Source: a virus
Virus record (IMG/VR): IMGVR_UViG_3300025110_000007
Span: 1-64,000 of that record
Direction: 5' to 3' (one strand)
Length of the DNA: 64,000 nucleotides
Part shown: piece by piece, positions 1 through 64,000 of the stretch
Position numbering within the stretch: the first letter of the stretch is position 1
Layout of the letters: each line of letters starts with the position of its first letter
Notes under the pieces: generated by a model
The model's database searches: none
Told to the model about the DNA's origin: nothing
Seen by the model: the letters and a program-made list of their open reading frames with translations, nothing else
Translations under genes and position numbers: made by a program

Positions 1-90
1 AAGGCATGTTGCTTTCATGCAGTGGATGCTTGAAAACTATGATGAAATAGTAAATGAGTGGGAAGCGAGCGACATAACGGAGGCGAGTGA

Positions 91-384
91 ATGATTGACA
101 CAGACAAATATACAGGACACACACCTGCGCCGTGGAAGACAGGTGGAACTGACATACAGGCTATCAAGGTGTGGACTGTTGATGGTTTTGATGAAGATGA
201 TAATTGGATTTTAGCACCAAGGGCTGACCAACTACTTGCTGTTGACGCACCACTTCTCCTTGAGGAAGTCAAGCGGTTGCGTGAAGAAACCAAGTGGCTT
301 CGTGACCGCCTGTGTCGTGTCATTGGTTATGACTACTGCAAACACGAATACGAGAAGCACTTTGGTAGGGAGATGATTGAATGA
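91..384 (+). CDS. Small phage protein (HTPxPW...DAPLLLEEVKRLR type), paralog of 381..647
   Basis: ORF track; GGAGG upstream; shares MIDTDKY and DAPLLLEEVKRLRE with the next ORF. Confidence 0.7.
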   Translation: MIDTDKYTGHTPAPWKTGGTDIQAIKVWTVDGFDEDDNWILAPRADQLLAVDAPLLLEEVKRLREETKWLRDRLCRVIGYDYCKHEYEKHFGREMIE

Positions 385-564
385 TTGACACAGACAAATA
401 CGAAAAACACTTGATAGACAAAGCAGTAGAGGACAACTCACAGGTTTGGGTTTGGAAGAACTGGATGCTCAAGAATGCTGAAACAATTGAACAACACAAG
501 GCTACTGCCGCACTACTGAACGACGCACCACTTCTCCTTGAAGAAGTCAAGCGGTTGCGTGAAG
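244..564 (+). repeat. 43-bp direct repeat (244-286 and 522-564, 1 mismatch); a 23-bp repeat also at 88-110 and 378-400
   Basis: gacgcaccacttctccttga(g/a)gaagtcaagcggttgcgtgaag twice; tgaatgattgacacagacaaata twice. Confidence 0.9.
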
Positions 565-647
565 CGATTGAGCGTGCTCTTGCTGGTATGGTAGGTATGA
601 AAGTGAATCGTCCTGTGCAAAATATATTGGAGGAGGCGATTAAATGA
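381..647 (+). CDS. Small phage protein, paralog of 91..384
   Basis: ATGA overlaps on both sides; shared peptide blocks with the upstream ORF. Confidence 0.7.
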   Translation: MIDTDKYEKHLIDKAVEDNSQVWVWKNWMLKNAETIEQHKATAALLNDAPLLLEEVKRLREAIERALAGMVGMKVNRPVQNILEEAIK

Positions 648-2650
648 AGGTGACAACACACAAGCACAGTGACAAGTACGGACAGCGGCTGGCACTTGAC
701 TTCCCCTACTCAGCGGATGCCAAAGACCGACTCAAGAGTGAGTTGCCCTTCCCTATGACCAAGTGGGAGTCGTCCATGCGTGCATGGTCAATCAAGAACG
801 AGCCCTCCATCATCAAGCAGGCGGCAGACATCCTCACTTCATTTGGTATGGACTGCTCAGAGATGTACAGTATGGTCGAAGGCGTCACCGTTCGTGACCC
901 CAACAAGGCATGGGTCGAAGCACGAGGCAAGCGACTCATACTACACTGGCCGTGGATTCAGGACAAGATACTGCGTGACGATGTCAGGTTGGCTGTGCGA
1001 GCAGTGACAGGGCGTAAGTGGAACGCTGACAAGAAAGAGTGGAGCATCCCCATCGGTCAAGCGACGACGCTGTACAATCTGATGGAGCCAATCTATTTAC
1101 CACTCGCACAGGCTATCATGGAATGCGATGCTGTGTCAGCAGAAGTTGACGAGAGCATCAACCGTGTGGAGATGAGCGGTGCTGTTGAGTTGAAGCCTGT
1201 CGATGCAGAGGAACTTGACCAGCGACTCAGTGTAGTACTGCCTGCTGGCCTTGAACTCTATCCGTTCCAGAAGGTCGGCGTGGCATTTGCCGAGGCGTCC
1301 CATGGTCGTTGCCTCATCGGTGATGACATGGGTGTGGGCAAGACCATCCAAGCACTTGCCTATGCCGCACTCTATCCCAAGGAGCGACCGCTGGTCATCG
1401 TGTCCCCTGCCAATGTCAAGTACAATTGGAAGAAGGAGGCGACCAAGTGGTTGCCCAACGAGTCAGTGCATGTGGTTGACAGTGGCAAGGCCAGTGCCTT
1501 TGAGCCAGCCGACATCATCATCATCAACTACGACCTGATGAACAAACAACAAGACCGGCTGGCTCAGTTGAGCCCAGCCATTACTGTCTTCGATGAGATT
1601 CACTACCTCAAGAACAGCAAAGCACAGCGTACCGCCGCATCAATCAGAGTCGGACGGCTCAGTCAGAAAGTGATTGGCCTGTCTGGTACAGCGATTTCCA
1701 GCAGACCTGCTGAGTTCTTCAACTCACTCAACCTCCTCAGTTCCTCTCAGTTCCCCAGCGAGTGGGACTTCAAACAAAGGTACTGCGACCCATGGCACAA
1801 CGGCTTCGGCTGGGACTTCAAGGGTGCAAGCAATACCAAAGAACTCAACGAGCGTACTCGTGACATGTGCATCCGTCGGCTCAAGAAGGAAGTGCTGACC
1901 GAACTACCTGACAAGGTACGGCAGTTCATTCCGATTGAACTGTCCAAGTCAGAGCGCAAGGAGTACGACGACAAACAAGACGAGTACTACTACACCATGG
2001 ACTCGCACTACGCACATGAGATTCCATTACCGAAGGGCTTCATGCTCAACATGCTCAGTGACCTGCGCCACATCTGTGGTCGCATGAAGGTACCGAGGGC
2101 TGTCGAGTGGATTGGTTCACGGTACGACTTGACGGATGGCAAACCATTGGTTGTCTTCTGTCACCACAAGGATGTACTGTCAGGCATTGCTGACCAACTC
2201 AGCGCCCTCAAACAGTACACTCACATCAGGCACGACCGCATCGACGGCAGTGTCAGTTCCAAGCGACGGCAGGAGATTGTCGAGTCCTTCCAATCAGGTG
2301 GGCTGGATGTACTGCTGTGCAATACCATCGCCGCCAAGGAAGGCATCACGCTGACTGCGGCAGACACAGTCCTCTTCATTGAACGGGAGTGGGTGCCGAC
2401 TGACGAGGAGCAAGCAGAGGACCGTGTGTATCGGATGGGGCAGGAGAGCCAGTCCGTTCACGCAGTGTACCTTTCAGTTGCCAACTCAATCGACGAACAC
2501 TTCGACCGTGTGATTGAGGGCAAGCGTCAAGTCGTCAAGGCAGTGCTCGACGGTGGCGACATCGAAGAGCGACAGAGTCTTGTCAAGGAGTTAGTCAGCC
2601 GACTCAGGAAACAGAACGGCTGGCAATTTGAAACAGAGGAAGTAATATGA
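644..2650 (+). CDS. SNF2-family (SMARCAL1/HARP-like) helicase
   Basis: LYPFQ, GDDMGVGKT (Walker A), DEIH, LSGT, QAEDRVYRMGQ (motif VI); two N-terminal HARP-like segments (KWESSMRAWSI, KWNADKKEWSI). Confidence 0.9.
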   Translation: MKVTTHKHSDKYGQRLALDFPYSADAKDRLKSELPFPMTKWESSMRAWSIKNEPSIIKQAADILTSFGMDCSEMYSMVEGVTVRDPNKAWVEARGKRLILHWPWIQDKILRDDVRLAVRAVTGRKWNADKKEWSIPIGQATTLYNLMEPIYLPLAQAIMECDAVSAEVDESINRVEMSGAVELKPVDAEELDQRLSVVLPAGLELYPFQKVGVAFAEASHGRCLIGDDMGVGKTIQALAYAALYPKERPLVIVSPANVKYNWKKEATKWLPNESVHVVDSGKASAFEPADIIIINYDLMNKQQDRLAQLSPAITVFDEIHYLKNSKAQRTAASIRVGRLSQKVIGLSGTAISSRPAEFFNSLNLLSSSQFPSEWDFKQRYCDPWHNGFGWDFKGASNTKELNERTRDMCIRRLKKEVLTELPDKVRQFIPIELSKSERKEYDDKQDEYYYTMDSHYAHEIPLPKGFMLNMLSDLRHICGRMKVPRAVEWIGSRYDLTDGKPLVVFCHHKDVLSGIADQLSALKQYTHIRHDRIDGSVSSKRRQEIVESFQSGGLDVLLCNTIAAKEGITLTAADTVLFIEREWVPTDEEQAEDRVYRMGQESQSVHAVYLSVANSIDEHFDRVIEGKRQVVKAVLDGGDIEERQSLVKELVSRLRKQNGWQFETEEVI

Positions 2651-2769
2651 AAAACGCAAAGAGAACAGCAGAGATACCAGCAGAAGAACGAAACAAGTGG
2701 GGCTACCCGAACGACGACTGGTCGTTCGCAGGCTACACAGAAGGAACCGCATGGTGGGTGAAAGAATGA
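2647..2769 (+). CDS. 40-aa microprotein (MKNAKRT...WWVKE)
   Basis: Read manually; ATGA overlaps at both ends. Confidence 0.55.
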   Translation: MKNAKRTAEIPAEERNKWGYPNDDWSFAGYTEGTAWWVKE

Positions 2770-3023
2770 GGATAGCCCCGTTGAAATGGACATTACTTTG
2801 CTTAGAGAAGGAAAAGGAAATAGAGAACTGGGAAAATGGTTGGTACAAATTTTCTGTTATCAATCACGCCATCGAGTTCAATGTACAAGGAATACAAGAG
2901 GCAACTGCTCAACAAATCGTACGCTCTTTGAATGGTGCGATGGTACACCAACGCAGTGAGTTCCTTTGGGGTCTTGCGAACATGCACAATCAAGGCACAC
3001 TTTACGGAGGCGATGAAGAATGA
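2766..3023 (+). CDS. Hypothetical protein (start MRIAPL)
   Basis: Part of ORF 2697..3023; ATGA coupling to the upstream microgene. Confidence 0.6.
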   Translation: MRIAPLKWTLLCLEKEKEIENWENGWYKFSVINHAIEFNVQGIQEATAQQIVRSLNGAMVHQRSEFLWGLANMHNQGTLYGGDEE

Positions 3024-3241
3024 GTGCTACACTAAGTGGTATGACGGACCTCGCCGCTACTATTGCGGGATTGCGAGTCGGCAGTGAAATGAGCAGACCG
3101 CTCATTGAAGAAATGTGTGGCGATTGTGGCGTCGATACTGTTGTTGCATTCCTTGTATTTTGTGAACGGAATAACGGTTGGGACTGTACCCTTCAAATTG
3201 CATGGGCCAACGAAACACGACCGGAAGGTGAAGAAGAATGA
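3020..3241 (+). CDS. Hypothetical protein with CxxC
   Basis: ORF track; ATGA overlap. Confidence 0.6.
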   Translation: MSATLSGMTDLAATIAGLRVGSEMSRPLIEEMCGDCGVDTVVAFLVFCERNNGWDCTLQIAWANETRPEGEEE

Positions 3242-3402
3242 AAGGAATGATAACAGAAATACAGATGAGAGCATACACTGAATGGGTACGCAGTACCATG
3301 AAGGATGTGTACGAATGCCAAGACATGTCGGTCGATGACTTCCGTGAGTATGTGCGGGGCCAACTTGACTGGTGGTTGGAAGCAGAAGAGGTGGGACAAT
3401 GA
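3238..3402 (+). CDS. 54-aa microprotein (MKGMITE...AEEVGQ)
   Basis: Read manually; GGTGA SD; ATGA overlaps. Confidence 0.55.
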   Translation: MKGMITEIQMRAYTEWVRSTMKDVYECQDMSVDDFREYVRGQLDWWLEAEEVGQ

Positions 3403-3503
3403 AGCACAAAATAAAATGGATTCACGATTTGACAGATGAAGAATTGGAGATATTGGTTGAAGAGTGGGAAGGGTACTTCCGAGCAGAAGAGGTGGAAGCA
3501 TGA
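3399..3503 (+). CDS. 34-aa microprotein (MKHKIKW...AEEVEA)
   Basis: Read manually; GAGGTG SD; ATGA overlaps. Confidence 0.55.
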   Translation: MKHKIKWIHDLTDEELEILVEEWEGYFRAEEVEA

Positions 3504-3679
3504 ATAACGAAGAATTGATAGGAAAGATAGAAGAGAAAGTAAGAGAGTTGCATCACAAGTCGAATGCAGAAGGCATCAGTACTGGCCAAGCGCATTGGTT
3601 CGATGGGTGCCTTTCTGCCTACGAATGGGTGCTCAATGAACTTGGTCGGAGCACAGACAACATGGAGGTGGACGCATGA
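3500..3679 (+). CDS. Hypothetical protein (MNNEELIGK...EVDA)
   Basis: GAGGTG SD; ATGA overlap. Confidence 0.65.
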   Translation: MNNEELIGKIEEKVRELHHKSNAEGISTGQAHWFDGCLSAYEWVLNELGRSTDNMEVDA

Positions 3680-3864
3680 GAGTCACATGCTACGGAAGCA
3701 ACCGAACTTGGAAAGCACCGAAGTGCGGCATCTGTCCGAGTTGCCGTCACGCCCGATTGCACGACATCGCAGACAGACTGAGTGACCTTGGACAACCCGA
3801 CCTTGCTCACAGCATCGCCATGACCGGCGCACTACTCACACGACTACCGGAGGTGGGCGCATGA
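3676..3864 (+). CDS. Small Cys-rich protein (CGICPSC)
   Basis: GGAGGTG SD; ATGA overlap. Confidence 0.65.
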   Translation: MRVTCYGSNRTWKAPKCGICPSCRHARLHDIADRLSDLGQPDLAHSIAMTGALLTRLPEVGA

Positions 3865-4187
3865 GCGTGTACATCCAACTGAACAAAACGAAGAAGCGAG
3901 TCAACGAACTGGAGCAGGAACTTGACCTTGCCCAGCGACAACTGTGGGCACTGCGAGGAGCAGTGCTTGGTTCTTGGAAAGAGGCTGTTCGATGCGGTGC
4001 ACCGTGGCATAAGGAACTGCGTCACCCGATGGTGGATATGGGGTATCTCTTACACGAAGACTACCACTACTCAATCAATCCTGAATGGGAAGCCCACGCT
4101 ATGCAGTGGCTACGGAAATCGTACGACATGGACTTTGGCGAAGACGCTGAGGAACACTGGCAAGATACTTGGGGTGATGAAGAATGA
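3861..4187 (+). CDS. Hypothetical protein with N-terminal coiled coil
   Basis: ORF track; GGAGGTG SD. Confidence 0.7.
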   Translation: MSVYIQLNKTKKRVNELEQELDLAQRQLWALRGAVLGSWKEAVRCGAPWHKELRHPMVDMGYLLHEDYHYSINPEWEAHAMQWLRKSYDMDFGEDAEEHWQDTWGDEE

Positions 4188-4501
4188 GCATGCGCAAGAC
4201 ACAGATGGACCACATCCTAAGCAGGCTAAGATGGAGCATGCTTGAGAACAACAACGAATGGGTTTCTGCCAGTGAAATGATGTGGTTGTTGAAGGAGCAC
4301 ACAAAACCCCAAACCAATGCGTTGTACAGAGAGGCTTGTAGCAACAACAAGATACCAGTGCCCACATTCCGGTACCTCAACAACCAGAACCAGTTAGCAC
4401 ACAATGTTATCAGGTCAGGGGAATACGAAGTGATTAAGTCCCGAGTCATCCCTAATAGTCCGACAGTCAACATGTACCGACTCAAGGAGGTGACGGCATG
4501 A
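4184..4501 (+). CDS. Hypothetical protein ending in EVTA (possible winged helix)
   Basis: ORF track; ends in the GGAGGTGACGGCATGA junction. Confidence 0.65.
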   Translation: MSMRKTQMDHILSRLRWSMLENNNEWVSASEMMWLLKEHTKPQTNALYREACSNNKIPVPTFRYLNNQNQLAHNVIRSGEYEVIKSRVIPNSPTVNMYRLKEVTA

Positions 4502-4635
4502 AGGGCACTGTGGACATTTGTAGTACATACAATTGTAATACACAGAGCATGCCAATGCACCCCTCTGGCCTGTGCCATGCGTGTTATCAAGAAATAAAGC
4601 AGGCCGCCAGAGATGGCACAGAGTACATTCCATAG
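4498..4635 (+). CDS. 45-aa Cys-rich microprotein (MKGTVDIC...EYIP)
   Basis: Read manually; starts in the 16-bp junction; CHAC motif. Confidence 0.55.
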   Translation: MKGTVDICSTYNCNTQSMPMHPSGLCHACYQEIKQAARDGTEYIP

Positions 4636-4705
4636 GGCGACCGAGCCCTGAAAAAAACGGTAGGGGAGCCTGTTTGACCTCCTCTCATCCAAATCAGGCA
4701 GACAA

Positions 4706-4713
4706 TTTAAATA
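4706..4713 (+). promoter_or_regulatory. Putative archaeal TATA box (TTTAAATA)
   Basis: In one of the few intergenic gaps, about 25-30 bp before ATG 4731/4737. Confidence 0.5.
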
Positions 4714-4730
4714 GAAGATAGGTGACCAAT

Positions 4731-6311
4731 ATGACTATGGCGACAACTGTAATAGGCAAAATAACCGAAACAACAACCGAGACAATGACGATGGAGTACC
4801 CATCGTTGGCTGGTGTGAAAACACTAAAGATTGAACGACAAGACCTTGAACGATTCGAGGCACTGGATGATGGCAGAGTAGCAGTACAAGTATCGGGACA
4901 CACAGAGTCCCTGCTGTACGGCTCAGACGCACCATTCATAGTGACAGAGCAGGACATTTCAATTGTCACTGCGATGGAACACAACGAACCCACATCGTGG
5001 TGGACAACCAACGGAGAAGTGAAACAAATGAACGAAAACATAGATGAAGATGAATACAACGATGAAGTACCGCATTTCGGTACACAAGAAGGACGACTGG
5101 TGATGGAAATCACAGCGGACGGAGAGATGGTGGTCAACGATGTTGGCCCGTTCGACGATGCGCTGTACTCTGGCAACCGACGAAACAAAGCAACGGCTGA
5201 TTGGGATTTCATTCCATCAGAGAAGATGGGCTTTGTTCTCTTTGAAGACGAGCGCAGTGGACAAACCTCGGCCGCCAAGATTACTGATGGCGACGGCAAG
5301 GCAATTGTCAAGCATGTCTTCAATCCGAACTACAAGTCTGAGAAGCGACCGCTTGGTGCTCACCTTGGGATGTTCAGTCCCAATTACTACGCACTGCCCT
5401 ATGCCAAGGGCTTCGCTCCAATCCTTGCACAAGCCGCTGAGAACGGATGGCCTGCCAAGGTCTTCGCATTCGATGAGGGCAAGGTAGCCCGCCTCGACTG
5501 TGATGTCAGTTCCAGTGTTGACTGGGATGCGGCCAAGGAATCAGTCCTCGGCAAGCGATGGCGTGACATGGGCTTTGTCAAACAAGGCGACTACCGTGTT
5601 GGCTTCTCGATTCACAACAGCCTCGATGGCAGTTCGTCCTTCAAGGTCAACGCCATTGCAATGCGATTGGCCTGCTCCAACGGCATGGTCCTCGGCAAGC
5701 AACAGACACTGCTCAAGTTGCGACACACCAGAGGCGTCATGGAGTCCTACGATTTCAGCGCCCTTGCTGACAAAATCAACGAGGTCATGATGGAAGCGGC
5801 CCGTGAGATTATCGAGGTCGAAGCAATGCGCAACATCACAGTCAACGATGACATCTTTGAGAAAATCATGACCCTGTCTGAGAAGGCGGGCTTGATTACC
5901 AAACCAACTGTGCACCGCAACGATGTGGGTGAAGTCACCCACCTCAGCCGTGGTCACATGTGGCGCATGATGGGACAAGGTTGGACCAACCCTGCTCAAG
6001 ACTGGGTCCGTGTATTGCCTGATGACCAGAAGACATTGTACCAAGTGTACAACATTCTCACTGGTGCAATCACACACAAGCCTGCTTACCAAGACCACGA
6101 GCAGTACCGCAACAAAGCATTGGAAGGCAAGACCCTTGGGTTCAATGCTATGGACAAGAAGTTGCGTGACACACACACCATGCTCCGAGGCATCAGTGAC
6201 AAAGTCGTCGCCGCCATCGGTGGAGACTCACAAGCACTCGCACAAGAAAGTGAGCAAGTACTTACACAGCAACTTGCAAGCGTACCATTCTTTGCGGAGG
6301 TAATTTATTGA
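4731..6311 (+). CDS. DUF932/DUF945-like protein with N-terminal extension
   Basis: NSLDGSSSFKVNAIAMRLACSNGM matches the NSxDG...RxxCxNG signature; start uncertain (4722/4731/4737). Confidence 0.7.
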   Translation: MTMATTVIGKITETTTETMTMEYPSLAGVKTLKIERQDLERFEALDDGRVAVQVSGHTESLLYGSDAPFIVTEQDISIVTAMEHNEPTSWWTTNGEVKQMNENIDEDEYNDEVPHFGTQEGRLVMEITADGEMVVNDVGPFDDALYSGNRRNKATADWDFIPSEKMGFVLFEDERSGQTSAAKITDGDGKAIVKHVFNPNYKSEKRPLGAHLGMFSPNYYALPYAKGFAPILAQAAENGWPAKVFAFDEGKVARLDCDVSSSVDWDAAKESVLGKRWRDMGFVKQGDYRVGFSIHNSLDGSSSFKVNAIAMRLACSNGMVLGKQQTLLKLRHTRGVMESYDFSALADKINEVMMEAAREIIEVEAMRNITVNDDIFEKIMTLSEKAGLITKPTVHRNDVGEVTHLSRGHMWRMMGQGWTNPAQDWVRVLPDDQKTLYQVYNILTGAITHKPAYQDHEQYRNKALEGKTLGFNAMDKKLRDTHTMLRGISDKVVAAIGGDSQALAQESEQVLTQQLASVPFFAEVIY

Positions 6312-6610
6312 GTGAGATGAGTGCCAAGCAAATCGACGATGACGGCAACTTCGTAGTGGGCGGGAAGAAGTACTCTTTGTTGGGTACTCACCTTCCCGTC
6401 CCTGCGGATGTTTCGATGACAGGCAAGGCCATCACGGAAGAGGTGCTACTTGTAGCCAACCTTGACCTAAGAGCGTGCCCTGCTTGTCGTGAGTCAACTG
6501 AGGGAAAACTCTCAGTCGTACTGGTCACCGAGAATTATCGATTGCATCCATCACGCTGTTGCTGTCAAATGATTTGGCTAACAGAAGTAAGAGAGGAGAG
6601 AGGACAATGA
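6308..6610 (+). CDS. Zn-ribbon-like hypothetical protein
   Basis: CPAC and CCC motifs; GGAGG SD. Confidence 0.65.
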   Translation: MSEMSAKQIDDDGNFVVGGKKYSLLGTHLPVPADVSMTGKAITEEVLLVANLDLRACPACRESTEGKLSVVLVTENYRLHPSRCCCQMIWLTEVREERGQ

Positions 6611-6708
6611 AACAAAGACAGAAGAAAGCACACATGGGCAGATACCGAGCAAAGTTCCGACGAGCGTTGCGTAAGAAAGCACTACGAGAGGCAGGTGAAG
6701 AGGAATGA
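6607..6708 (+). CDS. 33-aa very basic peptide (MKQRQKKAHMGRYRAKFRRALRKKALREAGEEE)
   Basis: Read manually; ATGA overlaps at both ends. Confidence 0.5.
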   Translation: MKQRQKKAHMGRYRAKFRRALRKKALREAGEEE

Positions 6709-6887
6709 AGCGAGTGACCAAGCACATCAAGATGCTTGCCTTCCACATCGTACAGGAAGGTATGGGGCGTGAGTCCGACACACTTCTCGACCTTGCGAAC
6801 TTTGAGTGGGAGATTGAAACGAACCGACCTTACACTATCGAAGACTACCACGATGCTTGTGCATGGATTGACAGGAGGCTGGCTTGA
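6705..6887 (+). CDS. Hypothetical protein
   Basis: ORF track; ATGA overlap. Confidence 0.6.
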   Translation: MKRVTKHIKMLAFHIVQEGMGRESDTLLDLANFEWEIETNRPYTIEDYHDACAWIDRRLA

Positions 6888-7022
6888 ATGATTCCAGAAG
6901 TCGAACAGAAAATATATGACATCATAATGAGTCATGGCATGAAACTTGAGGAAGAAGCGTGGTTTCTATTGATGGGTATGGCTGATGACCTTATGGCACG
7001 CATGTGTGGGGTGTTTGAATGA
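6888..7022 (+). CDS. 44-aa microprotein (MIPEVEQK...GVFE)
   Basis: Read manually; GGAGG SD; fills the gap exactly. Confidence 0.5.
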   Translation: MIPEVEQKIYDIIMSHGMKLEEEAWFLLMGMADDLMARMCGVFE

Positions 7023-7732
7023 CACAGAACGAGCAAGTGTCACAACTGCTGGACGGCCTACAAGAAGGACAGGTCTGGGACCTGACCGGGCAGGGCCTCG
7101 TCTATCTGAAAGGTAAGGACAACACACTCAGCCTGATTGCCACCTTCAATTCATTGGAGTCGGCCAAGGTACATGGAGTAGTCAAAGGCGAAGCAGTCAA
7201 GAAAGGCTGGGTCGTCGACGACTCCTCCCCTATGGTAGTCAACACACAGGAAGAGCAGATGGAGTTCACCATGGGCCTCAAGCAACAGCAACTGGAGAAC
7301 ATGCGCTGTCCGGGCGAGGACTGTGAACTACCATTGGCGGCCTACGAACTCACCGATGTTGACTGGCGTTTCCTTGGCGACAAGGAAGTGCAGGGTGAAG
7401 ACGGCGAGATGATGACCTACGAGGACTGGGGCGTTGAGGCGTCCTGTCCTGCCTGCGACAATACAATTCTCATGCCACCACGGGACTACGAACTCATGGT
7501 AGGTACTGACCAACTTGAAAGGTACCGTGGTAAGAAGCGTACCTATCAGTTGCTACACCCACAGCAGGTGACGGACATCGTCGACTTGCAAGACATTTCT
7601 GCGACCGACTCTGGTCGTTTCAACCGGCTGGTTGTGTTAGGAAGTATCTGTCCAGTAAGCGGCGAACGACTGCCGATTCACATTCGTGGTCGTGTCGCAC
7701 TGTACGAAACAAACGGAGAGGAAGAGGAATGA
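7019..7732 (+). CDS. Zn-binding hypothetical protein
   Basis: 237-aa ORF with CPGEDC and CPAC. Confidence 0.75.
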   Translation: MTQNEQVSQLLDGLQEGQVWDLTGQGLVYLKGKDNTLSLIATFNSLESAKVHGVVKGEAVKKGWVVDDSSPMVVNTQEEQMEFTMGLKQQQLENMRCPGEDCELPLAAYELTDVDWRFLGDKEVQGEDGEMMTYEDWGVEASCPACDNTILMPPRDYELMVGTDQLERYRGKKRTYQLLHPQQVTDIVDLQDISATDSGRFNRLVVLGSICPVSGERLPIHIRGRVALYETNGEEEE

Positions 7733-7854
7733 AAGAAGAAGAATGCGCCATCTGTGCAGAAGACTACCACGACAGTGACCAGTACATCTGTGACGATTGT
7801 CATAGAGAACTTGAAGCACTGCGAGCAGACCAACTTGCATCGAGGTGGGACTGA
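7729..7854 (+). CDS. 41-aa Zn-finger microprotein (CAIC...CDDC)
   Basis: Read manually; ATGA overlap. Confidence 0.55.
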   Translation: MKEEECAICAEDYHDSDQYICDDCHRELEALRADQLASRWD

Positions 7855-8105
7855 TGAAGACAACAATCAAAAAAGGTTCAATGCCATGGGCTAAGGAAGG
7901 CTCCGATGAATACAAACTGTGGCATCAACTACGACTGCTAAAGTCAACCATCATCGAATGGGAAGAAATAATGCAAGAAGTCACCGATTGCGAAGCGGCT
8001 TTCGGGGTGGAATACAAAGTCACAGCAGACATTGAGGATGTGCAAGCGATGATAAAACATGTGACTAAGCAGTACGAACGATTCGGTAAAGTGGTGAGGT
8101 GGTAG
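7854..8105 (+). CDS. Hypothetical protein
   Basis: TGATG overlap; GAGGTG SD. Confidence 0.6.
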   Translation: MKTTIKKGSMPWAKEGSDEYKLWHQLRLLKSTIIEWEEIMQEVTDCEAAFGVEYKVTADIEDVQAMIKHVTKQYERFGKVVRW

Positions 8106-8106
8106 T

Positions 8107-8652
8107 ATGAACATCTTCGTACTTGACACCGACCCTACTGTTGCGGCTCAAATGCACTGCGACAAGCATGTACCTAAGATGTGCGTGGAGGCCGCACAGA
8201 TGATGGCATCAGCCCTGCGCCGACACGGTGCGACTGATGAGCAGATGCCACTGACCAAAGCAGGTAAGCCCTACAAGGGTGGCTACAAGCATCACCCATG
8301 CACAATTTTTGCGGGAGATTCTCGTAATAACTTCAAGTGGCTCGCTCGTCATGCTCAAAGACTACTCCGTGAATACGACCTTCGGTTTGGTAAAACACAC
8401 GCTTGCCATTGGCCTATTCATATCATGTCCACTATGAAAGACATAGTTCCCGAAGGTGGACTCACCCAATTCGCACTGGCTATGCCCGATGAGTACCGCC
8501 CCGAACCAATTGACGGTGAGGTTGTGTACCATGCTTACCCCGAACATGCGGTCAAGGCATACCGAGCCTACTACCATTCCAAGCAGTTCGCCAAGTGGGA
8601 GAAGGGAACACCCGCTCCCGACTGGTGGCAAGGCGTGGAGGTGACGGCATGA
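8107..8652 (+). CDS. Pyrimidine dimer DNA glycosylase-like protein (DenV-related family)
   Basis: MNIFVLD...HCDKHVPKMCVEAAQM, HHPCT, FALAMPDEY, AYRAYY motifs. Confidence 0.75.
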   Translation: MNIFVLDTDPTVAAQMHCDKHVPKMCVEAAQMMASALRRHGATDEQMPLTKAGKPYKGGYKHHPCTIFAGDSRNNFKWLARHAQRLLREYDLRFGKTHACHWPIHIMSTMKDIVPEGGLTQFALAMPDEYRPEPIDGEVVYHAYPEHAVKAYRAYYHSKQFAKWEKGTPAPDWWQGVEVTA

Positions 8653-8777
8653 ATCATGAATACAGAATAAAACGAATTAGAAATATCATCAAGCGATTTG
8701 AAGAAAGTGAACAGTTGATGGGCGACTTCGTGGCCGCTTGGGAACTTATCAAAGAACAAGTGGAGGTGACGGCGTGA
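8649..8777 (+). CDS. Cassette microprotein, 42 aa (MNHEYRIKR...EVTA)
   Basis: Bounded by two junction repeats. Confidence 0.7.
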   Translation: MNHEYRIKRIRNIIKRFEESEQLMGDFVAAWELIKEQVEVTA

Positions 8778-8878
8778 CCGACGCATACCTATTCAGTGAA
8801 TGGCAGTGCGGCAACTGCGGTCGTGGCTTCCCCGACAAGAACGATGCAGAAGAATGTTGTAAGGAGGTGACGGCGTGA
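8774..8878 (+). CDS. Cassette microprotein, 34 aa, Zn-finger-like (CGNC...CC...EVTA)
   Basis: Read manually; bounded by junction repeats. Confidence 0.7.
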   Translation: MTDAYLFSEWQCGNCGRGFPDKNDAEECCKEVTA

Positions 8879-9012
8879 GTGAATACGAAGACTGTGAAGT
8901 ATGCTTCAAGACTTGTTGCGCTAAGACTCAACCACTACATGATGTTCAAGCAGGGCGTATTTGTAGTGAGTGTCATTACCTAAATGAATATGGCGTGGAG
9001 GTGACGGCGTGA
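8875..9012 (+). CDS. Cassette microprotein, 45 aa, CxxC...CxxC (ends EVTA)
   Basis: Read manually; bounded by junction repeats. Confidence 0.7.
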   Translation: MSEYEDCEVCFKTCCAKTQPLHDVQAGRICSECHYLNEYGVEVTA

Positions 9013-9218
9013 CTAAGTGGGTTAGTGAATACTGGATTCATTATGAAAGTTCTGAATTACATATACTTGAAGGAAAGGATTGGCGACAATGGAAAGACTA
9101 CATTGACTATTCGTTTAATGGAGACAAAGTTATCTTAATTGAAAGAGTGAGAACCGAGTATGACGAATGCTCGACTTATGACCGAGAATATGAAACATTG
9201 TGGGAGGTGACGGCGTGA
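9009..9218 (+). CDS. Cassette microprotein, 69 aa (ends EVTA)
   Basis: ORF track; bounded by junction repeats. Confidence 0.7.
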   Translation: MTKWVSEYWIHYESSELHILEGKDWRQWKDYIDYSFNGDKVILIERVRTEYDECSTYDREYETLWEVTA

Positions 9219-9403
9219 GTGATACATGTGAACATTGTTCAAAACCAAAAGACCCTACTTGCTTTCATACCAAACACGATTTGGAAATCACTGCTGATAA
9301 CTTCAATCAATTCTGTGCCGATGAATGTACATGGAAGCGTGGCATTTGTTTTGATTGCGAAGAGGATTTACTTTCATGTGAATGCGTGGAGGTGACGGCG
9401 TGA
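9215..9403 (+). CDS. Cassette microprotein, 62 aa, Cys-rich (ends EVTA)
   Basis: GTG start within the junction. Confidence 0.7.
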   Translation: MSDTCEHCSKPKDPTCFHTKHDLEITADNFNQFCADECTWKRGICFDCEEDLLSCECVEVTA

Positions 9404-9594
9404 GATTTTGGAAGAAGAAGAAAGAAGAGAAGAAAGAGAAACCCTTCATGATAATATGCGAGAAGTGTCGGTGGGACTTTACAGACGATTACATCAAGAA
9501 TAACACCGATGGAAACATAAGGCCGATGTATGGCGACCATTGTTCATGCGGTGGGATTGTCGTGCGAGTGGATGAATTGGAGGTGACGGAATGA
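9400..9594 (+). CDS. Cassette microprotein, 64 aa, Lys-rich N-terminus plus Zn ribbon (ends EVTE)
   Basis: GTG start within the junction; CEKC and CSCGG. Confidence 0.7.
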   Translation: MRFWKKKKEEKKEKPFMIICEKCRWDFTDDYIKNNTDGNIRPMYGDHCSCGGIVVRVDELEVTE

Positions 9595-9728
9595 AGGAAT
9601 ACAGAATAGGAAGTCTTTGTGAAGAATGTGAAAGTTGTGAACTTGTCCAGTATAGGCGGGGTTGGAACTTGTCATGTCCCGAATGTGGTATAGATTACAC
9701 TTGGGATGGCGTGGAGGTGAAGGCGTGA
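9591..9728 (+). CDS. Cassette microprotein, 45 aa, Zn ribbon (CEEC...CPECG; ends EVKA)
   Basis: Read manually; bounded by junction repeats. Confidence 0.7.
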   Translation: MKEYRIGSLCEECESCELVQYRRGWNLSCPECGIDYTWDGVEVKA

Positions 9729-9976
9729 CTCAGACAATACAATGGCGAGCGGCGTCGACTATGCGCAAGTGGTTAGGAAAGGCTGAGTGTGTTATGAGTG
9801 TGGTGACCAGCGAGAAAGAAGGCGTGGCCCCCACCATTGACATTAGAATCAGACGAACCACTGACCACGCAAGTGGTGCCGGATGGACCAAAGAGGGCGT
9901 ACGCCTCAGTCTGGAGGATGCGTACAACTTGGCTGACTCAATACAGCACATCATCGACTCGTTAGAAAGGGATTGA
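9725..9976 (+). CDS. PC4-like ssDNA-binding protein
   Basis: IDIR...WTKEGVRLSLE resembles the PC4/YdbC signature; GTG start in the last junction. Confidence 0.55.
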   Translation: MTQTIQWRAASTMRKWLGKAECVMSVVTSEKEGVAPTIDIRIRRTTDHASGAGWTKEGVRLSLEDAYNLADSIQHIIDSLERD

Positions 9977-9977
9977 T

Positions 9978-11429
9978 ATGCTTCTGTCACTCGCCACGAA
10001 GGTGGCACGCACACTCCGTAGGTTGCACTATGGAAGAGGAGCCGGAGACAGTTCGGCTGACTTCCGTACTGCCATCAAGGCGGTGTCCCAAATCTTGGAG
10101 ATGACGACTGACGACTACGAGGAAATCATCGACATCTTTTATCCAAGGCACTCAAAACATCCACGGCGTTTCGTCACGGATGGCTGGGTCAGGGACAATG
10201 TGTGCAGTGAACTGGGTATCTCACCCCTCGTCTGGGACGAGTCACTTGTAGGCAAGCCAATCGTACTGGCACTTGCCTCAGAGAGCAGGGGCAACAAGAG
10301 TAGCGGGCTGACTGTGAAGCAGGCACTTCACCACATGCACCAACTGAGCGAGGTGGGTGTACTGGCGACATCCAAGTTAATGACCGAGGCTGAGGCCGAA
10401 CTCTTCTGGAGCAGAGCACTGGGTGAGAACCCGCCCTATCCAATAGAGCGATTCATTCAGCGTTGCACCCACATTGGCGAAGGGCAGGCCATGAGCCTAC
10501 CTGCTGTCAAGAAAGCACTGGACACGATGTCCCCTGCTGAGTTCCTTGTACGCCTACTCAAATACTCTGAGGCTGAGGTCGAGGTCCCTGACGAAATTCA
10601 ACCGGGACAACCGTTCCGAGGCCCGGTGTACAAGGCATGGACGCAGACAACAGCGCCCGCTGGCGTCTATGCTGAGGTAATACGCCACCCCAGACGATAC
10701 CTCCACATCACTGAGTTCCCCAGTGGCACCTACAATGGTGTGCTGTACAACCGGGACAAGCGTGCAGTGGCCAAGATGAACAGCCTTGACCTACCTATTC
10801 AACAAGCCTGTGTCCTTGAGGTGGAGGCGCAGGGCACTGTGGTCAAGTGTATTACGGATATTCTGTCGTTAGGACAGGACTGGTCTATTCATCAGCGACC
10901 GATGATGGAGCGACTCAGCCTATTGAAAGGGCTGGGCGTACAAGGTCAACTACGAGTAGGCGAACTTCTTGAAGAAGGGTCGTCGATTACCACCCTCGTG
11001 CATACACTGTCAGAAAATGAACGACTTCGACTCTCGTTCAACAGCCCCTTTCAAATAGGAGAGCAAGGTGGCTGGGCAGTTATGGACGGAACATATCACA
11101 TTCACTTACTGGTCCTCTCTATCAAGAAGGACGCAGAATACGAAACACATGTGCGCCTTGGTGTACTGGATGGGCTTGACCCATACCAAGTAATGGAGGC
11201 GAGGCTTCCAACTGAGATAGCCCAGCATGTGAGAACAAGACTCGCTCGACAAGGTGTACTTGTCGGAGCCCACTGGCTCCCGGTGGAAGAGCAAGCGGTT
11301 GTGGTGGCTGGCAAGGTGAACGAGGTTCGCCTGTCGACCATGACAATCACGGGAGAACTGCTTTATGCTGATGACAACCTCGGCTTTAGCGACCTCAGTC
11401 AACTGACTGACATCATAGAAATGACATAG
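9978..11429 (+). CDS. ATP-dependent DNA ligase-like protein, apparently catalytically degenerate
   Basis: Ligase-like motif order (AEVIRHPRRYLHI, LYNR, VLEVE, TDIL, RPMMERLSLL) without KxDG. Confidence 0.5.
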   Translation: MLLSLATKVARTLRRLHYGRGAGDSSADFRTAIKAVSQILEMTTDDYEEIIDIFYPRHSKHPRRFVTDGWVRDNVCSELGISPLVWDESLVGKPIVLALASESRGNKSSGLTVKQALHHMHQLSEVGVLATSKLMTEAEAELFWSRALGENPPYPIERFIQRCTHIGEGQAMSLPAVKKALDTMSPAEFLVRLLKYSEAEVEVPDEIQPGQPFRGPVYKAWTQTTAPAGVYAEVIRHPRRYLHITEFPSGTYNGVLYNRDKRAVAKMNSLDLPIQQACVLEVEAQGTVVKCITDILSLGQDWSIHQRPMMERLSLLKGLGVQGQLRVGELLEEGSSITTLVHTLSENERLRLSFNSPFQIGEQGGWAVMDGTYHIHLLVLSIKKDAEYETHVRLGVLDGLDPYQVMEARLPTEIAQHVRTRLARQGVLVGAHWLPVEEQAVVVAGKVNEVRLSTMTITGELLYADDNLGFSDLSQLTDIIEMT

Positions 11430-11702
11430 GTGAAACAAATGAAAGTAAATTGGAACATTGCATGGTTGGCTCTTGGGCCTAACATGAAGATAAAATGCGT
11501 GAACATACCAGATACCTCTTGGCGACAAGTCACAAAGGTTGAACGAATGCCCCAAATCAATGTGGGTGACATGGTGAAGAAAACAAGCACAGGGTACCAT
11601 GTGTATCAGACCATCGAGTCGACCGTACCTGTGTTCAAGTTCCCTTCACGAGTGACATTGAGTGAACCGATGGGAACAGAACCACGAGGTGAAGAAGAAT
11701 GA
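11430..11702 (+). CDS. Hypothetical protein
   Basis: ORF track; ends in a GGTGAAGAAGAATGA junction. Confidence 0.6.
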   Translation: MKQMKVNWNIAWLALGPNMKIKCVNIPDTSWRQVTKVERMPQINVGDMVKKTSTGYHVYQTIESTVPVFKFPSRVTLSEPMGTEPRGEEE

Positions 11703-11857
11703 CAACTAAAGATGTTCAAGACCGTTATGACAGGCTACCCCTTGAACTCAAGAAGTGTCTTGTTAAAGGATGCAACAACCTACGAACTCCTATCATGGTT
11801 TGGCATGGTTTCAAAAGATGTGAAATGGCTAACTGTCTTTACAAGGGGCGTGCCTGA
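11699..11857 (+). CDS. 52-aa Cys-containing microprotein
   Basis: Read manually; ATGA overlap; abuts the next ATG. Confidence 0.5.
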   Translation: MTTKDVQDRYDRLPLELKKCLVKGCNNLRTPIMVWHGFKRCEMANCLYKGRA

Positions 11858-12091
11858 ATGACGCTTAGACCGGGAAAATACGAGTGGATTCGCCACCTTG
11901 AAAGCAAGTGCGGTAAATGCAACAGACGCCTCTCCCGTGTGAAACAGGACGGGGTTATCCATGAGGTATGTCCGTCGTTTGTGTCGTCTTATCCATACAA
12001 TGTATGCCCTCATTCGGATTGGGAGTTCTATTTTGTCCCCAACAAGCATGGGGCACAGGGACGCTACGAAAGAAGATTAAGGAGTGAATAA
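11858..12091 (+). CDS. Zn-finger-like protein
   Basis: CGKC, CP...CPH. Confidence 0.6.
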   Translation: MTLRPGKYEWIRHLESKCGKCNRRLSRVKQDGVIHEVCPSFVSSYPYNVCPHSDWEFYFVPNKHGAQGRYERRLRSE

Positions 12092-12093
12092 GA

Positions 12094-12279
12094 ATGAGTG
12101 AGATTGAAGACTTAGAGAAAAAGATTGAGAGCATGGAAGCGTACCTCGACGAACTGATGGTGCGAATTGAAAGAGCCGAACGACTTGTCGGTGCAGTGGA
12201 AGAACTCCAGAACGAAGTTGCCAAGATTAGAGGAGCCCCGGTAGGGATGCTCTTTGATTTCTGGGGGTCTAAGAAATGA
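12094..12279 (+). CDS. Small coiled-coil protein
   Basis: Heptad-rich 61-aa ORF; GGAGTGA SD. Confidence 0.7.
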   Translation: MSEIEDLEKKIESMEAYLDELMVRIERAERLVGAVEELQNEVAKIRGAPVGMLFDFWGSKK

Positions 12280-13217
12280 CTGCGTGGAGAGAGAAGTACC
12301 GTCCTCGGACTGTGGCAGACTTGGTAGGTTGTAAGGTGTTCAAGCAACAAGCACAACACTGGTCGTTAGAAACGGCACCACCCTGCCTCCTGTTCATCGG
12401 AGGCCCCGGTGTCGGCAAAACCACAGCGGCCCGTGCTCTGGCACGGGATTGGCTTGGTGAGTGGTTCGGTCAAGAGAACTTCATCACCACCAATGCCAGC
12501 GATGACCGTGGAATTGGGTATGTCCGTGACCACCTCAAGCACATCTCAAGGCTCAAGGGTCTGATGGTAGCAAAGCGTGTCATCTTTTTAGACGAGGCTG
12601 ACTCATTGACCAAGGACGCACAGAAAGCACTGCGTCAAATCATGGAAGACAGTCACGACACTATCATTTGGATTCTTGCAGGGAACGACATCTCTGCTTT
12701 CCACAAAGCAATCAAGGACAGGTGCACAACATACGAATTCAAGTCGCACGGTCCTAACGAGATAGAGGAAGCCTGCCTCAAAATTCATGAGGCCGAAGGA
12801 CTTCCCGAAGAATGGAAGCAGTACTACCGCAACCTTGCTCCCCTCTGCGAAGGCAGTCTGAGGCAGACGGTTGATACGCTACAATCATTATCAAAGACAC
12901 CGGAGGCACTGGAGAAAAGAGTCCGGTCCTCTGGTCAAGACATGTCAAGAGCCGCTCTCCACTTAGCGGCAGGTGACTTTACTACGCTTAACGCATTCCT
13001 CAATCAACAGTTAGAGAAAGGCGACAGCCGATTCTATTTGTTGAAGACCCTTCGGTACAAGGCTAAGGGCCTCATCGAAGAAGGGGATGATTGGTTTGCT
13101 TTCATGAAGACCTACGGGGATTTCATGATGATGGCAACACAATGGCCGGATGACGATATGGCCTTCTTTGAATACTTCGTCGCCACTCTCCAACAGAATA
13201 GGAGGTTGCATAAGTGA
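12276..13217 (+). CDS. rfcS: Replication factor C small subunit (clamp loader)
   Basis: WREKYRP, GGPGVGKT, NASDDRGI, LDEADSLT.DAQ.ALR, DRC. Confidence 0.92.
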   Translation: MTAWREKYRPRTVADLVGCKVFKQQAQHWSLETAPPCLLFIGGPGVGKTTAARALARDWLGEWFGQENFITTNASDDRGIGYVRDHLKHISRLKGLMVAKRVIFLDEADSLTKDAQKALRQIMEDSHDTIIWILAGNDISAFHKAIKDRCTTYEFKSHGPNEIEEACLKIHEAEGLPEEWKQYYRNLAPLCEGSLRQTVDTLQSLSKTPEALEKRVRSSGQDMSRAALHLAAGDFTTLNAFLNQQLEKGDSRFYLLKTLRYKAKGLIEEGDDWFAFMKTYGDFMMMATQWPDDDMAFFEYFVATLQQNRRLHK

Positions 13218-13241
13218 GAATCATTGTCGAAAAGAAAGATG

Positions 13242-13249
13242 TTATATAT
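13242..13249 (+). promoter_or_regulatory. Putative TATA box with purine-rich BRE-like upstream run
   Basis: aaagaaagatgTTATATAT in the gap before 13311. Confidence 0.5.
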
Positions 13250-13310
13250 GGCTACTCAATCGGCAAAGATGCACCCGATGCAAAAACAAAAACAACACAG
13301 GTGAAAAAAC

Positions 13311-14561
13311 ATGAACAGTGAAATGATGGAAAAGATTGCCGCTTATGCGGTAAGAACAGGAAAGACAGAAGACGAGGCTAAAGCCGCATTTGCGGCTTGG
13401 TTGAAAGATGAGTTCGGTGTGGTCGACATGGCCACCGAAGATGAATACTTGCTCAACGAATGGGCAGAGATGTTCGTCATTGAAACACGGAACCTCGGAG
13501 CAAGCGGCGGCGGTGGTCGAGAAACGACAGTGTTCCTCGGTCACATCTGCGGTCTAAATGAAGCGATTCGTGACCAACGACAGAACCAGCGTGAAGCGGC
13601 AATTCTCGCCTTCCGACAAGACAGAAACAAAGCGATTGACAACGGTACTATTGGTATCGTTGCCGCCAATGACGGTGTGTGGAACATCAACGGCAAGCCT
13701 ACCAAGGACCGTGTCGATGGTGAACTACCATGGTACGCCTTCCTTGTGGACGGTACAGCGATTACCATGCTCAACACCAACAAAGAGTCACAGTCCTACG
13801 GGAAACCGATGGCGAGTGAAAGCAAAGTACGCTACATGTACTTCCTTGGCAACACCCAAGAGTCCTTCATCAATGAGCCTAAGATGTGGCGAATTGCTCT
13901 GAACGGCGATGACATGACACATACTTACGAACTCGGACAATTGTGCAGAGTTGAAGTCGTCCCGTCTTCTAATGCTGACTCGGACATTCTTTACACCAAC
14001 CGTGGCTTCGCCAAGACGGTTAAGTACAACACCGATGAAAGCATCCCTACTCAGTACACTGACGCTGGTCGGTTCTGGACGAATCCTGAACATGGCTCAT
14101 GTGTCAACTTGGCTAACCTGTTGGAAGAGTACGAGGAACGAAAGGTCCCCTACAACAACAACTTCATCCCACCAGTCGTTTTGACAAAGGGCTACATCAG
14201 CCGCATGTCTGTCGAGCCGACTGACAATCAGTACGATGATACCGGTAGGAACTTCCGCATCAGCGTCACCAGTCTTGAGTTGCAATCGACCTATGGTCGT
14301 GAGTCCAACCTTGCAGAGGTGACCGTCTGGGTCCCCGGTCGAACCTTCGACAGCACTCACCCATTTGAGTTCCACAACGGTGACGAATGGGTACCATACG
14401 CTGAGCGCACACAGGTAATCATCTGTGGCAAGGTCAAGACACGAATGTACCGTGAAGACATGGTCCCAAGCATCACAGCACTGGGTATCTATGTCCCACC
14501 TCGTACAGCCCGACCCGGTGCTCGTGGCGGAAACACTGACACATCACAATTGGAGGAATAA
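13311..14561 (+). CDS. Probable OB-fold ssDNA-binding (RPA-like) protein
   Basis: 416 aa, beta-rich, between RFC and an ATPase/PCNA; fold inferred from context only. Confidence 0.45.
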   Translation: MNSEMMEKIAAYAVRTGKTEDEAKAAFAAWLKDEFGVVDMATEDEYLLNEWAEMFVIETRNLGASGGGGRETTVFLGHICGLNEAIRDQRQNQREAAILAFRQDRNKAIDNGTIGIVAANDGVWNINGKPTKDRVDGELPWYAFLVDGTAITMLNTNKESQSYGKPMASESKVRYMYFLGNTQESFINEPKMWRIALNGDDMTHTYELGQLCRVEVVPSSNADSDILYTNRGFAKTVKYNTDESIPTQYTDAGRFWTNPEHGSCVNLANLLEEYEERKVPYNNNFIPPVVLTKGYISRMSVEPTDNQYDDTGRNFRISVTSLELQSTYGRESNLAEVTVWVPGRTFDSTHPFEFHNGDEWVPYAERTQVIICGKVKTRMYREDMVPSITALGIYVPPRTARPGARGGNTDTSQLEE

Positions 14562-14563
14562 AC

Positions 14564-15676
14564 ATGGGAGCATTTGACGCATTGAAGAAGCATGTCGACC
14601 TCACAAACAAAGGAGTCGACGAAGACAAAGTTGGCGCTTTGGTCGCAGAGGCACTCAACCTTGAGAAGCACCCTGCGCCACCGATGCCTCCTACGGAAGA
14701 AGCATCTGTGACAAACCAAGCACGAGGTCGACAGGGAGAAAGCCTTGTGGAACACATTGAGCGGACAACATCTGAGCCAGCCGAACCTGCCACCAACTTC
14801 CCTGACCTCGCCAAAGAACTGGCCGCACAGACCTCTGTCAACAGAGTCAAGCCTTCGACCACATTCTGTGGTATCGTCGGTCACAGTGGGCGTGGTAAGA
14901 CAGGCATCTCCATGGACTCATTCATGCACAACTCAGGTCCAAACGACATGATGTGGTGCATTGACTTTGACGGCGGTGCACTTGATTGCAAGCACGCTCA
15001 CTACCCTGACAGCGATGACAAGATTCGCATCTGGAACCCGTGGGAAACACAGGCACATGACCGTGTTGCTTTCAACTACCCTAAGACTCACCAGCGCACA
15101 ATGAATCTGTGCAAGTTCGCACTTGAGCAAGCACGGAAGCAACAGGCTCCCGACTACGACGGACCTCGACTGACCACACTACTGGTCACTGCTGTTGACC
15201 AATACGACCAAGTCTGTATCAACAACATGAAGATTTACGACCTTGAGATGGATGCGAAGGATGCCATTGAAGCGGCCGCCTCCAAGTTGAACCAAGACAT
15301 TGGTTGGAACTGGAACATTCGTACCACTCGTTTCAAGCAGTTGACGGCGCTCTGCCGCCAATTGAACTTCGCAGGTGTCGATGTGTTTTGGGAAACCCAC
15401 ATCAAGTCTGATGACAAAGAGTACAGTCACGATGGCTGGAAGTTCGTGTGGGAGAAGAACGCTAACAACGACCTGACTCAAATCATCTGGTGCAAGGACC
15501 AAAAGATTCGCAACGAAGATGGCAAGGAGACTGGTGAGACACGATATGTGGCTGACTTTGTCAAGTGCAAGACCAACCCTGACCTTCAAGGTCAAGAGCG
15601 TGTGTTCTTTGTGACCAAGAAGGGCCTACCGGCAACATGGATGGGCCTCGCAGAGTTGCGGGACAAAACACTCTGA
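14564..15676 (+). CDS. P-loop ATPase (AAA_24/RecA-like, possibly Sak4-like recombinase)
   Basis: GHSGRGKT Walker A, IDFDGG, ETH. Confidence 0.65.
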   Translation: MGAFDALKKHVDLTNKGVDEDKVGALVAEALNLEKHPAPPMPPTEEASVTNQARGRQGESLVEHIERTTSEPAEPATNFPDLAKELAAQTSVNRVKPSTTFCGIVGHSGRGKTGISMDSFMHNSGPNDMMWCIDFDGGALDCKHAHYPDSDDKIRIWNPWETQAHDRVAFNYPKTHQRTMNLCKFALEQARKQQAPDYDGPRLTTLLVTAVDQYDQVCINNMKIYDLEMDAKDAIEAAASKLNQDIGWNWNIRTTRFKQLTALCRQLNFAGVDVFWETHIKSDDKEYSHDGWKFVWEKNANNDLTQIIWCKDQKIRNEDGKETGETRYVADFVKCKTNPDLQGQERVFFVTKKGLPATWMGLAELRDKTL

Positions 15677-15685
15677 GGTGATTGA

Positions 15686-16444
15686 GTGGCCTCCTTCACA
15701 ATCAGCCGTAAGGCATTGTCGTCATTCTTGGGTTCATTCACCAAGGGAACCGACAATCTTGCGATAAGAGTGGGTGACGGCACCATCACTGTTGCAGTGG
15801 GTGCTCTCACTCATTACTTGAAGCGGTCTGTCGAAGTACAGGAAAGTGATGCTGGGAAGATATTCATCACTGACCTGACTCGACTGATGACCTACCTCGG
15901 AACAGCGTCTGCTTCTGATGTCACAGTCAGCCAGTCTGGACGGGGTAGGGCCTTGCAGGTCCGTGCCGGTAAGTCCTCCTTGGAACTACCGACATCGTCA
16001 TTCGTTGCATCCGAAGAACAAGTACCTCTGATTGAGAAGGTCATCGCTAAGGCAGAGGGTTCAATGTGGACTTCCTTTGGCCCTGCTTCTCTTGAAGCAT
16101 CAGGCAACATCAGTGGTGTTGACCTGTATGGGCTCAGCAAGGCCGACAAGATTGTTGGTAGTGGCTTGAGTTGCAAAGTGGTGTATCGTCCTCGTGACAA
16201 CGAGTTGGCCCTCATGGCCAAGAACACGAACAAGGGCAAGATGTTTGCAACAGCAGAAGTCGAGGCCGTGAGTGGGTCTAAGGAATCATACGAATCTAAC
16301 TTCGCACACTGGCTCCCCGAACTCCTCACTACTGTTCCCGATACAGTCGTACAGTTCCACATGGGAGAATCAGCCCCATTAGTCATCCGTGACCAAGACG
16401 GCTCATATCTCCTACTTGTGTTCGACCAAGAGGTGGAAGCATGA
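15686..16444 (+). CDS. Sliding clamp (PCNA-like)
   Basis: 252 aa, typical length; C-terminal FHMGESAPLVI...YLLLV; next to RFC and PolB. Confidence 0.7.
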   Translation: MASFTISRKALSSFLGSFTKGTDNLAIRVGDGTITVAVGALTHYLKRSVEVQESDAGKIFITDLTRLMTYLGTASASDVTVSQSGRGRALQVRAGKSSLELPTSSFVASEEQVPLIEKVIAKAEGSMWTSFGPASLEASGNISGVDLYGLSKADKIVGSGLSCKVVYRPRDNELALMAKNTNKGKMFATAEVEAVSGSKESYESNFAHWLPELLTTVPDTVVQFHMGESAPLVIRDQDGSYLLLVFDQEVEA

Positions 16445-16611
16445 GGCGAGATGTTTGTTGGCTTTGTGGTGGCAAGTTGATTTGGCAATGTGACTACGAC
16501 TTAGAAGACTATGGCTACATGGGCGTCGAAGGTATGATTGCTACGCTTGTCTGTTCCGACTGTGGAGCAGATGTAGTGTACACTCTCCAAAACGAATTGG
16601 AGGAAGAGTGA
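16441..16611 (+). CDS. 56-aa Zn-ribbon protein (CWLCGG...CSDCG)
   Basis: Read manually; ATGA overlap. Confidence 0.65.
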   Translation: MRRDVCWLCGGKLIWQCDYDLEDYGYMGVEGMIATLVCSDCGADVVYTLQNELEEE

Positions 16612-16802
16612 TGTCTATTTGCGTGGGATGCAGTGAACCCTTTGGGCAATCGGAACTGGTCGACGGAGACTGGTGTGAGGCCTGTTGGGAAGCGGTATCT
16701 CATGTAAAATGCAAACGACCACTCAAGCACCGTCCGAAAATGGAAGGTGTACTACACTGTAAGACATGTGCAAGGGAGGAGCGTGAGGTCGATGATTGTT
16801 GA
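16608..16802 (+). CDS. Zn-finger protein
   Basis: Three CxxC pairs. Confidence 0.65.
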   Translation: MMSICVGCSEPFGQSELVDGDWCEACWEAVSHVKCKRPLKHRPKMEGVLHCKTCAREEREVDDC

Positions 16803-19179
16803 TGCTTACATTCCCCATTACGAGTCTCGTGATGTACTTTACTGTCGCTGGCGTGACAAGGATGGCTCTCTCATAGAGAAACATGTGACTGATTTCGAGC
16901 CGTACTTCTGGGCCAATGCGTCTGACAGAAACAAGTTAGTCAGCATGGTGTCAGCGTACCCCGGTGCTCGTATTGATTGGAATCAAAAGGCCACTGGGCG
17001 GAACAAGGAAGAACTCGTGAAGGTCTTACCGTACCGCCACAAGGATATTTGGGGCATGAGAAAACAAGTTGATACTTGGGAAGCAGACATGAAATTGTCT
17101 GACCGCTACCTCATAGACAGTTGGACACAGATGCCTGATTGGAAGCCGAGAGTATGGCACATCGACCTTGAGTGGGACCCAAAGGATAAGTTCACCACCG
17201 TGATAGGGATAGCCGACAGTCAAAGCGGAGAGCATGTGGCCTTCTGCTGGTCAGAAGAATCAGCCGAACAACTCAGGGAATGGGAGTCGGTTGAAACGAC
17301 CCGCTCTATGGACTGGGAAAACAGTAAGGGTCAGGTATCTGATGTCACATACCGCAGAGTACTGTGCAATTCAGAGAAAGCCATTTACACCAAGTTCCTT
17401 GATTATCTTGAAGAGTGCAACCCCGATGTCATTGTTGCGCACGCTCTTATGTGGGCAGACCTGCCTCATATCATCGCTCGTTTGAGCGACCGAAAGGTGC
17501 TTGGGAAAGATGCTTATCGTCGCCTCAGCCCTATCGGGAGGGTGATGAAACCTGATGAAAATGGCTACAAGAAGCCTACAATGCAACCAATCGCTGGTCG
17601 TCTGTGTTTTGATACAGCCGCCTCACTTGAGAGCGGTACAGGCTTTGAGCGGGTGTGGAAGGACAGTGGTAAGCCCCAGTTGGCCAGTCGGAAATTGGAC
17701 TTTATCACAGGGCCAGACCTGTTGGACTACGGTGGTAAGTTGGAAATGTCCGTATTCACTGGCTGGTACGAACGATTCGATGAGTTCGTCGACTATTGTA
17801 TGCGAGATGTAGCATTGCTCAAGCGTATGGATGAAAACAACCACATACTTGCCTTTTTCTTCGCTCTCCAACGAGTATGTGGCGTAGCCTTCGATTCAAC
17901 TCACAATGTCACCAGATTTGCAAGGGGGCTTATTGGTCGTCGTACAGACACCAAAGCACCTACCAACATGGACATCGAGCCGGAAGACTACCCCGGCGGC
18001 CACATTCCTGCTCCTACCCCCGGTCGATACCAAAATGTCGCCGTGGTGGATTACAAGCAACTTTACCCCTCAATTATTCAATCTCATAATCTCAGTTGGG
18101 AGTCCCGTGTTGACAGAGAACTACGCTTTGAAGACGATGTACGGGAACTACCTGACGGTACCTGTTGGCGACAAGGTAAGCCTGCCCTGTTGCCAAGGAT
18201 TGTCACCGAGTTGGTCAAACTCCGTGACGAATACAAAGGCAACATGAAGACGGCCGCTGACCCTATCGAAAGGTCTGGCTGGAACACTATGCAACTCGCA
18301 GTAAAAAGGTGTATGGCGTCACTATATGGTATGTGCGCAAGTACTTACTGGGGATGGGCGGCCCCCGACATCGCCTCTGCTATCACGGCCTGTGGTCGTG
18401 AGGCAGTCAAATTTCTCATGGAAGAATCTGAGAAGCAGGGCTACAATGCACTGTACGGTCACACCGACTCAGCCTTCGTACAAATCCCATTCGACGAGGT
18501 GCCAGCACTTGCTGAGCATCTGACACAGACGGTTCAAAGAGAACACCAAGCAAGTCACTTTATTGTTGAATTTGAAGCGTTCATGCCCTACTGGGTCACT
18601 GGTGGTAAGAACCTGTACTATGGTATTTGCTCATGGCCTCCAGAGGACGAAGGTAAGGCCAAGTCAGCACGCTGGGGCAAAATCAGTACCCTGTCTCCTG
18701 TGTCGAGGACGCTTGAAAAGGATGTGCTGAACATGCTTTGTAAGGGTGCTGATGAGAACGAAGTAGTCACTCATGTGAGGGAAATATCTCTGCGAATCAA
18801 ATCAGGTGACATTGACATACCGGAGGTTTCTGGCGTCACTCGTATTCAAAAGGACCTGTGGGAGTACGCTGATAGCGTAGGTGTCCCCGGTGTAAAGGGT
18901 GCACGGTACTACAACCTGCACCTCTCTGACCAATTCACTCACCCCATATTCAAGAAGGGTGACAGCGTCAAATGGGTCTATGCAAAATCGGACCCTCAAG
19001 GTAGGCACATTGATGACATTGTAGCCTATCACGAAACAGAAGACCTTGATGGCTTTACTCTCGACCACGATAAGATGGTTCAGAAGTTAGTCGTTGAGAA
19101 AATCAAACCTATGTTCAAGGCCATGAAGTGGTCAACAGACTATGCGAGCGGTATGCCTCGCCCCAAAACCTACTGGTAG
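16792..19179 (+). CDS. polB: Family B DNA polymerase
   Basis: ExoI IDLE, ExoIII YCMRD, DYKQLYPSII, KRCMASLYG, YGHTDS, KNLYYG; start set at ATG 16792 (GAGGT SD). Confidence 0.95.
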   Translation: MIVDAYIPHYESRDVLYCRWRDKDGSLIEKHVTDFEPYFWANASDRNKLVSMVSAYPGARIDWNQKATGRNKEELVKVLPYRHKDIWGMRKQVDTWEADMKLSDRYLIDSWTQMPDWKPRVWHIDLEWDPKDKFTTVIGIADSQSGEHVAFCWSEESAEQLREWESVETTRSMDWENSKGQVSDVTYRRVLCNSEKAIYTKFLDYLEECNPDVIVAHALMWADLPHIIARLSDRKVLGKDAYRRLSPIGRVMKPDENGYKKPTMQPIAGRLCFDTAASLESGTGFERVWKDSGKPQLASRKLDFITGPDLLDYGGKLEMSVFTGWYERFDEFVDYCMRDVALLKRMDENNHILAFFFALQRVCGVAFDSTHNVTRFARGLIGRRTDTKAPTNMDIEPEDYPGGHIPAPTPGRYQNVAVVDYKQLYPSIIQSHNLSWESRVDRELRFEDDVRELPDGTCWRQGKPALLPRIVTELVKLRDEYKGNMKTAADPIERSGWNTMQLAVKRCMASLYGMCASTYWGWAAPDIASAITACGREAVKFLMEESEKQGYNALYGHTDSAFVQIPFDEVPALAEHLTQTVQREHQASHFIVEFEAFMPYWVTGGKNLYYGICSWPPEDEGKAKSARWGKISTLSPVSRTLEKDVLNMLCKGADENEVVTHVREISLRIKSGDIDIPEVSGVTRIQKDLWEYADSVGVPGVKGARYYNLHLSDQFTHPIFKKGDSVKWVYAKSDPQGRHIDDIVAYHETEDLDGFTLDHDKMVQKLVVEKIKPMFKAMKWSTDYASGMPRPKTYW

Positions 19180-19181
19180 GG

Positions 19182-19188
19182 TTAAATA
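19182..19188 (+). promoter_or_regulatory. Putative TATA box (TTAAATA)
   Basis: Right after the polB stop, about 25-30 bp before ATG 19212. Confidence 0.4.
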
Positions 19189-19211
19189 CCAGAATAAGTT
19201 AGGTGCCTAAT

Positions 19212-19760
19212 ATGCGAAACATTGATGATGAAATTGTGAAAGCCGTTGAGAAAAACCCCGGACTAAGTCGTGGCGGTTTGATTAAACAGAACAAACCACT
19301 GCAAGATAGAAACAAGCAGTACATAGGCCTGCGATTACAGCACCTTTGTGAAAATGGTTTGATAAGTAAAAAAGGTGAGCGTAAGGGTACGAGATACTAT
19401 CCGTGTACAAATCAGGATAACTACGACCCAATAGGCTTCATGAAAAACAAGCAGACCTCGCAGAAAATCATTGATGTGTTCGATGAGGTTAAGCGTATGG
19501 TCGTCAAGAAAAACCAAGCATACGGTGACAGTATCTTCAAGCCGTCCCGAGTCTTTTACAAGGGCTCTGCTGAGCCCGGTGATTTGATTCGCATACGCAT
19601 GGATGATAAGATTAGCCGCCTGATTCAGGGCGACAAGGACATTGGCTCTGACGAAGATGTCATCAAAGACCTCATGGGCTACTGTGCTATTCTCTTAGTG
19701 ACCATGCGGGAAGACAAGGAACCACCGCAGAGTTCGATGAGGGATTACTTTGAGTCGTGA
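19212..19760 (+). CDS. Winged-helix domain fused to a DUF1599/Nmad1-like domain
   Basis: N-terminal NPGLSR...LQHLCENGLISKKGERKGTRYY; C-terminal KKNQAYGDS, IRMDDKISRL, EDVIKDLMGY. Confidence 0.65.
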   Translation: MRNIDDEIVKAVEKNPGLSRGGLIKQNKPLQDRNKQYIGLRLQHLCENGLISKKGERKGTRYYPCTNQDNYDPIGFMKNKQTSQKIIDVFDEVKRMVVKKNQAYGDSIFKPSRVFYKGSAEPGDLIRIRMDDKISRLIQGDKDIGSDEDVIKDLMGYCAILLVTMREDKEPPQSSMRDYFES

Positions 19761-20706
19761 TTGGTCCGCCTACGCTAAGTCCACCTACAAGTGGTACCAA
19801 GGGCACGAGAAGATGCTTCGTGTCACGAAATCGAGCCTTACCTCTGATTTTTCTTACTGTCCTAAGCAGTACGAGTACAAGCGCATCGACGGACGGAAGT
19901 CTCCACAGACAGATGCCATGACTCGTGGTACGAATGTTCACGATGCAATGGAACACTTCTATTTGCATGTCAAACCAGTGTATAGAAAGGCATACGAGCA
20001 AGTCAAAAAGAAAGACCGTGAAGGTGCAATGGAAGCACTCATGGCCTGCCTACCACAGCCAGACGAACCATACACACTGGGTGAAGAACCAATTCTGCGC
20101 CAACGCATAGAGTGGGAACTCGTGCGTCTTGAAGCAGACCCTGACAGGTTCCTACCCATCATCAACGAATTAGAGGTACATGCGTACCAAGATGTGGTTT
20201 TTGAGTTCAATGGCGAAAACATCACAGTACCTATTCACTTTGCGGGTAGCATTGACAGAGGCTATGAAACAGAGGAAGGGAAAGTCGCCTTGATGGAATT
20301 GAAGACTGGTAAGTGGAAACCTACCAACTTCAAGATACGAGGTATGCGTACTGAGATGGCCTTTTACATGGACCTCTTGCAGAAGGCAGAACACCCACTG
20401 AAAGATGTGACCCATTGGGGCTGGTTTTACCCAGCAGGGGAACGACCTGATGAGCATGGTACACAGAACGATGTGACCTACGAGAAAGTGAACCGTCGCT
20501 ACCTGACCTCACTACGAAACCAACTCAACAATCTTCTGGAGGCATACTTCACGAACAATTTCAAACCCGACCCAAGCCCCGGAAAGTGCGCTTGGTGTGA
20601 TTTCATAGCAGAGTGTCCTGCTTGGCAGGATGATGGTGATAAGTATTGGAAGATGCCACCAACTCGCCTTGAGAAACAAAGAAAACGGGAGGAGGCCCAA
20701 GAATGA
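19750..20706 (+). CDS. Cas4-like PD-(D/E)xK exonuclease with Fe-S ligands
   Basis: YCPKQY, GTNVH, GSIDR, ELKTG, CAWCDF...CP. Confidence 0.85.
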   Translation: MSRDWSAYAKSTYKWYQGHEKMLRVTKSSLTSDFSYCPKQYEYKRIDGRKSPQTDAMTRGTNVHDAMEHFYLHVKPVYRKAYEQVKKKDREGAMEALMACLPQPDEPYTLGEEPILRQRIEWELVRLEADPDRFLPIINELEVHAYQDVVFEFNGENITVPIHFAGSIDRGYETEEGKVALMELKTGKWKPTNFKIRGMRTEMAFYMDLLQKAEHPLKDVTHWGWFYPAGERPDEHGTQNDVTYEKVNRRYLTSLRNQLNNLLEAYFTNNFKPDPSPGKCAWCDFIAECPAWQDDGDKYWKMPPTRLEKQRKREEAQE

Positions 20707-20945
20707 TGTTGCTACCCTATGTGACAGAGGCAATTTGTTTCTGGATTAAATCGAAGTACGACCGTCCGTCGGTCGTGGGGTGGAGCCACCTTGACACAGG
20801 AGTGGTGAACATCAAGACCTTTGATGAAGAGGTTGAGATAACTTTGGATTACTCGCTACTTACCCCCAAGGGTGCGGCTCTTCGGACCATACTCACAAAC
20901 ATTGATGCTTTTTTGGAGGACTGGGTAAATGAGGCTGAAACTTGA
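20703..20945 (+). CDS. Hypothetical protein
   Basis: ORF track; GGAGG SD. Confidence 0.6.
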   Translation: MMLLPYVTEAICFWIKSKYDRPSVVGWSHLDTGVVNIKTFDEEVEITLDYSLLTPKGAALRTILTNIDAFLEDWVNEAET

Positions 20946-22032
20946 TTACCCTCGTGAAGTCCTTGAACTCAGCACCGAGAAAGGAAGAGGGTTCAGGAAA
21001 CTTGTGAACAGCAAGAGTGACTTTGAGAGGTACTGGCGTGGTAAGAATGGCGTGTCAAACGCCTACACTACCGTCTATGGGTACCGGGCCACACAGGCCC
21101 CACATCACCGCAGAGTAAATCTGTACACCCCTATCATCCGCCACTTTGTGCTGGACTTCGATGCCATAGATTTCCGAGATAGGAATCGTGGTTTGGTCGA
21201 GCCGGAAGAGCCGTTGGCACAGGCCATCAAACTTCACCGTCATTTGGTTGATAAGAACATCAGGCACGGTGTATGGTTCAGCGGCGGAGGCTACCATGTA
21301 TGGATAGCCTTGGCAGAGACACTCACGCCCTCAACGGGTTCACAACTGTCTGCAATCAAAGAAGCAGGTATGCGGCAAGTCAACGACTGGGTTAAGGAAT
21401 TTGACTTGTACTGCTGTGACCCTGCTGTGCCATTTGATACGAGTGGCTTAATTAGAATTCCCAACTCGTTTAACGCCAAGCGGGGTTTCTGGAGCATCCC
21501 TCTTTCAACAGAAGACTTGGAGAAGGGGTACTTACACATCGTACAGCAAGCAAAAGCCCACAAGAGCGGCTACATTGAGTACGGTACAAACGGTATCGCT
21601 CTTGAAATCCGTAAGGTTGCAGACAAGGTTGAAATCTTCAATCCTCAGTCCGAGGCGCTCGATTTACCTACTGTCAAAATGAACGATGTTATCATACTCC
21701 CTTGTCTGAATCAAGCGGCCTGTCAAGTTGGAGGCAACCCCAGCCATGATGCCCGTGTTCAGTTGGTCAAGTATCTGGCCAAGCGTAAGCGCAACTTCCT
21801 CTCCATCGAGCATTTCTCAAATGCGGACCTCCGGTCACACGGTGAAGAAATCGTCGACTACATTATGCGACTTCAATGGGCTGACCAAGACGAAGGTGTC
21901 ACACGGTATCAGGTTGATACCATTGTCACTAAGGATTATCCTCAAACATGCAAGATGCTGTGGGGCAAGGGTTTGTGCCTTGGTAAATGCAGGTATTGGG
22001 ACAAAACAGGAAGTGTTGAAAATGGCAGTTAA
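20929..22032 (+). CDS. Archaeo-eukaryotic primase, PriS fused to a PriL-like C-terminal domain
   Basis: LDFD, FSGGGYHVW, IRIPNS; C-terminal LPCL...SHDAR...QTC...CLGKC. Confidence 0.85.
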   Translation: MRLKLDYPREVLELSTEKGRGFRKLVNSKSDFERYWRGKNGVSNAYTTVYGYRATQAPHHRRVNLYTPIIRHFVLDFDAIDFRDRNRGLVEPEEPLAQAIKLHRHLVDKNIRHGVWFSGGGYHVWIALAETLTPSTGSQLSAIKEAGMRQVNDWVKEFDLYCCDPAVPFDTSGLIRIPNSFNAKRGFWSIPLSTEDLEKGYLHIVQQAKAHKSGYIEYGTNGIALEIRKVADKVEIFNPQSEALDLPTVKMNDVIILPCLNQAACQVGGNPSHDARVQLVKYLAKRKRNFLSIEHFSNADLRSHGEEIVDYIMRLQWADQDEGVTRYQVDTIVTKDYPQTCKMLWGKGLCLGKCRYWDKTGSVENGS

Positions 22033-22240
22033 TTGGTGCAGATTTTGTGGAAGGAAAATCAACCCGAGTACACAAGGGAAAAGGAGAAAAAAACCCATGT
22101 GCTACACCTGTCGGGAAGCAGGTGCTCCAGATGAGTTCAGATGCAAAGGTACCAATTCAAGTAAAAAAAGGTGCAAACAATGGGCCCTTGAAGACAAGAA
22201 TTACTGTGTTTCGCACAAACATCTGGAGGATAAAAAATGA
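22022..22240 (+). CDS. Basic Zn-finger protein
   Basis: CRFC, CYTC, CKG...C...CVSH. Confidence 0.65.
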   Translation: MAVNWCRFCGRKINPSTQGKRRKKPMCYTCREAGAPDEFRCKGTNSSKKRCKQWALEDKNYCVSHKHLEDKK

Positions 22241-22947
22241 GTACACCACCCCTAATTGTCGATAGCAACGAACGAGGTCCTCTGTACGAAGCAGTGGAAC
22301 GCATGGCCCGTAAGGAGGGTATCTTGGTCAAATCTCAATTCCTACAAGGGATGGGAGATTACAAAGCAGGTGACGGACATGTTGAGTGTAAAAGCCTCAA
22401 CGACTTCTTCCAATCCAGCCATAGCGGTCACTTGTGGCGTCAACTCGACAACCTCGACGCCAATTGTGGGCGTGTGTTTTTGGTTGTCCATGGTGACATT
22501 GCCAAGTACATCAAGATGGCACAGGCACGAGGTAAGAAGACTTCATACTCACGAGTCACCAACGAATTGATGGGTACTTTTGCCCGCATCATGGCTGATT
22601 TCGATTGTCATATTTACAAAGCCAAGGACCATGTGGAAGCCGCAATGTTCCTTGTCAAATTACATCAAAAGTTGCATAAGCCAGCCAGTAGGCATGGTGC
22701 AAGGGCGGTCACAAGAGTGTCCACTAACGATGTACGGCAGGACATGTTGCTCGCAATTCCGGGCTTTGGTCCCGATTTAGTCAGTAAGTTAATCGACAAA
22801 TGTGGCAGTATTGAGGAGATGGTTTATATCGAATCACTGAAACGGGTCAAAGGTATGGGACCCGTATTGCGCCAAAGGCTCATCGATGTTCTTACATCGG
22901 AAGAAGCCGTGCGTGTCGAGAAAACATATCAGAAACGGAGAGAATGA
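22237..22947 (+). CDS. ERCC4/XPF-type nuclease with HhH motifs
   Basis: VDSNE, GDY, VECKSLNDF, IPGFG, VKGMG. Confidence 0.88.
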   Translation: MSTPPLIVDSNERGPLYEAVERMARKEGILVKSQFLQGMGDYKAGDGHVECKSLNDFFQSSHSGHLWRQLDNLDANCGRVFLVVHGDIAKYIKMAQARGKKTSYSRVTNELMGTFARIMADFDCHIYKAKDHVEAAMFLVKLHQKLHKPASRHGARAVTRVSTNDVRQDMLLAIPGFGPDLVSKLIDKCGSIEEMVYIESLKRVKGMGPVLRQRLIDVLTSEEAVRVEKTYQKRRE

Positions 22948-22948
22948 A

Positions 22949-24364
22949 ATGATGGACCACAACGCAGACAAGTACGAAGCAGTGCAACGATACCCGATTT
23001 TAAAGGGCTACCTCAGTCACTTTAGAGAGGTAAGTAAAAACAACGAAATTCCCGGCATGCTGTCATTCTTTTACATCCTCGGGCAGGTTTCCCTGCCCTT
23101 TGTCCGAATCCCAATCGGCGGGAGCAACATCGATAGCAGAGTCAGCGTCTTCTGGATTCAGGACACACGGACAGGTAAATCGGTAGCATTTGAAATCGTA
23201 CAGCGTGTCTGTCGTGACATTGGCATAGAGGCTGTGGATTACAGTACTGGTACAGATGCGGCTCTTGTGGGGTCATTCGTACAGGAGAACTCCGATGAGC
23301 CCCCTGTTCAAAGACCCGGCGTTCTGGCAGGACGAAAATGCATGAACTTCGACGAAGGTAGCATCTTACTCAAACCAAACCAGCACTCTGAGGGAACAGT
23401 TCTGTTCTTACAGACAGCCCTAAACGCCGCCGGTACCGGTCGAAATGTACTGACTAAGCACTTGCGTGATGGTACAATCAACATCAAATCCGAAGTGTCA
23501 CTCTGGATTACAACATTCCCTCCGAAGGGAATCAGAGAGCATGTACTGGACAAGGGTATCTTTCAAAGAGTACTGCTCTATTGGCGTGACTGGACCATCG
23601 AGATGAAGCGTGAAGTCGCTCACGAACTGGCGGCAAGTGTTCACAGAAGAACAAAGCACTCTGTGTCTTACAATGAGATTATCAAGTTCTTTAACGAACT
23701 TCAACTAAGCCTTCGCAGAAGAGTCTGTGACTTGGTAGGCATCACGCCCTTGCAGTGGGAAGAGGCTGACGACGACAGTCAGGAAGCATGGGCTATGGAG
23801 GTCATAGACGAGATGTTCACAATCGACGATTCGTATGTACCTGCACTCATCAGTGCGATTGACGAGTACTACCACTTGGTCGAGCAAATGGACCCCCACA
23901 AGCAAGGCGTCTGTGCGTCGTTTATCATGGGACTTCAAAATTACACCAACATCATCGCTCACCACTTCGCTATGATTGAGGGTACATGGGTTGTCCGTGG
24001 CGACCACATTGACATGGCTAAGGAAATCCTGTACGACCTGTATCACAACCTCATCCACTGGCTGGAAGCAGAAGTGAAGGTCGGAATGGGTGTCAAAGAA
24101 GCCAAGAACATGGAAATCGGATGGAAGAAGGGCTACTTCGCCTGTCAGCGTGTTGACTTCGACGATGCCCGTGGAGAGGGCTGGGTCAGGAAGACAGAAC
24201 TGTACACTTCATACGGTAAGAACCAGAACCTCAGTAGCAACAATTCAATCAACAAGCGGTACAATGATTTCGGTGCCAAGTTGTTTGAAGAAACCAGTCA
24301 CAAAGTCAAGAAGTATGTACGCCTACGCAAGGAGCACCTCAAGGGAGGAATCCCGAATGAGTGA
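22949..24364 (+). CDS. MCM-like replicative helicase (divergent)
   Basis: DTRTGKS, STGTDAALVGS, PGVL, NFDE, GIFQR. Confidence 0.75.
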   Translation: MMDHNADKYEAVQRYPILKGYLSHFREVSKNNEIPGMLSFFYILGQVSLPFVRIPIGGSNIDSRVSVFWIQDTRTGKSVAFEIVQRVCRDIGIEAVDYSTGTDAALVGSFVQENSDEPPVQRPGVLAGRKCMNFDEGSILLKPNQHSEGTVLFLQTALNAAGTGRNVLTKHLRDGTINIKSEVSLWITTFPPKGIREHVLDKGIFQRVLLYWRDWTIEMKREVAHELAASVHRRTKHSVSYNEIIKFFNELQLSLRRRVCDLVGITPLQWEEADDDSQEAWAMEVIDEMFTIDDSYVPALISAIDEYYHLVEQMDPHKQGVCASFIMGLQNYTNIIAHHFAMIEGTWVVRGDHIDMAKEILYDLYHNLIHWLEAEVKVGMGVKEAKNMEIGWKKGYFACQRVDFDDARGEGWVRKTELYTSYGKNQNLSSNNSINKRYNDFGAKLFEETSHKVKKYVRLRKEHLKGGIPNE

Positions 24365-24509
24365 GTGCATGGTATGCGGTGACCCCGGTCACGGTGAGAA
24401 TTTCTCACAGTGCGGTACCGACTACAAGGGTCGGCCCAAGTATATTTGTCCGCCATGTTCAAAAGTCGTGAACGAAGTCTTTGCAATTGTCGGGAGGCCG
24501 CTGGTATGA
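24357..24509 (+). CDS. 50-aa Zn-finger protein
   Basis: CMVC...CPPC; GGAGG SD. Confidence 0.6.
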   Translation: MSECMVCGDPGHGENFSQCGTDYKGRPKYICPPCSKVVNEVFAIVGRPLV

Positions 24510-25117
24510 CGGGAATCTTATCTATTGACATCGAAACAAAGAACTTCTCACACGAGATAGGCGGCTGGGGCAACACCCATCTTTTTGAGCCTACCGTGGT
24601 TGCTACATGGGACGGTACTGATGGTACCGTGTACTGCAACAAGTCACAAGCAAAGGAATTCCTTGACAAAGGCGTCAAGGTAAAACCCCTACACTCAGAA
24701 ATACTTGGCAAGGACATAGAAGCACACATAGCCAAGGGTGGCAAGGTGATTGGTCACAACATCGTGGGCTTCGATTTACCTATTCTCAGAGATAGCCTTG
24801 ACTGCTGGTCAGCGGGCGATATTCTCGGCAAGGCAGGGGATTGTATCATCGATACTTCTGCAAAATTACGGTCGGCCACAGGGTCGACAATTCCGTTGGC
24901 AGACGCATGTCTGCACACCCTTGGTAAAGGGAAGACGATGAAAAGCCACGACGCTCCATTGGAGTGGCGCAAAGGCAACTATGGCAAGGTGGCAGACTAC
25001 TGCCTCAAGGACGCTCAACTCGCATACGAATTATGGGAGCATGGGAACAAAGAAGGATTTGTCAAGGCCCGTTGCAGAAAGACGGGCGTCGTCAAAGAAT
25101 TCGACATACAATGGTAA
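24506..25117 (+). CDS. DEDD/RNase H-like exonuclease
   Basis: IDIET, GHNIVGFDLP, YCLKD. Confidence 0.8.
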   Translation: MTGILSIDIETKNFSHEIGGWGNTHLFEPTVVATWDGTDGTVYCNKSQAKEFLDKGVKVKPLHSEILGKDIEAHIAKGGKVIGHNIVGFDLPILRDSLDCWSAGDILGKAGDCIIDTSAKLRSATGSTIPLADACLHTLGKGKTMKSHDAPLEWRKGNYGKVADYCLKDAQLAYELWEHGNKEGFVKARCRKTGVVKEFDIQW

Positions 25118-25130
25118 GAGAGGAATACAC

Positions 25131-26636
25131 ATGACCGAGAAAAAACAAACAGCACAGAGCCTAAACATCAGAGCCGCTAAAGCGATTGCCGACACAGTTC
25201 GGTCAACGCTTGGACCAGCGGGGATGGACAAAATGATGGTTGACGGGGGTGGCAATGTCATCGTGACAAACGATGGCGCTACAATCCTACAACAACTTGA
25301 CATCACCCACCCCGGTGCGAAGATGATTGTTGAAGCCGCAAACACGCAAGAAACCATGTGCTACGATGGCACTACGACTACGACAATTCTGGCTGGCGAA
25401 CTGCTGGCCAATACACAAGAACTGTTCAACAAAGGATTGCATCCTAATGTAGTCTGCAAAGGGTATCGTCAAGCCGCCAAGTGGGCAGTGGAACACATCA
25501 ATGGTATCACCGTCGAAGACATCGAGCCGTACCTACGAGAAGTGGCAAGGACCGCTATTACAGGCAAAGCACTGGAGAGCAACGAGGAGCAAGTCAGTGC
25601 CCTCTGCGTTGAGGCAGTCAATCGTGCCAAGGGCGACATCAAGCGCATCAGCGTCGTGTGTCAACCGGGCGGCTCACTGGAAGATTCGTACTGTTTCTCT
25701 GGCAAAATCTTGAATCAGACTTTCATGATGTCAAGCATGAAGAACGAGCCTACACCACAGGTAGTCCTCATTAACTCTGGACTTTCCAAGAAAGAAGACA
25801 GCGTACAAGTCAATGTGTCAAATGTTGGTGACTACAAGTCGTATCAAGAATATGCTAACAAGGACATCTGGCAAGAGAAGGTGGAAAAAATCGCCAACCT
25901 ACTACCGAAAGGTGGAGTTGTCTTCTGCCGTGATTCAGTCAACGAACTGGTAGCGGCCCTGCTTTCCAAGAACAACATCAGTGTTGCTCAGCGAGTCCCT
26001 CCGAGCGACATGGAGGCCATGGCTATCCTCCTCGGCACGACAGTGGCCCACTCAGTCGAAGACTTGAATGGTGCTGACCCAGCAGGCAAGGTGCTTCAAT
26101 TCACCATGGGTGATATGCAATACATCAGCATCGAGGATGTCCACGGTGGAGAAAACACCGTCACTACCTTGGTCCTACGAGGAGCCACACGCCAGACACT
26201 CGACGAAACGGAACGAGGCTTCGACGACGCATTGGGCGTGGTCTGCCTTGCTTTCAACAGCGAGCGCATCGTCAGAGGAGGAGGCTCGTCTTACATGAAC
26301 GCCGCCCTCAACCTGCGCTCCCGTGCCGCTGAAATCGGCGGTCGGGCACAGATGGCTATCGAAGCCTTTGCCAACGCCTTGGAGAGCATCCCTGCTACCA
26401 TTGCGCAGAACGCAGGTCACGACCCGCTGGACACCATCCTTGAGTTGAGGAACGAACATCTGCAAGGCAACTTTGATTACGGCCCCGATATTTACAACGG
26501 CGGTACAATCTCAATGGAAGGGGCGAATGTATGGGAACCGTACGAACTTGTGAAGCAGGCTATTCAGTCAGCAAGCGAGGTCAGCATTAGCATCCTACGC
26601 ATCGATGACATCATTGGACGGAAGTCTGAGGATTGA
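25131..26636 (+). CDS. Group II chaperonin (thermosome-like)
   Basis: STLGPAGMDKM, TNDGATIL, DGTTT, ILRIDD. Confidence 0.95.
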   Translation: MTEKKQTAQSLNIRAAKAIADTVRSTLGPAGMDKMMVDGGGNVIVTNDGATILQQLDITHPGAKMIVEAANTQETMCYDGTTTTTILAGELLANTQELFNKGLHPNVVCKGYRQAAKWAVEHINGITVEDIEPYLREVARTAITGKALESNEEQVSALCVEAVNRAKGDIKRISVVCQPGGSLEDSYCFSGKILNQTFMMSSMKNEPTPQVVLINSGLSKKEDSVQVNVSNVGDYKSYQEYANKDIWQEKVEKIANLLPKGGVVFCRDSVNELVAALLSKNNISVAQRVPPSDMEAMAILLGTTVAHSVEDLNGADPAGKVLQFTMGDMQYISIEDVHGGENTVTTLVLRGATRQTLDETERGFDDALGVVCLAFNSERIVRGGGSSYMNAALNLRSRAAEIGGRAQMAIEAFANALESIPATIAQNAGHDPLDTILELRNEHLQGNFDYGPDIYNGGTISMEGANVWEPYELVKQAIQSASEVSISILRIDDIIGRKSED

Positions 26637-27591
26637 CATCTCCTGCCGCTTGTTGCTCTTGGAGCATTTGTTCGTAGCGTATTTGGTCTTCCGATGGTCC
26701 GGCCATATGTAATTCTGAAATGTCGCTTCTGAGTTCAGGGTCTGGGTGGAAAAATTCAGCCCCTTGGTACATGGAGTCGCCCATGTCGTCAAGTCTTTGT
26801 TCGGGAGTCGTGAAACCAGTTGGACTACTGCTGTCAGGTGTCAGACTGTAAGCGCCGAATTCGTGAGCCATTGAATGCAAGATAGGATAAGCACTTTGTG
26901 CTTGTTCGACATCCAAATCTGTCAATAATTCAGGTATGATTGAGCCATGAGGGTCGACATTTACACCTGCTCTTACCAACACATCGGTTGCGGTCTTTGG
27001 TCTATTCCATCGCATCCTTGGTCCACTGAACTTCCCTTGAGGGGGATATTGTTGGGTCAATCGTGCAATGTTCTCTTTCTGTTCTCGCTTCAATGCTTCG
27101 ATGTTGCTTTGCTGTTTCGCCCATTGTTCAACTTCATCCTCGATAAGAGAGTGTACATTTTCATGAGCACCGATGTTGGCTATTTTCTCAGCACCCTTGT
27201 CAAAGTCTTCTTCAAAAATTTTGCCTAATTCTGGGTACAAATGCGTACCAACATAAGAGCCATCCTCCCGCAATCGTGGCACTGAGCCTCCTCGGTAGTA
27301 TCTTCCGTCTACACCATCTTCGGGCGCAGGGAAATTAGGCCTGTCCTTTGGCCCGGCCCGAAAAGTCAATTTCGTATTGAACGGTTTCTTTTCGTCTTCG
27401 GTCGCTGGACGGTCGCTCAATTCTGGGAAATTAGCGACTCTTCCTCTGACATGCATTAAAGGTCTTTCATACATCGGACCAGCATATCCTGTCATGTCTT
27501 CGCCTGCTCTTGCGAAATGACCGCCGTGTTTATATCCCAAATGAAAATCCGACTTGAGGATTGACCAAGCGACATCAAGTGGCCTGACCAT
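26611..27591 (-). CDS. Protein with HExxH (zincin-like) motif and DxAWxxLK leader
   Basis: MVRPLDVAWSILKS; AHENVH; second motif AHEFGAY. Confidence 0.6.
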   Translation of the reverse strand: MVRPLDVAWSILKSDFHLGYKHGGHFARAGEDMTGYAGPMYERPLMHVRGRVANFPELSDRPATEDEKKPFNTKLTFRAGPKDRPNFPAPEDGVDGRYYRGGSVPRLREDGSYVGTHLYPELGKIFEEDFDKGAEKIANIGAHENVHSLIEDEVEQWAKQQSNIEALKREQKENIARLTQQYPPQGKFSGPRMRWNRPKTATDVLVRAGVNVDPHGSIIPELLTDLDVEQAQSAYPILHSMAHEFGAYSLTPDSSSPTGFTTPEQRLDDMGDSMYQGAEFFHPDPELRSDISELHMAGPSEDQIRYEQMLQEQQAAGDVNPQTSVQ

Positions 27592-27606
27592 GTACAGGCG
27601 TAGCCC

Positions 27607-28446
27607 TCAATGTCTAATCAAATTATCCTCTTGACCTTTGAGAATGTCCTTCACGACATCCAGAGCAGGGCGTAAGTCGGCTTCCTTAATGCCGCAGTTG
27701 AATCCCCATACATTGAGATGGCGCACCAAGGCTTCGGTCGATAGGTTAGCCCCACTGCCCTTGGCAAAGGGACAGCCGCCAAGACCACCGATGCTTGAGT
27801 CGAACTGCTTGATACCACTCATCAGGCCGCTTCTGACAAGACTCAGGGCACTTGCTTCGTCACCCTTGTGGTGCAAGTGAAGAGCAGGGGTCAAACCCTC
27901 ATCTTGGGCCATTTCAGCCCACAGCGCCACTTCTTGACGAGTGCCACAGCCTACTGTGTCAGAAAATACAACAGTTGTCCCGAACATCTTAGCGTCCCGT
28001 AAGCACAGCCGCATCATTGATGAAGAAACTTCACCACTGTGTGGCGAGCCAAATGCCATAGAAAGGTACACTCGTACTTTCTCCTTGGGTACCTTGTCCA
28101 TGAATGTCTTGTACATCAGAACAATCTCTGAGCGAGTCTTACCCATGTTTTGGATGTTGAATGTTTCACATGGACTGAACACGATGTTGATTTTATCGAC
28201 GCCTGATTGCTGTGCACGAAGGAAGCCTCGCTTGTTCATGACAAGTCCAGCGCCTTTGTTGTACACGGCCTCTGCGTCAGCCATCTGTGGCAGAACCTTT
28301 GGGTGAGCAAATGAAACTTCTTCGATGTCGGTGATGCCAGAGGCGTACAGTTCCTTTATCAGAAGCCTTTTGGTTTTTGTACTGACCACAGTGCCCAAAG
28401 CCTGCAACCCATCTCTTGGTCCGACTTCATAGACACTAATGTTCAT
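27607..28446 (-). CDS. Hydroxymethylglutaryl-CoA lyase-like (DRE-TIM metallolyase)
   Basis: EVGPRDGLQ, SFAHPKVLPQMAD, DTVG, HLH, DSSIGGLGGCPFA, NLSTE. Confidence 0.9.
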   Translation of the reverse strand: MNISVYEVGPRDGLQALGTVVSTKTKRLLIKELYASGITDIEEVSFAHPKVLPQMADAEAVYNKGAGLVMNKRGFLRAQQSGVDKINIVFSPCETFNIQNMGKTRSEIVLMYKTFMDKVPKEKVRVYLSMAFGSPHSGEVSSSMMRLCLRDAKMFGTTVVFSDTVGCGTRQEVALWAEMAQDEGLTPALHLHHKGDEASALSLVRSGLMSGIKQFDSSIGGLGGCPFAKGSGANLSTEALVRHLNVWGFNCGIKEADLRPALDVVKDILKGQEDNLIRH

Positions 28447-28598
28447 TGCTGACCCTTCCGCAACCCGTCCATACACATTTCTTGCAATTCAGCACTGTCA
28501 GTGAAGAATACAACATCGGAGCCTAAGTCATCTGTGACATACCAAGTGAACAAAAATCCGCAGATAAAACTCAAGATAAAAAACAGCCAAAGACCCAT
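28443..28598 (-). CDS. 51-aa small membrane protein (MGLWLFFILSFICGFLFTWY...)
   Basis: Read manually; hydrophobic N-terminus; ATGA overlap with the lyase start. Confidence 0.55.
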   Translation of the reverse strand: MGLWLFFILSFICGFLFTWYVTDDLGSDVVFFTDSAELQEMCMDGLRKGQQ

Positions 28599-28721
28599 GT
28601 GCAGGGACAGCGCGGTGTAAAAATTAAATCTTCCGGTTCATACGGCCCACCATGGACCGCTCCGACAAGGTCCTACTCCCACTCGCATTATTGGTTGTCA
28701 TCGGCTGGGTCATCGGTCTGG

Positions 28722-28988
28722 TCATGCATCACGCATGGCTTGAGAAATGAGCATGCGGGACAGCGCCCCGTAGCGTTTGGCCTTCAACCGCTTCTTCGCT
28801 TTCTTGGCCGACTCCTTCTGCCCTAAAGGACCAAAGCCACCATGCTTGCGGACATAGCCACACTGAGGGCATTCGTGATACACCACATGCTTACCATTAG
28901 CGTACCGTCCGCTAACAGACAAAGGTAGGGCTGTTGTACCACAGCACTCGCAGGTCTGCATCAAAGATTCGACAAGAGCGCCCATCAA
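28722..28988 (-). CDS. Zn-ribbon protein with basic tail
   Basis: CECC...CPQCG. Confidence 0.7.
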   Translation of the reverse strand: MMGALVESLMQTCECCGTTALPLSVSGRYANGKHVVYHECPQCGYVRKHGGFGPLGQKESAKKAKKRLKAKRYGALSRMLISQAMRDA

Positions 28989-30115
28989 CTCACCGTGTGC
29001 AGGTCCAACTTAGCCCACGCTGAACCAGTGTACACGAACTTAGCATACTGGTTGATGGTCACATTTTGATTGAGCGTTCCTGAATCGAAGTGCAAGTTGT
29101 GTGACCCAGCCGCATGATACACCTCAACCGTATGGCCGTGTGGGAATGTACCTGTTGGATTGAGTGTGATTGCGGCTCCGGTTGTAATAATCCAAATGTT
29201 CGGTCCTGTGATGGTGACTGATTGATTAGAACTGGTTGTTAGAACCTTGACTTCATTTGGAGCCAACCGCCATGTGGCACGGGCAGGACTACCACCAATG
29301 CTACGCACGGCGCTGTACATAAGCACCGAATGTCCATCAGGGCTGTGTGTCTGCCACATACCTCCGAAGGGCGAAGCACCAAACCCACCTGCTGATGGTG
29401 ATGAATAGATACCATCGATGTCGGAACTGTCGTCAAATGCGTTGGATGCTGTGACATTGCCCGCCGCTCCCTTTGTCATGTGATGCAGGTACAAAGGACT
29501 TGGACGAATGAAAGTACGCTTATCGTACACTGTTGGCGTGTTAAGAGAGGCAGTCAATGCACCTCCAGCAGATACCTCGTAAAGGAGGATTGCTAACACA
29601 GTTGTCTTTCTGTTATCTGGACCCGGTAGGTTGAGGAAGGTATTGGGAACTTGAGGCGTTTCACTGGCCGTGTCGGCAAGGGTACCGAACTCATACTTGA
29701 TGTTCGCCTTGCCACTGTCGGCCGCCACATAAATGACACAATAGGCTTTCTTTGCCACCGAACCATGAGGAGAAGGAAGACTACCGGAGTGATTACTGGT
29801 CGTACCGATAGTTGTGGCCGTGGAAGTCGCACCCGGACCACCTGCGAATTGATACACAATTCCGTCGAGGACAGCATAGCCTCCTGATACTGTGAGTCCA
29901 CCACCTGAGCCAACAGCCACATGGCCTTCTGTTCCACTGCCCGTAGCGTTCCTCGTGCCACCATAGCCGCCGTCAGCCACTCTGAGAATGCCGTTGCCGT
30001 GTAGGGCCTCGTATGGGTTGGTAAGTGAGGGGCTTGTCAATCCGTCACCGTCACGCAGGCCTGTGGCACTGCTAAACCCTGTTGCGCTCGTATGTCCTGC
30101 TAATGGATTACTCAT
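28985..30115 (-). CDS. Putative virion (baseplate/fibre) protein
   Basis: G/S/T-rich, 376 aa, in the tail gene block. Confidence 0.6.
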   Translation of the reverse strand: MSNPLAGHTSATGFSSATGLRDGDGLTSPSLTNPYEALHGNGILRVADGGYGGTRNATGSGTEGHVAVGSGGGLTVSGGYAVLDGIVYQFAGGPGATSTATTIGTTSNHSGSLPSPHGSVAKKAYCVIYVAADSGKANIKYEFGTLADTASETPQVPNTFLNLPGPDNRKTTVLAILLYEVSAGGALTASLNTPTVYDKRTFIRPSPLYLHHMTKGAAGNVTASNAFDDSSDIDGIYSSPSAGGFGASPFGGMWQTHSPDGHSVLMYSAVRSIGGSPARATWRLAPNEVKVLTTSSNQSVTITGPNIWIITTGAAITLNPTGTFPHGHTVEVYHAAGSHNLHFDSGTLNQNVTINQYAKFVYTGSAWAKLDLHTVS

Positions 30116-30116
30116 T

Positions 30117-30470
30117 TTAGTTCACCTCGATTATGGTTGCGAACCGGAGTTCGTTGTTGCTGGTCTTGCTGACCGATTGGAATGTGTACCTGAACAACAC
30201 TGTTGTGTCAGTAGCGTCAGATGGGTTTTGATATTGGATGCATACCTCACGCAGGGGCAATGTGAAGGTCGAAGACAATGGTAAGATGGCCTCGACATAG
30301 ATAGTATGGTCGTCCACGATACGAGTCGTAGGTACGGCTGTGTAAGCAGGGCGTCCTGCTCCACCGTCCTCGGAAGTAGCAACCGTTCCATCGAAACCAA
30401 ACACGACTTGATTGATTCGGCTATTTAATTGGTCGACCAAGAATCTGTTTCCGTCTGTTAGCAATGGCAT
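30117..30470 (-). CDS. Putative baseplate protein (start MPLLTDG)
   Basis: GGAGAGG SD; position in the tail block. Confidence 0.55.
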   Translation of the reverse strand: MPLLTDGNRFLVDQLNSRINQVVFGFDGTVATSEDGGAGRPAYTAVPTTRIVDDHTIYVEAILPLSSTFTLPLREVCIQYQNPSDATDTTVLFRYTFQSVSKTSNNELRFATIIEVN

Positions 30471-30471
30471 G

Positions 30472-31881
30472 TCATCCTCTCCTTGTGATTGTTTCTTGAC
30501 GCTTAGGGTTTTGAATCTTGAGTAAAGCCACTTGCTTGGCCTGAGCCTCACTTGCGTTGCCGCCGATAATACTGCGGGTACCGTGACCAATCAAAAAGCC
30601 AGCGGAGTCAACAATCGTATTCCCAAGGTCCCATTTGGTTGAAATCTTGAATCGTGCGCTGGCTGAGAACTCTTTTGTTTCGATTTGTCGACTGTGCTCA
30701 TCTCCTACCTCATCAAGTGACACAATGTCACCTTGCTGGAACCTCTGGAGTAGGTCTTCAATTCCACTGTCGAGCGAACCTATCTTGAAATCAGTCATCT
30801 TCTCAATCAGATGGTGTCGGGCCTGCAACACATGGTAGATGTCATCATCTCCGTGCGCTTGGTAGCGTACCTTTTCAGCAGGCTGTAGTGAAGAAGACCT
30901 GACAACTTTGTTCAGTGTGATTGAGCCAGTTGCATTAGCGGCACTGGATAAGAAACGCTGTCCGATTGCTTTGGCACTTGCTCGTGAAACAGCAGTGGGA
31001 GCGAATATGCCACCGGGTACTTCTATGATACCGTTCTTTTGAGCATTGAGGTCGCCCACAACCACAGTATTGTCGTCGTTGTTTGCCCGAACTTTACCTC
31101 TTACAGTCACGCTGTTAGGCAAACTCTTACTCTTCGTACTGCTTTTGCCATCCGTGACCATCTGCCCTGTCAAATAATGCATTTTATTGCTTTGAAGTTG
31201 ATGTTGATAAGACAAATTGCCAAACCTGTCTCCAACAAGGCGGTGACCGTCATGTCTGCTTACGAAACGCATGGCTGTGACCCCATCAACACCGTTGAAA
31301 TCCTTCGCAACAAAGGTTCCACTACCACGAGAGCGGGCAATCTCGACTGAGTTGAGTGAACTGGTCTGATTGTCGCCTATTCGGGCGGCAAGGTCGCTCG
31401 CACGGAGCCCAATACTTGCTTTCTGAGTGATTTGTACCTCTGTGCCATCAAAACCAAGGTCGGATAGCGATTTTCCCTTTAAATTAGGCAAAATAAACCG
31501 TGTTCCCTTGGTAGCAGACTCAATTTGGCTCATTGTAAGAGCCTGAGAGACATTATCTGCATTTACAAGCAGTGCAGGAGGCGAATCTCCTGCGCTAAGT
31601 GAGTCGTCCGAGTGAAATAGCGAACCGGTGTAGCGATGACTGTCTGTTTTCTTGTGCACCAGTTCAATTGTGTCTTCTTGCTCCACCAAAGTGTACCTAC
31701 GGTCATGCGCAGGTGCAAAATCTGATTGAACAGGCTTCGCTACCTGTCTTTTTGCTGATGTTTGGGTGTACACACCGTGCTTGACGCCATTATCAACAAA
31801 CCGTGGCTTACGAACTCGCTTCATAATTGCACTTTGTGCCGCATCAGAACGACCAGTTGACAAATTCTTACCAAGCGCCAT
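30472..31881 (-). CDS. Putative tail tip/baseplate hub protein
   Basis: 469 aa; NSVTVRG; position after the giant virion protein. Confidence 0.55.
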   Translation of the reverse strand: MALGKNLSTGRSDAAQSAIMKRVRKPRFVDNGVKHGVYTQTSAKRQVAKPVQSDFAPAHDRRYTLVEQEDTIELVHKKTDSHRYTGSLFHSDDSLSAGDSPPALLVNADNVSQALTMSQIESATKGTRFILPNLKGKSLSDLGFDGTEVQITQKASIGLRASDLAARIGDNQTSSLNSVEIARSRGSGTFVAKDFNGVDGVTAMRFVSRHDGHRLVGDRFGNLSYQHQLQSNKMHYLTGQMVTDGKSSTKSKSLPNSVTVRGKVRANNDDNTVVVGDLNAQKNGIIEVPGGIFAPTAVSRASAKAIGQRFLSSAANATGSITLNKVVRSSSLQPAEKVRYQAHGDDDIYHVLQARHHLIEKMTDFKIGSLDSGIEDLLQRFQQGDIVSLDEVGDEHSRQIETKEFSASARFKISTKWDLGNTIVDSAGFLIGHGTRSIIGGNASEAQAKQVALLKIQNPKRQETITRRG

Positions 31882-31910
31882 CAGTCATTCCACCGTAGGT
31901 CTGCTTTTCA

Positions 31911-32141
31911 TCACAGTCCATCCATGAGAACAACATCACCATGAGGTGAAATTTTTACATTGCCCATCTTGTCAATGATTTTCTTACACTCAGGCTTTGA
32001 GCGTTTGCAGGCTTTACAACAATCCTCCAAAGAAGCCGCTCCACCTTCCTTTTTCAAACAAGCAATGATTTTTGCTTTCGCCTCTTCTAAATCTCCGTCA
32101 TCCTCTTTTAGCAAATTCCATGCTTCGTCCATTGGGTTCAA
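31911..32141 (-). CDS. Small protein with MNPMDEAWNLLK leader (possible winged helix)
   Basis: TTG start overlapping the upstream stop; GAGGTG SD. Confidence 0.65.
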   Translation of the reverse strand: MNPMDEAWNLLKEDDGDLEEAKAKIIACLKKEGGAASLEDCCKACKRSKPECKKIIDKMGNVKISPHGDVVLMDGL

Positions 32142-32455
32142 CAGTTCCACCTCTTTAATGACGCTCCCTTGGGCGTCAACTTGCCCTTCTTACTGGTTGG
32201 TCCTTTGACACCAGTCATACGAGCACAGAATGATTTTCTTCGCTTGGCGGACTTACTACCCGGCTTCAATTTGCTGGGTTTTTTGGTCACAGGAGGCTTG
32301 AGATTAGCACCTGTTTTACGCTTAGCGGCGGCACGACCTTTAGCGTTCAGTCCGCCCTTTTTGTTGTGCTTGTTAGGATTGTACCCGTGAAACGGTTTGC
32401 TTTTCTTTTTCTTAGCGGCTTTTAATACAGCCCACGCTTCGTCCATAGGGTTCAT
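32138..32455 (-). CDS. Highly basic phage protein (DUF6321-like) with MNPMDEAWAVLK leader
   Basis: KGGLNAKGR...NLKPPV...RRKSFCARM...LKRWNC. Confidence 0.7.
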   Translation of the reverse strand: MNPMDEAWAVLKAAKKKKSKPFHGYNPNKHNKKGGLNAKGRAAAKRKTGANLKPPVTKKPSKLKPGSKSAKRRKSFCARMTGVKGPTSKKGKLTPKGASLKRWNC

Positions 32456-32670
32456 TCTTCACCCCTCCATGCATCACATGTGCACTTACTGTTGCACTCA
32501 AAATCGAATAACTTGCACTTGCCCATGCCTTCTCCTTTAGCGACCCAGTGTCGGCAGTTGCCACATCGTTCGTTTTGGTTATCTGCTGGACAACGATAAT
32601 TTGGAGCGTCCTCCTTTGCTTTAAGTAGCGTCCAAGCCATGTTCAAAGCGTCGGCATCCATGTTGCTCAC
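32452..32670 (-). CDS. HiPIP-like Cys4 protein with NMAWTLLK leader
   Basis: PNYR...CGNCRHW...GKCKLF...CDAW. Confidence 0.55.
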   Translation of the reverse strand: MSNMDADALNMAWTLLKAKEDAPNYRCPADNQNERCGNCRHWVAKGEGMGKCKLFDFECNSKCTCDAWRGEE

Positions 32671-35600
32671 TCCGTGCTGTGGTCACCGCTATTAAAAGAT
32701 GTATCGCCTTTACTGCCCTTTGGGTGTAATGTTTGACTGTGACGGGGCTCAACAGAGTAGTCTTCCTTTCTTGCGGCATCGCTTCTGAAATGCTCCAGTG
32801 TGTTCTCACTCATTGTGATACGGGCTACTGGTTGCGTGATGTCAGTCTTGTCATAACCAGACACATCGACTCCGAGAATCTTAGGTCCTTGGCTCACTGC
32901 GGCACTGTTAGCAGGGTTGACACTGTACACAGGTGCGTACGGTGGACTGCTTGGTGTACCTGTACGAGCAGAGGCCGCATCGCTGGTATAGATACCATAC
33001 TTCCCACCTGCTGTGGCGGCGTAAAATGTACCGCCTGCTTGAGGTGCTCCTGACTTTACTGCCATGTTAGAACGGAACAACTGTACATGTGAGTTATCTA
33101 AAACAAAGGCTGGTCTAACCAAAAACTCAATTTCAGAGTCAGCGTGGTTTATGTTCTCAGTCACCGAAGTGTGATTACTATCTTGGTATGGATTGGAGGA
33201 AGAAGTTGCTCCGGCCTCGCCCCAGCCAGTCACATCGAGTGCACCTGCTCTGCGCTTCCAATTCATAACATAGGTACCACCAAGAGCCCAGAATGAGTGT
33301 GCATCAGACACCTTGATGATGCCTTTTACAGGTTGCCCTGTCCAGTCCAGTGCAGTCATATCGAGGTGACCAAGTGTACGATTGCCGACATTCATGGCTC
33401 CTCTGAGTGTCGTTCGCTGACCAACATCTCTGTTGCTGTGTAGGCTGTGCGCTTCTGTCGACATAACCACATACTCACGGCTCACACCGTCGTTGAGTTC
33501 TCCGAGTGTGTCAACATCCAATCCAATCCGCACACCGTCACCGCCGACAGGCTCTGCAAGCATGGTGTCCGTGGTGATTGATTCAGTCGTTTCATTGACC
33601 ATTGCAGTCGGCTTGAGAAGCCCATCATCGTCAGCGAGGTCGAGGCGTGCACTGATACCACGGTCTGTTTCACCGGCTTGCAATACATCGTTTCTCGGGC
33701 GAACTAAGCCCTTACCAACGGTAGGCTCAGCAGTCGGTTGAGACAGCACCAGCCCTGTCGGCTCAACGGTTTCAGAAATATCCATGAGGAGGCTTTCGTT
33801 GAAATGTGTAGGCCACCGTACACCACGCCCATCCCCTCGGTCACCTACTCGCATAGCGTTCGTTGGGTTGAACCAATCCACGATAGCCATAGCCGCTACA
33901 TCGTTATTGGCTGTGTTGGAATTGCCACTCTGTCGGTCAGTACTGGTGGCAAAGAGGCCATTCGCTTCTGGTCGATTGCCACTGCCGCCGTCTTCGTATG
34001 CATCTTCTGGGTCCCACGCAGGAGAAATACCGAAGCCACGCACTGGGAAGCGACGGACATCTTCTCCACGAGTGTTGCCCCACCAGTCAACCATGTAGTA
34101 GCGGTGTGCTTGAGCAATCTCTGCAATTTCTAAGCCCGCCCTGTCACCTGCGTACATCCTTCGTACACTGGACGAGTTGCGGATTGTACGAACAGGACAG
34201 CCAAAAGCACGAGTCATTCTGCGTCCGTCGCTGTATCTGACTTGGCGGCCCAATTGGTCTTGATTGAGCAATGCACTAATTTGAGTAAGTCGTTCCAAAA
34301 CACCCGTGTAAGTTGCAGGATAATCAGTGCCGCCTACCCAACCGTCATCTTTGTTATCTTGCTGGATGAATGGTCCATGGTAATAACCAAGCAAAGCATT
34401 GGCGTTAGCCACTTCCAAGTAGCCTCGGACATAAGGCGACCAGCGTGGGCGATTGTACGGTTGACGCAAAGCAAAGCGATAGCCAAAGCAAGTATTTCGG
34501 GCATTATCAGATGCTGTCGTCATCTGTGCGTATGTTCGCTCTTCAAGACCAGTGTTGTCATGGAAACTCACACAGTCAACTCCGAATAACTTCCCACCCC
34601 ATCCAATGAGTGTTTCAAGGAAACCATCTAAACGACTGGAGCCTGCTCCTCCTCTGGAACCACCCGGCCAATAGCCTGCGAAATTGTATTTGTCCGAACC
34701 AATAGTGCCTCCTTGATGCGAAAGATTACCGTCACCATCCATGTCAGCACCACTTTTAGTGGTACCAGTTCCACCTGTACCTGCCGCACCGGGCGGTATA
34801 ATCCACCTCATTCCAAATGTGAACGGACCTTTAGAGGCCGCATAGAAGAAATCATTGTAGTGAATTGTTTCAAAGTGTTCAGGGACATTGTTGAGTCCTT
34901 TCTTGAGAACAGGTGTATCTGTTGCTCCGTTCTTGTCGTAAAAGCCTCTGCTGTTGTCATCGGAGTAGTAAGTGAAAGGACGGCCCAAGTTCGGATGCCA
35001 CATACACAAATACGCATCAGCAAGATGTAGGCTGTTTGTATCACGAGTACCATTCATGGTTTGTGGCATAACCCGAGTTGTCATGCTGACAAGCGAATTA
35101 GTGAAAATTTCATCTGCCTTCCGGTTGTCATAAGGCCCGCTTAAACGAATAATTGTGTCATTGGTTAAGTTGTCAAAGAATAGAGGAGTGACTTCCGTGA
35201 CACCTTGGAACTGTGTAGGCGTCCCAAGAGTAGCGTGGGCCAATGTTCCTGTTCGGTTTGTGTAGGTAGCCGTCTGCCTTTCCCCGTTAGCATCTGTGTA
35301 TTCCAAAACCTCTCCGTAGTATGCTTTGACTGGGAACAGTTCAGCATTATCCACATTGACTGTACTGCCTCCAGCAGATGAGGCTGTGACCTTAGCATTG
35401 GGGTTCAAAGAGCGAACACGATAGTGCTCTGCGTAAATGTCAGGGTAGCATGTAGGATAACCAGCAAGTGTAATCTGAGCACCTACTGCGCCAAAGGTAG
35501 CCCTGTTCATCTGATAGTAGTGGTCAGGTGTATGCCACTCCAAATGTCTGAAATGTGTAGCGGCTGATGCAGTTGCTCCGTCCTTGTGCAACTGTGCCCA

Positions 35601-38600
35601 CCACGGCACTGTGAGCGTAAATCCGGGTGTAGTCTGAATGAACATGTTGGGGTGGTAGGGCAAGGTGCGTCTGCTAAATGCAGGTGATGTAGTCTCTTCT
35701 ACACCAAGAGCGTTGTAGTTGGCCAATGGAGGCAGGTTTGTGAATTGGCTGGAGGCATCAGGCTCAAGGTCGAGCATAATTTCATTGAGCATAATTTCAC
35801 AACCTCTGACATCCGCCATGGTTGCCTCTGCCAAAATCAAGGTATAGGCACCATTTGTGTTGCTCCCGTCATCGTGAGCGATGGCGACCACGGTGTTCAC
35901 CTGTTGCCCTGTCAATTCTGTGACCTTAGTACCAGATTCGGATGGGGCCTTCACTGCGTCTGAATGGTTGCTGTGATAACCAGAGAATTGTTGCTTGAAC
36001 ACATTTGGCTGAATAATAATCTGATATGCTCCGACTTCCATAGGGTCAGGGAAATGGTCGTTGAGAGTGTAGGAACCAGCCGCCTCTAACACAATGGAGT
36101 GGCCTCCCTGTGAATTAGTCGTGCCTGCACTACCTTTCGATGCGGCTATCCCGTAGCCGTCGAATTTGACTTTGGTTTCAGTCAAGAGAGTGAATGCCCC
36201 GCCGTGTATGTCAGAAGGTCCGTATGGTGCAGACGCACCTGAGAACCAAACCAGAGGGTCACGAGGATTAAGGCGTTCAAGTAAGTCGTTGCCGCTGTAT
36301 TCAGCGGACATGTCCTCCTCAAAGGTTGATGATGTAGTAATTCGACTTGCTTGACCAAGATTGTAAAGTCGTTGATACGCAGGGTGAGCATAGTGCCCCG
36401 GCATCAAAGCCATTGTTGGTGTGACATAATGATGGCCCATGCGTGGAATAGGCATAGGCGTCATCTTGGGTGCACTCAGAGCAGTGTGTGGAGTCCCGTT
36501 GACGGCAGTCCAGTCAATGGTCTTCATGTCTGGGCTGGCCCCGCTGTATTCACTGTGGTCCCGCAACCGTCGAGAAGCAAAGAAACGAGTGCTACCAGCA
36601 GGCATGAAGTATGATGGTACAACCTTGAGTCCGGTTTTACCAGTCACGAAAGAAACAAAGTCTGGACTGTACACAACGCCTGTGAATTTATTCGTCCCTG
36701 TGTTGGTGTAAGAGGCTAAAACACCCTTGTTGGTCGTAGGGTCGTACACTCGTAAGAACCAGCGACCGCCGCTTGATTCTCCGTTATCTTTCCATGTGTC
36801 ATCTTCCGGTGTACTACCAACTGTGATTTCAGTACCTGAGTAGCCACTGTAAGTCAGTTCATCAACATCATAGCGGTGTGTCATTGTGACACCGACACGA
36901 GTCACATGGAATTGTAAAGAGCGGTCATGGGGTTCGTATGCTGTGTTCAAAGGAGCGTTGTCAGTGTGTGACTCCCAGCCCTTTGAAGAACTGGCAGGGA
37001 ACGCCAAACGGTCATCAGAAAGGTCCGTACCGTCTTGCGACAGGTGTTCCCAACCATTGTTCTCCCAAGTAGGCCAAAGCCTCGGCCCATCGTAGGTTTC
37101 TTTGAATGTATCAGTTATAGATGGCTGTGCTTGAGCAGGGTGCATCAAACCACCAGAGCCCATGGTTTCGTTTTGGTAAGCCTGTATTCGGTCAAAGCCC
37201 GGTCGAACAATGATGTTGCCGGGAATTTCATCAGCGTTTGGTAGTCGAATCTTCATGTTGGGTGATATACCAGACCCAGCGATAGCGGGGGACAAGCCCT
37301 CTATGTCACGGTCACTTACATGTCTGAAATCCATGATGACTGTGCCCAAAGGACTGCCACCCTCAAGACGGTGTTCTTGGCCTGTGTCATCAACAACTTG
37401 CATGCTTTCAAATTGCAAGTGCTCGTTGGGTATAATCAGAGCGTTTTCCTTTTCGTTGATGTGCTTCTGTGCCAATTGAGGATGGCTCAGTTCCTGTGCT
37501 TGGATGATTGGGAACATAGCACTGTTCGTCGACTCAAAAGAGAATCGACAATTGCCCAGAATCTTTTCCCCAACTGTCTTGTAAGACCCGCCGTCTTTGC
37601 GAACAGTCCAAGGTATCATACCAAGGCCACGAGCATTTGATGCAGGCATGGTTAAGTTGCCTCCGTCCATTCGTTTCCATACTATGTGCTCTTCTGTAAA
37701 GTTGCGAGCCGCACTTTTTGTATCGTAGTACTTGTACAATCCTGCTGATGTTTCGTAGTATTCTGTACGAGAAGTGATTCCTGTGCACTCCTGTACCAAA
37801 GTATCTGCCAGAGTATGCAGTTGGTTGGTAGACATAATAGATTTGTCCCAAAACAAATCTCCTGTTGGGCTTTGACAGGGGTCTGCCCTGCTAACATGGC
37901 TGGTCGAGGTGACCCTTGCATTTGGATAAGCAACTGTATCGACATTCGGATAGGCTGTGAAATCTGTGCTTGCTCTAATGTTTGCTTCGACATGAGGCCC
38001 TGCTGTGGCAGGAGCATTGTACCGGCTCTTGTTGTGAACCTTGTTTATGCTCCAAGCCTGTGTACCTGCTCTCAAGATGTTGCCGTCTGCTTTGACAGAA
38101 AGCCAGTCACCAGATGCAATGATGCCATCTCTGTCTGTTTTGGCTATGAGAGGTAGTTCACTTTCATGGCTGACTGCTACCAAGTGACGGCTGGATAAGC
38201 CATGTACACAAAAATCATTGGCTAACGATGAAGGCGTGTCTGTTATACCGATAGGTGGAGATGATGCCAAGCAGGTTTCAGCGGAGCCATAAGGAGCAAA
38301 GCCCAAGAACGGATGCCAAGCCCCGAGTCCAGCAGGGAATTTGGTTCCACCAATTGAGGTACCGTTGTAGGAATTCAGATACGAATATGCCTCTCCTGCC
38401 CACCCAACTGCCCCTATGGGTTTGGTACGGTCAACTGCGTCCATAAAGCCGTTGAAGTGCACCTGTGTCATGTGTTCACGAGATTGAGTCGTGTTGTTGT
38501 ATTGATGTGTGCCCGCTTTAGTCCAAACATAAACGACAGCAGGTCCGTTGTCACCGTTCACTTGAGCGGCCGCTATTGCCGCTTTAGTTGTAGGGTCAAC

Positions 38601-41600
38601 CAGATTCGTACTATTTGTGATACCATTTTTACCAAGAGTAAATGTTGCACCAGTATAGGAAACATAAGGTGCAAAGGCCGATTTAGTGCCGTTGCTTATA
38701 CGCAACCAACCGTATGCTGGTAGTGTAGTTGGTAGGGTTCCTGCGGCTTGCAAAGTAGCGGCGGCTCCATCTTCTGCGGTGTAGCCGTCTGGTTGCACAT
38801 CGAGAGCCACCCAACCATAGCGGTCTTGCTTGCCTGCATGTTGCATAGTCGGCAAGAAAGTACCACCAATAGCCTTGAGGGGGTCTATACCGGGGAATGT
38901 GTTGATACCTGCGGCAAGTACAGCGGCCAGTTCTTCTGCGTTCTGACAGCGTGTGGCGTCGATGACAAAGATATTGCCACCAATGTCTCCATTGGAATAG
39001 GCTTTGGCAAGTGCACTACTCACACGGAAAACGGATGGATTACGAGTATCTCCACTACCTGTTGCCAATCGATTGGTTGATGACGGGTTTTTTACATTGC
39101 GGATAATGTGGTTATCTAAGAAATGACCACCGGGGTGATAGCCTCCATCCATGTGCCAAAGGCTGTTAGACGCTCTGGTGTTGGCTATGGCTCCTATGAA
39201 AGTACCTGCGTAATTCTTGAATACATCATCGAAAGGATGTGCGTATGCAACAGGACTACTTGGACCAAAGTGCGTATCATAATATCGCCCCTTTCCTGCC
39301 CCTTGTCCATAGAAGCGAGAATTAGGCATACCCTTAGTCGGTTCCCAATTAAGAATCCAGTTGTAGCCTGATATGTTGCTGGCTTGATACTCTTTCGTAG
39401 GTGGTAGGTTAGCAGAGAAGCCGTAAAGCGTACTGCCGCCATGAGAAATTAGATTGGGTAGGAACGATTCTCCGGCAGGGTGAGTGCTCGGTACTGCGCT
39501 GTACCCGTTTCCTGTTGTGACTATGTCAGACAACTGTGGTTCATACGATTGGAAGTTGTGAGGAACTGCTTGCCCCGGACCAAAAACCAGATATGTGGTA
39601 GCATCATTTGTGGCTGATGTGGTCGAGTAGCGTGCGTGAGGATGAGAAAAGCGCAGTACGATTGGGCTTGGGCGGTTGCAATTGACTGTCTTCCCACCGC
39701 CTGTGTATGTGACTCCTGTTGAAGAAGCGTTCGTGTTATTTCCAGCATCCAAGTCAGGACTCAGCATAGCGTCCTTGTTAAAGAAAGGCGGATAATGTTG
39801 TCCATTGTGTTGATTAAGATACGGTGTACCGGGGAACATAGCCAACATAGCGTTGGTATCGATGAGTGCATAGGAACCAGCGGCCTCACCTACATTCTGC
39901 ATACCAGCAGAGCCAGTCGGCCCAGATGAGTATGGGTGAGTGTAAAATTCCTCATAATCGTTTTGTGTTCCATCGTTGATGTCAAGAGTGACTCCAGAGA
40001 AACCACCACCAAAGTACAGAGGTACCCACCTGTCAACACTGGAACGACCGCCACGGAAGTATAGGAATGGCTCCCCGTGATGGCTACCTGTTGTGCGAAT
40101 ACCGTCACAGTCATGGAATTTCAAAAGATTAGCGTGGGCTACAAGTATATCGTCAGCGGCAAGGTTGGTGACAAAGTCAGCCGAATGATTGAGCAAATCC
40201 AATTTGTTTTCAGCGGCTCCTGCTTTGCTGACTGCTCTGGCCCAGTCTGTGTCACCTCTCCAAAAGACAACCTCTTCGCTCCAAGCATTAGAGTCGTCAG
40301 ATGCGGGAGTCATGGCGAGGTAAAGATACTCGTTAGATGGAAGCACCAAGTGGTCAGGTGTGGTGCTTGTATCTTTGGAAGCAATGTTGACCATCACAGT
40401 GTTGATGCACGGCGTGATTCGGTCACCGGGCAGGCGAATGTAAGTGTCTCCTCTGAGATTGTCACGCCACTGCTTGACATTGACAGAATCGTTAAGGCTG
40501 TCAACAAGTACAGGGGTTGCAGTGTTAGCGTTAGGTCCACGATACTTTGTAGTGATATGAAGAACAGTGGCAGGGATGTAGCCTACATCCAGTCTGACAC
40601 CAGCCAAAATCTCTGCTTCGGTCAAACCGCCCAAGTGATTTGTCCCTGTTGCCAGATTGCTTGCCGCCGCTTGAATGCCCCAATCCTTGCCGACGGACGA
40701 TTGGAATAGGTGTCGCAGAGGTGTGACTTTGTGTTTGGAACTGTGTGCCTTGATGCGTATAGCATCGGGCGCTACACCCCACTCTCCCAAAGTCTTCCCG
40801 TCTGGAGCCAAGTAAGATGTACAGTCGAATGAAGTGGCACTCACATCTTCGGTGTTCGGGTCTTCCATGTTGATGGCATGATTGACTGCCGCCGCAATCA
40901 CTTCGTCAGTGAGGAGCGAAGTGAAGTTGATACGAGGGCTAAAGATTCGTGTGACTGCGCTGGAATAATCTGAACTAATGTTCTTAACCCCGTACAGGTA
41001 ATGAACACCAGAAGCACCAGCCTTGGCGTAATGAGAGCGGCTCGTGTAGTAGTATGTTTCTCCATTGTTTGCTGTGCCAGCAACATCGTTTAATTGGATA
41101 AGTCCACTGTCGGGTAGGCCAAGATAACCCAGAATATCAGTGTGTGCTAAATTGCTACCAGTGCCGTAAGGAGCGGCTAAAATAATTTTGAAATTGTCAT
41201 TTGAGCCGTCTTTTTGGAAGGTAGCAGATATGCCCACAGCAGGTGAATTGTAAGTGTTCCAAAGATTGCCACGGAATGATTGTTTTGTACCACCAGTGTA
41301 CTGGCCACAAACATCACCTTTGCCGCTGATGTGTTTTCCTATGGTAAAGCCACCCTGTCCGACATCACGGTCATCAAAGTGAATAATGACCTCGTTGTCC
41401 AATGTAGGCGGCAAACGAGTCAAAGAGTTGCCCAAAGCCTCACCATATTGCTTGTACGCCATTCTGATGGTGTGACTATCTCCCCTGTGGTCAACCATGC
41501 GAATGCCGTATAATTGCCCTGTACCCATCTTGTCAGGTCGAATGTCATCATCTGGTATGTAGCCACCGCCACTTTGGTTGACAAGACCGTGTTGCTTGGT

Positions 41601-44600
41601 ACCAGCGGCTAAATCTTTGTCGCCGTAAATGTAATCGTAGCGGGTGGAAACACCATCTCTTCCCATTCCCCACTTACCAGCATCAGGTGCCCAACCCGGA
41701 ATGCCTGCTTGCGTCAATCCGCCGAAGTTGATTCGGGCCTTTGCTTGTGTTCCTACTCGCAGACCTTCGACGAGAACCTTCCCATCTGACTTGGGCTCAA
41801 AACTGGAATTGAGGATAGTGTTGCTACTGCGACCAGTGGCGTGCTCATCTGTTGAGTGAGCATTGATTGCGCCCGAGCCATGTACTTCTGGACCAAAGTC
41901 AAGTGTGTTTTGATAATCCGCATCGACTTCCTCCATTGGGATGTATTCTCGGAGAGTAGTGATTGGAGCGAACGGCCGACCGAACTTGTTGATTGGCATT
42001 GGTGCAGGGTGCATGTTTTCGCCGTCCATCTCATCTGGCTGGCACCAGTAGTTGCGGAAGCGTCCTCCGTGACCAATAAGATACTCCGGTCTGTACGGAG
42101 CCTGTCCGTTGGAATTATCCATCCATGCGCAGAAGTTGCGACCCGACGCACCGGGCACGGTTGAATGAACTACGATTGAGTAGCCTTTCTTGCCTTCTGC
42201 ACTATTGACAACCCGGCCAAGGTGAGCACGCATGTACCCCATGTGCGTACCTCGGTCATGACTGCCGAAAGCCGTATCAGAATTCCAGAAGGGAGCAGGG
42301 TCGTGTGTCGAACCAGTAGCGGCAAAGTCTGCTTTTTGATGTGGGGCGGTAGGGTCTTTGCGAGGATTGGTGCTGGTTGCTGAATGACCTTTGCCAAAAT
42401 CAAACCTGTCTGCCTCACCCAAAAATTGGTCAGCCGGTCGTCGAGCGTGAGTTCGACCTGTCTTTGCTCCAGCCTGATTGATACGGCGGACAACCTCTCT
42501 TGCGGCCGCTTCGATGTCAGTGATACCTTGGCGGACCCCTATTTCTCCAAAGTCAAGAGTGAGGCGGCGTACAAAATCCATTTGATTCCAATGTGGTAAA
42601 TGTTGCAGGCGACTTTCTTCATGTCCAGACAAATCAAGAGTCGAAGACCGAATACCTTTCATTGACAAAAAGGCAGGAACTACTCGTGTACCATCAGGAG
42701 TATCGAACAATGTTGATACCTCGTCAGAGGAGGAGTCAATTTGCAAGTGGGTGTCTTCTGGTGCACCGTATTCCGTGACTGCATCATTTGTTCTTCGCAT
42801 AGTTGCAATGACATCGGGTACATGATTATGATAACCTGTTGCATGTGTGGCAATTGTGACATTGAGTTGCCCTGAATTCATGTGCGCCATAGCCGCCTCC
42901 ATAAATTCGGACTTAGCAGTTGAGGCCGTTTCTTTGTGCTGACTTGGAAAACCGTTAGCCACATCAACGGGTGTTTTGACCTCGGCTGTTGCGGGACTAC
43001 TTTGAACTTGCATCCAAAGGTCTTGGAAAGCAATGAACTCACGGTCATGAGCGACATCGTAAAGCAACACACGGGCATAGTCTTCTGTACACTGATACGG
43101 GTCCAGATAAGCCACGGTAGGAGCCAAAGTAGCACTGAGCCCCAGTGCTTCGTAATTCAACTCAATCGTTTTGTTGATATGTTGTACGAAGTTGCGGCTC
43201 GTTTCTAAGCAAGAATTACCAATCAGGAAATTTTCCATGGGTATGCTCTCACGAGGCGTAGTTGCAAAATCACCTTCACCGCCAAGGAAACCTGACCAAA
43301 CTTGACCTTCGTTCAAAGTACCTCGGCTTTTACAGAAAAGTCCCTCCACTGAGTGCGGGTTGGTGTATTGCATGTTCATCCAAACAGTATCTCCATCCCT
43401 GAGTCCACCGGGGCAAAATGGGTTAGCCCATTTACTGTTGAGCAATTGTGTATCTAATGTAGTAGGTACGGTGGAACCAGTAGCACGGAAATCAACAAGC
43501 AAAATTTCAGTACCTGCACTCGGATTGAAACCGCTATCAATTGAAATCAGAGAAAGGACATTGCCAGTGCGTGTTTTGTAATGAGCGTATTTGTAAGCAC
43601 TTGCAGTGTTATCGTAGTACCGAACCCGATATGCATGTGTGCTGTGAGAGGTGGTTGCTGGCCATGTTTCGGATGATTCAAGAGTAAGATTCGGACTACT
43701 GAAAGCCTCAACAATGCCACGGGCTCTTTTGTTTTGTACATGAGGTAGGTGTGGGTTTGTGGTTGGTCCTGAACGGAACTCAACAGCAGAGACATACTGT
43801 TTCAACCCATAATCTATGTTGCCACCCTGTGTCATTACATTTGCACGGTCGTAATAGAACTCAGAACGCTGTTCAAACCCTGCGCTTGATAGTGTTGGAT
43901 TGTCAGCAATTGATGCGTAATTCATGTTTTGAATGCCTTGAGCAGGGGAAATTCGACTGCCTACTTGGTAATCACGAAGGAAGTTAGAAGAGAACGCCCA
44001 TGCATCATCCGCCGCCGCATTGCCTGCAACGGTCAGATAATTGTTGGTTGTATCAATTGCGCTGTAAATCACCCACTCGCCATTCTTTGTAAAGGCAGAA
44101 CGGAACCTGAGTGCGCCTCCGATGCCCCCTATGACAACAGGAGCGGCCGAGGGTATTGGGAAAAGGCTTGCGTCTTTCACATAGATGCGTCTGTTAGCAC
44201 TGTCGTACTCAGCACTGATGGTTGTACCACGCTTGTGTTTCTTTTGAGATACAGGAAGAGAAAACGCACTGTTGACTTGTGGGTCTTCTGGTGCCACGCT
44301 CTTTGGTCTTCGACCAACAGGGTTAGGGGCCCATGTAGGGGCAGTGTAGGTTGCATCAAGATGCAACTTCATGCTGTTATCAGGACCGGGGAACACACCC
44401 GCATCAGGGTCATCGAAAAAGAAATCCTCAAACAGGGGGAACTCAATCATGGCTCGTGTACTGGCATACTGTGTGCCCAACTGATAATCGTGTTGTACAG
44501 TGTCCAGTGTTTGGAAAAGTCTGTCGTTGACGGTCGTGCCATCAGGAGCAATGGACTCTGCGTTAAATTTGTCATCCACCTGCAAATAGCCACCGATTGC

Positions 44601-47600
44601 AATTGCTGTCCCTGTCTTCCAATCTGCAAACGAGGCGGCTTCTGTACCATCAAAGAGAATGAATTTACCTGAGCCTAAATGCGTTGAGCCAGAAGCAAAT
44701 GTGAATACGCTTCCTGTCTTTGATGCGTATTCGGCTGAGGCAAACAACTGATTGTCTGCCCCTTCGATTCCGGGCTTTTGCAGGAAGATTTTTCCTATCT
44801 TTGGAAAGCAGTAAGTTCCCCACGATGCAAGGTCAGTGGCGTTATTATTGAGCGGTACGACTGTAATGGTTGTGCTACCAAGCGCACTTACCTTCGTCGT
44901 ACAGTCCCGACGAGTCGACCAGCCAACACGGGCTGTTGGACTCGGGTCCCAAGTCGGCTTAGTATTGACCGCTCCTTGCCCTACTCCACCCATAGTCATC
45001 GTGACTACTGGGCTACCGGGCATAATTTCCTTGACAATGTGTGAATCAGGAGCACCGTCACCCTTGACATTGACAGAATTGGATAAAGCGTCTGCAACCA
45101 AACCGTGTGCTCGCAGGACTGTGTCGCTCTCACCATTGCTGTCGAAGTCAATGACCTTCCCACGACCGACAACATACTGGACAATGACCGTGTTGGGTTC
45201 TGAATCGTCTTTGTTTGTCAGCATCTTTGTCAGTTGGCTGAACCTACGACGGTCAGATGGCTGTACGACAACACGGGTTCGACCGCTCTTTGTACGATGA
45301 CCTATGATGTCAAACACTTCATTGACAGCAGTACTTTGATTTGTTGAACTGACGGCCTGCATTAGAGGTTGATGAAACAATTCCTCATTATCTGCTACTG
45401 TTCCGGCAATACCTGCGCTGATACCAATGGCTGTGGAAGATATGCTTGTAATTGCACCAAGCAACAAGCCCTTTTGAGTGTACACATTGAGTCCTACTCC
45501 AAATTTGGTAGTAGCGTCAACACCATCGACTGTGATTGAAGTAGCACTTGCCGAATAACCTCCGCCATTGTTGACGAGTACGCCTGTACGAGGACGCATG
45601 TCTTTCTTGAACTCCGCTTGGAAGTTTCCAGATGCTTCTAAATTTGGCGTGATTTGTTCATTATCCGATGCTGAAATTAGCAATTTATGGAAAAATGATT
45701 TGTGGACGGTGTTATCGTAAAGCGCAGATGCAATCACCTGCGGTGCTTTTTGTACAGAATCAGACGAATGTAGTGGAAGGTAGTTGTCAGGGGTTAGAGA
45801 CACATCTAATTGCGTTTCTGCGATAGTACCTTCCGAATCATCGCCTACAAGCCCGCCGTCCTCGATGTAAAATGATGAATCAGATTCAAATTCCAACACG
45901 CCGCCCGGTGCATAGAGAACTGCTGTTCCAGCAGATATGTCTGAATGAATGAGGTCAACCATCTTAACGCCTGATGCCAACTGCGTGTTGCCGCTTGGAA
46001 TTGTTTTTTCGACTAAAAGAACACTGCCACGCAACGACACATTGACAATTGCCCCCGTGACTGCGGCAGTTTGGAATGCCGATGTAGGAGCAGAGGAAAA
46101 TGTCAGCGTCTTTGCGCTGTGGTCGAGTGTGGCCGTAATAGACGAGGCACCTGCCACCTCTCCTGCTATGCTGATGTAATCAGCACGAATGGTAGTGCCT
46201 GTTTTGCCAAAGGCTTCTGTGCTTTGAAATTTAATTACATTGGAAGAATAATTGTGAGTCAGTCGTCCTGTGGCGGCATGTTTCATACCCGTACCTGCAA
46301 AGTCGATTGCATTGTAATGTACCTGTACGAATGGAGCGTAGTCGTATGTTGAAAGGCTGGGCACATTAAGAATCGCCACCCTTGACTCAGTAGACGGAGT
46401 CATGTGACGAGTGTGTGCATCACCCGTGGGAGAAGTGTCGCCCATGTTTCTCAAAGCAAATGGCTCTGCGTCAAAACCATCCCCACCTATGGCAAGAAGG
46501 GCTCGCTGAGTATCGTCGATGCCAGCCATTCCGTTTTCAACAGCCTGAGTTGGAACAGAGGAAAAGGTCAATCCTGAAACATCGTATGGTCCAAACAAGT
46601 CATTGAACACAACAGGACTACCGGGTGGGACAGAGTCTGACAAATCAGCGTACTGTGCGGCAAAAGATGCTTCCATTACCTGCGCAACAGCGTCAACACT
46701 CTGCTCAACATAAGCGGCCTTGGGCGTTGGCATCGTACCCATGAACGGGTGACCGGGGATATGATTGAGTGTGTGTCGACCTGTGTGGCCTATGAGGAAA
46801 TTGTCGGCCATACGAGTGGTTGCAGAGAACTTTGAATAGCCGTTATCTGTTGTTGCCATTGTTAGGGCAAACAGCAATCCGTGATTTTCAAAGTCACTTT
46901 CGTCGATGAGAACTTGTCCTTGGCGATGAGAGAACTGTGTGCCTGTACCAGCAATCTGATACGGCTCTCCTGTACCTCCATCAACCAAGCAATCGCCTGT
47001 GACAATGGCTCCAATGCCTGCACCGTGTGCCATAAGCAGACCTCTGCGGCCTGTACTGGCGTTGCTTGCATAATCCAAGTGAATACTTTCGACGGTCATT
47101 GTACCAGCAGACGCATCCACTGCGGTGATTCGTACACGCTCAGGTGCTTCTCGGTTGGGAATGCCTGTGCTTTGATTGTACCCAAGTGGATTGATGAGCA
47201 GGTTGAATGGTACATGTGGTACACTGACAGTTGTCGATGACCCGCTGGTAAAGCGTTTAACACTGTACGAGCCGTTTGATTGGGGAGATGTGGTCAGGTC
47301 CACCGAAGTCAGACCGCTTTGTCCAGTGAACTCGTCGACCAAGGTCTGTGCCAATGTGGTACCGATTGAAATGGATGATGATGCTCCTGTCGAAGCCGAT
47401 AAAGAAGGTAGCGTAATACTGGTAGCAATGGGTTCAACAGGTTCTTCAAATCTCCAAAGACCAAGAGTTGAGTCGTTCTTGACAGGCAAAGACAAATCGT
47501 GACCAGCATCGGATGCTCCTCTGCTCCAGTGCACGGCCTCGATAGTGCCACGATATTCCCCTCCTGTACCACCAATGCTGAGTTGCGTAGGATGAAGAGC

Positions 47601-48173
47601 CAGTTCGTGTTCTTCGTCAAGCGTTTTCGATGCGATGACATCTCCGTTGATGTGGAGCGAAAGTATTGTGCGGTCAAAAGTCAGTGTCACTTGAAGCAGT
47701 TCCCGGTGCCCGAGGTTAAGCCCGGTCAGGTCATTCTTGCTGTCGTCCTGTGCGTTGAATGTATCGTGTACATCGAGGCCAGCACGAGGGAAGGTGACAC
47801 CATCCCAGTAAGCAACATCGCCATCCAAACCAGAAACGGCTTGTGCACTGCTCAATGTGAATGTGTTTTCAGCATCGTTGGCTATGTTGCGCAACTTGAC
47901 TTGAGCGTGTGCAGGTCCGGGGCTCGATGGGCTCCCTACGATGATGCGACAGACATTTTCCTGTTCCCACACTATGCCCCCAGAGTCTGGAATAATCCAA
48001 GCCTCGATAGTAAAGGCAGACAACGCAGATGGTGTTTTTTGATGCGTCAAGTCACTACCTGTGTGTAGTTCTCCAAAGTTGTTCTTGAATGTCATCTGAG
48101 GAACAATGACACCATCGGTAATACCATTGAAGAAAAGGGCGTGACTTGGTTCGATTGATACAGTCATACTCAC
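32667..48173 (-). CDS. Giant (5168 aa) virion/tail protein with N-terminal LamG/ConA-like domain
   Basis: Uninterrupted 15.5-kb ORF; FTIEAWI, LHINGD, LWRFEE; G/S/T/A-rich; follows Dit-like genes. Confidence 0.85.
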   Translation of the reverse strand: MSMTVSIEPSHALFFNGITDGVIVPQMTFKNNFGELHTGSDLTHQKTPSALSAFTIEAWIIPDSGGIVWEQENVCRIIVGSPSSPGPAHAQVKLRNIANDAENTFTLSSAQAVSGLDGDVAYWDGVTFPRAGLDVHDTFNAQDDSKNDLTGLNLGHRELLQVTLTFDRTILSLHINGDVIASKTLDEEHELALHPTQLSIGGTGGEYRGTIEAVHWSRGASDAGHDLSLPVKNDSTLGLWRFEEPVEPIATSITLPSLSASTGASSSISIGTTLAQTLVDEFTGQSGLTSVDLTTSPQSNGSYSVKRFTSGSSTTVSVPHVPFNLLINPLGYNQSTGIPNREAPERVRITAVDASAGTMTVESIHLDYASNASTGRRGLLMAHGAGIGAIVTGDCLVDGGTGEPYQIAGTGTQFSHRQGQVLIDESDFENHGLLFALTMATTDNGYSKFSATTRMADNFLIGHTGRHTLNHIPGHPFMGTMPTPKAAYVEQSVDAVAQVMEASFAAQYADLSDSVPPGSPVVFNDLFGPYDVSGLTFSSVPTQAVENGMAGIDDTQRALLAIGGDGFDAEPFALRNMGDTSPTGDAHTRHMTPSTESRVAILNVPSLSTYDYAPFVQVHYNAIDFAGTGMKHAATGRLTHNYSSNVIKFQSTEAFGKTGTTIRADYISIAGEVAGASSITATLDHSAKTLTFSSAPTSAFQTAAVTGAIVNVSLRGSVLLVEKTIPSGNTQLASGVKMVDLIHSDISAGTAVLYAPGGVLEFESDSSFYIEDGGLVGDDSEGTIAETQLDVSLTPDNYLPLHSSDSVQKAPQVIASALYDNTVHKSFFHKLLISASDNEQITPNLEASGNFQAEFKKDMRPRTGVLVNNGGGYSASATSITVDGVDATTKFGVGLNVYTQKGLLLGAITSISSTAIGISAGIAGTVADNEELFHQPLMQAVSSTNQSTAVNEVFDIIGHRTKSGRTRVVVQPSDRRRFSQLTKMLTNKDDSEPNTVIVQYVVGRGKVIDFDSNGESDTVLRAHGLVADALSNSVNVKGDGAPDSHIVKEIMPGSPVVTMTMGGVGQGAVNTKPTWDPSPTARVGWSTRRDCTTKVSALGSTTITVVPLNNNATDLASWGTYCFPKIGKIFLQKPGIEGADNQLFASAEYASKTGSVFTFASGSTHLGSGKFILFDGTEAASFADWKTGTAIAIGGYLQVDDKFNAESIAPDGTTVNDRLFQTLDTVQHDYQLGTQYASTRAMIEFPLFEDFFFDDPDAGVFPGPDNSMKLHLDATYTAPTWAPNPVGRRPKSVAPEDPQVNSAFSLPVSQKKHKRGTTISAEYDSANRRIYVKDASLFPIPSAAPVVIGGIGGALRFRSAFTKNGEWVIYSAIDTTNNYLTVAGNAAADDAWAFSSNFLRDYQVGSRISPAQGIQNMNYASIADNPTLSSAGFEQRSEFYYDRANVMTQGGNIDYGLKQYVSAVEFRSGPTTNPHLPHVQNKRARGIVEAFSSPNLTLESSETWPATTSHSTHAYRVRYYDNTASAYKYAHYKTRTGNVLSLISIDSGFNPSAGTEILLVDFRATGSTVPTTLDTQLLNSKWANPFCPGGLRDGDTVWMNMQYTNPHSVEGLFCKSRGTLNEGQVWSGFLGGEGDFATTPRESIPMENFLIGNSCLETSRNFVQHINKTIELNYEALGLSATLAPTVAYLDPYQCTEDYARVLLYDVAHDREFIAFQDLWMQVQSSPATAEVKTPVDVANGFPSQHKETASTAKSEFMEAAMAHMNSGQLNVTIATHATGYHNHVPDVIATMRRTNDAVTEYGAPEDTHLQIDSSSDEVSTLFDTPDGTRVVPAFLSMKGIRSSTLDLSGHEESRLQHLPHWNQMDFVRRLTLDFGEIGVRQGITDIEAAAREVVRRINQAGAKTGRTHARRPADQFLGEADRFDFGKGHSATSTNPRKDPTAPHQKADFAATGSTHDPAPFWNSDTAFGSHDRGTHMGYMRAHLGRVVNSAEGKKGYSIVVHSTVPGASGRNFCAWMDNSNGQAPYRPEYLIGHGGRFRNYWCQPDEMDGENMHPAPMPINKFGRPFAPITTLREYIPMEEVDADYQNTLDFGPEVHGSGAINAHSTDEHATGRSSNTILNSSFEPKSDGKVLVEGLRVGTQAKARINFGGLTQAGIPGWAPDAGKWGMGRDGVSTRYDYIYGDKDLAAGTKQHGLVNQSGGGYIPDDDIRPDKMGTGQLYGIRMVDHRGDSHTIRMAYKQYGEALGNSLTRLPPTLDNEVIIHFDDRDVGQGGFTIGKHISGKGDVCGQYTGGTKQSFRGNLWNTYNSPAVGISATFQKDGSNDNFKIILAAPYGTGSNLAHTDILGYLGLPDSGLIQLNDVAGTANNGETYYYTSRSHYAKAGASGVHYLYGVKNISSDYSSAVTRIFSPRINFTSLLTDEVIAAAVNHAINMEDPNTEDVSATSFDCTSYLAPDGKTLGEWGVAPDAIRIKAHSSKHKVTPLRHLFQSSVGKDWGIQAAASNLATGTNHLGGLTEAEILAGVRLDVGYIPATVLHITTKYRGPNANTATPVLVDSLNDSVNVKQWRDNLRGDTYIRLPGDRITPCINTVMVNIASKDTSTTPDHLVLPSNEYLYLAMTPASDDSNAWSEEVVFWRGDTDWARAVSKAGAAENKLDLLNHSADFVTNLAADDILVAHANLLKFHDCDGIRTTGSHHGEPFLYFRGGRSSVDRWVPLYFGGGFSGVTLDINDGTQNDYEEFYTHPYSSGPTGSAGMQNVGEAAGSYALIDTNAMLAMFPGTPYLNQHNGQHYPPFFNKDAMLSPDLDAGNNTNASSTGVTYTGGGKTVNCNRPSPIVLRFSHPHARYSTTSATNDATTYLVFGPGQAVPHNFQSYEPQLSDIVTTGNGYSAVPSTHPAGESFLPNLISHGGSTLYGFSANLPPTKEYQASNISGYNWILNWEPTKGMPNSRFYGQGAGKGRYYDTHFGPSSPVAYAHPFDDVFKNYAGTFIGAIANTRASNSLWHMDGGYHPGGHFLDNHIIRNVKNPSSTNRLATGSGDTRNPSVFRVSSALAKAYSNGDIGGNIFVIDATRCQNAEELAAVLAAGINTFPGIDPLKAIGGTFLPTMQHAGKQDRYGWVALDVQPDGYTAEDGAAATLQAAGTLPTTLPAYGWLRISNGTKSAFAPYVSYTGATFTLGKNGITNSTNLVDPTTKAAIAAAQVNGDNGPAVVYVWTKAGTHQYNNTTQSREHMTQVHFNGFMDAVDRTKPIGAVGWAGEAYSYLNSYNGTSIGGTKFPAGLGAWHPFLGFAPYGSAETCLASSPPIGITDTPSSLANDFCVHGLSSRHLVAVSHESELPLIAKTDRDGIIASGDWLSVKADGNILRAGTQAWSINKVHNKSRYNAPATAGPHVEANIRASTDFTAYPNVDTVAYPNARVTSTSHVSRADPCQSPTGDLFWDKSIMSTNQLHTLADTLVQECTGITSRTEYYETSAGLYKYYDTKSAARNFTEEHIVWKRMDGGNLTMPASNARGLGMIPWTVRKDGGSYKTVGEKILGNCRFSFESTNSAMFPIIQAQELSHPQLAQKHINEKENALIIPNEHLQFESMQVVDDTGQEHRLEGGSPLGTVIMDFRHVSDRDIEGLSPAIAGSGISPNMKIRLPNADEIPGNIIVRPGFDRIQAYQNETMGSGGLMHPAQAQPSITDTFKETYDGPRLWPTWENNGWEHLSQDGTDLSDDRLAFPASSSKGWESHTDNAPLNTAYEPHDRSLQFHVTRVGVTMTHRYDVDELTYSGYSGTEITVGSTPEDDTWKDNGESSGGRWFLRVYDPTTNKGVLASYTNTGTNKFTGVVYSPDFVSFVTGKTGLKVVPSYFMPAGSTRFFASRRLRDHSEYSGASPDMKTIDWTAVNGTPHTALSAPKMTPMPIPRMGHHYVTPTMALMPGHYAHPAYQRLYNLGQASRITTSSTFEEDMSAEYSGNDLLERLNPRDPLVWFSGASAPYGPSDIHGGAFTLLTETKVKFDGYGIAASKGSAGTTNSQGGHSIVLEAAGSYTLNDHFPDPMEVGAYQIIIQPNVFKQQFSGYHSNHSDAVKAPSESGTKVTELTGQQVNTVVAIAHDDGSNTNGAYTLILAEATMADVRGCEIMLNEIMLDLEPDASSQFTNLPPLANYNALGVEETTSPAFSRRTLPYHPNMFIQTTPGFTLTVPWWAQLHKDGATASAATHFRHLEWHTPDHYYQMNRATFGAVGAQITLAGYPTCYPDIYAEHYRVRSLNPNAKVTASSAGGSTVNVDNAELFPVKAYYGEVLEYTDANGERQTATYTNRTGTLAHATLGTPTQFQGVTEVTPLFFDNLTNDTIIRLSGPYDNRKADEIFTNSLVSMTTRVMPQTMNGTRDTNSLHLADAYLCMWHPNLGRPFTYYSDDNSRGFYDKNGATDTPVLKKGLNNVPEHFETIHYNDFFYAASKGPFTFGMRWIIPPGAAGTGGTGTTKSGADMDGDGNLSHQGGTIGSDKYNFAGYWPGGSRGGAGSSRLDGFLETLIGWGGKLFGVDCVSFHDNTGLEERTYAQMTTASDNARNTCFGYRFALRQPYNRPRWSPYVRGYLEVANANALLGYYHGPFIQQDNKDDGWVGGTDYPATYTGVLERLTQISALLNQDQLGRQVRYSDGRRMTRAFGCPVRTIRNSSSVRRMYAGDRAGLEIAEIAQAHRYYMVDWWGNTRGEDVRRFPVRGFGISPAWDPEDAYEDGGSGNRPEANGLFATSTDRQSGNSNTANNDVAAMAIVDWFNPTNAMRVGDRGDGRGVRWPTHFNESLLMDISETVEPTGLVLSQPTAEPTVGKGLVRPRNDVLQAGETDRGISARLDLADDDGLLKPTAMVNETTESITTDTMLAEPVGGDGVRIGLDVDTLGELNDGVSREYVVMSTEAHSLHSNRDVGQRTTLRGAMNVGNRTLGHLDMTALDWTGQPVKGIIKVSDAHSFWALGGTYVMNWKRRAGALDVTGWGEAGATSSSNPYQDSNHTSVTENINHADSEIEFLVRPAFVLDNSHVQLFRSNMAVKSGAPQAGGTFYAATAGGKYGIYTSDAASARTGTPSSPPYAPVYSVNPANSAAVSQGPKILGVDVSGYDKTDITQPVARITMSENTLEHFRSDAARKEDYSVEPRHSQTLHPKGSKGDTSFNSGDHSTE

Positions 48174-49417
48174 ACCCCTATGACATGGTCAGCACTCATC
48201 AGTTGTAAATCATATCGGTAGGTACCATCGGCTCCTTCCTTCTTGATGTGTAATTTGGTAGGTACAACCGACAGACCGCCTTGATTGCCGACTGCGCTTT
48301 TACCTGCAAGTGTAGCCCATGCCTCTCCAAAATAATCTATCAGTCCGTCAACAAGATTTGAGAGCAGACCTGTTGAGCGACCATCTTCATCCTCACCGAC
48401 TGTGTTTGAAACCCGCATAGGCAAGGTAGCAGGTCGAGAGTTATTACGGGAATCCTTTTCAGCAGGCGTCAATTTACCATAGGTCAAGAACAGATTACGC
48501 ACAACAGGAGTGATGTCGTTCGACTGTACGAGTGAGTGGTAAGGGATTTGTATTCCCCGTAGCAGGTCAGACTCTTTACGAGAATTGGAAATTAAACCCA
48601 GTAGGTCTTGTGCCTTGTCGCCTGCACTCTTACCAAAAGAGTAGCGAGAAGGCAGACCGGATGACAAAATCGACGGGGAAAAATCATTGTTGAAATCAGG
48701 GTCAAGAGGAGTTCTTGCATAATTTTCGTTTTGGAATTTATCTTCAATGCGTACAATTTGTTGACCGTTGGCATGCTGTGATGTCGTCACAGTGAACGCA
48801 TCTGCGACACGCTTTGCACCCGGAACACCAAAGTGTCCATTTGCTGTGATATTGGTTGTCAGTTCAAGTGCGTCTTTAATGATGAGGGCCAGTGTTGAGG
48901 CAGGGTTGCCATTTGTAGCACCTGCCTCCACATTCCCAATGGGTACATCAATGTGCACATCACCCAGTTCAGCCCACTGCTTTGTTCCAACAACAGTAGG
49001 TACAGCCGAACCTCCGGCCCTGTTTGAAACAGTTGAGTTGAAATCAAGAACAATGAAGGTGAAATTACCACGAGGTGAATTATTTCGCCAATACATAGGC
49101 AGGAATCGAATTGATTTACCCGCCAAGAGATTGGTTGCTGGGCCAGCCTCTATGGTCGATGCAACCCAATTGCTGGTTATAATTTCTCTATACGCAAGAC
49201 GAGGCGACTGTACAACTCCAGCATCATCATCGTCTTCCAAAAGACCAGAGATGTTCATTGTGACTTGCGGCAAGTTTGTGTCAACACCTACTCGCTGTGA
49301 TGAAATCGGTAGTGGGAAAACAGTGACTCCACGAGAAACGGCGACCGCTATGTCTGTCGCACTCGTATTGATTGTGAAGTTATTCCCCTCACCAAAAACA
49401 AATCGAACAGGAATCAT
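48170..49417 (-). CDS. Distal tail/baseplate (Dit-like) protein, paralog 2
   Basis: Shares KSAGDKxQD and GxQIPYxS with 49427..51085; position after the tape-measure-like gene. Confidence 0.55.
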   Translation of the reverse strand: MIPVRFVFGEGNNFTINTSATDIAVAVSRGVTVFPLPISSQRVGVDTNLPQVTMNISGLLEDDDDAGVVQSPRLAYREIITSNWVASTIEAGPATNLLAGKSIRFLPMYWRNNSPRGNFTFIVLDFNSTVSNRAGGSAVPTVVGTKQWAELGDVHIDVPIGNVEAGATNGNPASTLALIIKDALELTTNITANGHFGVPGAKRVADAFTVTTSQHANGQQIVRIEDKFQNENYARTPLDPDFNNDFSPSILSSGLPSRYSFGKSAGDKAQDLLGLISNSRKESDLLRGIQIPYHSLVQSNDITPVVRNLFLTYGKLTPAEKDSRNNSRPATLPMRVSNTVGEDEDGRSTGLLSNLVDGLIDYFGEAWATLAGKSAVGNQGGLSVVPTKLHIKKEGADGTYRYDLQLMSADHVIGV

Positions 49418-49426
49418 AGCATCACC

Positions 49427-51085
49427 TCATAGAATAGCGTCGACCGCTAACATTTTCATGGTAAAATCGTACACATTGGATTGGCCGCTGTGCTCAAATT
49501 CAAAGTCTGTGACGATGGCCTTAATACCGCTTTTTCTATAATCTGAGAAAAACGGTTGGAATTTGGCATGGGCTGGTGTGGTGTTAATGACTGACATCTT
49601 TTGATTTGTTGAAACCTTGCCAGTGGTCAAGAAAAAATTGCGTTGGGCGAATGTTTCAGAAGAACTCTTACTGACAGTCGAATCATACGGTATCTGAACG
49701 CCGTAAATGTAGTCGCCTGCATTGTCCTGTGTGTAGCCTCTTAGCCCACTTAAATTCTGTATGAGTGTACCAACGGCTCCTTGCAATGCGTTTGGGTTGG
49801 CGTAGTTAGAGGCAAAGTTCTGGCTATTGCCTACGATGCCAAATATGTCTTGCACCTTGTCACCAGCAGATTTGACTTTGTTTCCAGCCCTGCCCCCGGT
49901 GAAACCTGTAAATTCATACTGAACTTGAGAAGGTAAAGTCGTATTCACAGCACCGCTGATTGCGCCAAGTTCTATGTCGGTCAACTGTGTGACAGTGACT
50001 AATGTTTGTTGAGTTCCCTTTCCTGTGGAAATGACGGTGGAAAAAACACTCGACAACTCCGTGGAATCACCACTGTTGAATCCACGAGAAGATACACCAC
50101 CGACAGGGTCGGGCGTGACGCTGGTCAGAGCCTTACTTACAATGTAAGCCAAAATCTCAGATGGGCTCGTTGCCGTGCCGACATCCCGTGAAGCACCGTT
50201 AGTGTGAGTAGGTTGTGTTTGGTCGAGCATGTGGCGAATAGGAATCCCAATCACAGGGCCAGTCGAATAACCATCACTGTACGACAGGGGGGTATTGTGA
50301 AGTTCAACCACATCATGCTGTGCAGGAGTCGTGGAGACAGAATACAGAGTGATTGAATCTGATGTGACTGCCTTGACCTGACCGTAGGTGCCTTCGTTGA
50401 ACTTACCTACGACTGGTGCATAATTTTGTTCAGCAGTCAGTTCAATCCACTCTCTTGGGTCTGCTCCGCTTACAGTGATTGTTTTGGTCGAAGCATTGAA
50501 CGATGCCACGACCATATTGGTTTCTCGCTTACGGTTAGCATAGGCATGCGGCTCTTTGACGGAGCCTCCTCGCTTAGCATCGAATATGAATTTGACATCC
50601 CTGCGTCCGTACGGCTCATCGGTCTTGTGCCAGTAAGCCACCGGCATTGTGAAATGTTTGTCATGAAGCGAGGCCAGAAACCGAGCGTTAGCGTTGGTTG
50701 GTGATGTTGGGGGTAAGGTAGGAAGTATTGAACCTCCTGCGTTCTGAAATTGGGAGAAGGCAAAGTTAGGACTGCTTGTATCTCCTTGAAAAATAGGGCC
50801 TCCGGGTGTACCGCCGGGGGGATTATTGAAAGGGGTTTCTGCACCAAAATCAAACTTAGCCGTGGAAAATTCAGCCTTTTCTTGGCCCCTGTCGTCGATG
50901 AAGGTGCCGCTCATCTCGATAAGAACATGTGACATGTTGAGGTCAATGCTCCCTTTCAAACCGTCAGTAAAGGGTGTAGGCCATACAGAAGACTGCTTGT
51001 CGACAACTATCTCGACTGTGTGCGCTGTCAAGTCGATGGTTTCACCATCTTCTCGGACCAGTCGGATTGGGAGTCGGTCTGCCAT
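49427..51085 (-). CDS. Distal tail/baseplate (Dit-like) protein, paralog 1
   Basis: Same shared blocks; directly after the tape-measure-like gene. Confidence 0.55.
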   Translation of the reverse strand: MADRLPIRLVREDGETIDLTAHTVEIVVDKQSSVWPTPFTDGLKGSIDLNMSHVLIEMSGTFIDDRGQEKAEFSTAKFDFGAETPFNNPPGGTPGGPIFQGDTSSPNFAFSQFQNAGGSILPTLPPTSPTNANARFLASLHDKHFTMPVAYWHKTDEPYGRRDVKFIFDAKRGGSVKEPHAYANRKRETNMVVASFNASTKTITVSGADPREWIELTAEQNYAPVVGKFNEGTYGQVKAVTSDSITLYSVSTTPAQHDVVELHNTPLSYSDGYSTGPVIGIPIRHMLDQTQPTHTNGASRDVGTATSPSEILAYIVSKALTSVTPDPVGGVSSRGFNSGDSTELSSVFSTVISTGKGTQQTLVTVTQLTDIELGAISGAVNTTLPSQVQYEFTGFTGGRAGNKVKSAGDKVQDIFGIVGNSQNFASNYANPNALQGAVGTLIQNLSGLRGYTQDNAGDYIYGVQIPYDSTVSKSSSETFAQRNFFLTTGKVSTNQKMSVINTTPAHAKFQPFFSDYRKSGIKAIVTDFEFEHSGQSNVYDFTMKMLAVDAIL

Positions 51086-51086
51086 T

Positions 51087-51551
51087 TCAAATTCCTCTGT
51101 TCATACCGCTGTTTTGCCTTGAGCCACCCATCTTTGTGCGCAACTCCTTGGACACCATGGCGCTGAGTTCCTTGGCTAATTTTTGCTTATCAGAGCGGTC
51201 GGTGACTCCACTCACATCAATCTTGAGTGTACTGATGTTGACATTGTGGTTTGTGTCAGTAGGCGTGGCTGGTCGTGTTGGAGCAACAGGGTCAGGCTGT
51301 TGACTTGGTCGCATGGCTTCCATACGACTTTCTTCCAACGCACTCTGAACATTGCGCATTGGCTCTATATTCTGCATCTGGCGCAGGGATTCACGAAGGT
51401 CACGGGTGCGTGTATGTGACACATTCATGACCTTGTTGAATTCTCGGATTTGCTTTCTAAGCCCTTCCATATTTTTGTGAGCCGCCTCGGAATACTCTGA
51501 GAACTTCTTGACCGAGTCAACAGTCCGAGGGTCAATGTTTTCGTCCACCAT
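51087..51551 (-). CDS. Very short tape-measure-like protein (154 aa)
   Basis: In the tape-measure slot; helical N-half; C-terminal NVNISTLKIDVSGVTD...LAKELS. Confidence 0.5.
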   Translation of the reverse strand: MVDENIDPRTVDSVKKFSEYSEAAHKNMEGLRKQIREFNKVMNVSHTRTRDLRESLRQMQNIEPMRNVQSALEESRMEAMRPSQQPDPVAPTRPATPTDTNHNVNISTLKIDVSGVTDRSDKQKLAKELSAMVSKELRTKMGGSRQNSGMNRGI

Positions 51552-51557
51552 GCTTCA

Positions 51558-51824
51558 TCACTCCAAGGGTGGGATATAATCGTACCCCAAGTACACAGAG
51601 TCGGTTTGAGTTGCCTTCTCCTTTTTGCGCATAGCCACAGCCCAAGCAATCAGTTGCCGAGCATCATCCGGTGTCAATTCTCTCACTTCATTCAGCCCCA
51701 TGTTGTAGTGTGTCATCATCAGATATTCGTTCCCTTCTCTTTGTAAGCGAAGCCACTCGTCCGTCTGCTTTCCAGCGACGAACTCATTTATGCTGGCGAC
51801 TTCGCCTCCCGAAAACTCAGCCAT
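51558..51824 (-). CDS. Tail assembly chaperone (gpT-like)
   Basis: YLMMTHYNMGLNEVRELTP; overlaps the upstream ORF in the -1 frame. Confidence 0.55.
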   Translation of the reverse strand: MAEFSGGEVASINEFVAGKQTDEWLRLQREGNEYLMMTHYNMGLNEVRELTPDDARQLIAWAVAMRKKEKATQTDSVYLGYDYIPPLE

Positions 51825-52093
51825 TCTATGACCTGAACTGGGTCAGGTACAAATGATTGCAATTCGATACCTTCCTCAACACTGAGTTGGCTCAGGGCTA
51901 TGGGTTCACTAAATTGAAGCCACTTGCCAAAGGCAACCATCCAGTATTCTGCTAAGTCGATGTCATCCCGTGCAAACAATGGGGCTAATCCTTGAACATC
52001 AAAAAAGGTCGGCGTAGCGACCGTGACTTCAACTGACTTGCCCTGTATTTCCATATTATGTTTCTTCACCGGTTTGGGTGTCATCGTACTCAC
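51788..52093 (-). CDS. Tail assembly chaperone (gpG-like)
   Basis: Position between tail tube and tape-measure-like gene. Confidence 0.55.
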   Translation of the reverse strand: MSTMTPKPVKKHNMEIQGKSVEVTVATPTFFDVQGLAPLFARDDIDLAEYWMVAFGKWLQFSEPIALSQLSVEEGIELQSFVPDPVQVIEWLSFREAKSPA

Positions 52094-52310
52094 TCACTGT
52101 GTCGTTTGAGGTAGCCTCTTCTGAGGGGACCTCCGAAGCATCACCCTCTGGCTCCGAAGAGGCAGAGATGTGTTCTCCAAATGGGTTGTCTGAGGCTTTG
52201 CCAGCCTCTGGGTCGAATGTATCTTTGAGAGGGGCCTTTTTCTTAGATGTTTTTGCCTTAACCACAACATCGCCTCGGGGGTGAAGTTGGGAAGGGGTCT
52301 TCATTGGCAT
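52056..52310 (-). CDS. Small protein, basic then acidic low-complexity
   Basis: ORF track; GAGG SD. Confidence 0.5.
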   Translation of the reverse strand: MPMKTPSQLHPRGDVVVKAKTSKKKAPLKDTFDPEAGKASDNPFGEHISASSEPEGDASEVPSEEATSNDTVSEYDDTQTGEET

Positions 52311-52319
52311 AGGCTCGCC

Positions 52320-54359
52320 TCAACAATGGAACAGGGTATCTGTGCTAATTACTTTTATGTGCTTTGGGTGCACCTTAATCTTGCTGTGGAGTAGTCCCTT
52401 ATCATCAGGTACAGGGATGGGAGCCTGTGTGATGACATAGTCGTCAATCAACAACCGCATCTGCTGGGCTCCGTTGCTGGCAGATGTGCTGGGCTTAGTG
52501 AAGAGCATCTCGATGATTGAACTGTCTGAGTTCACGGTGCCACTGACTTCACGATGTGTGCGGAGTTCATGCCATAGAAGCGGGTCACGAATAATGACAT
52601 CCATTTCCAACTCAAATTCTTCACGGCCTTCACGAATGATGGAAGCGTTTCTGGTACCACCGTATGGGACTTGTTTGATGGACCGATTAGCAGAGTCAAC
52701 GGTTTCTGGCACAGGCGTACCACCTACAACATGGAACGGCTCAACACCTGTCTTACCTCTCAATTCAAACGAAGAGATGTAGCCGATGTCTTGGTCGTAT
52801 GCTTTGATGCTACTGTTGTAAAACATGAATGGCTTCTCAGAACCCTTGGCTATGCCTGCTTCTTTGCGCCCCTTCGCATCTGTTGCTGTGTTTTGGAACA
52901 ACCTGTGAGCGGTGTACCTGTCACCTGCGTTGCTACTTTCCAAACGACCTGTGTCGGTGTAGCAAGAAAGCGCATCGAAGATGCACCGGTACTTAACCTC
53001 AGCATCAGTAGTGGCCGTCAATTCCCACTCAACAACTTTGCATCCACGGAAGATACGGGTCAGTTGCTTTGAATCAGTTGAGGAGCCGGGTGCGTTGCTG
53101 TTTTCTAAGGGGTACGAACCTACATCACGATTGCGAATGCTGTGCTCTATGCAGAAAGAAGGAACTGTTTCGGCAGAAAACAAGAGCCTACTGACGGGAT
53201 TTTGGATGCGCCCTGCATCATTTACATGAGGGCTTCCTGTGGAGTTATCAGAAGCAAATCTGAATGCATAGATACCGTCAGATGTAGTGTGTTCGTAATG
53301 AAGTGCATCATCAAGATAGCACCGATAATCACTGCTCCCAAGGTCTTCAATAGCAAGCACCCTGCGTATTTCACTGGTGACTGTTTGGTCGAAATGATGG
53401 CTCTCACTTGTGATGCCTGAACTGCCATGGGCAGGTGGCCAAAATTGCGAAGATGTCCCTTCGACACCCTTGTAATAGACAGTTGGTGCGAGAGTAGCAT
53501 CTTGGAAAAGAATGTAGTCACCCACTGCCAGAGTGTGACCATTGAAATCCAAACCATTGACATCAGCGTAGGTCTGTCCGGGGACGACTGTGGCTACCAA
53601 TGTGTTGGCCTTGCTATACCCGTTGGCAAGCAATGAGGTGTCGTTGATGGTTTCTCTGCCGAGGCTGTAATACAACCAACGAGGATTGTGAAGAGGCATC
53701 TCTATTTGACCGCCTCTGTGATGCACTCGTCCTGTTTGTTGCAGAGCCGCTTGTCGACCAAGACCTATGATGTGATGTCGAAGGAGTTCAACCTCAGTGT
53801 CGGGCAATTTCATGTGCGAAGCCAAGCCAATGAACTGGTCAATGGTCGATACCTCTTTGCTCGTAGTAGCGGCGCTGTTCATTGCAAAAGCAGTGTCTCC
53901 ACTGTAAATCGAAGGCAGTCCCAACGAATGGATGAAGAGTGAGTCACCAGTGTTGCTGGACCGAGCACTTGTTGCGTGTTCCAGTGCAGGAACAATTTTG
54001 ATTTGTGTTTCTGTACCAGAAAGCGTATGGTCCACAATTGAATACACCTTGCTGTCAAAACCGTCAGAATAAAAATCAACGAATTGCTGGGCTCCTCCTC
54101 CGACACCAGAGGGGTGGAAGGTCAACTTTTGACCAATAAGCATGCCAAGGGGTACCTTGAGGATGGTTTTTCCAGATTCAAAGATAGTGACATTGTCAGA
54201 GCCTACATTGGTCTTGAACGCCAGCGTAGTATAATCAGGAGTGCTGGCCGACCAAGTCGTCTGCCATGTACACGGTTGCCCTGACTGAATGTACAGTCCT
54301 GTTTCGTGTCCCATAAGGACTTCCGACACATCACCCTTGTACGCTTGGCTGGCAGACAT
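52320..54359 (-). CDS. Tail tube protein with inserted domains
   Basis: LPDTEVEL, PSFCIE, FRGCKV, EGREEFELE, IDDYVIT segments; position after neck genes. Confidence 0.65.
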   Translation of the reverse strand: MSASQAYKGDVSEVLMGHETGLYIQSGQPCTWQTTWSASTPDYTTLAFKTNVGSDNVTIFESGKTILKVPLGMLIGQKLTFHPSGVGGGAQQFVDFYSDGFDSKVYSIVDHTLSGTETQIKIVPALEHATSARSSNTGDSLFIHSLGLPSIYSGDTAFAMNSAATTSKEVSTIDQFIGLASHMKLPDTEVELLRHHIIGLGRQAALQQTGRVHHRGGQIEMPLHNPRWLYYSLGRETINDTSLLANGYSKANTLVATVVPGQTYADVNGLDFNGHTLAVGDYILFQDATLAPTVYYKGVEGTSSQFWPPAHGSSGITSESHHFDQTVTSEIRRVLAIEDLGSSDYRCYLDDALHYEHTTSDGIYAFRFASDNSTGSPHVNDAGRIQNPVSRLLFSAETVPSFCIEHSIRNRDVGSYPLENSNAPGSSTDSKQLTRIFRGCKVVEWELTATTDAEVKYRCIFDALSCYTDTGRLESSNAGDRYTAHRLFQNTATDAKGRKEAGIAKGSEKPFMFYNSSIKAYDQDIGYISSFELRGKTGVEPFHVVGGTPVPETVDSANRSIKQVPYGGTRNASIIREGREEFELEMDVIIRDPLLWHELRTHREVSGTVNSDSSIIEMLFTKPSTSASNGAQQMRLLIDDYVITQAPIPVPDDKGLLHSKIKVHPKHIKVISTDTLFHC

Positions 54360-54363
54360 GTTA

Positions 54364-54804
54364 TCACGCACCCACTGGGTCAGCCAGTACTACGACCTCA
54401 ACTTGAAAAGTGTGCCGGAAGAGTTTCTTCGTCCGGTCGCTCAAATCTGTTCTGGTCTTGAAAAGCATACGGTCAAAGTTGACGCCGTCGCCTTTCCTGT
54501 CAGCGTGTATCAAACGGCGCAGTTCATCTTCCATAAGGCGCAGGTGAGCACGGGACTTTGCTGTACGGATGTCAACAGTGATGTTGATACGGGTCATGAC
54601 AAAATTGTACAGGAGGTCAGGCACATCTTCGTTGTGCGCTGTTTCGTACAGAAGAACGAAGTCCGAGCGTTGCAAGTCCTGTCGCTTACCTCGTTCAGGC
54701 GTAGCGTCAGCAATGTCGAGGATGACTGGCTTGATGTTTTTTGTGTTGGCCCTGTTCCACTTCTCAAGTGTTTCGATAACGAGGTCGAGTGCTTCCTTTG
54801 CCAT
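54364..54804 (-). CDS. Tail terminator/completion-like protein
   Basis: 146 aa immediately upstream of the tail tube gene. Confidence 0.55.
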   Translation of the reverse strand: MAKEALDLVIETLEKWNRANTKNIKPVILDIADATPERGKRQDLQRSDFVLLYETAHNEDVPDLLYNFVMTRINITVDIRTAKSRAHLRLMEDELRRLIHADRKGDGVNFDRMLFKTRTDLSDRTKKLFRHTFQVEVVVLADPVGA

Positions 54805-54813
54805 ACATAACCC

Positions 54814-56457
54814 TCACTCAAACACAACGACTTCTTTGTAGCGAGTCAAAATTGAATTGGCTTCCTTCTTCCACATCTCTGCCTTTTGTGCAAGCGTGAT
54901 GTTCTGACTGCCTTCTGGGATGAGTACGCTTCTGTCGTCAGCCATGATGAGGTCGACGGCGACGAGTTTAGTTGCCGCTTCTTCGATTGCCTTTTCCAAG
55001 TACCGCTCGCCATAGATGTAGGATGCTTTGATTGCGTTGAACTCAAAGAACGGGTACGAGTTGTTGAAGTAAATGATACCCATTTCGTGGTCGAGCCACC
55101 AGTCCTTGAGTCGACCTTGGTCACCACCAGCATCAGAAAACGCCCCAATGTCTGATTGGAATTTATGCTGTGTCCAATCAAAGGTGTCATCGTCACTGAA
55201 TGTACCATGCAACAAAATACCTTGGCTGAGCACTGTGCCGCTGTTAGCACGATAGCCGATGATGCAGACCCCTCCTTCGGGGTTCACTCCTCTGACTATA
55301 CCATAGTCAAGGAAAGAGGACGAGTCAGTAAATGTAATGGTAAAGGCACCTGCTCCCGGCGTAGCATCAATCGTTCCTGATGCTTCAACAGAAGTGGTCT
55401 GTGAAATCGCCAAATTAGTCGAGTCGCTCACAGCAATCGAAGCAGACTCACCTCCCTTGGTCTGGCGCATGCTTGTAATTTTCAACTTGCCGTTGCCGTA
55501 ATCTGAGTTGGCTGTGGCTAAGAACTCATGATTGACAAACATACTGCGTGAGCCTGTTGATGTCGAAGCATCGGGGAGTGTGAAGGTCGTGCCGTCAGGA
55601 CTTGCAAAGGACGCTGTTGTGTCAAATGCAACAGTGCCTCTTCCAGTGCGGTCCTCGTGGTTTATCAAATCCGCAAGATTCTGAGCGGCTGTGACTTTGT
55701 CGAATGTGGCATCCCATTGCTGGGTGCCTGTACCTACTGCCAACTTGGCAAAGCCTCCTCCTCCGGGTGACATGTACACAGCATCGCTTGCAAGTGCTGT
55801 GTAATCAACAATTTCAAGACGGGCCTCTGCTGAACCAATCTCACGATAGTTCTCGCCCTGCCACATCTCAATGCGCAAGACTTGCTGAACATTGCGGAAG
55901 AGCAGTGGGGCTGTACCAACATAGTCAGTAAAGTACCGTCGACGGTACGGCTTGTAGGTGTCGAAGTTGATGTACTCGGCGGCCACAATATAGGGTCGCC
56001 AAGCATTGTGAGTGTAATTGTCGATACGGTCCTGTACTTCTTTGATACGCTGTTCGACATGTGCTTTGGTCACGCCACGGCGCTTGGCTGTGAATGACGC
56101 TGTGTTTTGTACATAGGTGTTCTTTGCCACTGTGTATGTAGCGGCAGTGACTGTGCCACTTTCAAAGGGCAACTTGACACCTGTGGTGTGCGAAGTAGGC
56201 GCAGATATTTTCTTTTCAAAACCCAACGGGTCATCATCAGAATAGACGAAGATAGTATCACCTGCACTAAACCCGTGTTCACGGAAGTCATTACCTGTGA
56301 CAAACACGCCGTCTGTTGCAGAGTCTGCGCCTACGAGAACAGCCTCTCCCGGTCCAACACCAAGAAGGTCTGCTACCTTCTGTGCGTTTGTGTACACAAT
56401 CTCCTCTGGATGCAGAGGACGGGTTTCGACCTCACCGGGACTGAATACTGCTGGCAT
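54814..56457 (-). CDS. Head-tail adaptor/neck protein with insertions
   Basis: YTNAQKV, QDRIDNYTHNAWR, SYIYG...AIEEAATKLVA. Confidence 0.6.
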   Translation of the reverse strand: MPAVFSPGEVETRPLHPEEIVYTNAQKVADLLGVGPGEAVLVGADSATDGVFVTGNDFREHGFSAGDTIFVYSDDDPLGFEKKISAPTSHTTGVKLPFESGTVTAATYTVAKNTYVQNTASFTAKRRGVTKAHVEQRIKEVQDRIDNYTHNAWRPYIVAAEYINFDTYKPYRRRYFTDYVGTAPLLFRNVQQVLRIEMWQGENYREIGSAEARLEIVDYTALASDAVYMSPGGGGFAKLAVGTGTQQWDATFDKVTAAQNLADLINHEDRTGRGTVAFDTTASFASPDGTTFTLPDASTSTGSRSMFVNHEFLATANSDYGNGKLKITSMRQTKGGESASIAVSDSTNLAISQTTSVEASGTIDATPGAGAFTITFTDSSSFLDYGIVRGVNPEGGVCIIGYRANSGTVLSQGILLHGTFSDDDTFDWTQHKFQSDIGAFSDAGGDQGRLKDWWLDHEMGIIYFNNSYPFFEFNAIKASYIYGERYLEKAIEEAATKLVAVDLIMADDRSVLIPEGSQNITLAQKAEMWKKEANSILTRYKEVVVFE

Positions 56458-56463
56458 CGAACA

Positions 56464-58890
56464 TCACACGCCCTTGTAGTACAAGTCGTGTTGGATTCCT
56501 TTTAGAAGTTGCGTTCCAAGTGACATTGGGAAACCTGTTTCAACATTATCAGGATTCATTGCTTCGTTGATGAGTCTTGCAATCCTTTCTTCGTCGGTTT
56601 CTGGCTCTGGCGGAGGTGGTGCATTTTGTCCTTGAGTAAAGTCGATGGCAGGAGTGTTTGCTTCATACTTTTCATCACGCCGTTGACCTCTTTCGTTGAG
56701 GCGTTGTATCTTTGCATCAGGTTGGACTGCTCCGACTCTGTCGAGTGTGCTGTCAAAGGCTCGTGCTTCTGCACTCTGCTCTGCCGTGACTGGCATGACT
56801 GCTCCACGAGCCTGACTTGGAAGACCTTGGATTGGTGCGTCCGGGTCGAATCCTCCACGCTTTGCTCCGGCTCTAAGTTCGGATGGTGCGTTTTCCATGT
56901 CCACAACATTACCTCGCTGGAAGTCCCGAGCAAGACCAGCAAGACCAGCAGTAGGTGCAGGAGTACCAGCCGCTCTGCGAGCACCCGACCTTCCTTCTAT
57001 GATGGCTTGTAGTGACAATTCAGCAGTGTTTTTCTCCTGAATTTTTCGCTGTAAATCTGCTTCCATTCGTTCTTGCATGGGGTTCTTACGACCTCTCTGT
57101 CGCAGTTGTGCTGTTTTTTCGCCTTGTTCTGCAATCAGTTCGCGCTGAGCATTTACCGCTTCTCTCAATCGTTGAACCGTGCTCCTTGCCTCATCAATGT
57201 TCACTCCGCCTTCAAGTCCAGCACGGGATTGCATAGCCTCTTCGACTGTCCTGTCGTATTCACTTTGTACAATACCGGTTAGGTCATCAGGCCTTTCTGC
57301 CTCGGCTCTTTGGTGAATCATCATAGCAGATTGAAGAGCGTCTTCAATAGGGTCGTCTGTTCGTTCTGTACCAAAACCGAATTGGGTGGCAGGGGTACCG
57401 AACATTTCATCAGCCTTATCTTGAGTCATCAAAGGTCGCTCTGCTCCGGCCTCATATCCTCCTTGCTCTTCAAATCTCTTCTCTTCTGATTCGGCAAATT
57501 CACGACGGGCCCTGTCATCAGCCAAATCAATTGCATCAAGCCGGTTTAAAGCGAAATTCCTGAATCGTTCAAATTCTTTTGGATTTGCCTGTGCCTTGTC
57601 TGCACCAAATGTGTTTAGGATTCGTTGGTCCAACCGTGAAGACTGTGTTTCAGAATCAGGCTTGCGTTGAACTACACCTTGTACATCGACCTTTTCTCCT
57701 TGTCCTACGGTGAGTTCTTGGAGGTCTTCTGCACTCATTCCCAAATTAGGACTGCTTGCCTGTTGCATGAGTTCTCGCAACTGTTGTTCCATTCTTTGTT
57801 GAACAGGGTTTTCAGCCCCTTGTCGACCTAATTCAGCAGTTCTTTCTTTTTCTGCTTCTATGCCTTCTTGTAATTGACGAATTCGCGGGCCAAGGTCTTG
57901 TTGCACCATATCGTCATCATCACTCATTCGGTCTATTTCTCCAAACGCCGTCGCTAAGGTAGGATTTCCTTCGGGAATAGCATCGGGGAAATGCTCCCGC
58001 ATCATTTCCACAGCAAGTTGTTCTTGCTGACTTGGGACAGTGACTTGAGGGAAATTGCGCTTTACTTGTGCAAGTGCTTCCTCGGGTGTTGTTGGTATGC
58101 TCTTGTCTGTGACAGCCAGCCCTTGTGAGTTGATGATATGAGCCAGTACTTCAGGGTCTTCCCGCATAGAATGCAAAGCCATGGCAACTTCCATGAATTC
58201 TCTTTGTTGCTTATCCTCTTCGGTCGTAATACCTGTACGCTCCATCAGACGGGTATAACCAAAAAGTTGAGCGGCCCTATCAGGGTTTGCATTAATATAT
58301 CTACGAAGTAATCTACTCATAGGTATTGTATCTCGTGGCCCATTTTTTGAACGGAATAAATCATTTGTACCCGACGGGTCCTGTACAAGCATGTTGTGGC
58401 TAATGCCTGCGCCTTCTGCTCCTCCCTCTTGATTTTCGATAACGATTCTTTTCAATTTACCGTTTTCGGTCAGCACCTTACGAGCCTTTGCTCCAAGGCC
58501 GTACTTGAAGCCGGGTGGGATAGCAACAGACTCGGCGTCTGGTTGCATTGATGCAGACGGTTGTGCTTCGGTAGGAGGAGATGCCGAAGTACCACTAAGA
58601 GCAATGTTTGGTAGTACTTCCTCAGTGAACTTCTTTCCTTCACGGATGTTGGCAGTCTGCTGTCTGCGCTTCTTTTCGGTTTCTCTTGCAACTTCTTCAC
58701 CCAACTCCGCCGCCCTTTGTTCGGGAGTTTTCTTTGCCTGTTCGGCTAAAGATTCTGGTGTTATACCCATGCGGTCAAGAATATCTTGTTTAATCCGCTC
58801 TCTTTCTTCCTTGCTACTACTGCCTGAAAAATTACGCATAGCCTCATCGTCTTTGTCGCCCATTCCTTTGCGTACAAGTATTCTGCTCAT
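56464..58890 (-). CDS. 808-aa acidic helical protein, possible internal head protein
   Basis: E/Q/R-rich, internal repeat, in the head gene block. Confidence 0.6.
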   Translation of the reverse strand: MSRILVRKGMGDKDDEAMRNFSGSSSKEERERIKQDILDRMGITPESLAEQAKKTPEQRAAELGEEVARETEKKRRQQTANIREGKKFTEEVLPNIALSGTSASPPTEAQPSASMQPDAESVAIPPGFKYGLGAKARKVLTENGKLKRIVIENQEGGAEGAGISHNMLVQDPSGTNDLFRSKNGPRDTIPMSRLLRRYINANPDRAAQLFGYTRLMERTGITTEEDKQQREFMEVAMALHSMREDPEVLAHIINSQGLAVTDKSIPTTPEEALAQVKRNFPQVTVPSQQEQLAVEMMREHFPDAIPEGNPTLATAFGEIDRMSDDDDMVQQDLGPRIRQLQEGIEAEKERTAELGRQGAENPVQQRMEQQLRELMQQASSPNLGMSAEDLQELTVGQGEKVDVQGVVQRKPDSETQSSRLDQRILNTFGADKAQANPKEFERFRNFALNRLDAIDLADDRARREFAESEEKRFEEQGGYEAGAERPLMTQDKADEMFGTPATQFGFGTERTDDPIEDALQSAMMIHQRAEAERPDDLTGIVQSEYDRTVEEAMQSRAGLEGGVNIDEARSTVQRLREAVNAQRELIAEQGEKTAQLRQRGRKNPMQERMEADLQRKIQEKNTAELSLQAIIEGRSGARRAAGTPAPTAGLAGLARDFQRGNVVDMENAPSELRAGAKRGGFDPDAPIQGLPSQARGAVMPVTAEQSAEARAFDSTLDRVGAVQPDAKIQRLNERGQRRDEKYEANTPAIDFTQGQNAPPPPEPETDEERIARLINEAMNPDNVETGFPMSLGTQLLKGIQHDLYYKGV

Positions 58891-58895
58891 TCATG

Positions 58896-59189
58896 TCACG
58901 CTCCAGATTCATCGTGTGTTCCAAGGTTGAAGTCCATTTTTTGACCACAGGTTCGACATTTGTCGACCCAACAGAAGTACAGCATGCCGCACGCCTTACA
59001 CCGTGTACCTGAGCCAATGTTCATAACATCTGCGGCTTTACTGGTACGAACCCGTTGCTTTTGGGTGATGCCCTCTAACGGACGCTCTGTGTTAAACACT
59101 GAGCCACTGCCGTAAGATTCTGCAAGGCGGATGCCACGCTTCTGCAAGCGTTCGATTTCTTCCAAGCCAAGGTTGTTTTGTGACTCCAT
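58896..59189 (-). CDS. Zn-finger protein
   Basis: CKAC...CRTC. Confidence 0.7.
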   Translation of the reverse strand: MESQNNLGLEEIERLQKRGIRLAESYGSGSVFNTERPLEGITQKQRVRTSKAADVMNIGSGTRCKACGMLYFCWVDKCRTCGQKMDFNLGTHDESGA

Positions 59190-59198
59190 TCAATCGCC

Positions 59199-59417
59199 TC
59201 AGACTGTGTAGGTGAGGAGGAAGTAATGGTTGCCAAGTGACATGAAAGGCTCGATAGTGACAAGAGCGGTAGTGTTTGCGGCGGCTACACCAAGAGCACC
59301 TGTGCCACCAGTGGCACGAATGTCTGCTTGGATGAGCGCAGTTGCCGTACCATCAGCCATAGCACGAGGGCTATAAGGGCCGATGACTCGGGTTCCATAT
59401 CCACTGAGTACTGCCAT
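59199..59417 (-). CDS. Small putative virion protein
   Basis: GAGGTGA SD; head block. Confidence 0.6.
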   Translation of the reverse strand: MAVLSGYGTRVIGPYSPRAMADGTATALIQADIRATGGTGALGVAAANTTALVTIEPFMSLGNHYFLLTYTV

Positions 59418-59428
59418 CGTTGGTCACC

Positions 59429-59737
59429 TCAAGAGCGGCGACCAATTGCAATGAATGTACCTGCGGCTGTGCCGCCGCCACCTGTTTGAAGTGGGTCCAG
59501 AATTGTAATCGTGGTTCCACTAACAGCGATTTGGTTGTTCATGTTGAGCACAATTTCTGCGGCACTGTTTCCCGCTTCGGGTAAAGAAACGCTAATTGCG
59601 GCACTGTTTGTGCCAGCAAAGTCAATGCTTGAGAGTTGAGAACTCAAATTGATAGTCGTATCACCTGCTTCATAAGAACCTGTGATTACCATTCGGTCAC
59701 CGAAAACGGTTGGTCGGGGGTCAATTGTAATAGCCAT
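59429..59737 (-). CDS. Putative capsid decoration/virion protein
   Basis: Beta-rich, 102 aa, downstream of the capsid gene. Confidence 0.55.
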   Translation of the reverse strand: MAITIDPRPTVFGDRMVITGSYEAGDTTINLSSQLSSIDFAGTNSAAISVSLPEAGNSAAEIVLNMNNQIAVSGTTITILDPLQTGGGGTAAGTFIAIGRRS

Positions 59738-60156
59738 TATTGTTCATCTCCTGTTGTTGATTCTGGTTGTGCCTCTGCGGGTTCTTCTGCGACTGGCGCA
59801 GGTTCTTCCGGCTCTGGTACAGGCTCTGGTGCGGGTTCTGGGTTAAGAACATTTTCGACCATGCCAAGGAGGGTTGCTTTGGTTGCATACTTGCCAACCG
59901 TTGCACCGTTGTCCTTTAGCCAAGCCGTGATGTCCTTTCGTGTCCATCCCTCATCAGGTAAGCCATCTTCACCGAGGTCTGTGGTCACAGGTTCTGGATT
60001 GTCGCCTTCGATTCTCCACCATTTGGCAGAGAACCGGTGACGGTATTGATTCAAGAACTCCTGTGTCACTTCCAAGGGTTGGTGACGGATTGCCACCAAT
60101 CGTGTACAAGGAACCCTTCGTTCATAGAAGGGGCCAAGTGAAGTCACCGTAGGCAA
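59737..60156 (-). CDS. Protein with HeH/LEM-like motif and Pro/Glu-rich tail
   Basis: WTRKDITAWLKDNG...ATKATLL; PEPAPEPVPEPEEP. Confidence 0.6.
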   Translation of the reverse strand: MPTVTSLGPFYERRVPCTRLVAIRHQPLEVTQEFLNQYRHRFSAKWWRIEGDNPEPVTTDLGEDGLPDEGWTRKDITAWLKDNGATVGKYATKATLLGMVENVLNPEPAPEPVPEPEEPAPVAEEPAEAQPESTTGDEQ

Positions 60157-60165
60157 TTAACCACC

Positions 60166-60558
60166 TCAGTTATACATCACCAAAACGCTCGATGTGTTAG
60201 CCGAGCCACTTAGGTATTGTAGAGTAATGGTTAGGCTTGATACGCTTGCGCCCACTGATACAGCGGCAGTGCCGGTATCGGTTGTAAATGCACCCAAGAT
60301 GGAAGTAATTCCACCTGATAGGATGATTGTTTCGCCGTCTGCTCCGCCAGTGACGCTGATAAGTGCCATCTTTGGTGCTGGGTCGTAGCCGTTTGCTCCA
60401 TCGCTGTTAGAAGCGTTGAAGGTTCCCGGTCCACCGCCGGGGTATGCGACATCTGCCGCTCCGTCTAACCACTCTGTGGTGCTTTGAGAGCCTGCTCGTA
60501 GTTCCCATGCTCCAACGAGTGTTGCTGTTGCTGTTCCTGCTAATGATAATTCTTGCAT
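60166..60558 (-). CDS. Putative capsid decoration/virion protein
   Basis: G/S/T/A-rich, directly after the capsid gene. Confidence 0.6.
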   Translation of the reverse strand: MQELSLAGTATATLVGAWELRAGSQSTTEWLDGAADVAYPGGGPGTFNASNSDGANGYDPAPKMALISVTGGADGETIILSGGITSILGAFTTDTGTAAVSVGASVSSLTITLQYLSGSANTSSVLVMYN

Positions 60559-60595
60559 AATTTTTCATCTCCATGTTGTTTGTTCACCATCAATC

Positions 60596-61780
60596 TCAAG
60601 ACAAGTCTCGGATTGAACCATGACCTCCAAAGAAAGTTGTCCAGACTTCACCCATTGTTCGGTAAAGTCCCTCTTGACCGAGGCGGTTAATGGCGAATGG
60701 GTCACCGGTTTCAATACCAGACTCGTAGTACTGAGTTGGTTTTGCAACACTAAAGTGAAGGTAGTCAGTGTCCAAGAAGTACATTCGGCTGATGCCGTCT
60801 GCTGAAACATCCTTAGATGGAATGATTGGGACGCCGTTGTAGGTAGCGACGATGAATCCGGCTTCGATACCGGGAACACCCTTGACGCCACCCATGGTTG
60901 GGGTCACACGCTTTTCTTCCATGAACCGCTGTTGGCTCTGGAGGAGTTGTTGCAGGCGCATCAAAGTGTCATATCCTGTGAGGATGACCTTTGGATTGCC
61001 ACCACGGACCCAAATCTTCTGGAAGATGTCGTCGATGTGGTCGAGGCTGAGAACACGCTCAGTCAATCCAGCGTCGGAAGCGACATTGACTTCTGCGTCG
61101 GACCAAGTGTTTGCACTTCGGTCGATGCTGTAAATGTCAAGGTCAGATGCGGCGCTCACATGCGCAGTGTGAGTAGTGGAAGAGCCACCGCTCACGGTTG
61201 CGGCATATCCAGTACCGGTGCTGTCCATGGTGCTTGCGGCGGTGATTCGGTCCAAGGACTCGTAATCGTTGCCAGCAGGAGTGTCAACATCTTGCAAAAG
61301 CATCTTGTTGATTTCCTCTGCGTGGTGCTTGCCCATTTCCTCTTTGAGGACGGAGCGGATGTCACCAAGACCGTCATCCTTGTCGTTAAGGAAGATTGCA
61401 ACTTCGCTCATGTCGAAGGTGTGTGCAATGGTCTTTGGCTTTGCGGCAATGTGTTGGAAGGTAGGCTTGGTGGTTTCTGGAAGTGTTCCATTCTCAGCAA
61501 TGCCGCCACCCTTGGTTGAGTCAGGGCGAGCGGTCACGACACGCCATCCAGAGCGGTCCCAAGGCTTCTTGGGCAAGATGCTGAATGCGTTGAATTCTTG
61601 GTTGAGTTGGGACCACACTTTGCGTCCGTAGATTGCTTGGTAGGTACCAGCAGTCGTCGAGAGCATTGGTGCGTCAGCCTTCAGAAGTTCGCTACCGGAG
61701 TATGCGTAGCCCATGTTTGAGCCTGCACCGTAGTAGTAGCGTTCCATATCGTTAATTGTTCGTAGGTAATTTCGTGCCAT
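60596..61780 (-). CDS. Major capsid protein (HK97 fold)
   Basis: 394 aa after the protease; AENGTLP, KTIAH, ATYNGVPII, YFLDT. Confidence 0.88.
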   Translation of the reverse strand: MARNYLRTINDMERYYYGAGSNMGYAYSGSELLKADAPMLSTTAGTYQAIYGRKVWSQLNQEFNAFSILPKKPWDRSGWRVVTARPDSTKGGGIAENGTLPETTKPTFQHIAAKPKTIAHTFDMSEVAIFLNDKDDGLGDIRSVLKEEMGKHHAEEINKMLLQDVDTPAGNDYESLDRITAASTMDSTGTGYAATVSGGSSTTHTAHVSAASDLDIYSIDRSANTWSDAEVNVASDAGLTERVLSLDHIDDIFQKIWVRGGNPKVILTGYDTLMRLQQLLQSQQRFMEEKRVTPTMGGVKGVPGIEAGFIVATYNGVPIIPSKDVSADGISRMYFLDTDYLHFSVAKPTQYYESGIETGDPFAINRLGQEGLYRTMGEVWTTFFGGHGSIRDLS

Positions 61781-61793
61781 ATATTATTCCTCC

Positions 61794-63188
61794 TCATTCA
61801 AATGCTTTCCCCGCAAGACTGTGGACTTCGTCCCAAGACATGTTTGCGAGGTCTTCGGTTGAAGGGACATTGATGGTTGGTGCGGCGGCCGACTTGCGGA
61901 TGCTTGCACCTTCGGCGGAGCCGAGGTTGTCGATGCGACTGCTCAAGGAGGCGATTGCCTTCTCGATAGAAGCAAGTGGTTGGCGTGCGTCAAATTCTTG
62001 AGCACGGCGGGATTCGACCTCTGCGGTCTGTTCCTTGGCGAGTCGGTCAGCGAACACAGTTCCAAGAGAGGACTTGAGTTGCTTTTCGATGGATGCGGCC
62101 TTGTAGGCTTCGTATGCCATCTCGACTTGAGCGGAGGTAAGGTCGGCTGGGTGAAGGTAGCCCTTTGCAACATCTGCTTTGGAGCCACTGTTCAAGGCGG
62201 AGATTGCACCAGTCGATGGGTTGCCACCTTCTTGGGCACGGCCTTTGACTTGTCCAGCGAAGTATTCAGCACCGTCAACGGACGATGGGTTGTCGAAGCC
62301 ACCAAGTTGTGCCTTCTCCAAGTTGTCGAAATGAGAGCGTGCCCCAGCGGTATCAACACCAGCAGATTTGAGGGTGTTTTCCATCCAGTTGAGGTAGTCA
62401 GATGAGATGACATCGCTGTATTCGGATTTTGCGGCCATGTCGTGGTCGCCACCGTACATTTTGTCTTCCTTGTCCTTGTCTTCGGACATTTCTTTGCCCT
62501 TGTCTTCGGAAGGTTTATCTTCATCTTTTTCTTCTTTCTTATCATCCTTCATGGCTTCAAATGGGTTTTCGCCCTTCTCCATTCCATCAAGTCGCATGTT
62601 GATTCTGTCCAGTACGGACGATAGTTCATTCATTGTTGTGTCTTCTGTCATATTCGTGTCCTCCTTTAGAATTCTAAAGGTTGCTTCTGGGTTGATTCCC
62701 TTTTCGCAAATCGTCACTTCGTGGAGTTCTAACTTGGAGATTTCAGTGTAATCTCCATGCTTTGAATCGGATTTGTTGACACGCTTGAAAGCCTGTCCTC
62801 CGATACTGAACCCCCGTAGGGCACCCTTGCGAATTTCATTGGCCACTTCTCGGGCCTTTTCGATGTCATCACGAAGTTTGATGACAACAAAGAGTCCGGC
62901 ATCATCAACGCCGGATTTCCAAAGTCGTCCACTGCTATCAGTGTAAGAGTCGATAACCGACCCGACTTGGATGTTGGAATGTGCGAGTTGCACATTGCGG
63001 AAGTCTTCTGCTTTCATGAACCCGCCAAATGCATCCTTTAGTGCATCACGGGTGATGAGGTCGCCTTGCTTGTCGACCATTTCGACGGAAGCATATCCTG
63101 CGACAACAAGGTCTTGACCGCTCTTCAAAATAGAAATACTACCTTCTTGGGAGAAGGGAGTGGTTCTGAGTGAAGTCGCCATGACCAT
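61794..63188 (-). CDS. HK97-family prohead protease with C-terminal scaffold-like region
   Basis: VAGYASVEMVDKQGD, H, GFSIGG, LHEVTICEKGINPEA. Confidence 0.9.
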   Translation of the reverse strand: MVMATSLRTTPFSQEGSISILKSGQDLVVAGYASVEMVDKQGDLITRDALKDAFGGFMKAEDFRNVQLAHSNIQVGSVIDSYTDSSGRLWKSGVDDAGLFVVIKLRDDIEKAREVANEIRKGALRGFSIGGQAFKRVNKSDSKHGDYTEISKLELHEVTICEKGINPEATFRILKEDTNMTEDTTMNELSSVLDRINMRLDGMEKGENPFEAMKDDKKEEKDEDKPSEDKGKEMSEDKDKEDKMYGGDHDMAAKSEYSDVISSDYLNWMENTLKSAGVDTAGARSHFDNLEKAQLGGFDNPSSVDGAEYFAGQVKGRAQEGGNPSTGAISALNSGSKADVAKGYLHPADLTSAQVEMAYEAYKAASIEKQLKSSLGTVFADRLAKEQTAEVESRRAQEFDARQPLASIEKAIASLSSRIDNLGSAEGASIRKSAAAPTINVPSTEDLANMSWDEVHSLAGKAFE

Positions 63189-63216
63189 TACCCCACGATA
63201 GACCTGTCATACTATA

Positions 63217-64000
63217 TCAAGAGGTATGATACACGGCTTTCTCGTCTGTGAGTTCTAAATCGGGGCTCAGTGTGCCGTTTTCCTTGACTTCTTTTTTGTC
63301 TTCGGCCTCCTCCTTCTTATCTCGCTCGACATCACGCACATCGTAATCGGGCATGGTTTTGTTATCGGTGATGTTCGTAGGGCCACTGGGTGACTCGATA
63401 GGTGTGGCGTAATCGATACCAAGTCCTTTCGTACCAGAATTAGATGCGCCCACTGCACCTACACCGCTCTTAGCGAGCAAACGCATGGCGACCTCAAGTC
63501 CCTTGACCATGACTGCTTTCTTTTTCCAGTCGGTACCTTTGACCTTCTTTGGTTCAATCAGCGGCTCGGCATCATCTTCTGATTCGTGAACCTCTGCCTT
63601 CTCTTCGATTTCCATGTTGGCTTTCAACAAGATACCAACGATTGGTGACCAGAATGGTCGCTGACTTTCAGAAAGCCGAATCAAATAACCGTTATCACTG
63701 CGTGGTGTATGAACAGACCAGCCTGCTTGTGTCTGTGTGGCTTTGTACAGAACAGACCCTTGTTCCATCTGAATGTGAACATTGCTTCCCTTTCTGAAAA
63801 TTTCAACGCCGTGCTGGTATGGTTCGGCCTTAGCCAAAATTCCAAGAGAATCACTGCTGACCAGAGGCTCGCCTTCCGCCTCACCTTCAATCTTGGATGC
63901 GTGTACAGTGAACAACTTCTGCTGTTCTGACGCCTGTGTTTCTGTGACATTGGTCACATCGACCTTCACCAAGTCACCGACATTGTATTTGTCTTCGCTT
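63217..64000 (-). CDS. C-terminal part of a large protein running off the window (possibly OB-fold/ligase-related head-block protein)
   Basis: Frame open to the window edge (SEDKYNVGDLVKVDV...); function is a guess. Confidence 0.5.
   Translation of the reverse strand, partial: SEDKYNVGDLVKVDVTNVTETQASEQQKLFTVHASKIEGEAEGEPLVSSDSLGILAKAEPYQHGVEIFRKGSNVHIQMEQGSVLYKATQTQAGWSVHTPRSDNGYLIRLSESQRPFWSPIVGILLKANMEIEEKAEVHESEDDAEPLIEPKKVKGTDWKKKAVMVKGLEVAMRLLAKSGVGAVGASNSGTKGLGIDYATPIESPSGPTNITDNKTMPDYDVRDVERDKKEEAEDKKEVKENGTLSPDLELTDEKAVYHTS

What the first reader, a model, noticed from the sequence alone, without database searches (positions are those of the whole stretch)
8632..9728. Array of unrelated microgenes joined by a near-identical 16-bp multifunctional junction (EVTA cassettes)
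Seen: eight copies of GGAGGTGACGGC(A/G)TGA (two with one substitution; several extend 5' to GCGTGGAGG) at 8637, 8762, 8863, 8997, 9203, 9388, 9579 and 9713. Unit lengths are 125, 101, 134, 206, 185, 191 and 134 bp, all 2 mod 3. Each unit is exactly one ORF of 34-69 aa that starts in one junction and stops in the next, so the proteins end in EVTA/EVTE/EVKA. Five of the seven are Cys-rich, and the bodies are otherwise unrelated. Known: GGAGGTGA is the archaeal SD and (A/G)TGA overlap gives translational coupling, but neither requires the CGGC spacer to be conserved. Inference: the junction is a recombination handle. Any exchange between two copies would add, delete or reorder complete, expressible genes, giving an integron-like but apparently integrase-free microgene array (perhaps host-takeover or anti-defence effectors). 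Alternatively the shared C-terminal EVTA peptide is a degron or docking tag.
Basis: partly seen in the sequence, partly recalled or inferred. Interest (0 to 1): 0.85.

Follow-up and report, generated by a model that had tools for sequence, protein, structure and literature searches.

The report
Swappable microgene cassettes with standard junction
An uncultured marine archaeal virus strings unrelated tiny genes together with one fixed 16-20-base connector that ends one gene and starts the next, and related viruses have gained, lost, swapped and reordered single genes exactly at that connector.

Summary
Eight copies of GGAGGTGACGGCRTGA lie at the stated places, plus a ninth at 4486 (0.03 expected). 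They delimit seven ORFs of 34-69 aa.

The window belongs to a 90-kb virus record that fits group A magroviruses of Marine Group II archaea.

In 80 related loci the junction is kept on one strand only, at 0-11 copies per locus. The genes between the copies differ: 156 chained cassettes fall into 96 families.

Homology between shared cassettes stops inside the junction on both sides. Thirteen of 23 locus pairs share a cassette at 95% identity or more while at most 14% of their flanks align.

Codon choice in the junction goes against the genome's usage (ACG 129, ACA 18, ACC/ACT 0). Conservation therefore acts on the nucleotides, not on the EVTA peptide.

Cassettes are real genes (pooled dN/dS 0.20). 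In relatives the cargo includes DNA methyltransferases.

No integrase, attC-like palindrome, promoter or terminator was found.

My best reading is a combined coupling signal and microhomology exchange site. It works like the PeSLs of T4-type phages but is translational. I found no paper on it.

The scan had already noted and followed up the same junction in other genomes, with the same reading.

The parts
8107..8652 (+). Anchor gene (181 aa), glycosylase-like. Its last 16 bases are junction 1.
   Evidence: Pfam Pyr_excise E 1.5e-7; phrog_624 E 2.4e-54. 52 of 81 homologues end in the junction-encoded tail after a conserved ..WW; 29 have other tails.
8637..8652 (+). Junction 1 (exact, ATG form)
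8649..8777 (+). Cassette 1, 42 aa, no Cys (family F19)
   Evidence: 90.7% identical copy in L034
8762..8777 (+). Junction 2 (exact)
8774..8878 (+). Cassette 2, 34 aa, Cys-rich (F5)
   Evidence: 100% identical over 85 nt to L022, whose flanks align over only 1% of 10,287 nt
8863..8878 (+). Junction 3 (exact)
8875..9012 (+). Cassette 3, 45 aa, Cys-rich (F2)
   Evidence: Found in 5 loci with 4 different upstream and 4 different downstream neighbours
8997..9012 (+). Junction 4 (exact)
9009..9218 (+). Cassette 4, 69 aa (F12)
   Evidence: 94.7% identical to L012, where it follows F20 instead of preceding it. Absent from L009.
9203..9218 (+). Junction 5 (exact)
9215..9403 (+). Cassette 5, 62 aa, Cys-rich (F20)
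   Evidence: absent from L009; no family lead
9388..9403 (+). Junction 6 (exact)
9400..9594 (+). Cassette 6, 64 aa, Cys-rich (F6)
   Evidence: 98.8% identical to L039, where it follows the glycosylase-like gene directly
9579..9594 (+). Junction 7 (one substitution)
9591..9728 (+). Cassette 7, 45 aa, Cys-rich (F59)
   Evidence: Replaced by another cassette in L009. In run X5 one contig places it directly after the glycosylase-like gene.
9713..9728 (+). Junction 8 (one substitution)
9725..9976 (+). 83-aa gene that starts in junction 8 and ends without one (F13); the end of the array
   Evidence: no Pfam or PHROG match
4486..4501 (+). Ninth junction copy. It joins a 105-aa ORF (4184-4501) to a 45-aa ORF (4498-4635, F18).
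   Evidence: F18 is 94.8% identical in L034
19750..20706 (+). PD-(D/E)XK nuclease; candidate resection enzyme (inference only)
   Evidence: Pfam PDDEXK_1 E 3.7e-22
22237..22947 (+). ERCC4/XPF-type nuclease; candidate flap-removal enzyme (inference only)
   Evidence: Pfam ERCC4 E 1.5e-9

Best explanation
The region is a hyperplastic accessory-gene array of a magrovirus, an uncultured tailed virus assigned to Marine Group II archaea. Its genes are joined by one standard junction, about 20 nt long with a 12-16-nt invariant core.

The junction does three things at once.
- It supplies the last codons, (G)VEVTA, and the TGA stop of the upstream gene.
- It supplies an 8-nt Shine-Dalgarno sequence and an overlapping ATG or GTG start for the downstream gene. 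Any gene placed between two junctions is therefore translated by coupling, whatever its content or position.
- It is the only sequence shared by otherwise unrelated neighbours. It therefore serves as the patch of microhomology at which co-infecting relatives, or sister genome copies, exchange whole genes.

A crossover inside the junction always rebuilds an intact stop, ribosome-binding site and start. Every gain, loss, replacement or reordering therefore yields an expressible array.

Shown here: the anatomy; the nucleotide-level conservation; the coding status of the cassettes; and cassette gain, loss, replacement and reordering with homology ending in the junction, including between genomes that do not otherwise align.

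Inferred: that the shared sequence drives the exchange, for example by single-strand annealing, microhomology-mediated repair or template switching, perhaps using the virus's PD-(D/E)XK and ERCC4 nucleases; that translation is coupled; and that the cargo serves host takeover or counter-defence.
For: Anatomy: 9 copies on one strand against 0.03 expected.

Rigidity of the unit: in 949,853 nt from 81 sequences, 167 of 184 GGAGGTGA on the + strand are followed by N4-RTGA, and the full pattern never occurs on the - strand. N4 is CGGC in 124 of 167.

Nucleotide-level constraint:
- The Thr codon in the junction is ACG 129, ACA 18, ACC 0, ACT 0. ACG makes up only 11.9% of 1,208 Thr codons in 26 long ORFs of the window.
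- At 31 non-duplicate glycosylase-like 3' ends, the junction codons GTG, GAG and GTG are invariant and GGC is 30 of 31. Synonymous sites just upstream vary.
- The tail is attached to unrelated folds, and 29 of 81 glycosylase homologues lack it.

Exchange at the junction:
- The closest relative, L009, shares cassettes 3 and 6 and the 83-aa gene. It lacks cassettes 4 and 5 and has other genes in place of 1, 2 and 7.
- 34 families occur in 2 or more loci. Of these, 20 have 2 or more different upstream neighbours and 17 have 2 or more different downstream neighbours.
- Of 83 cassette pairs with at least 85% identity, 5' homology ends within 22 nt of the start codon in 50, at 23-40 nt in 2, and runs on for more than 40 nt in 31. 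On the 3' side, of 43 pairs, 25 end within 6 nt of the stop, 1 at 7-20 nt, and 17 run on.
- 13 of 23 locus pairs that share a microcassette at 95% identity or more have flanks that are at most 14% alignable.
- The junction's 5' extension travels with the upstream cassette (identity 0.78-0.89 against 0.37-0.76). The start-codon letter travels with the downstream one (0.69 against 0.50). This places crossovers in the invariant core.

Metagenome contigs: one contig of run X5 reads glycosylase end, cassette 7, 155 unknown nt, cassette 2, cassette 3. Another joins the end of cassette 3 to cassette 1. Run X4 holds both this order and the window's order.

Cassettes are genes: pooled dN/dS is 0.20, and differences by codon position are 39, 38 and 100, over 23 pairs.

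Assemblies are reproducible: six pairs of contigs from different metagenomes carry arrays with the same cassette families in the same order (L010/L011, L014/L015, L018/L020, L028/L030, L037/L038, L073/L075). In every cassette pair compared between them the bodies are 100% identical.
Against: - No experiment or read-level data show the exchange happening. Only contigs were available, and several of the listed joints rest on sides of only 20-25 nt, which is the motif itself.
- Pairs in the counts share ancestry, so the counts overstate the number of independent events.
- A core of 12-20 nt is short for classical RecA/RadA-type recombination.
- No Rad51/RadA-family match was found in the 85%-complete record.
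- Breakpoints at gene boundaries are also what selection would leave after random illegitimate recombination.
- Variant junction cores are not shared within arrays more than chance allows: 5 observed against 2.95 expected, and 336 of 2,000 shuffles reach 5. There is therefore no sign of within-array homogenisation.
- In the family maps, no cassette family occurs twice within one array. Frequent unequal crossing-over would be expected to produce such duplicates.
- 13 of 129 same-family pairs are less similar than the neighbouring gene.
Confidence: 0.72

Rival explanations
1. The junction is conserved only for expression, as a coupled re-initiation signal or the operator of an RNA-binding regulator. 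The rearrangements come from sequence-independent illegitimate recombination, and selection keeps only recombinants that break at gene boundaries.
For: - The junction holds an 8-nt SD and an RTGA overlap.
- Other genes of the virus use looser junctions of the same design, such as GGTGAAGAAGAATGA.
- GTG starts are frequent in junctions: 107 G against 83 A at the start position in 191 copies. They would depend on a strong SD.
- No recombinase was found.
- There is no within-array homogenisation of variants.
- The same 20-mer occurs as a single copy in 77 of 79 stretches from unrelated high-GC bacteria. It is therefore an ordinary possible SD/overlap sequence.
Against: - The GC-rich spacer and the 5' extension lie outside the 8-nt SD and the start/stop overlap. 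They are built from the genome's rarest Thr and Ala codons.
- All 52 non-syntenic 5' breakpoints fall within 24 nt of the start codon (50 of them within 22 nt), and none falls in a cassette body. The five intermediate values (62, 62, 144, 144, 144 nt) are of the size of one further cassette, but I did not check that they end at the next junction.
- Outside the array, the window/L009 replacement at 11662-12078 does not end at a junction.
- The 25 relatives without the motif have no equally fixed junction.
- This reading is not exclusive of the main one.
Confidence: 0.2
2. It is a true integron-like system. A dedicated site-specific recombinase, perhaps unrecognised or host-encoded, cuts and joins at the junction and moves cassettes as excised circles.
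For: - The core sequence is strictly conserved and always in one orientation.
- Arrays sit at one preferred locus next to the glycosylase-like gene. The chain starts at its stop in 50 of 81 loci. 52 of 70 IMG/VR stretches with the 20-mer hold a homologue of that gene.
Against: - No tyrosine or serine recombinase was found in the record, though it is only 85% complete.
- The junction has no dyad symmetry or attC-like hairpin.
- The loci were selected through the glycosylase-like gene, so that association is partly circular.
Confidence: 0.04
3. The shared C-terminal peptide (G)VEVTA is the selected feature, as a degron, docking or targeting tag. The DNA identity is a by-product.
For: 71 of 95 unique internal cassette proteins end in EVTA.
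Against: - Codon use is fixed against the genome's preference: ACG 129, ACA 18, ACC/ACT 0. There is zero synonymous variation at GTG, GAG and GTG.
- The residue at the Thr position changes to K, M or S while the bases around it stay.
- The tail follows the conserved end of the glycosylase-like protein at two different distances (WWEVTA and WWxGVEVTA) and is absent from 29 of 81 homologues.
Confidence: 0.04

Closest known systems
PeSLs (promoter-early stem-loops) in hyperplastic regions of T4-type phages (Arbiol et al. 2010, PMC2839356, passages read; Comeau et al. 2014, PMC4122927, abstract read)
   Same: A short conserved expression signal flanks ORFan genes in a variable region. It is the place where insertions, deletions and replacements between related viruses begin and end. 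No integrase is involved, and homologous recombination at the motif is the proposed mechanism.
   Different: - A PeSL is transcriptional (sigma-70 promoter plus terminator stem-loop), intergenic and longer.
- This junction is translational (SD, stop and start), lies inside coding sequence and adds a common tail to every protein.
- It has no promoter, terminator or hairpin, has a core of only 12-20 nt, and belongs to an archaeal virus.
- PeSL mini-circles were shown by experiment. Here circles are untested.
Short conserved boundary (linker) sequences proposed for mosaic lambdoid phages (as cited in Pope et al. 2011, PMC3029335, passages read)
   Same: Homologous recombination at short sequences shared at module boundaries yields mosaics with intact genes.
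   Different: [quoted passage not shown] Here one sequence marks every boundary of an array and recurs 124 times exactly in 44 loci.
Start-associated sequences (SAS) of Cluster K mycobacteriophages (Pope et al. 2011, PMC3203893, passages read)
   Same: An asymmetric repeat of about 13 bp lies immediately upstream of the starts of genes of different families, in one orientation. It is conserved across subclusters and is thought to act in translation initiation.
   Different: - The sequence is different.
- SAS copies are scattered over the genome, not chained.
- SAS are not described in the passages read as stop/start overlaps or as exchange points.
Integron gene-cassette arrays
   Same: A one-way chain of single-gene cassettes of unrelated content sits at a fixed locus and draws on a large shared pool.
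   Different: No IntI-type recombinase, no attC palindrome, and cassette boundaries lie inside coding sequence.

Membership tests
PeSL cassettes (T4-type phages) | Sigma-70-like early promoter in the motif | tested here: not met
   Only 2 promoter-like sites in 7000-10400 (3.5 expected), and none at a junction. The host is archaeal by inference.
PeSL cassettes (T4-type phages) | Stem-loop terminator in the motif | tested here: not met
   No terminator-like site at any junction. The only inverted repeat in 8600-9760 is unrelated to the junctions.
PeSL cassettes (T4-type phages) | The motif flanks ORFans in a hyperplastic region and marks indel and replacement boundaries between relatives | tested here: met
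   the cassettes have no Pfam or PHROG family
PeSL cassettes (T4-type phages) | Mini-circles formed by exchange between neighbouring motifs | not testable with these tools
   Only assembled contigs were served
Integron | IntI tyrosine recombinase next to the array | tested here: not met
   PF00589 has no match in the 90-kb record, which is 85% complete. PF00239 has none either.
Integron | attC sites with imperfect inverted repeats | tested here: not met
   No inverted repeat at the junctions
Start-associated sequences (Cluster K mycobacteriophages) | The specific 13-bp SAS consensus | tested here: not met
   The junction sequence differs from the consensus quoted in PMC3203893
Start-associated sequences (Cluster K mycobacteriophages) | Asymmetric repeat directly upstream of the starts of genes of different families | tested here: met
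Magrovirus, group A (for the genome) | Family B DNA polymerase with nearest relatives in haloarchaeal tailed viruses | tested here: met
   tblastn best hits are HCTV/HRTV viruses, 25% identity over 93% of the query, E 3e-37. The pattern is described in PMC5434244.
Magrovirus, group A (for the genome) | Clamp-loader ATPase, nucleases, thermosome-type chaperonin and SNF2 helicase | tested here: met
   AAA/RFC-like, PDDEXK_1, ERCC4 and Cpn60_TCP1 (E 1e-133); SNF2. PMC5434244 states that group A has the thermosome subunit and the SNF2 helicase.
Magrovirus, group A (for the genome) | RadA-like ATPase, MCM, primase, PCNA | tested here: inconclusive
   PF08423 gave no match. The paper says most of these proteins are found only by profile-profile searches. 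The others were not searched.

The most novel reading that the evidence does not exclude
The junction is the site of an integrase-free gene-capture system of archaeal viruses. It circulates a pan-viral pool of microgenes and DNA methyltransferases as free one-cassette intermediates. Breaks are made on purpose at or near the junction by a viral enzyme, such as the always-adjacent glycosylase-like protein or the PD-(D/E)XK and ERCC4 nucleases. Array turnover would then be a regulated diversification mechanism, not a passive by-product of homology.
Probability: 0.15. Interest if true: 0.85.

Novelty: new variant of a known kind. Interest (0 to 1): 0.64.

Why it matters
- It is an unusually clean natural example of the old idea that short boundary sequences build viral mosaics. 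One 16-20-nt signal marks every boundary of the array, is kept across viruses that no longer align elsewhere, and always regenerates a working stop, ribosome-binding site and start.
- It extends PeSL-type modular shuffling from transcription signals of T4-type phages to a translation signal inside coding sequence, and to viruses assigned to some of the most abundant archaea of the surface ocean.
- It defines a large pool of real but unannotated microgenes: 96 families in 50 arrays, mostly Cys-rich and 31-130 aa. DNA methyltransferases sit in the same slots, which makes this pool a natural place to look for counter-defence and host-takeover functions of archaeal viruses.
- The junction is also a ready-made design for plug-in polycistronic expression.

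Tried and rejected
- **Frameshift fusion.** I considered programmed frameshifting that would fuse successive cassettes. I rejected it on reading the sequence: there is no slippery heptamer at the junction, and the next frame is reached only through the RTG start.
- **RNA structure.** A fold of 8600-9760 gave no recurring structure at the junctions (no shuffle control above 1,000 nt).
- **Lineage-specific junctions in the 25 motif-less relatives.** None was found. The commonest 12-mer before RTGA occurs 7 times.
- **Within-array homogenisation of variant junctions.** Not significant.
- **Function of the seven microgenes.** Pfam gave nothing below E 0.01. PHROGs gave one weak hit of unknown function. 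The ESM Atlas gave best scores of 0.87 with no named family for cassette 5. No structure was predicted.
No Pfam or PHROG match, so it is neither confirmed nor excluded.
- **RadA/Rad51 in the record.** No match.
- **Expression.** One 3,105-nt contig from a metatranscriptome library (X19) spans a relative's glycosylase-like gene, array and downstream gene. DNA carry-over cannot be excluded, so I do not count it as evidence of transcription.
- **Joints with sides of 20-25 nt.** These match only the motif and are not counted.
- **GTDB scan.** 77 of 79 stretches are single chance or locus-specific copies in high-GC bacteria. No Poseidoniales genome appeared, so the scan adds no host link.
- **Literature.** These searches found no paper on this junction:
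  - the 12-mer searched anywhere in full text gave 10 unrelated papers;
  - a combined search of 'magrovirus' with zinc, small proteins, hypervariable, gene cassettes and mosaicism listed no relevant paper among the 12 shown;
  - a term search inside PMC5434244 found none of zinc, cassette, Shine, glycosylase or recombin, and 'variable' once in an unrelated sense;
  - a term search inside PMC11706807 found none of hypervariable, zinc, cassette, mosaic, glycosylase or recombin.

PMC10160649 and PMC10768690 were seen only in the search listing.
- **Backbone measure.** The glycosylase-like gene proved a poor measure of backbone relatedness, because it is itself swapped. I therefore replaced the comparison by the flank alignments.
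Full report
**1. The observation**

The 16-mer GGAGGTGACGGCRTGA occurs on the + strand at 8637, 8762, 8863, 8997, 9203, 9388, 9579 and 9713. The last two copies have one substitution each. A ninth exact copy lies at 4486. The number expected by chance is 0.03, and 0 of 100 shuffles reach 9 matches.

The 8-mer GGAGGTGA occurs 10 times in the 64-kb window, and 9 of these are inside this motif. The other genes of the window use shorter and looser purine-rich sites. The motif is therefore not the virus's general ribosome-binding site.

Read from the junction start codons, the seven intervals are single ORFs of 42, 34, 45, 69, 62, 64 and 45 aa. Each stops in the next junction. An 83-aa gene (9725-9976) starts in the last junction.

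The unit lengths of 2 mod 3 follow arithmetically from the RTGA overlap. They add no information.

In the whole 90,220-base virus record there are 9 copies on the forward strand and none on the reverse strand.

**2. What the genome is**

The record is an IMG/VR virus contig, linear and 85% complete by CheckV. The window encodes:
- a family B DNA polymerase whose best matches are haloarchaeal tailed viruses (25% identity over 93% of the query);
- an RFC-like AAA ATPase, a PD-(D/E)XK nuclease, an ERCC4 nuclease and a thermosome-type chaperonin (E 1e-133);
- an SNF2 helicase.

Philosof et al. 2017 (PMC5434244, passages read) describe magroviruses, assigned to Marine Group II Euryarchaeota, as having this gene set. 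They name the thermosome subunit and the SNF2 helicase as traits of their group A.

The runs that hold the stretch are marine metagenomes: 24 rows from 20 studies. The host itself was not tested here.

**3. Relatives**

The glycosylase-like anchor gene (8107-8652; Pfam Pyr_excise; phrog_624) has 350 relatives in IMG/VR. The best 80 were fetched, at 88% to 46% amino-acid identity.

- The motif (up to 2 mismatches) is present in 56 of the 81 sequences, window included. Copy number per locus is 0 to 11, and no copy lies on the reverse strand.
- Over 191 copies the consensus extends 5' to GCGT (G 147, C 124, G 139, T 147 of 191). The common protein tail is therefore (G)VEVTA.
- An unbroken chain of junction-started ORFs begins at the anchor's stop codon in 50 of 81 loci. 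Together these chains hold 156 cassettes in 96 blastp families.
- With the looser 3-mismatch definition there are 256 junction-started ORFs in 161 families, 104 of them singletons.

**4. Cassettes are exchanged at the junction**

The closest relative, L009, has flanks that align to the window's over 93% of their length at 96% identity. It shares cassettes 3 and 6 and the 83-aa gene. It lacks cassettes 4 and 5 and has unrelated genes in place of 1, 2 and 7.

Order also changes. The window has F12 then F20, while L012 has F20 then F12. L018 has F2 then F1, while L060 has F1 then F2.

Of 34 families seen in two or more loci, 20 have at least two different upstream neighbours and 17 have at least two different downstream neighbours.

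Eight printed alignments show near-complete identity inside the cassette. Of their 16 boundaries, 15 show an abrupt loss of similarity just outside the motif. At the sixteenth, L009 and L034 also share the next gene.

Over 83 cassette pairs with at least 85% identity, the 5' homology ends as follows:
- within 12 nt of the start codon in 21 pairs;
- at 13-22 nt in 29 pairs;
- at 23-40 nt in 2 pairs;
- beyond 40 nt, where the neighbour is shared, in 31 pairs.

On the 3' side, of 43 pairs, 25 end within 6 nt of the stop, 1 ends at 7-20 nt, and 17 run on.

These pairs share ancestry, so they are not independent events.

**5. Transfer between distant viruses**

I first compared cassette identity with that of the adjacent anchor gene. 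Of 129 pairs, 75 were higher by more than 5 points, 13 were lower and 41 fell within 5 points. The anchor gene turned out to be swapped itself. In L034 it is 78.5% identical to the window's, between flanks of 98.2% and 97.4%.

I therefore aligned the flanks outside the anchor and the array. Twenty-three locus pairs share a microcassette of equal length at 95% identity or more. Their flanks divide as follows:
- 13 pairs have flanks that are at most 14% alignable by blastn, and 8 of these have none alignable at all;
- 5 pairs are 82-93% alignable;
- 5 pairs are essentially identical contigs.

Two examples: cassette 2 of the window is 100% identical over 85 nt to L022, while 1% of 10,287 flank bases align. 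L062 and L073 share two cassettes at 96% and 100%, while none of 9,450 flank bases align.

**6. Where the crossovers lie**

The junction has a few variable positions that can act as markers.
- The 5' extension goes with the upstream cassette. Identity is 0.78-0.89 among junctions with the same upstream but different downstream family. It is 0.37-0.76 for the converse, close to the background of 0.36-0.67.
- The first letter of the start codon goes with the downstream cassette (0.69 against 0.50; background 0.52).

The exchange points therefore fall in the invariant core between these markers.

**7. Population data**

Only Logan contigs were served, so rare variants and circles cannot be seen.

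In run X5, one 565-nt contig reads as follows: the last 72 nt of the anchor gene, cassette 7, 155 nt that match nothing in the window, cassette 2, and the start of cassette 3. A 388-nt contig joins the end of cassette 3 to cassette 1.

Run X4 holds the same cassette 7 to cassette 2 arrangement. It also holds contigs with the window's own joins: cassette 3 to 4, 4 to 5 to 6, and 6 to 7.

Two orders of nearly identical cassettes therefore coexist in one sample.

Joints whose shorter side is only 20-25 nt match the motif alone. I do not count them.

**8. Nucleotides or peptide?**

Taking only GGAGGTGA followed by any four bases and RTGA, there are 167 sites on the + strand of 949,853 nt and none on the - strand. 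The four bases are CGGC in 124 of them.

The Thr codon is ACG 129 times, ACA 18 times, and never ACC or ACT. The rest are Lys, Ser, Met, Asn or Arg codons. In 26 long ORFs of the window, ACG is the rarest Thr codon (11.9% of 1,208) and GCG is the rarest Ala codon (11.3%).

At 31 non-duplicate anchor-gene 3' ends, the junction codons GTG, GAG and GTG are invariant and GGC is 30 of 31. Synonymous sites a few codons upstream vary; for example, one Gly codon is GGT 14, GGA 12, GGC 4 and GGG 1.

The tail is also added to unrelated proteins:
- an N6/N4 methyltransferase whose Pfam domain ends 10 residues before it;
- a C5-methylase-like protein;
- the anchor protein, at two different distances from its conserved WW, while 29 of 81 homologues lack the tail.

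Selection therefore acts on the bases, and the peptide is a by-product.

By recall, and not tested here, only the 8-mer is complementary to the conserved 3' end of 16S rRNA. The spacer and the extension need another explanation.

**9. The cassettes**

Pooled over 23 equal-length pairs, dN/dS is 0.20. Differences by codon position are 39, 38 and 100. The cassettes are therefore protein-coding genes under purifying selection.

Of 95 unique internal cassette proteins (31-248 aa, median 53), 54 have four or more Cys, 19 have two or more CxxC motifs, and 11 have no Cys. That many are small zinc-binding proteins is my inference from these patterns.

None of the window's seven has a Pfam, PHROG or Atlas lead.

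Larger genes occupy the same junction-bounded slots in relatives: two C5 cytosine methylase ORFs in L014, an N6/N4 methylase in L019 and a D12 adenine methylase in L033. This is the only functional hint, and it points to protection against restriction.

**10. What it is not**

- There is no tyrosine or serine recombinase in the record.
- There is no dyad symmetry at the junction.
- There is no promoter-like or terminator-like site at the junction.
- There is no slippery sequence for frameshift fusion.

It is not an assembly artefact. Six pairs of contigs from different metagenomes carry arrays with the same cassette families in the same order, and every cassette pair compared between them is 100% identical.

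Two contigs binned into bacterial MAGs, labelled Maricaulis and Opitutales, carry the anchor gene and arrays. They are therefore mis-binned virus.

The other 77 of 79 GTDB stretches hold single copies in high-GC bacteria. The sequence by itself is thus an ordinary possible SD/overlap.

**11. Mechanism**

The best-supported reading is a dual-use junction. For expression, every cassette inherits the same strong SD and an overlapping stop/start. For evolution, the same 12-20 identical bases are the only homology between neighbours and between distant genomes, and exchange within them regenerates a functional junction.

How the exchange happens is inferred, not shown. Annealing of short homologies after resection, or template switching during replication, seems more likely than classical strand invasion.

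The virus encodes a PD-(D/E)XK nuclease and an ERCC4/XPF-type nuclease, which could resect ends and trim flaps. The magrovirus paper reports a RadA-like ATPase in all genomes, but I did not find one with PF08423.

Several results speak against a simple homology-driven picture, or at least limit it:
- variant junction cores are not homogenised within arrays (5 shared pairs against 2.95 expected; 336 of 2,000 shuffles reach 5);
- no family is seen twice within one array in the maps;
- the main rival, expression-only conservation plus selection on random recombinants, cannot be excluded without experiments.

**12. Comparison with known systems**

The nearest known system is the PeSL of T4-type phages. 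It follows the same logic, with a conserved expression signal flanking ORFans as the exchange point and no integrase. The signal is different, however: a promoter plus a terminator, in intergenic DNA. The defining promoter and stem-loop are absent here, so this is not a PeSL.

It fits the older concept of short conserved boundary sequences far better than most phage mosaics do.

It resembles the start-associated sequences of Cluster K mycobacteriophages in position and asymmetry, but not in sequence or arrangement.

My searches found no paper on this junction.

Within this scan, the same junction had already been noted in at least six other genomes. It was followed up three times with the same reading. 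I saw those notes only after reaching mine.

**13. Verdict**

It is a new variant of a known kind of system. It is of real interest for virus genome evolution and for mining archaeal-virus microgenes. The causal step, that homology drives the exchange, still awaits experiment.

Noticed in passing
window 3230, 6697, 7721, 11691, 16600 (+ strand): A second, looser junction type, GARGARGARTGA, gives proteins ending in ...EEE and an ATGA overlap. Homology between the window and L022 starts at 7721. Identity to L034 drops from 98.2% to 78.5% at 7733/7735. This junction type may therefore also be an exchange point.
   Followed up: partly
window 7735-8652: The module with the glycosylase-like gene and two small upstream ORFs is itself swapped. 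It is 78.5% identical to L034 between flanks of 98.2% and 97.4%. In L023, L041, L074 and L088 the gene is junction-flanked on both sides.
   Followed up: partly
L014:6543-8197, L019:6960-7703, L033:7003-7779: DNA methyltransferases of three classes (C5, N6/N4 and D12 Dam) occupy junction-started slots next to the anchor gene in relatives.
   Followed up: partly
L223 (NZMJ01000078.1), L213 (CAXXDF010000003.1): Contigs binned into Maricaulis and Opitutales MAGs carry the glycosylase-like gene (80% and 73% identity) and junction arrays. They are probably mis-binned magrovirus DNA.
   Followed up: partly
window 11662-12078 vs L009 4122-4716: This is a replacement outside the array: two small genes in the window against one 176-aa gene in L009. 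Its left end lies about 27 nt before an EEE-type junction, not in it.
   Followed up: partly
window 8658-8669 and 9597-9608: Cassettes 1 and 7 share an identical 12-mer at their N-terminal codons (..EYRI..), although they are otherwise unrelated.
   Followed up: no
window 32667-48173 (- strand): A single ORF of 5,168 aa lies in the late-strand block.
   Followed up: no
Genes at the equivalent position in L022 and L062 look related by eye.
   Followed up: partly
L160-L237 (GTDB): The exact 20-mer occurs once each in many Paraburkholderia, Streptomyces and Saccharopolyspora genomes. These are presumably conserved SD/overlap junctions of bacterial genes.
   Followed up: no
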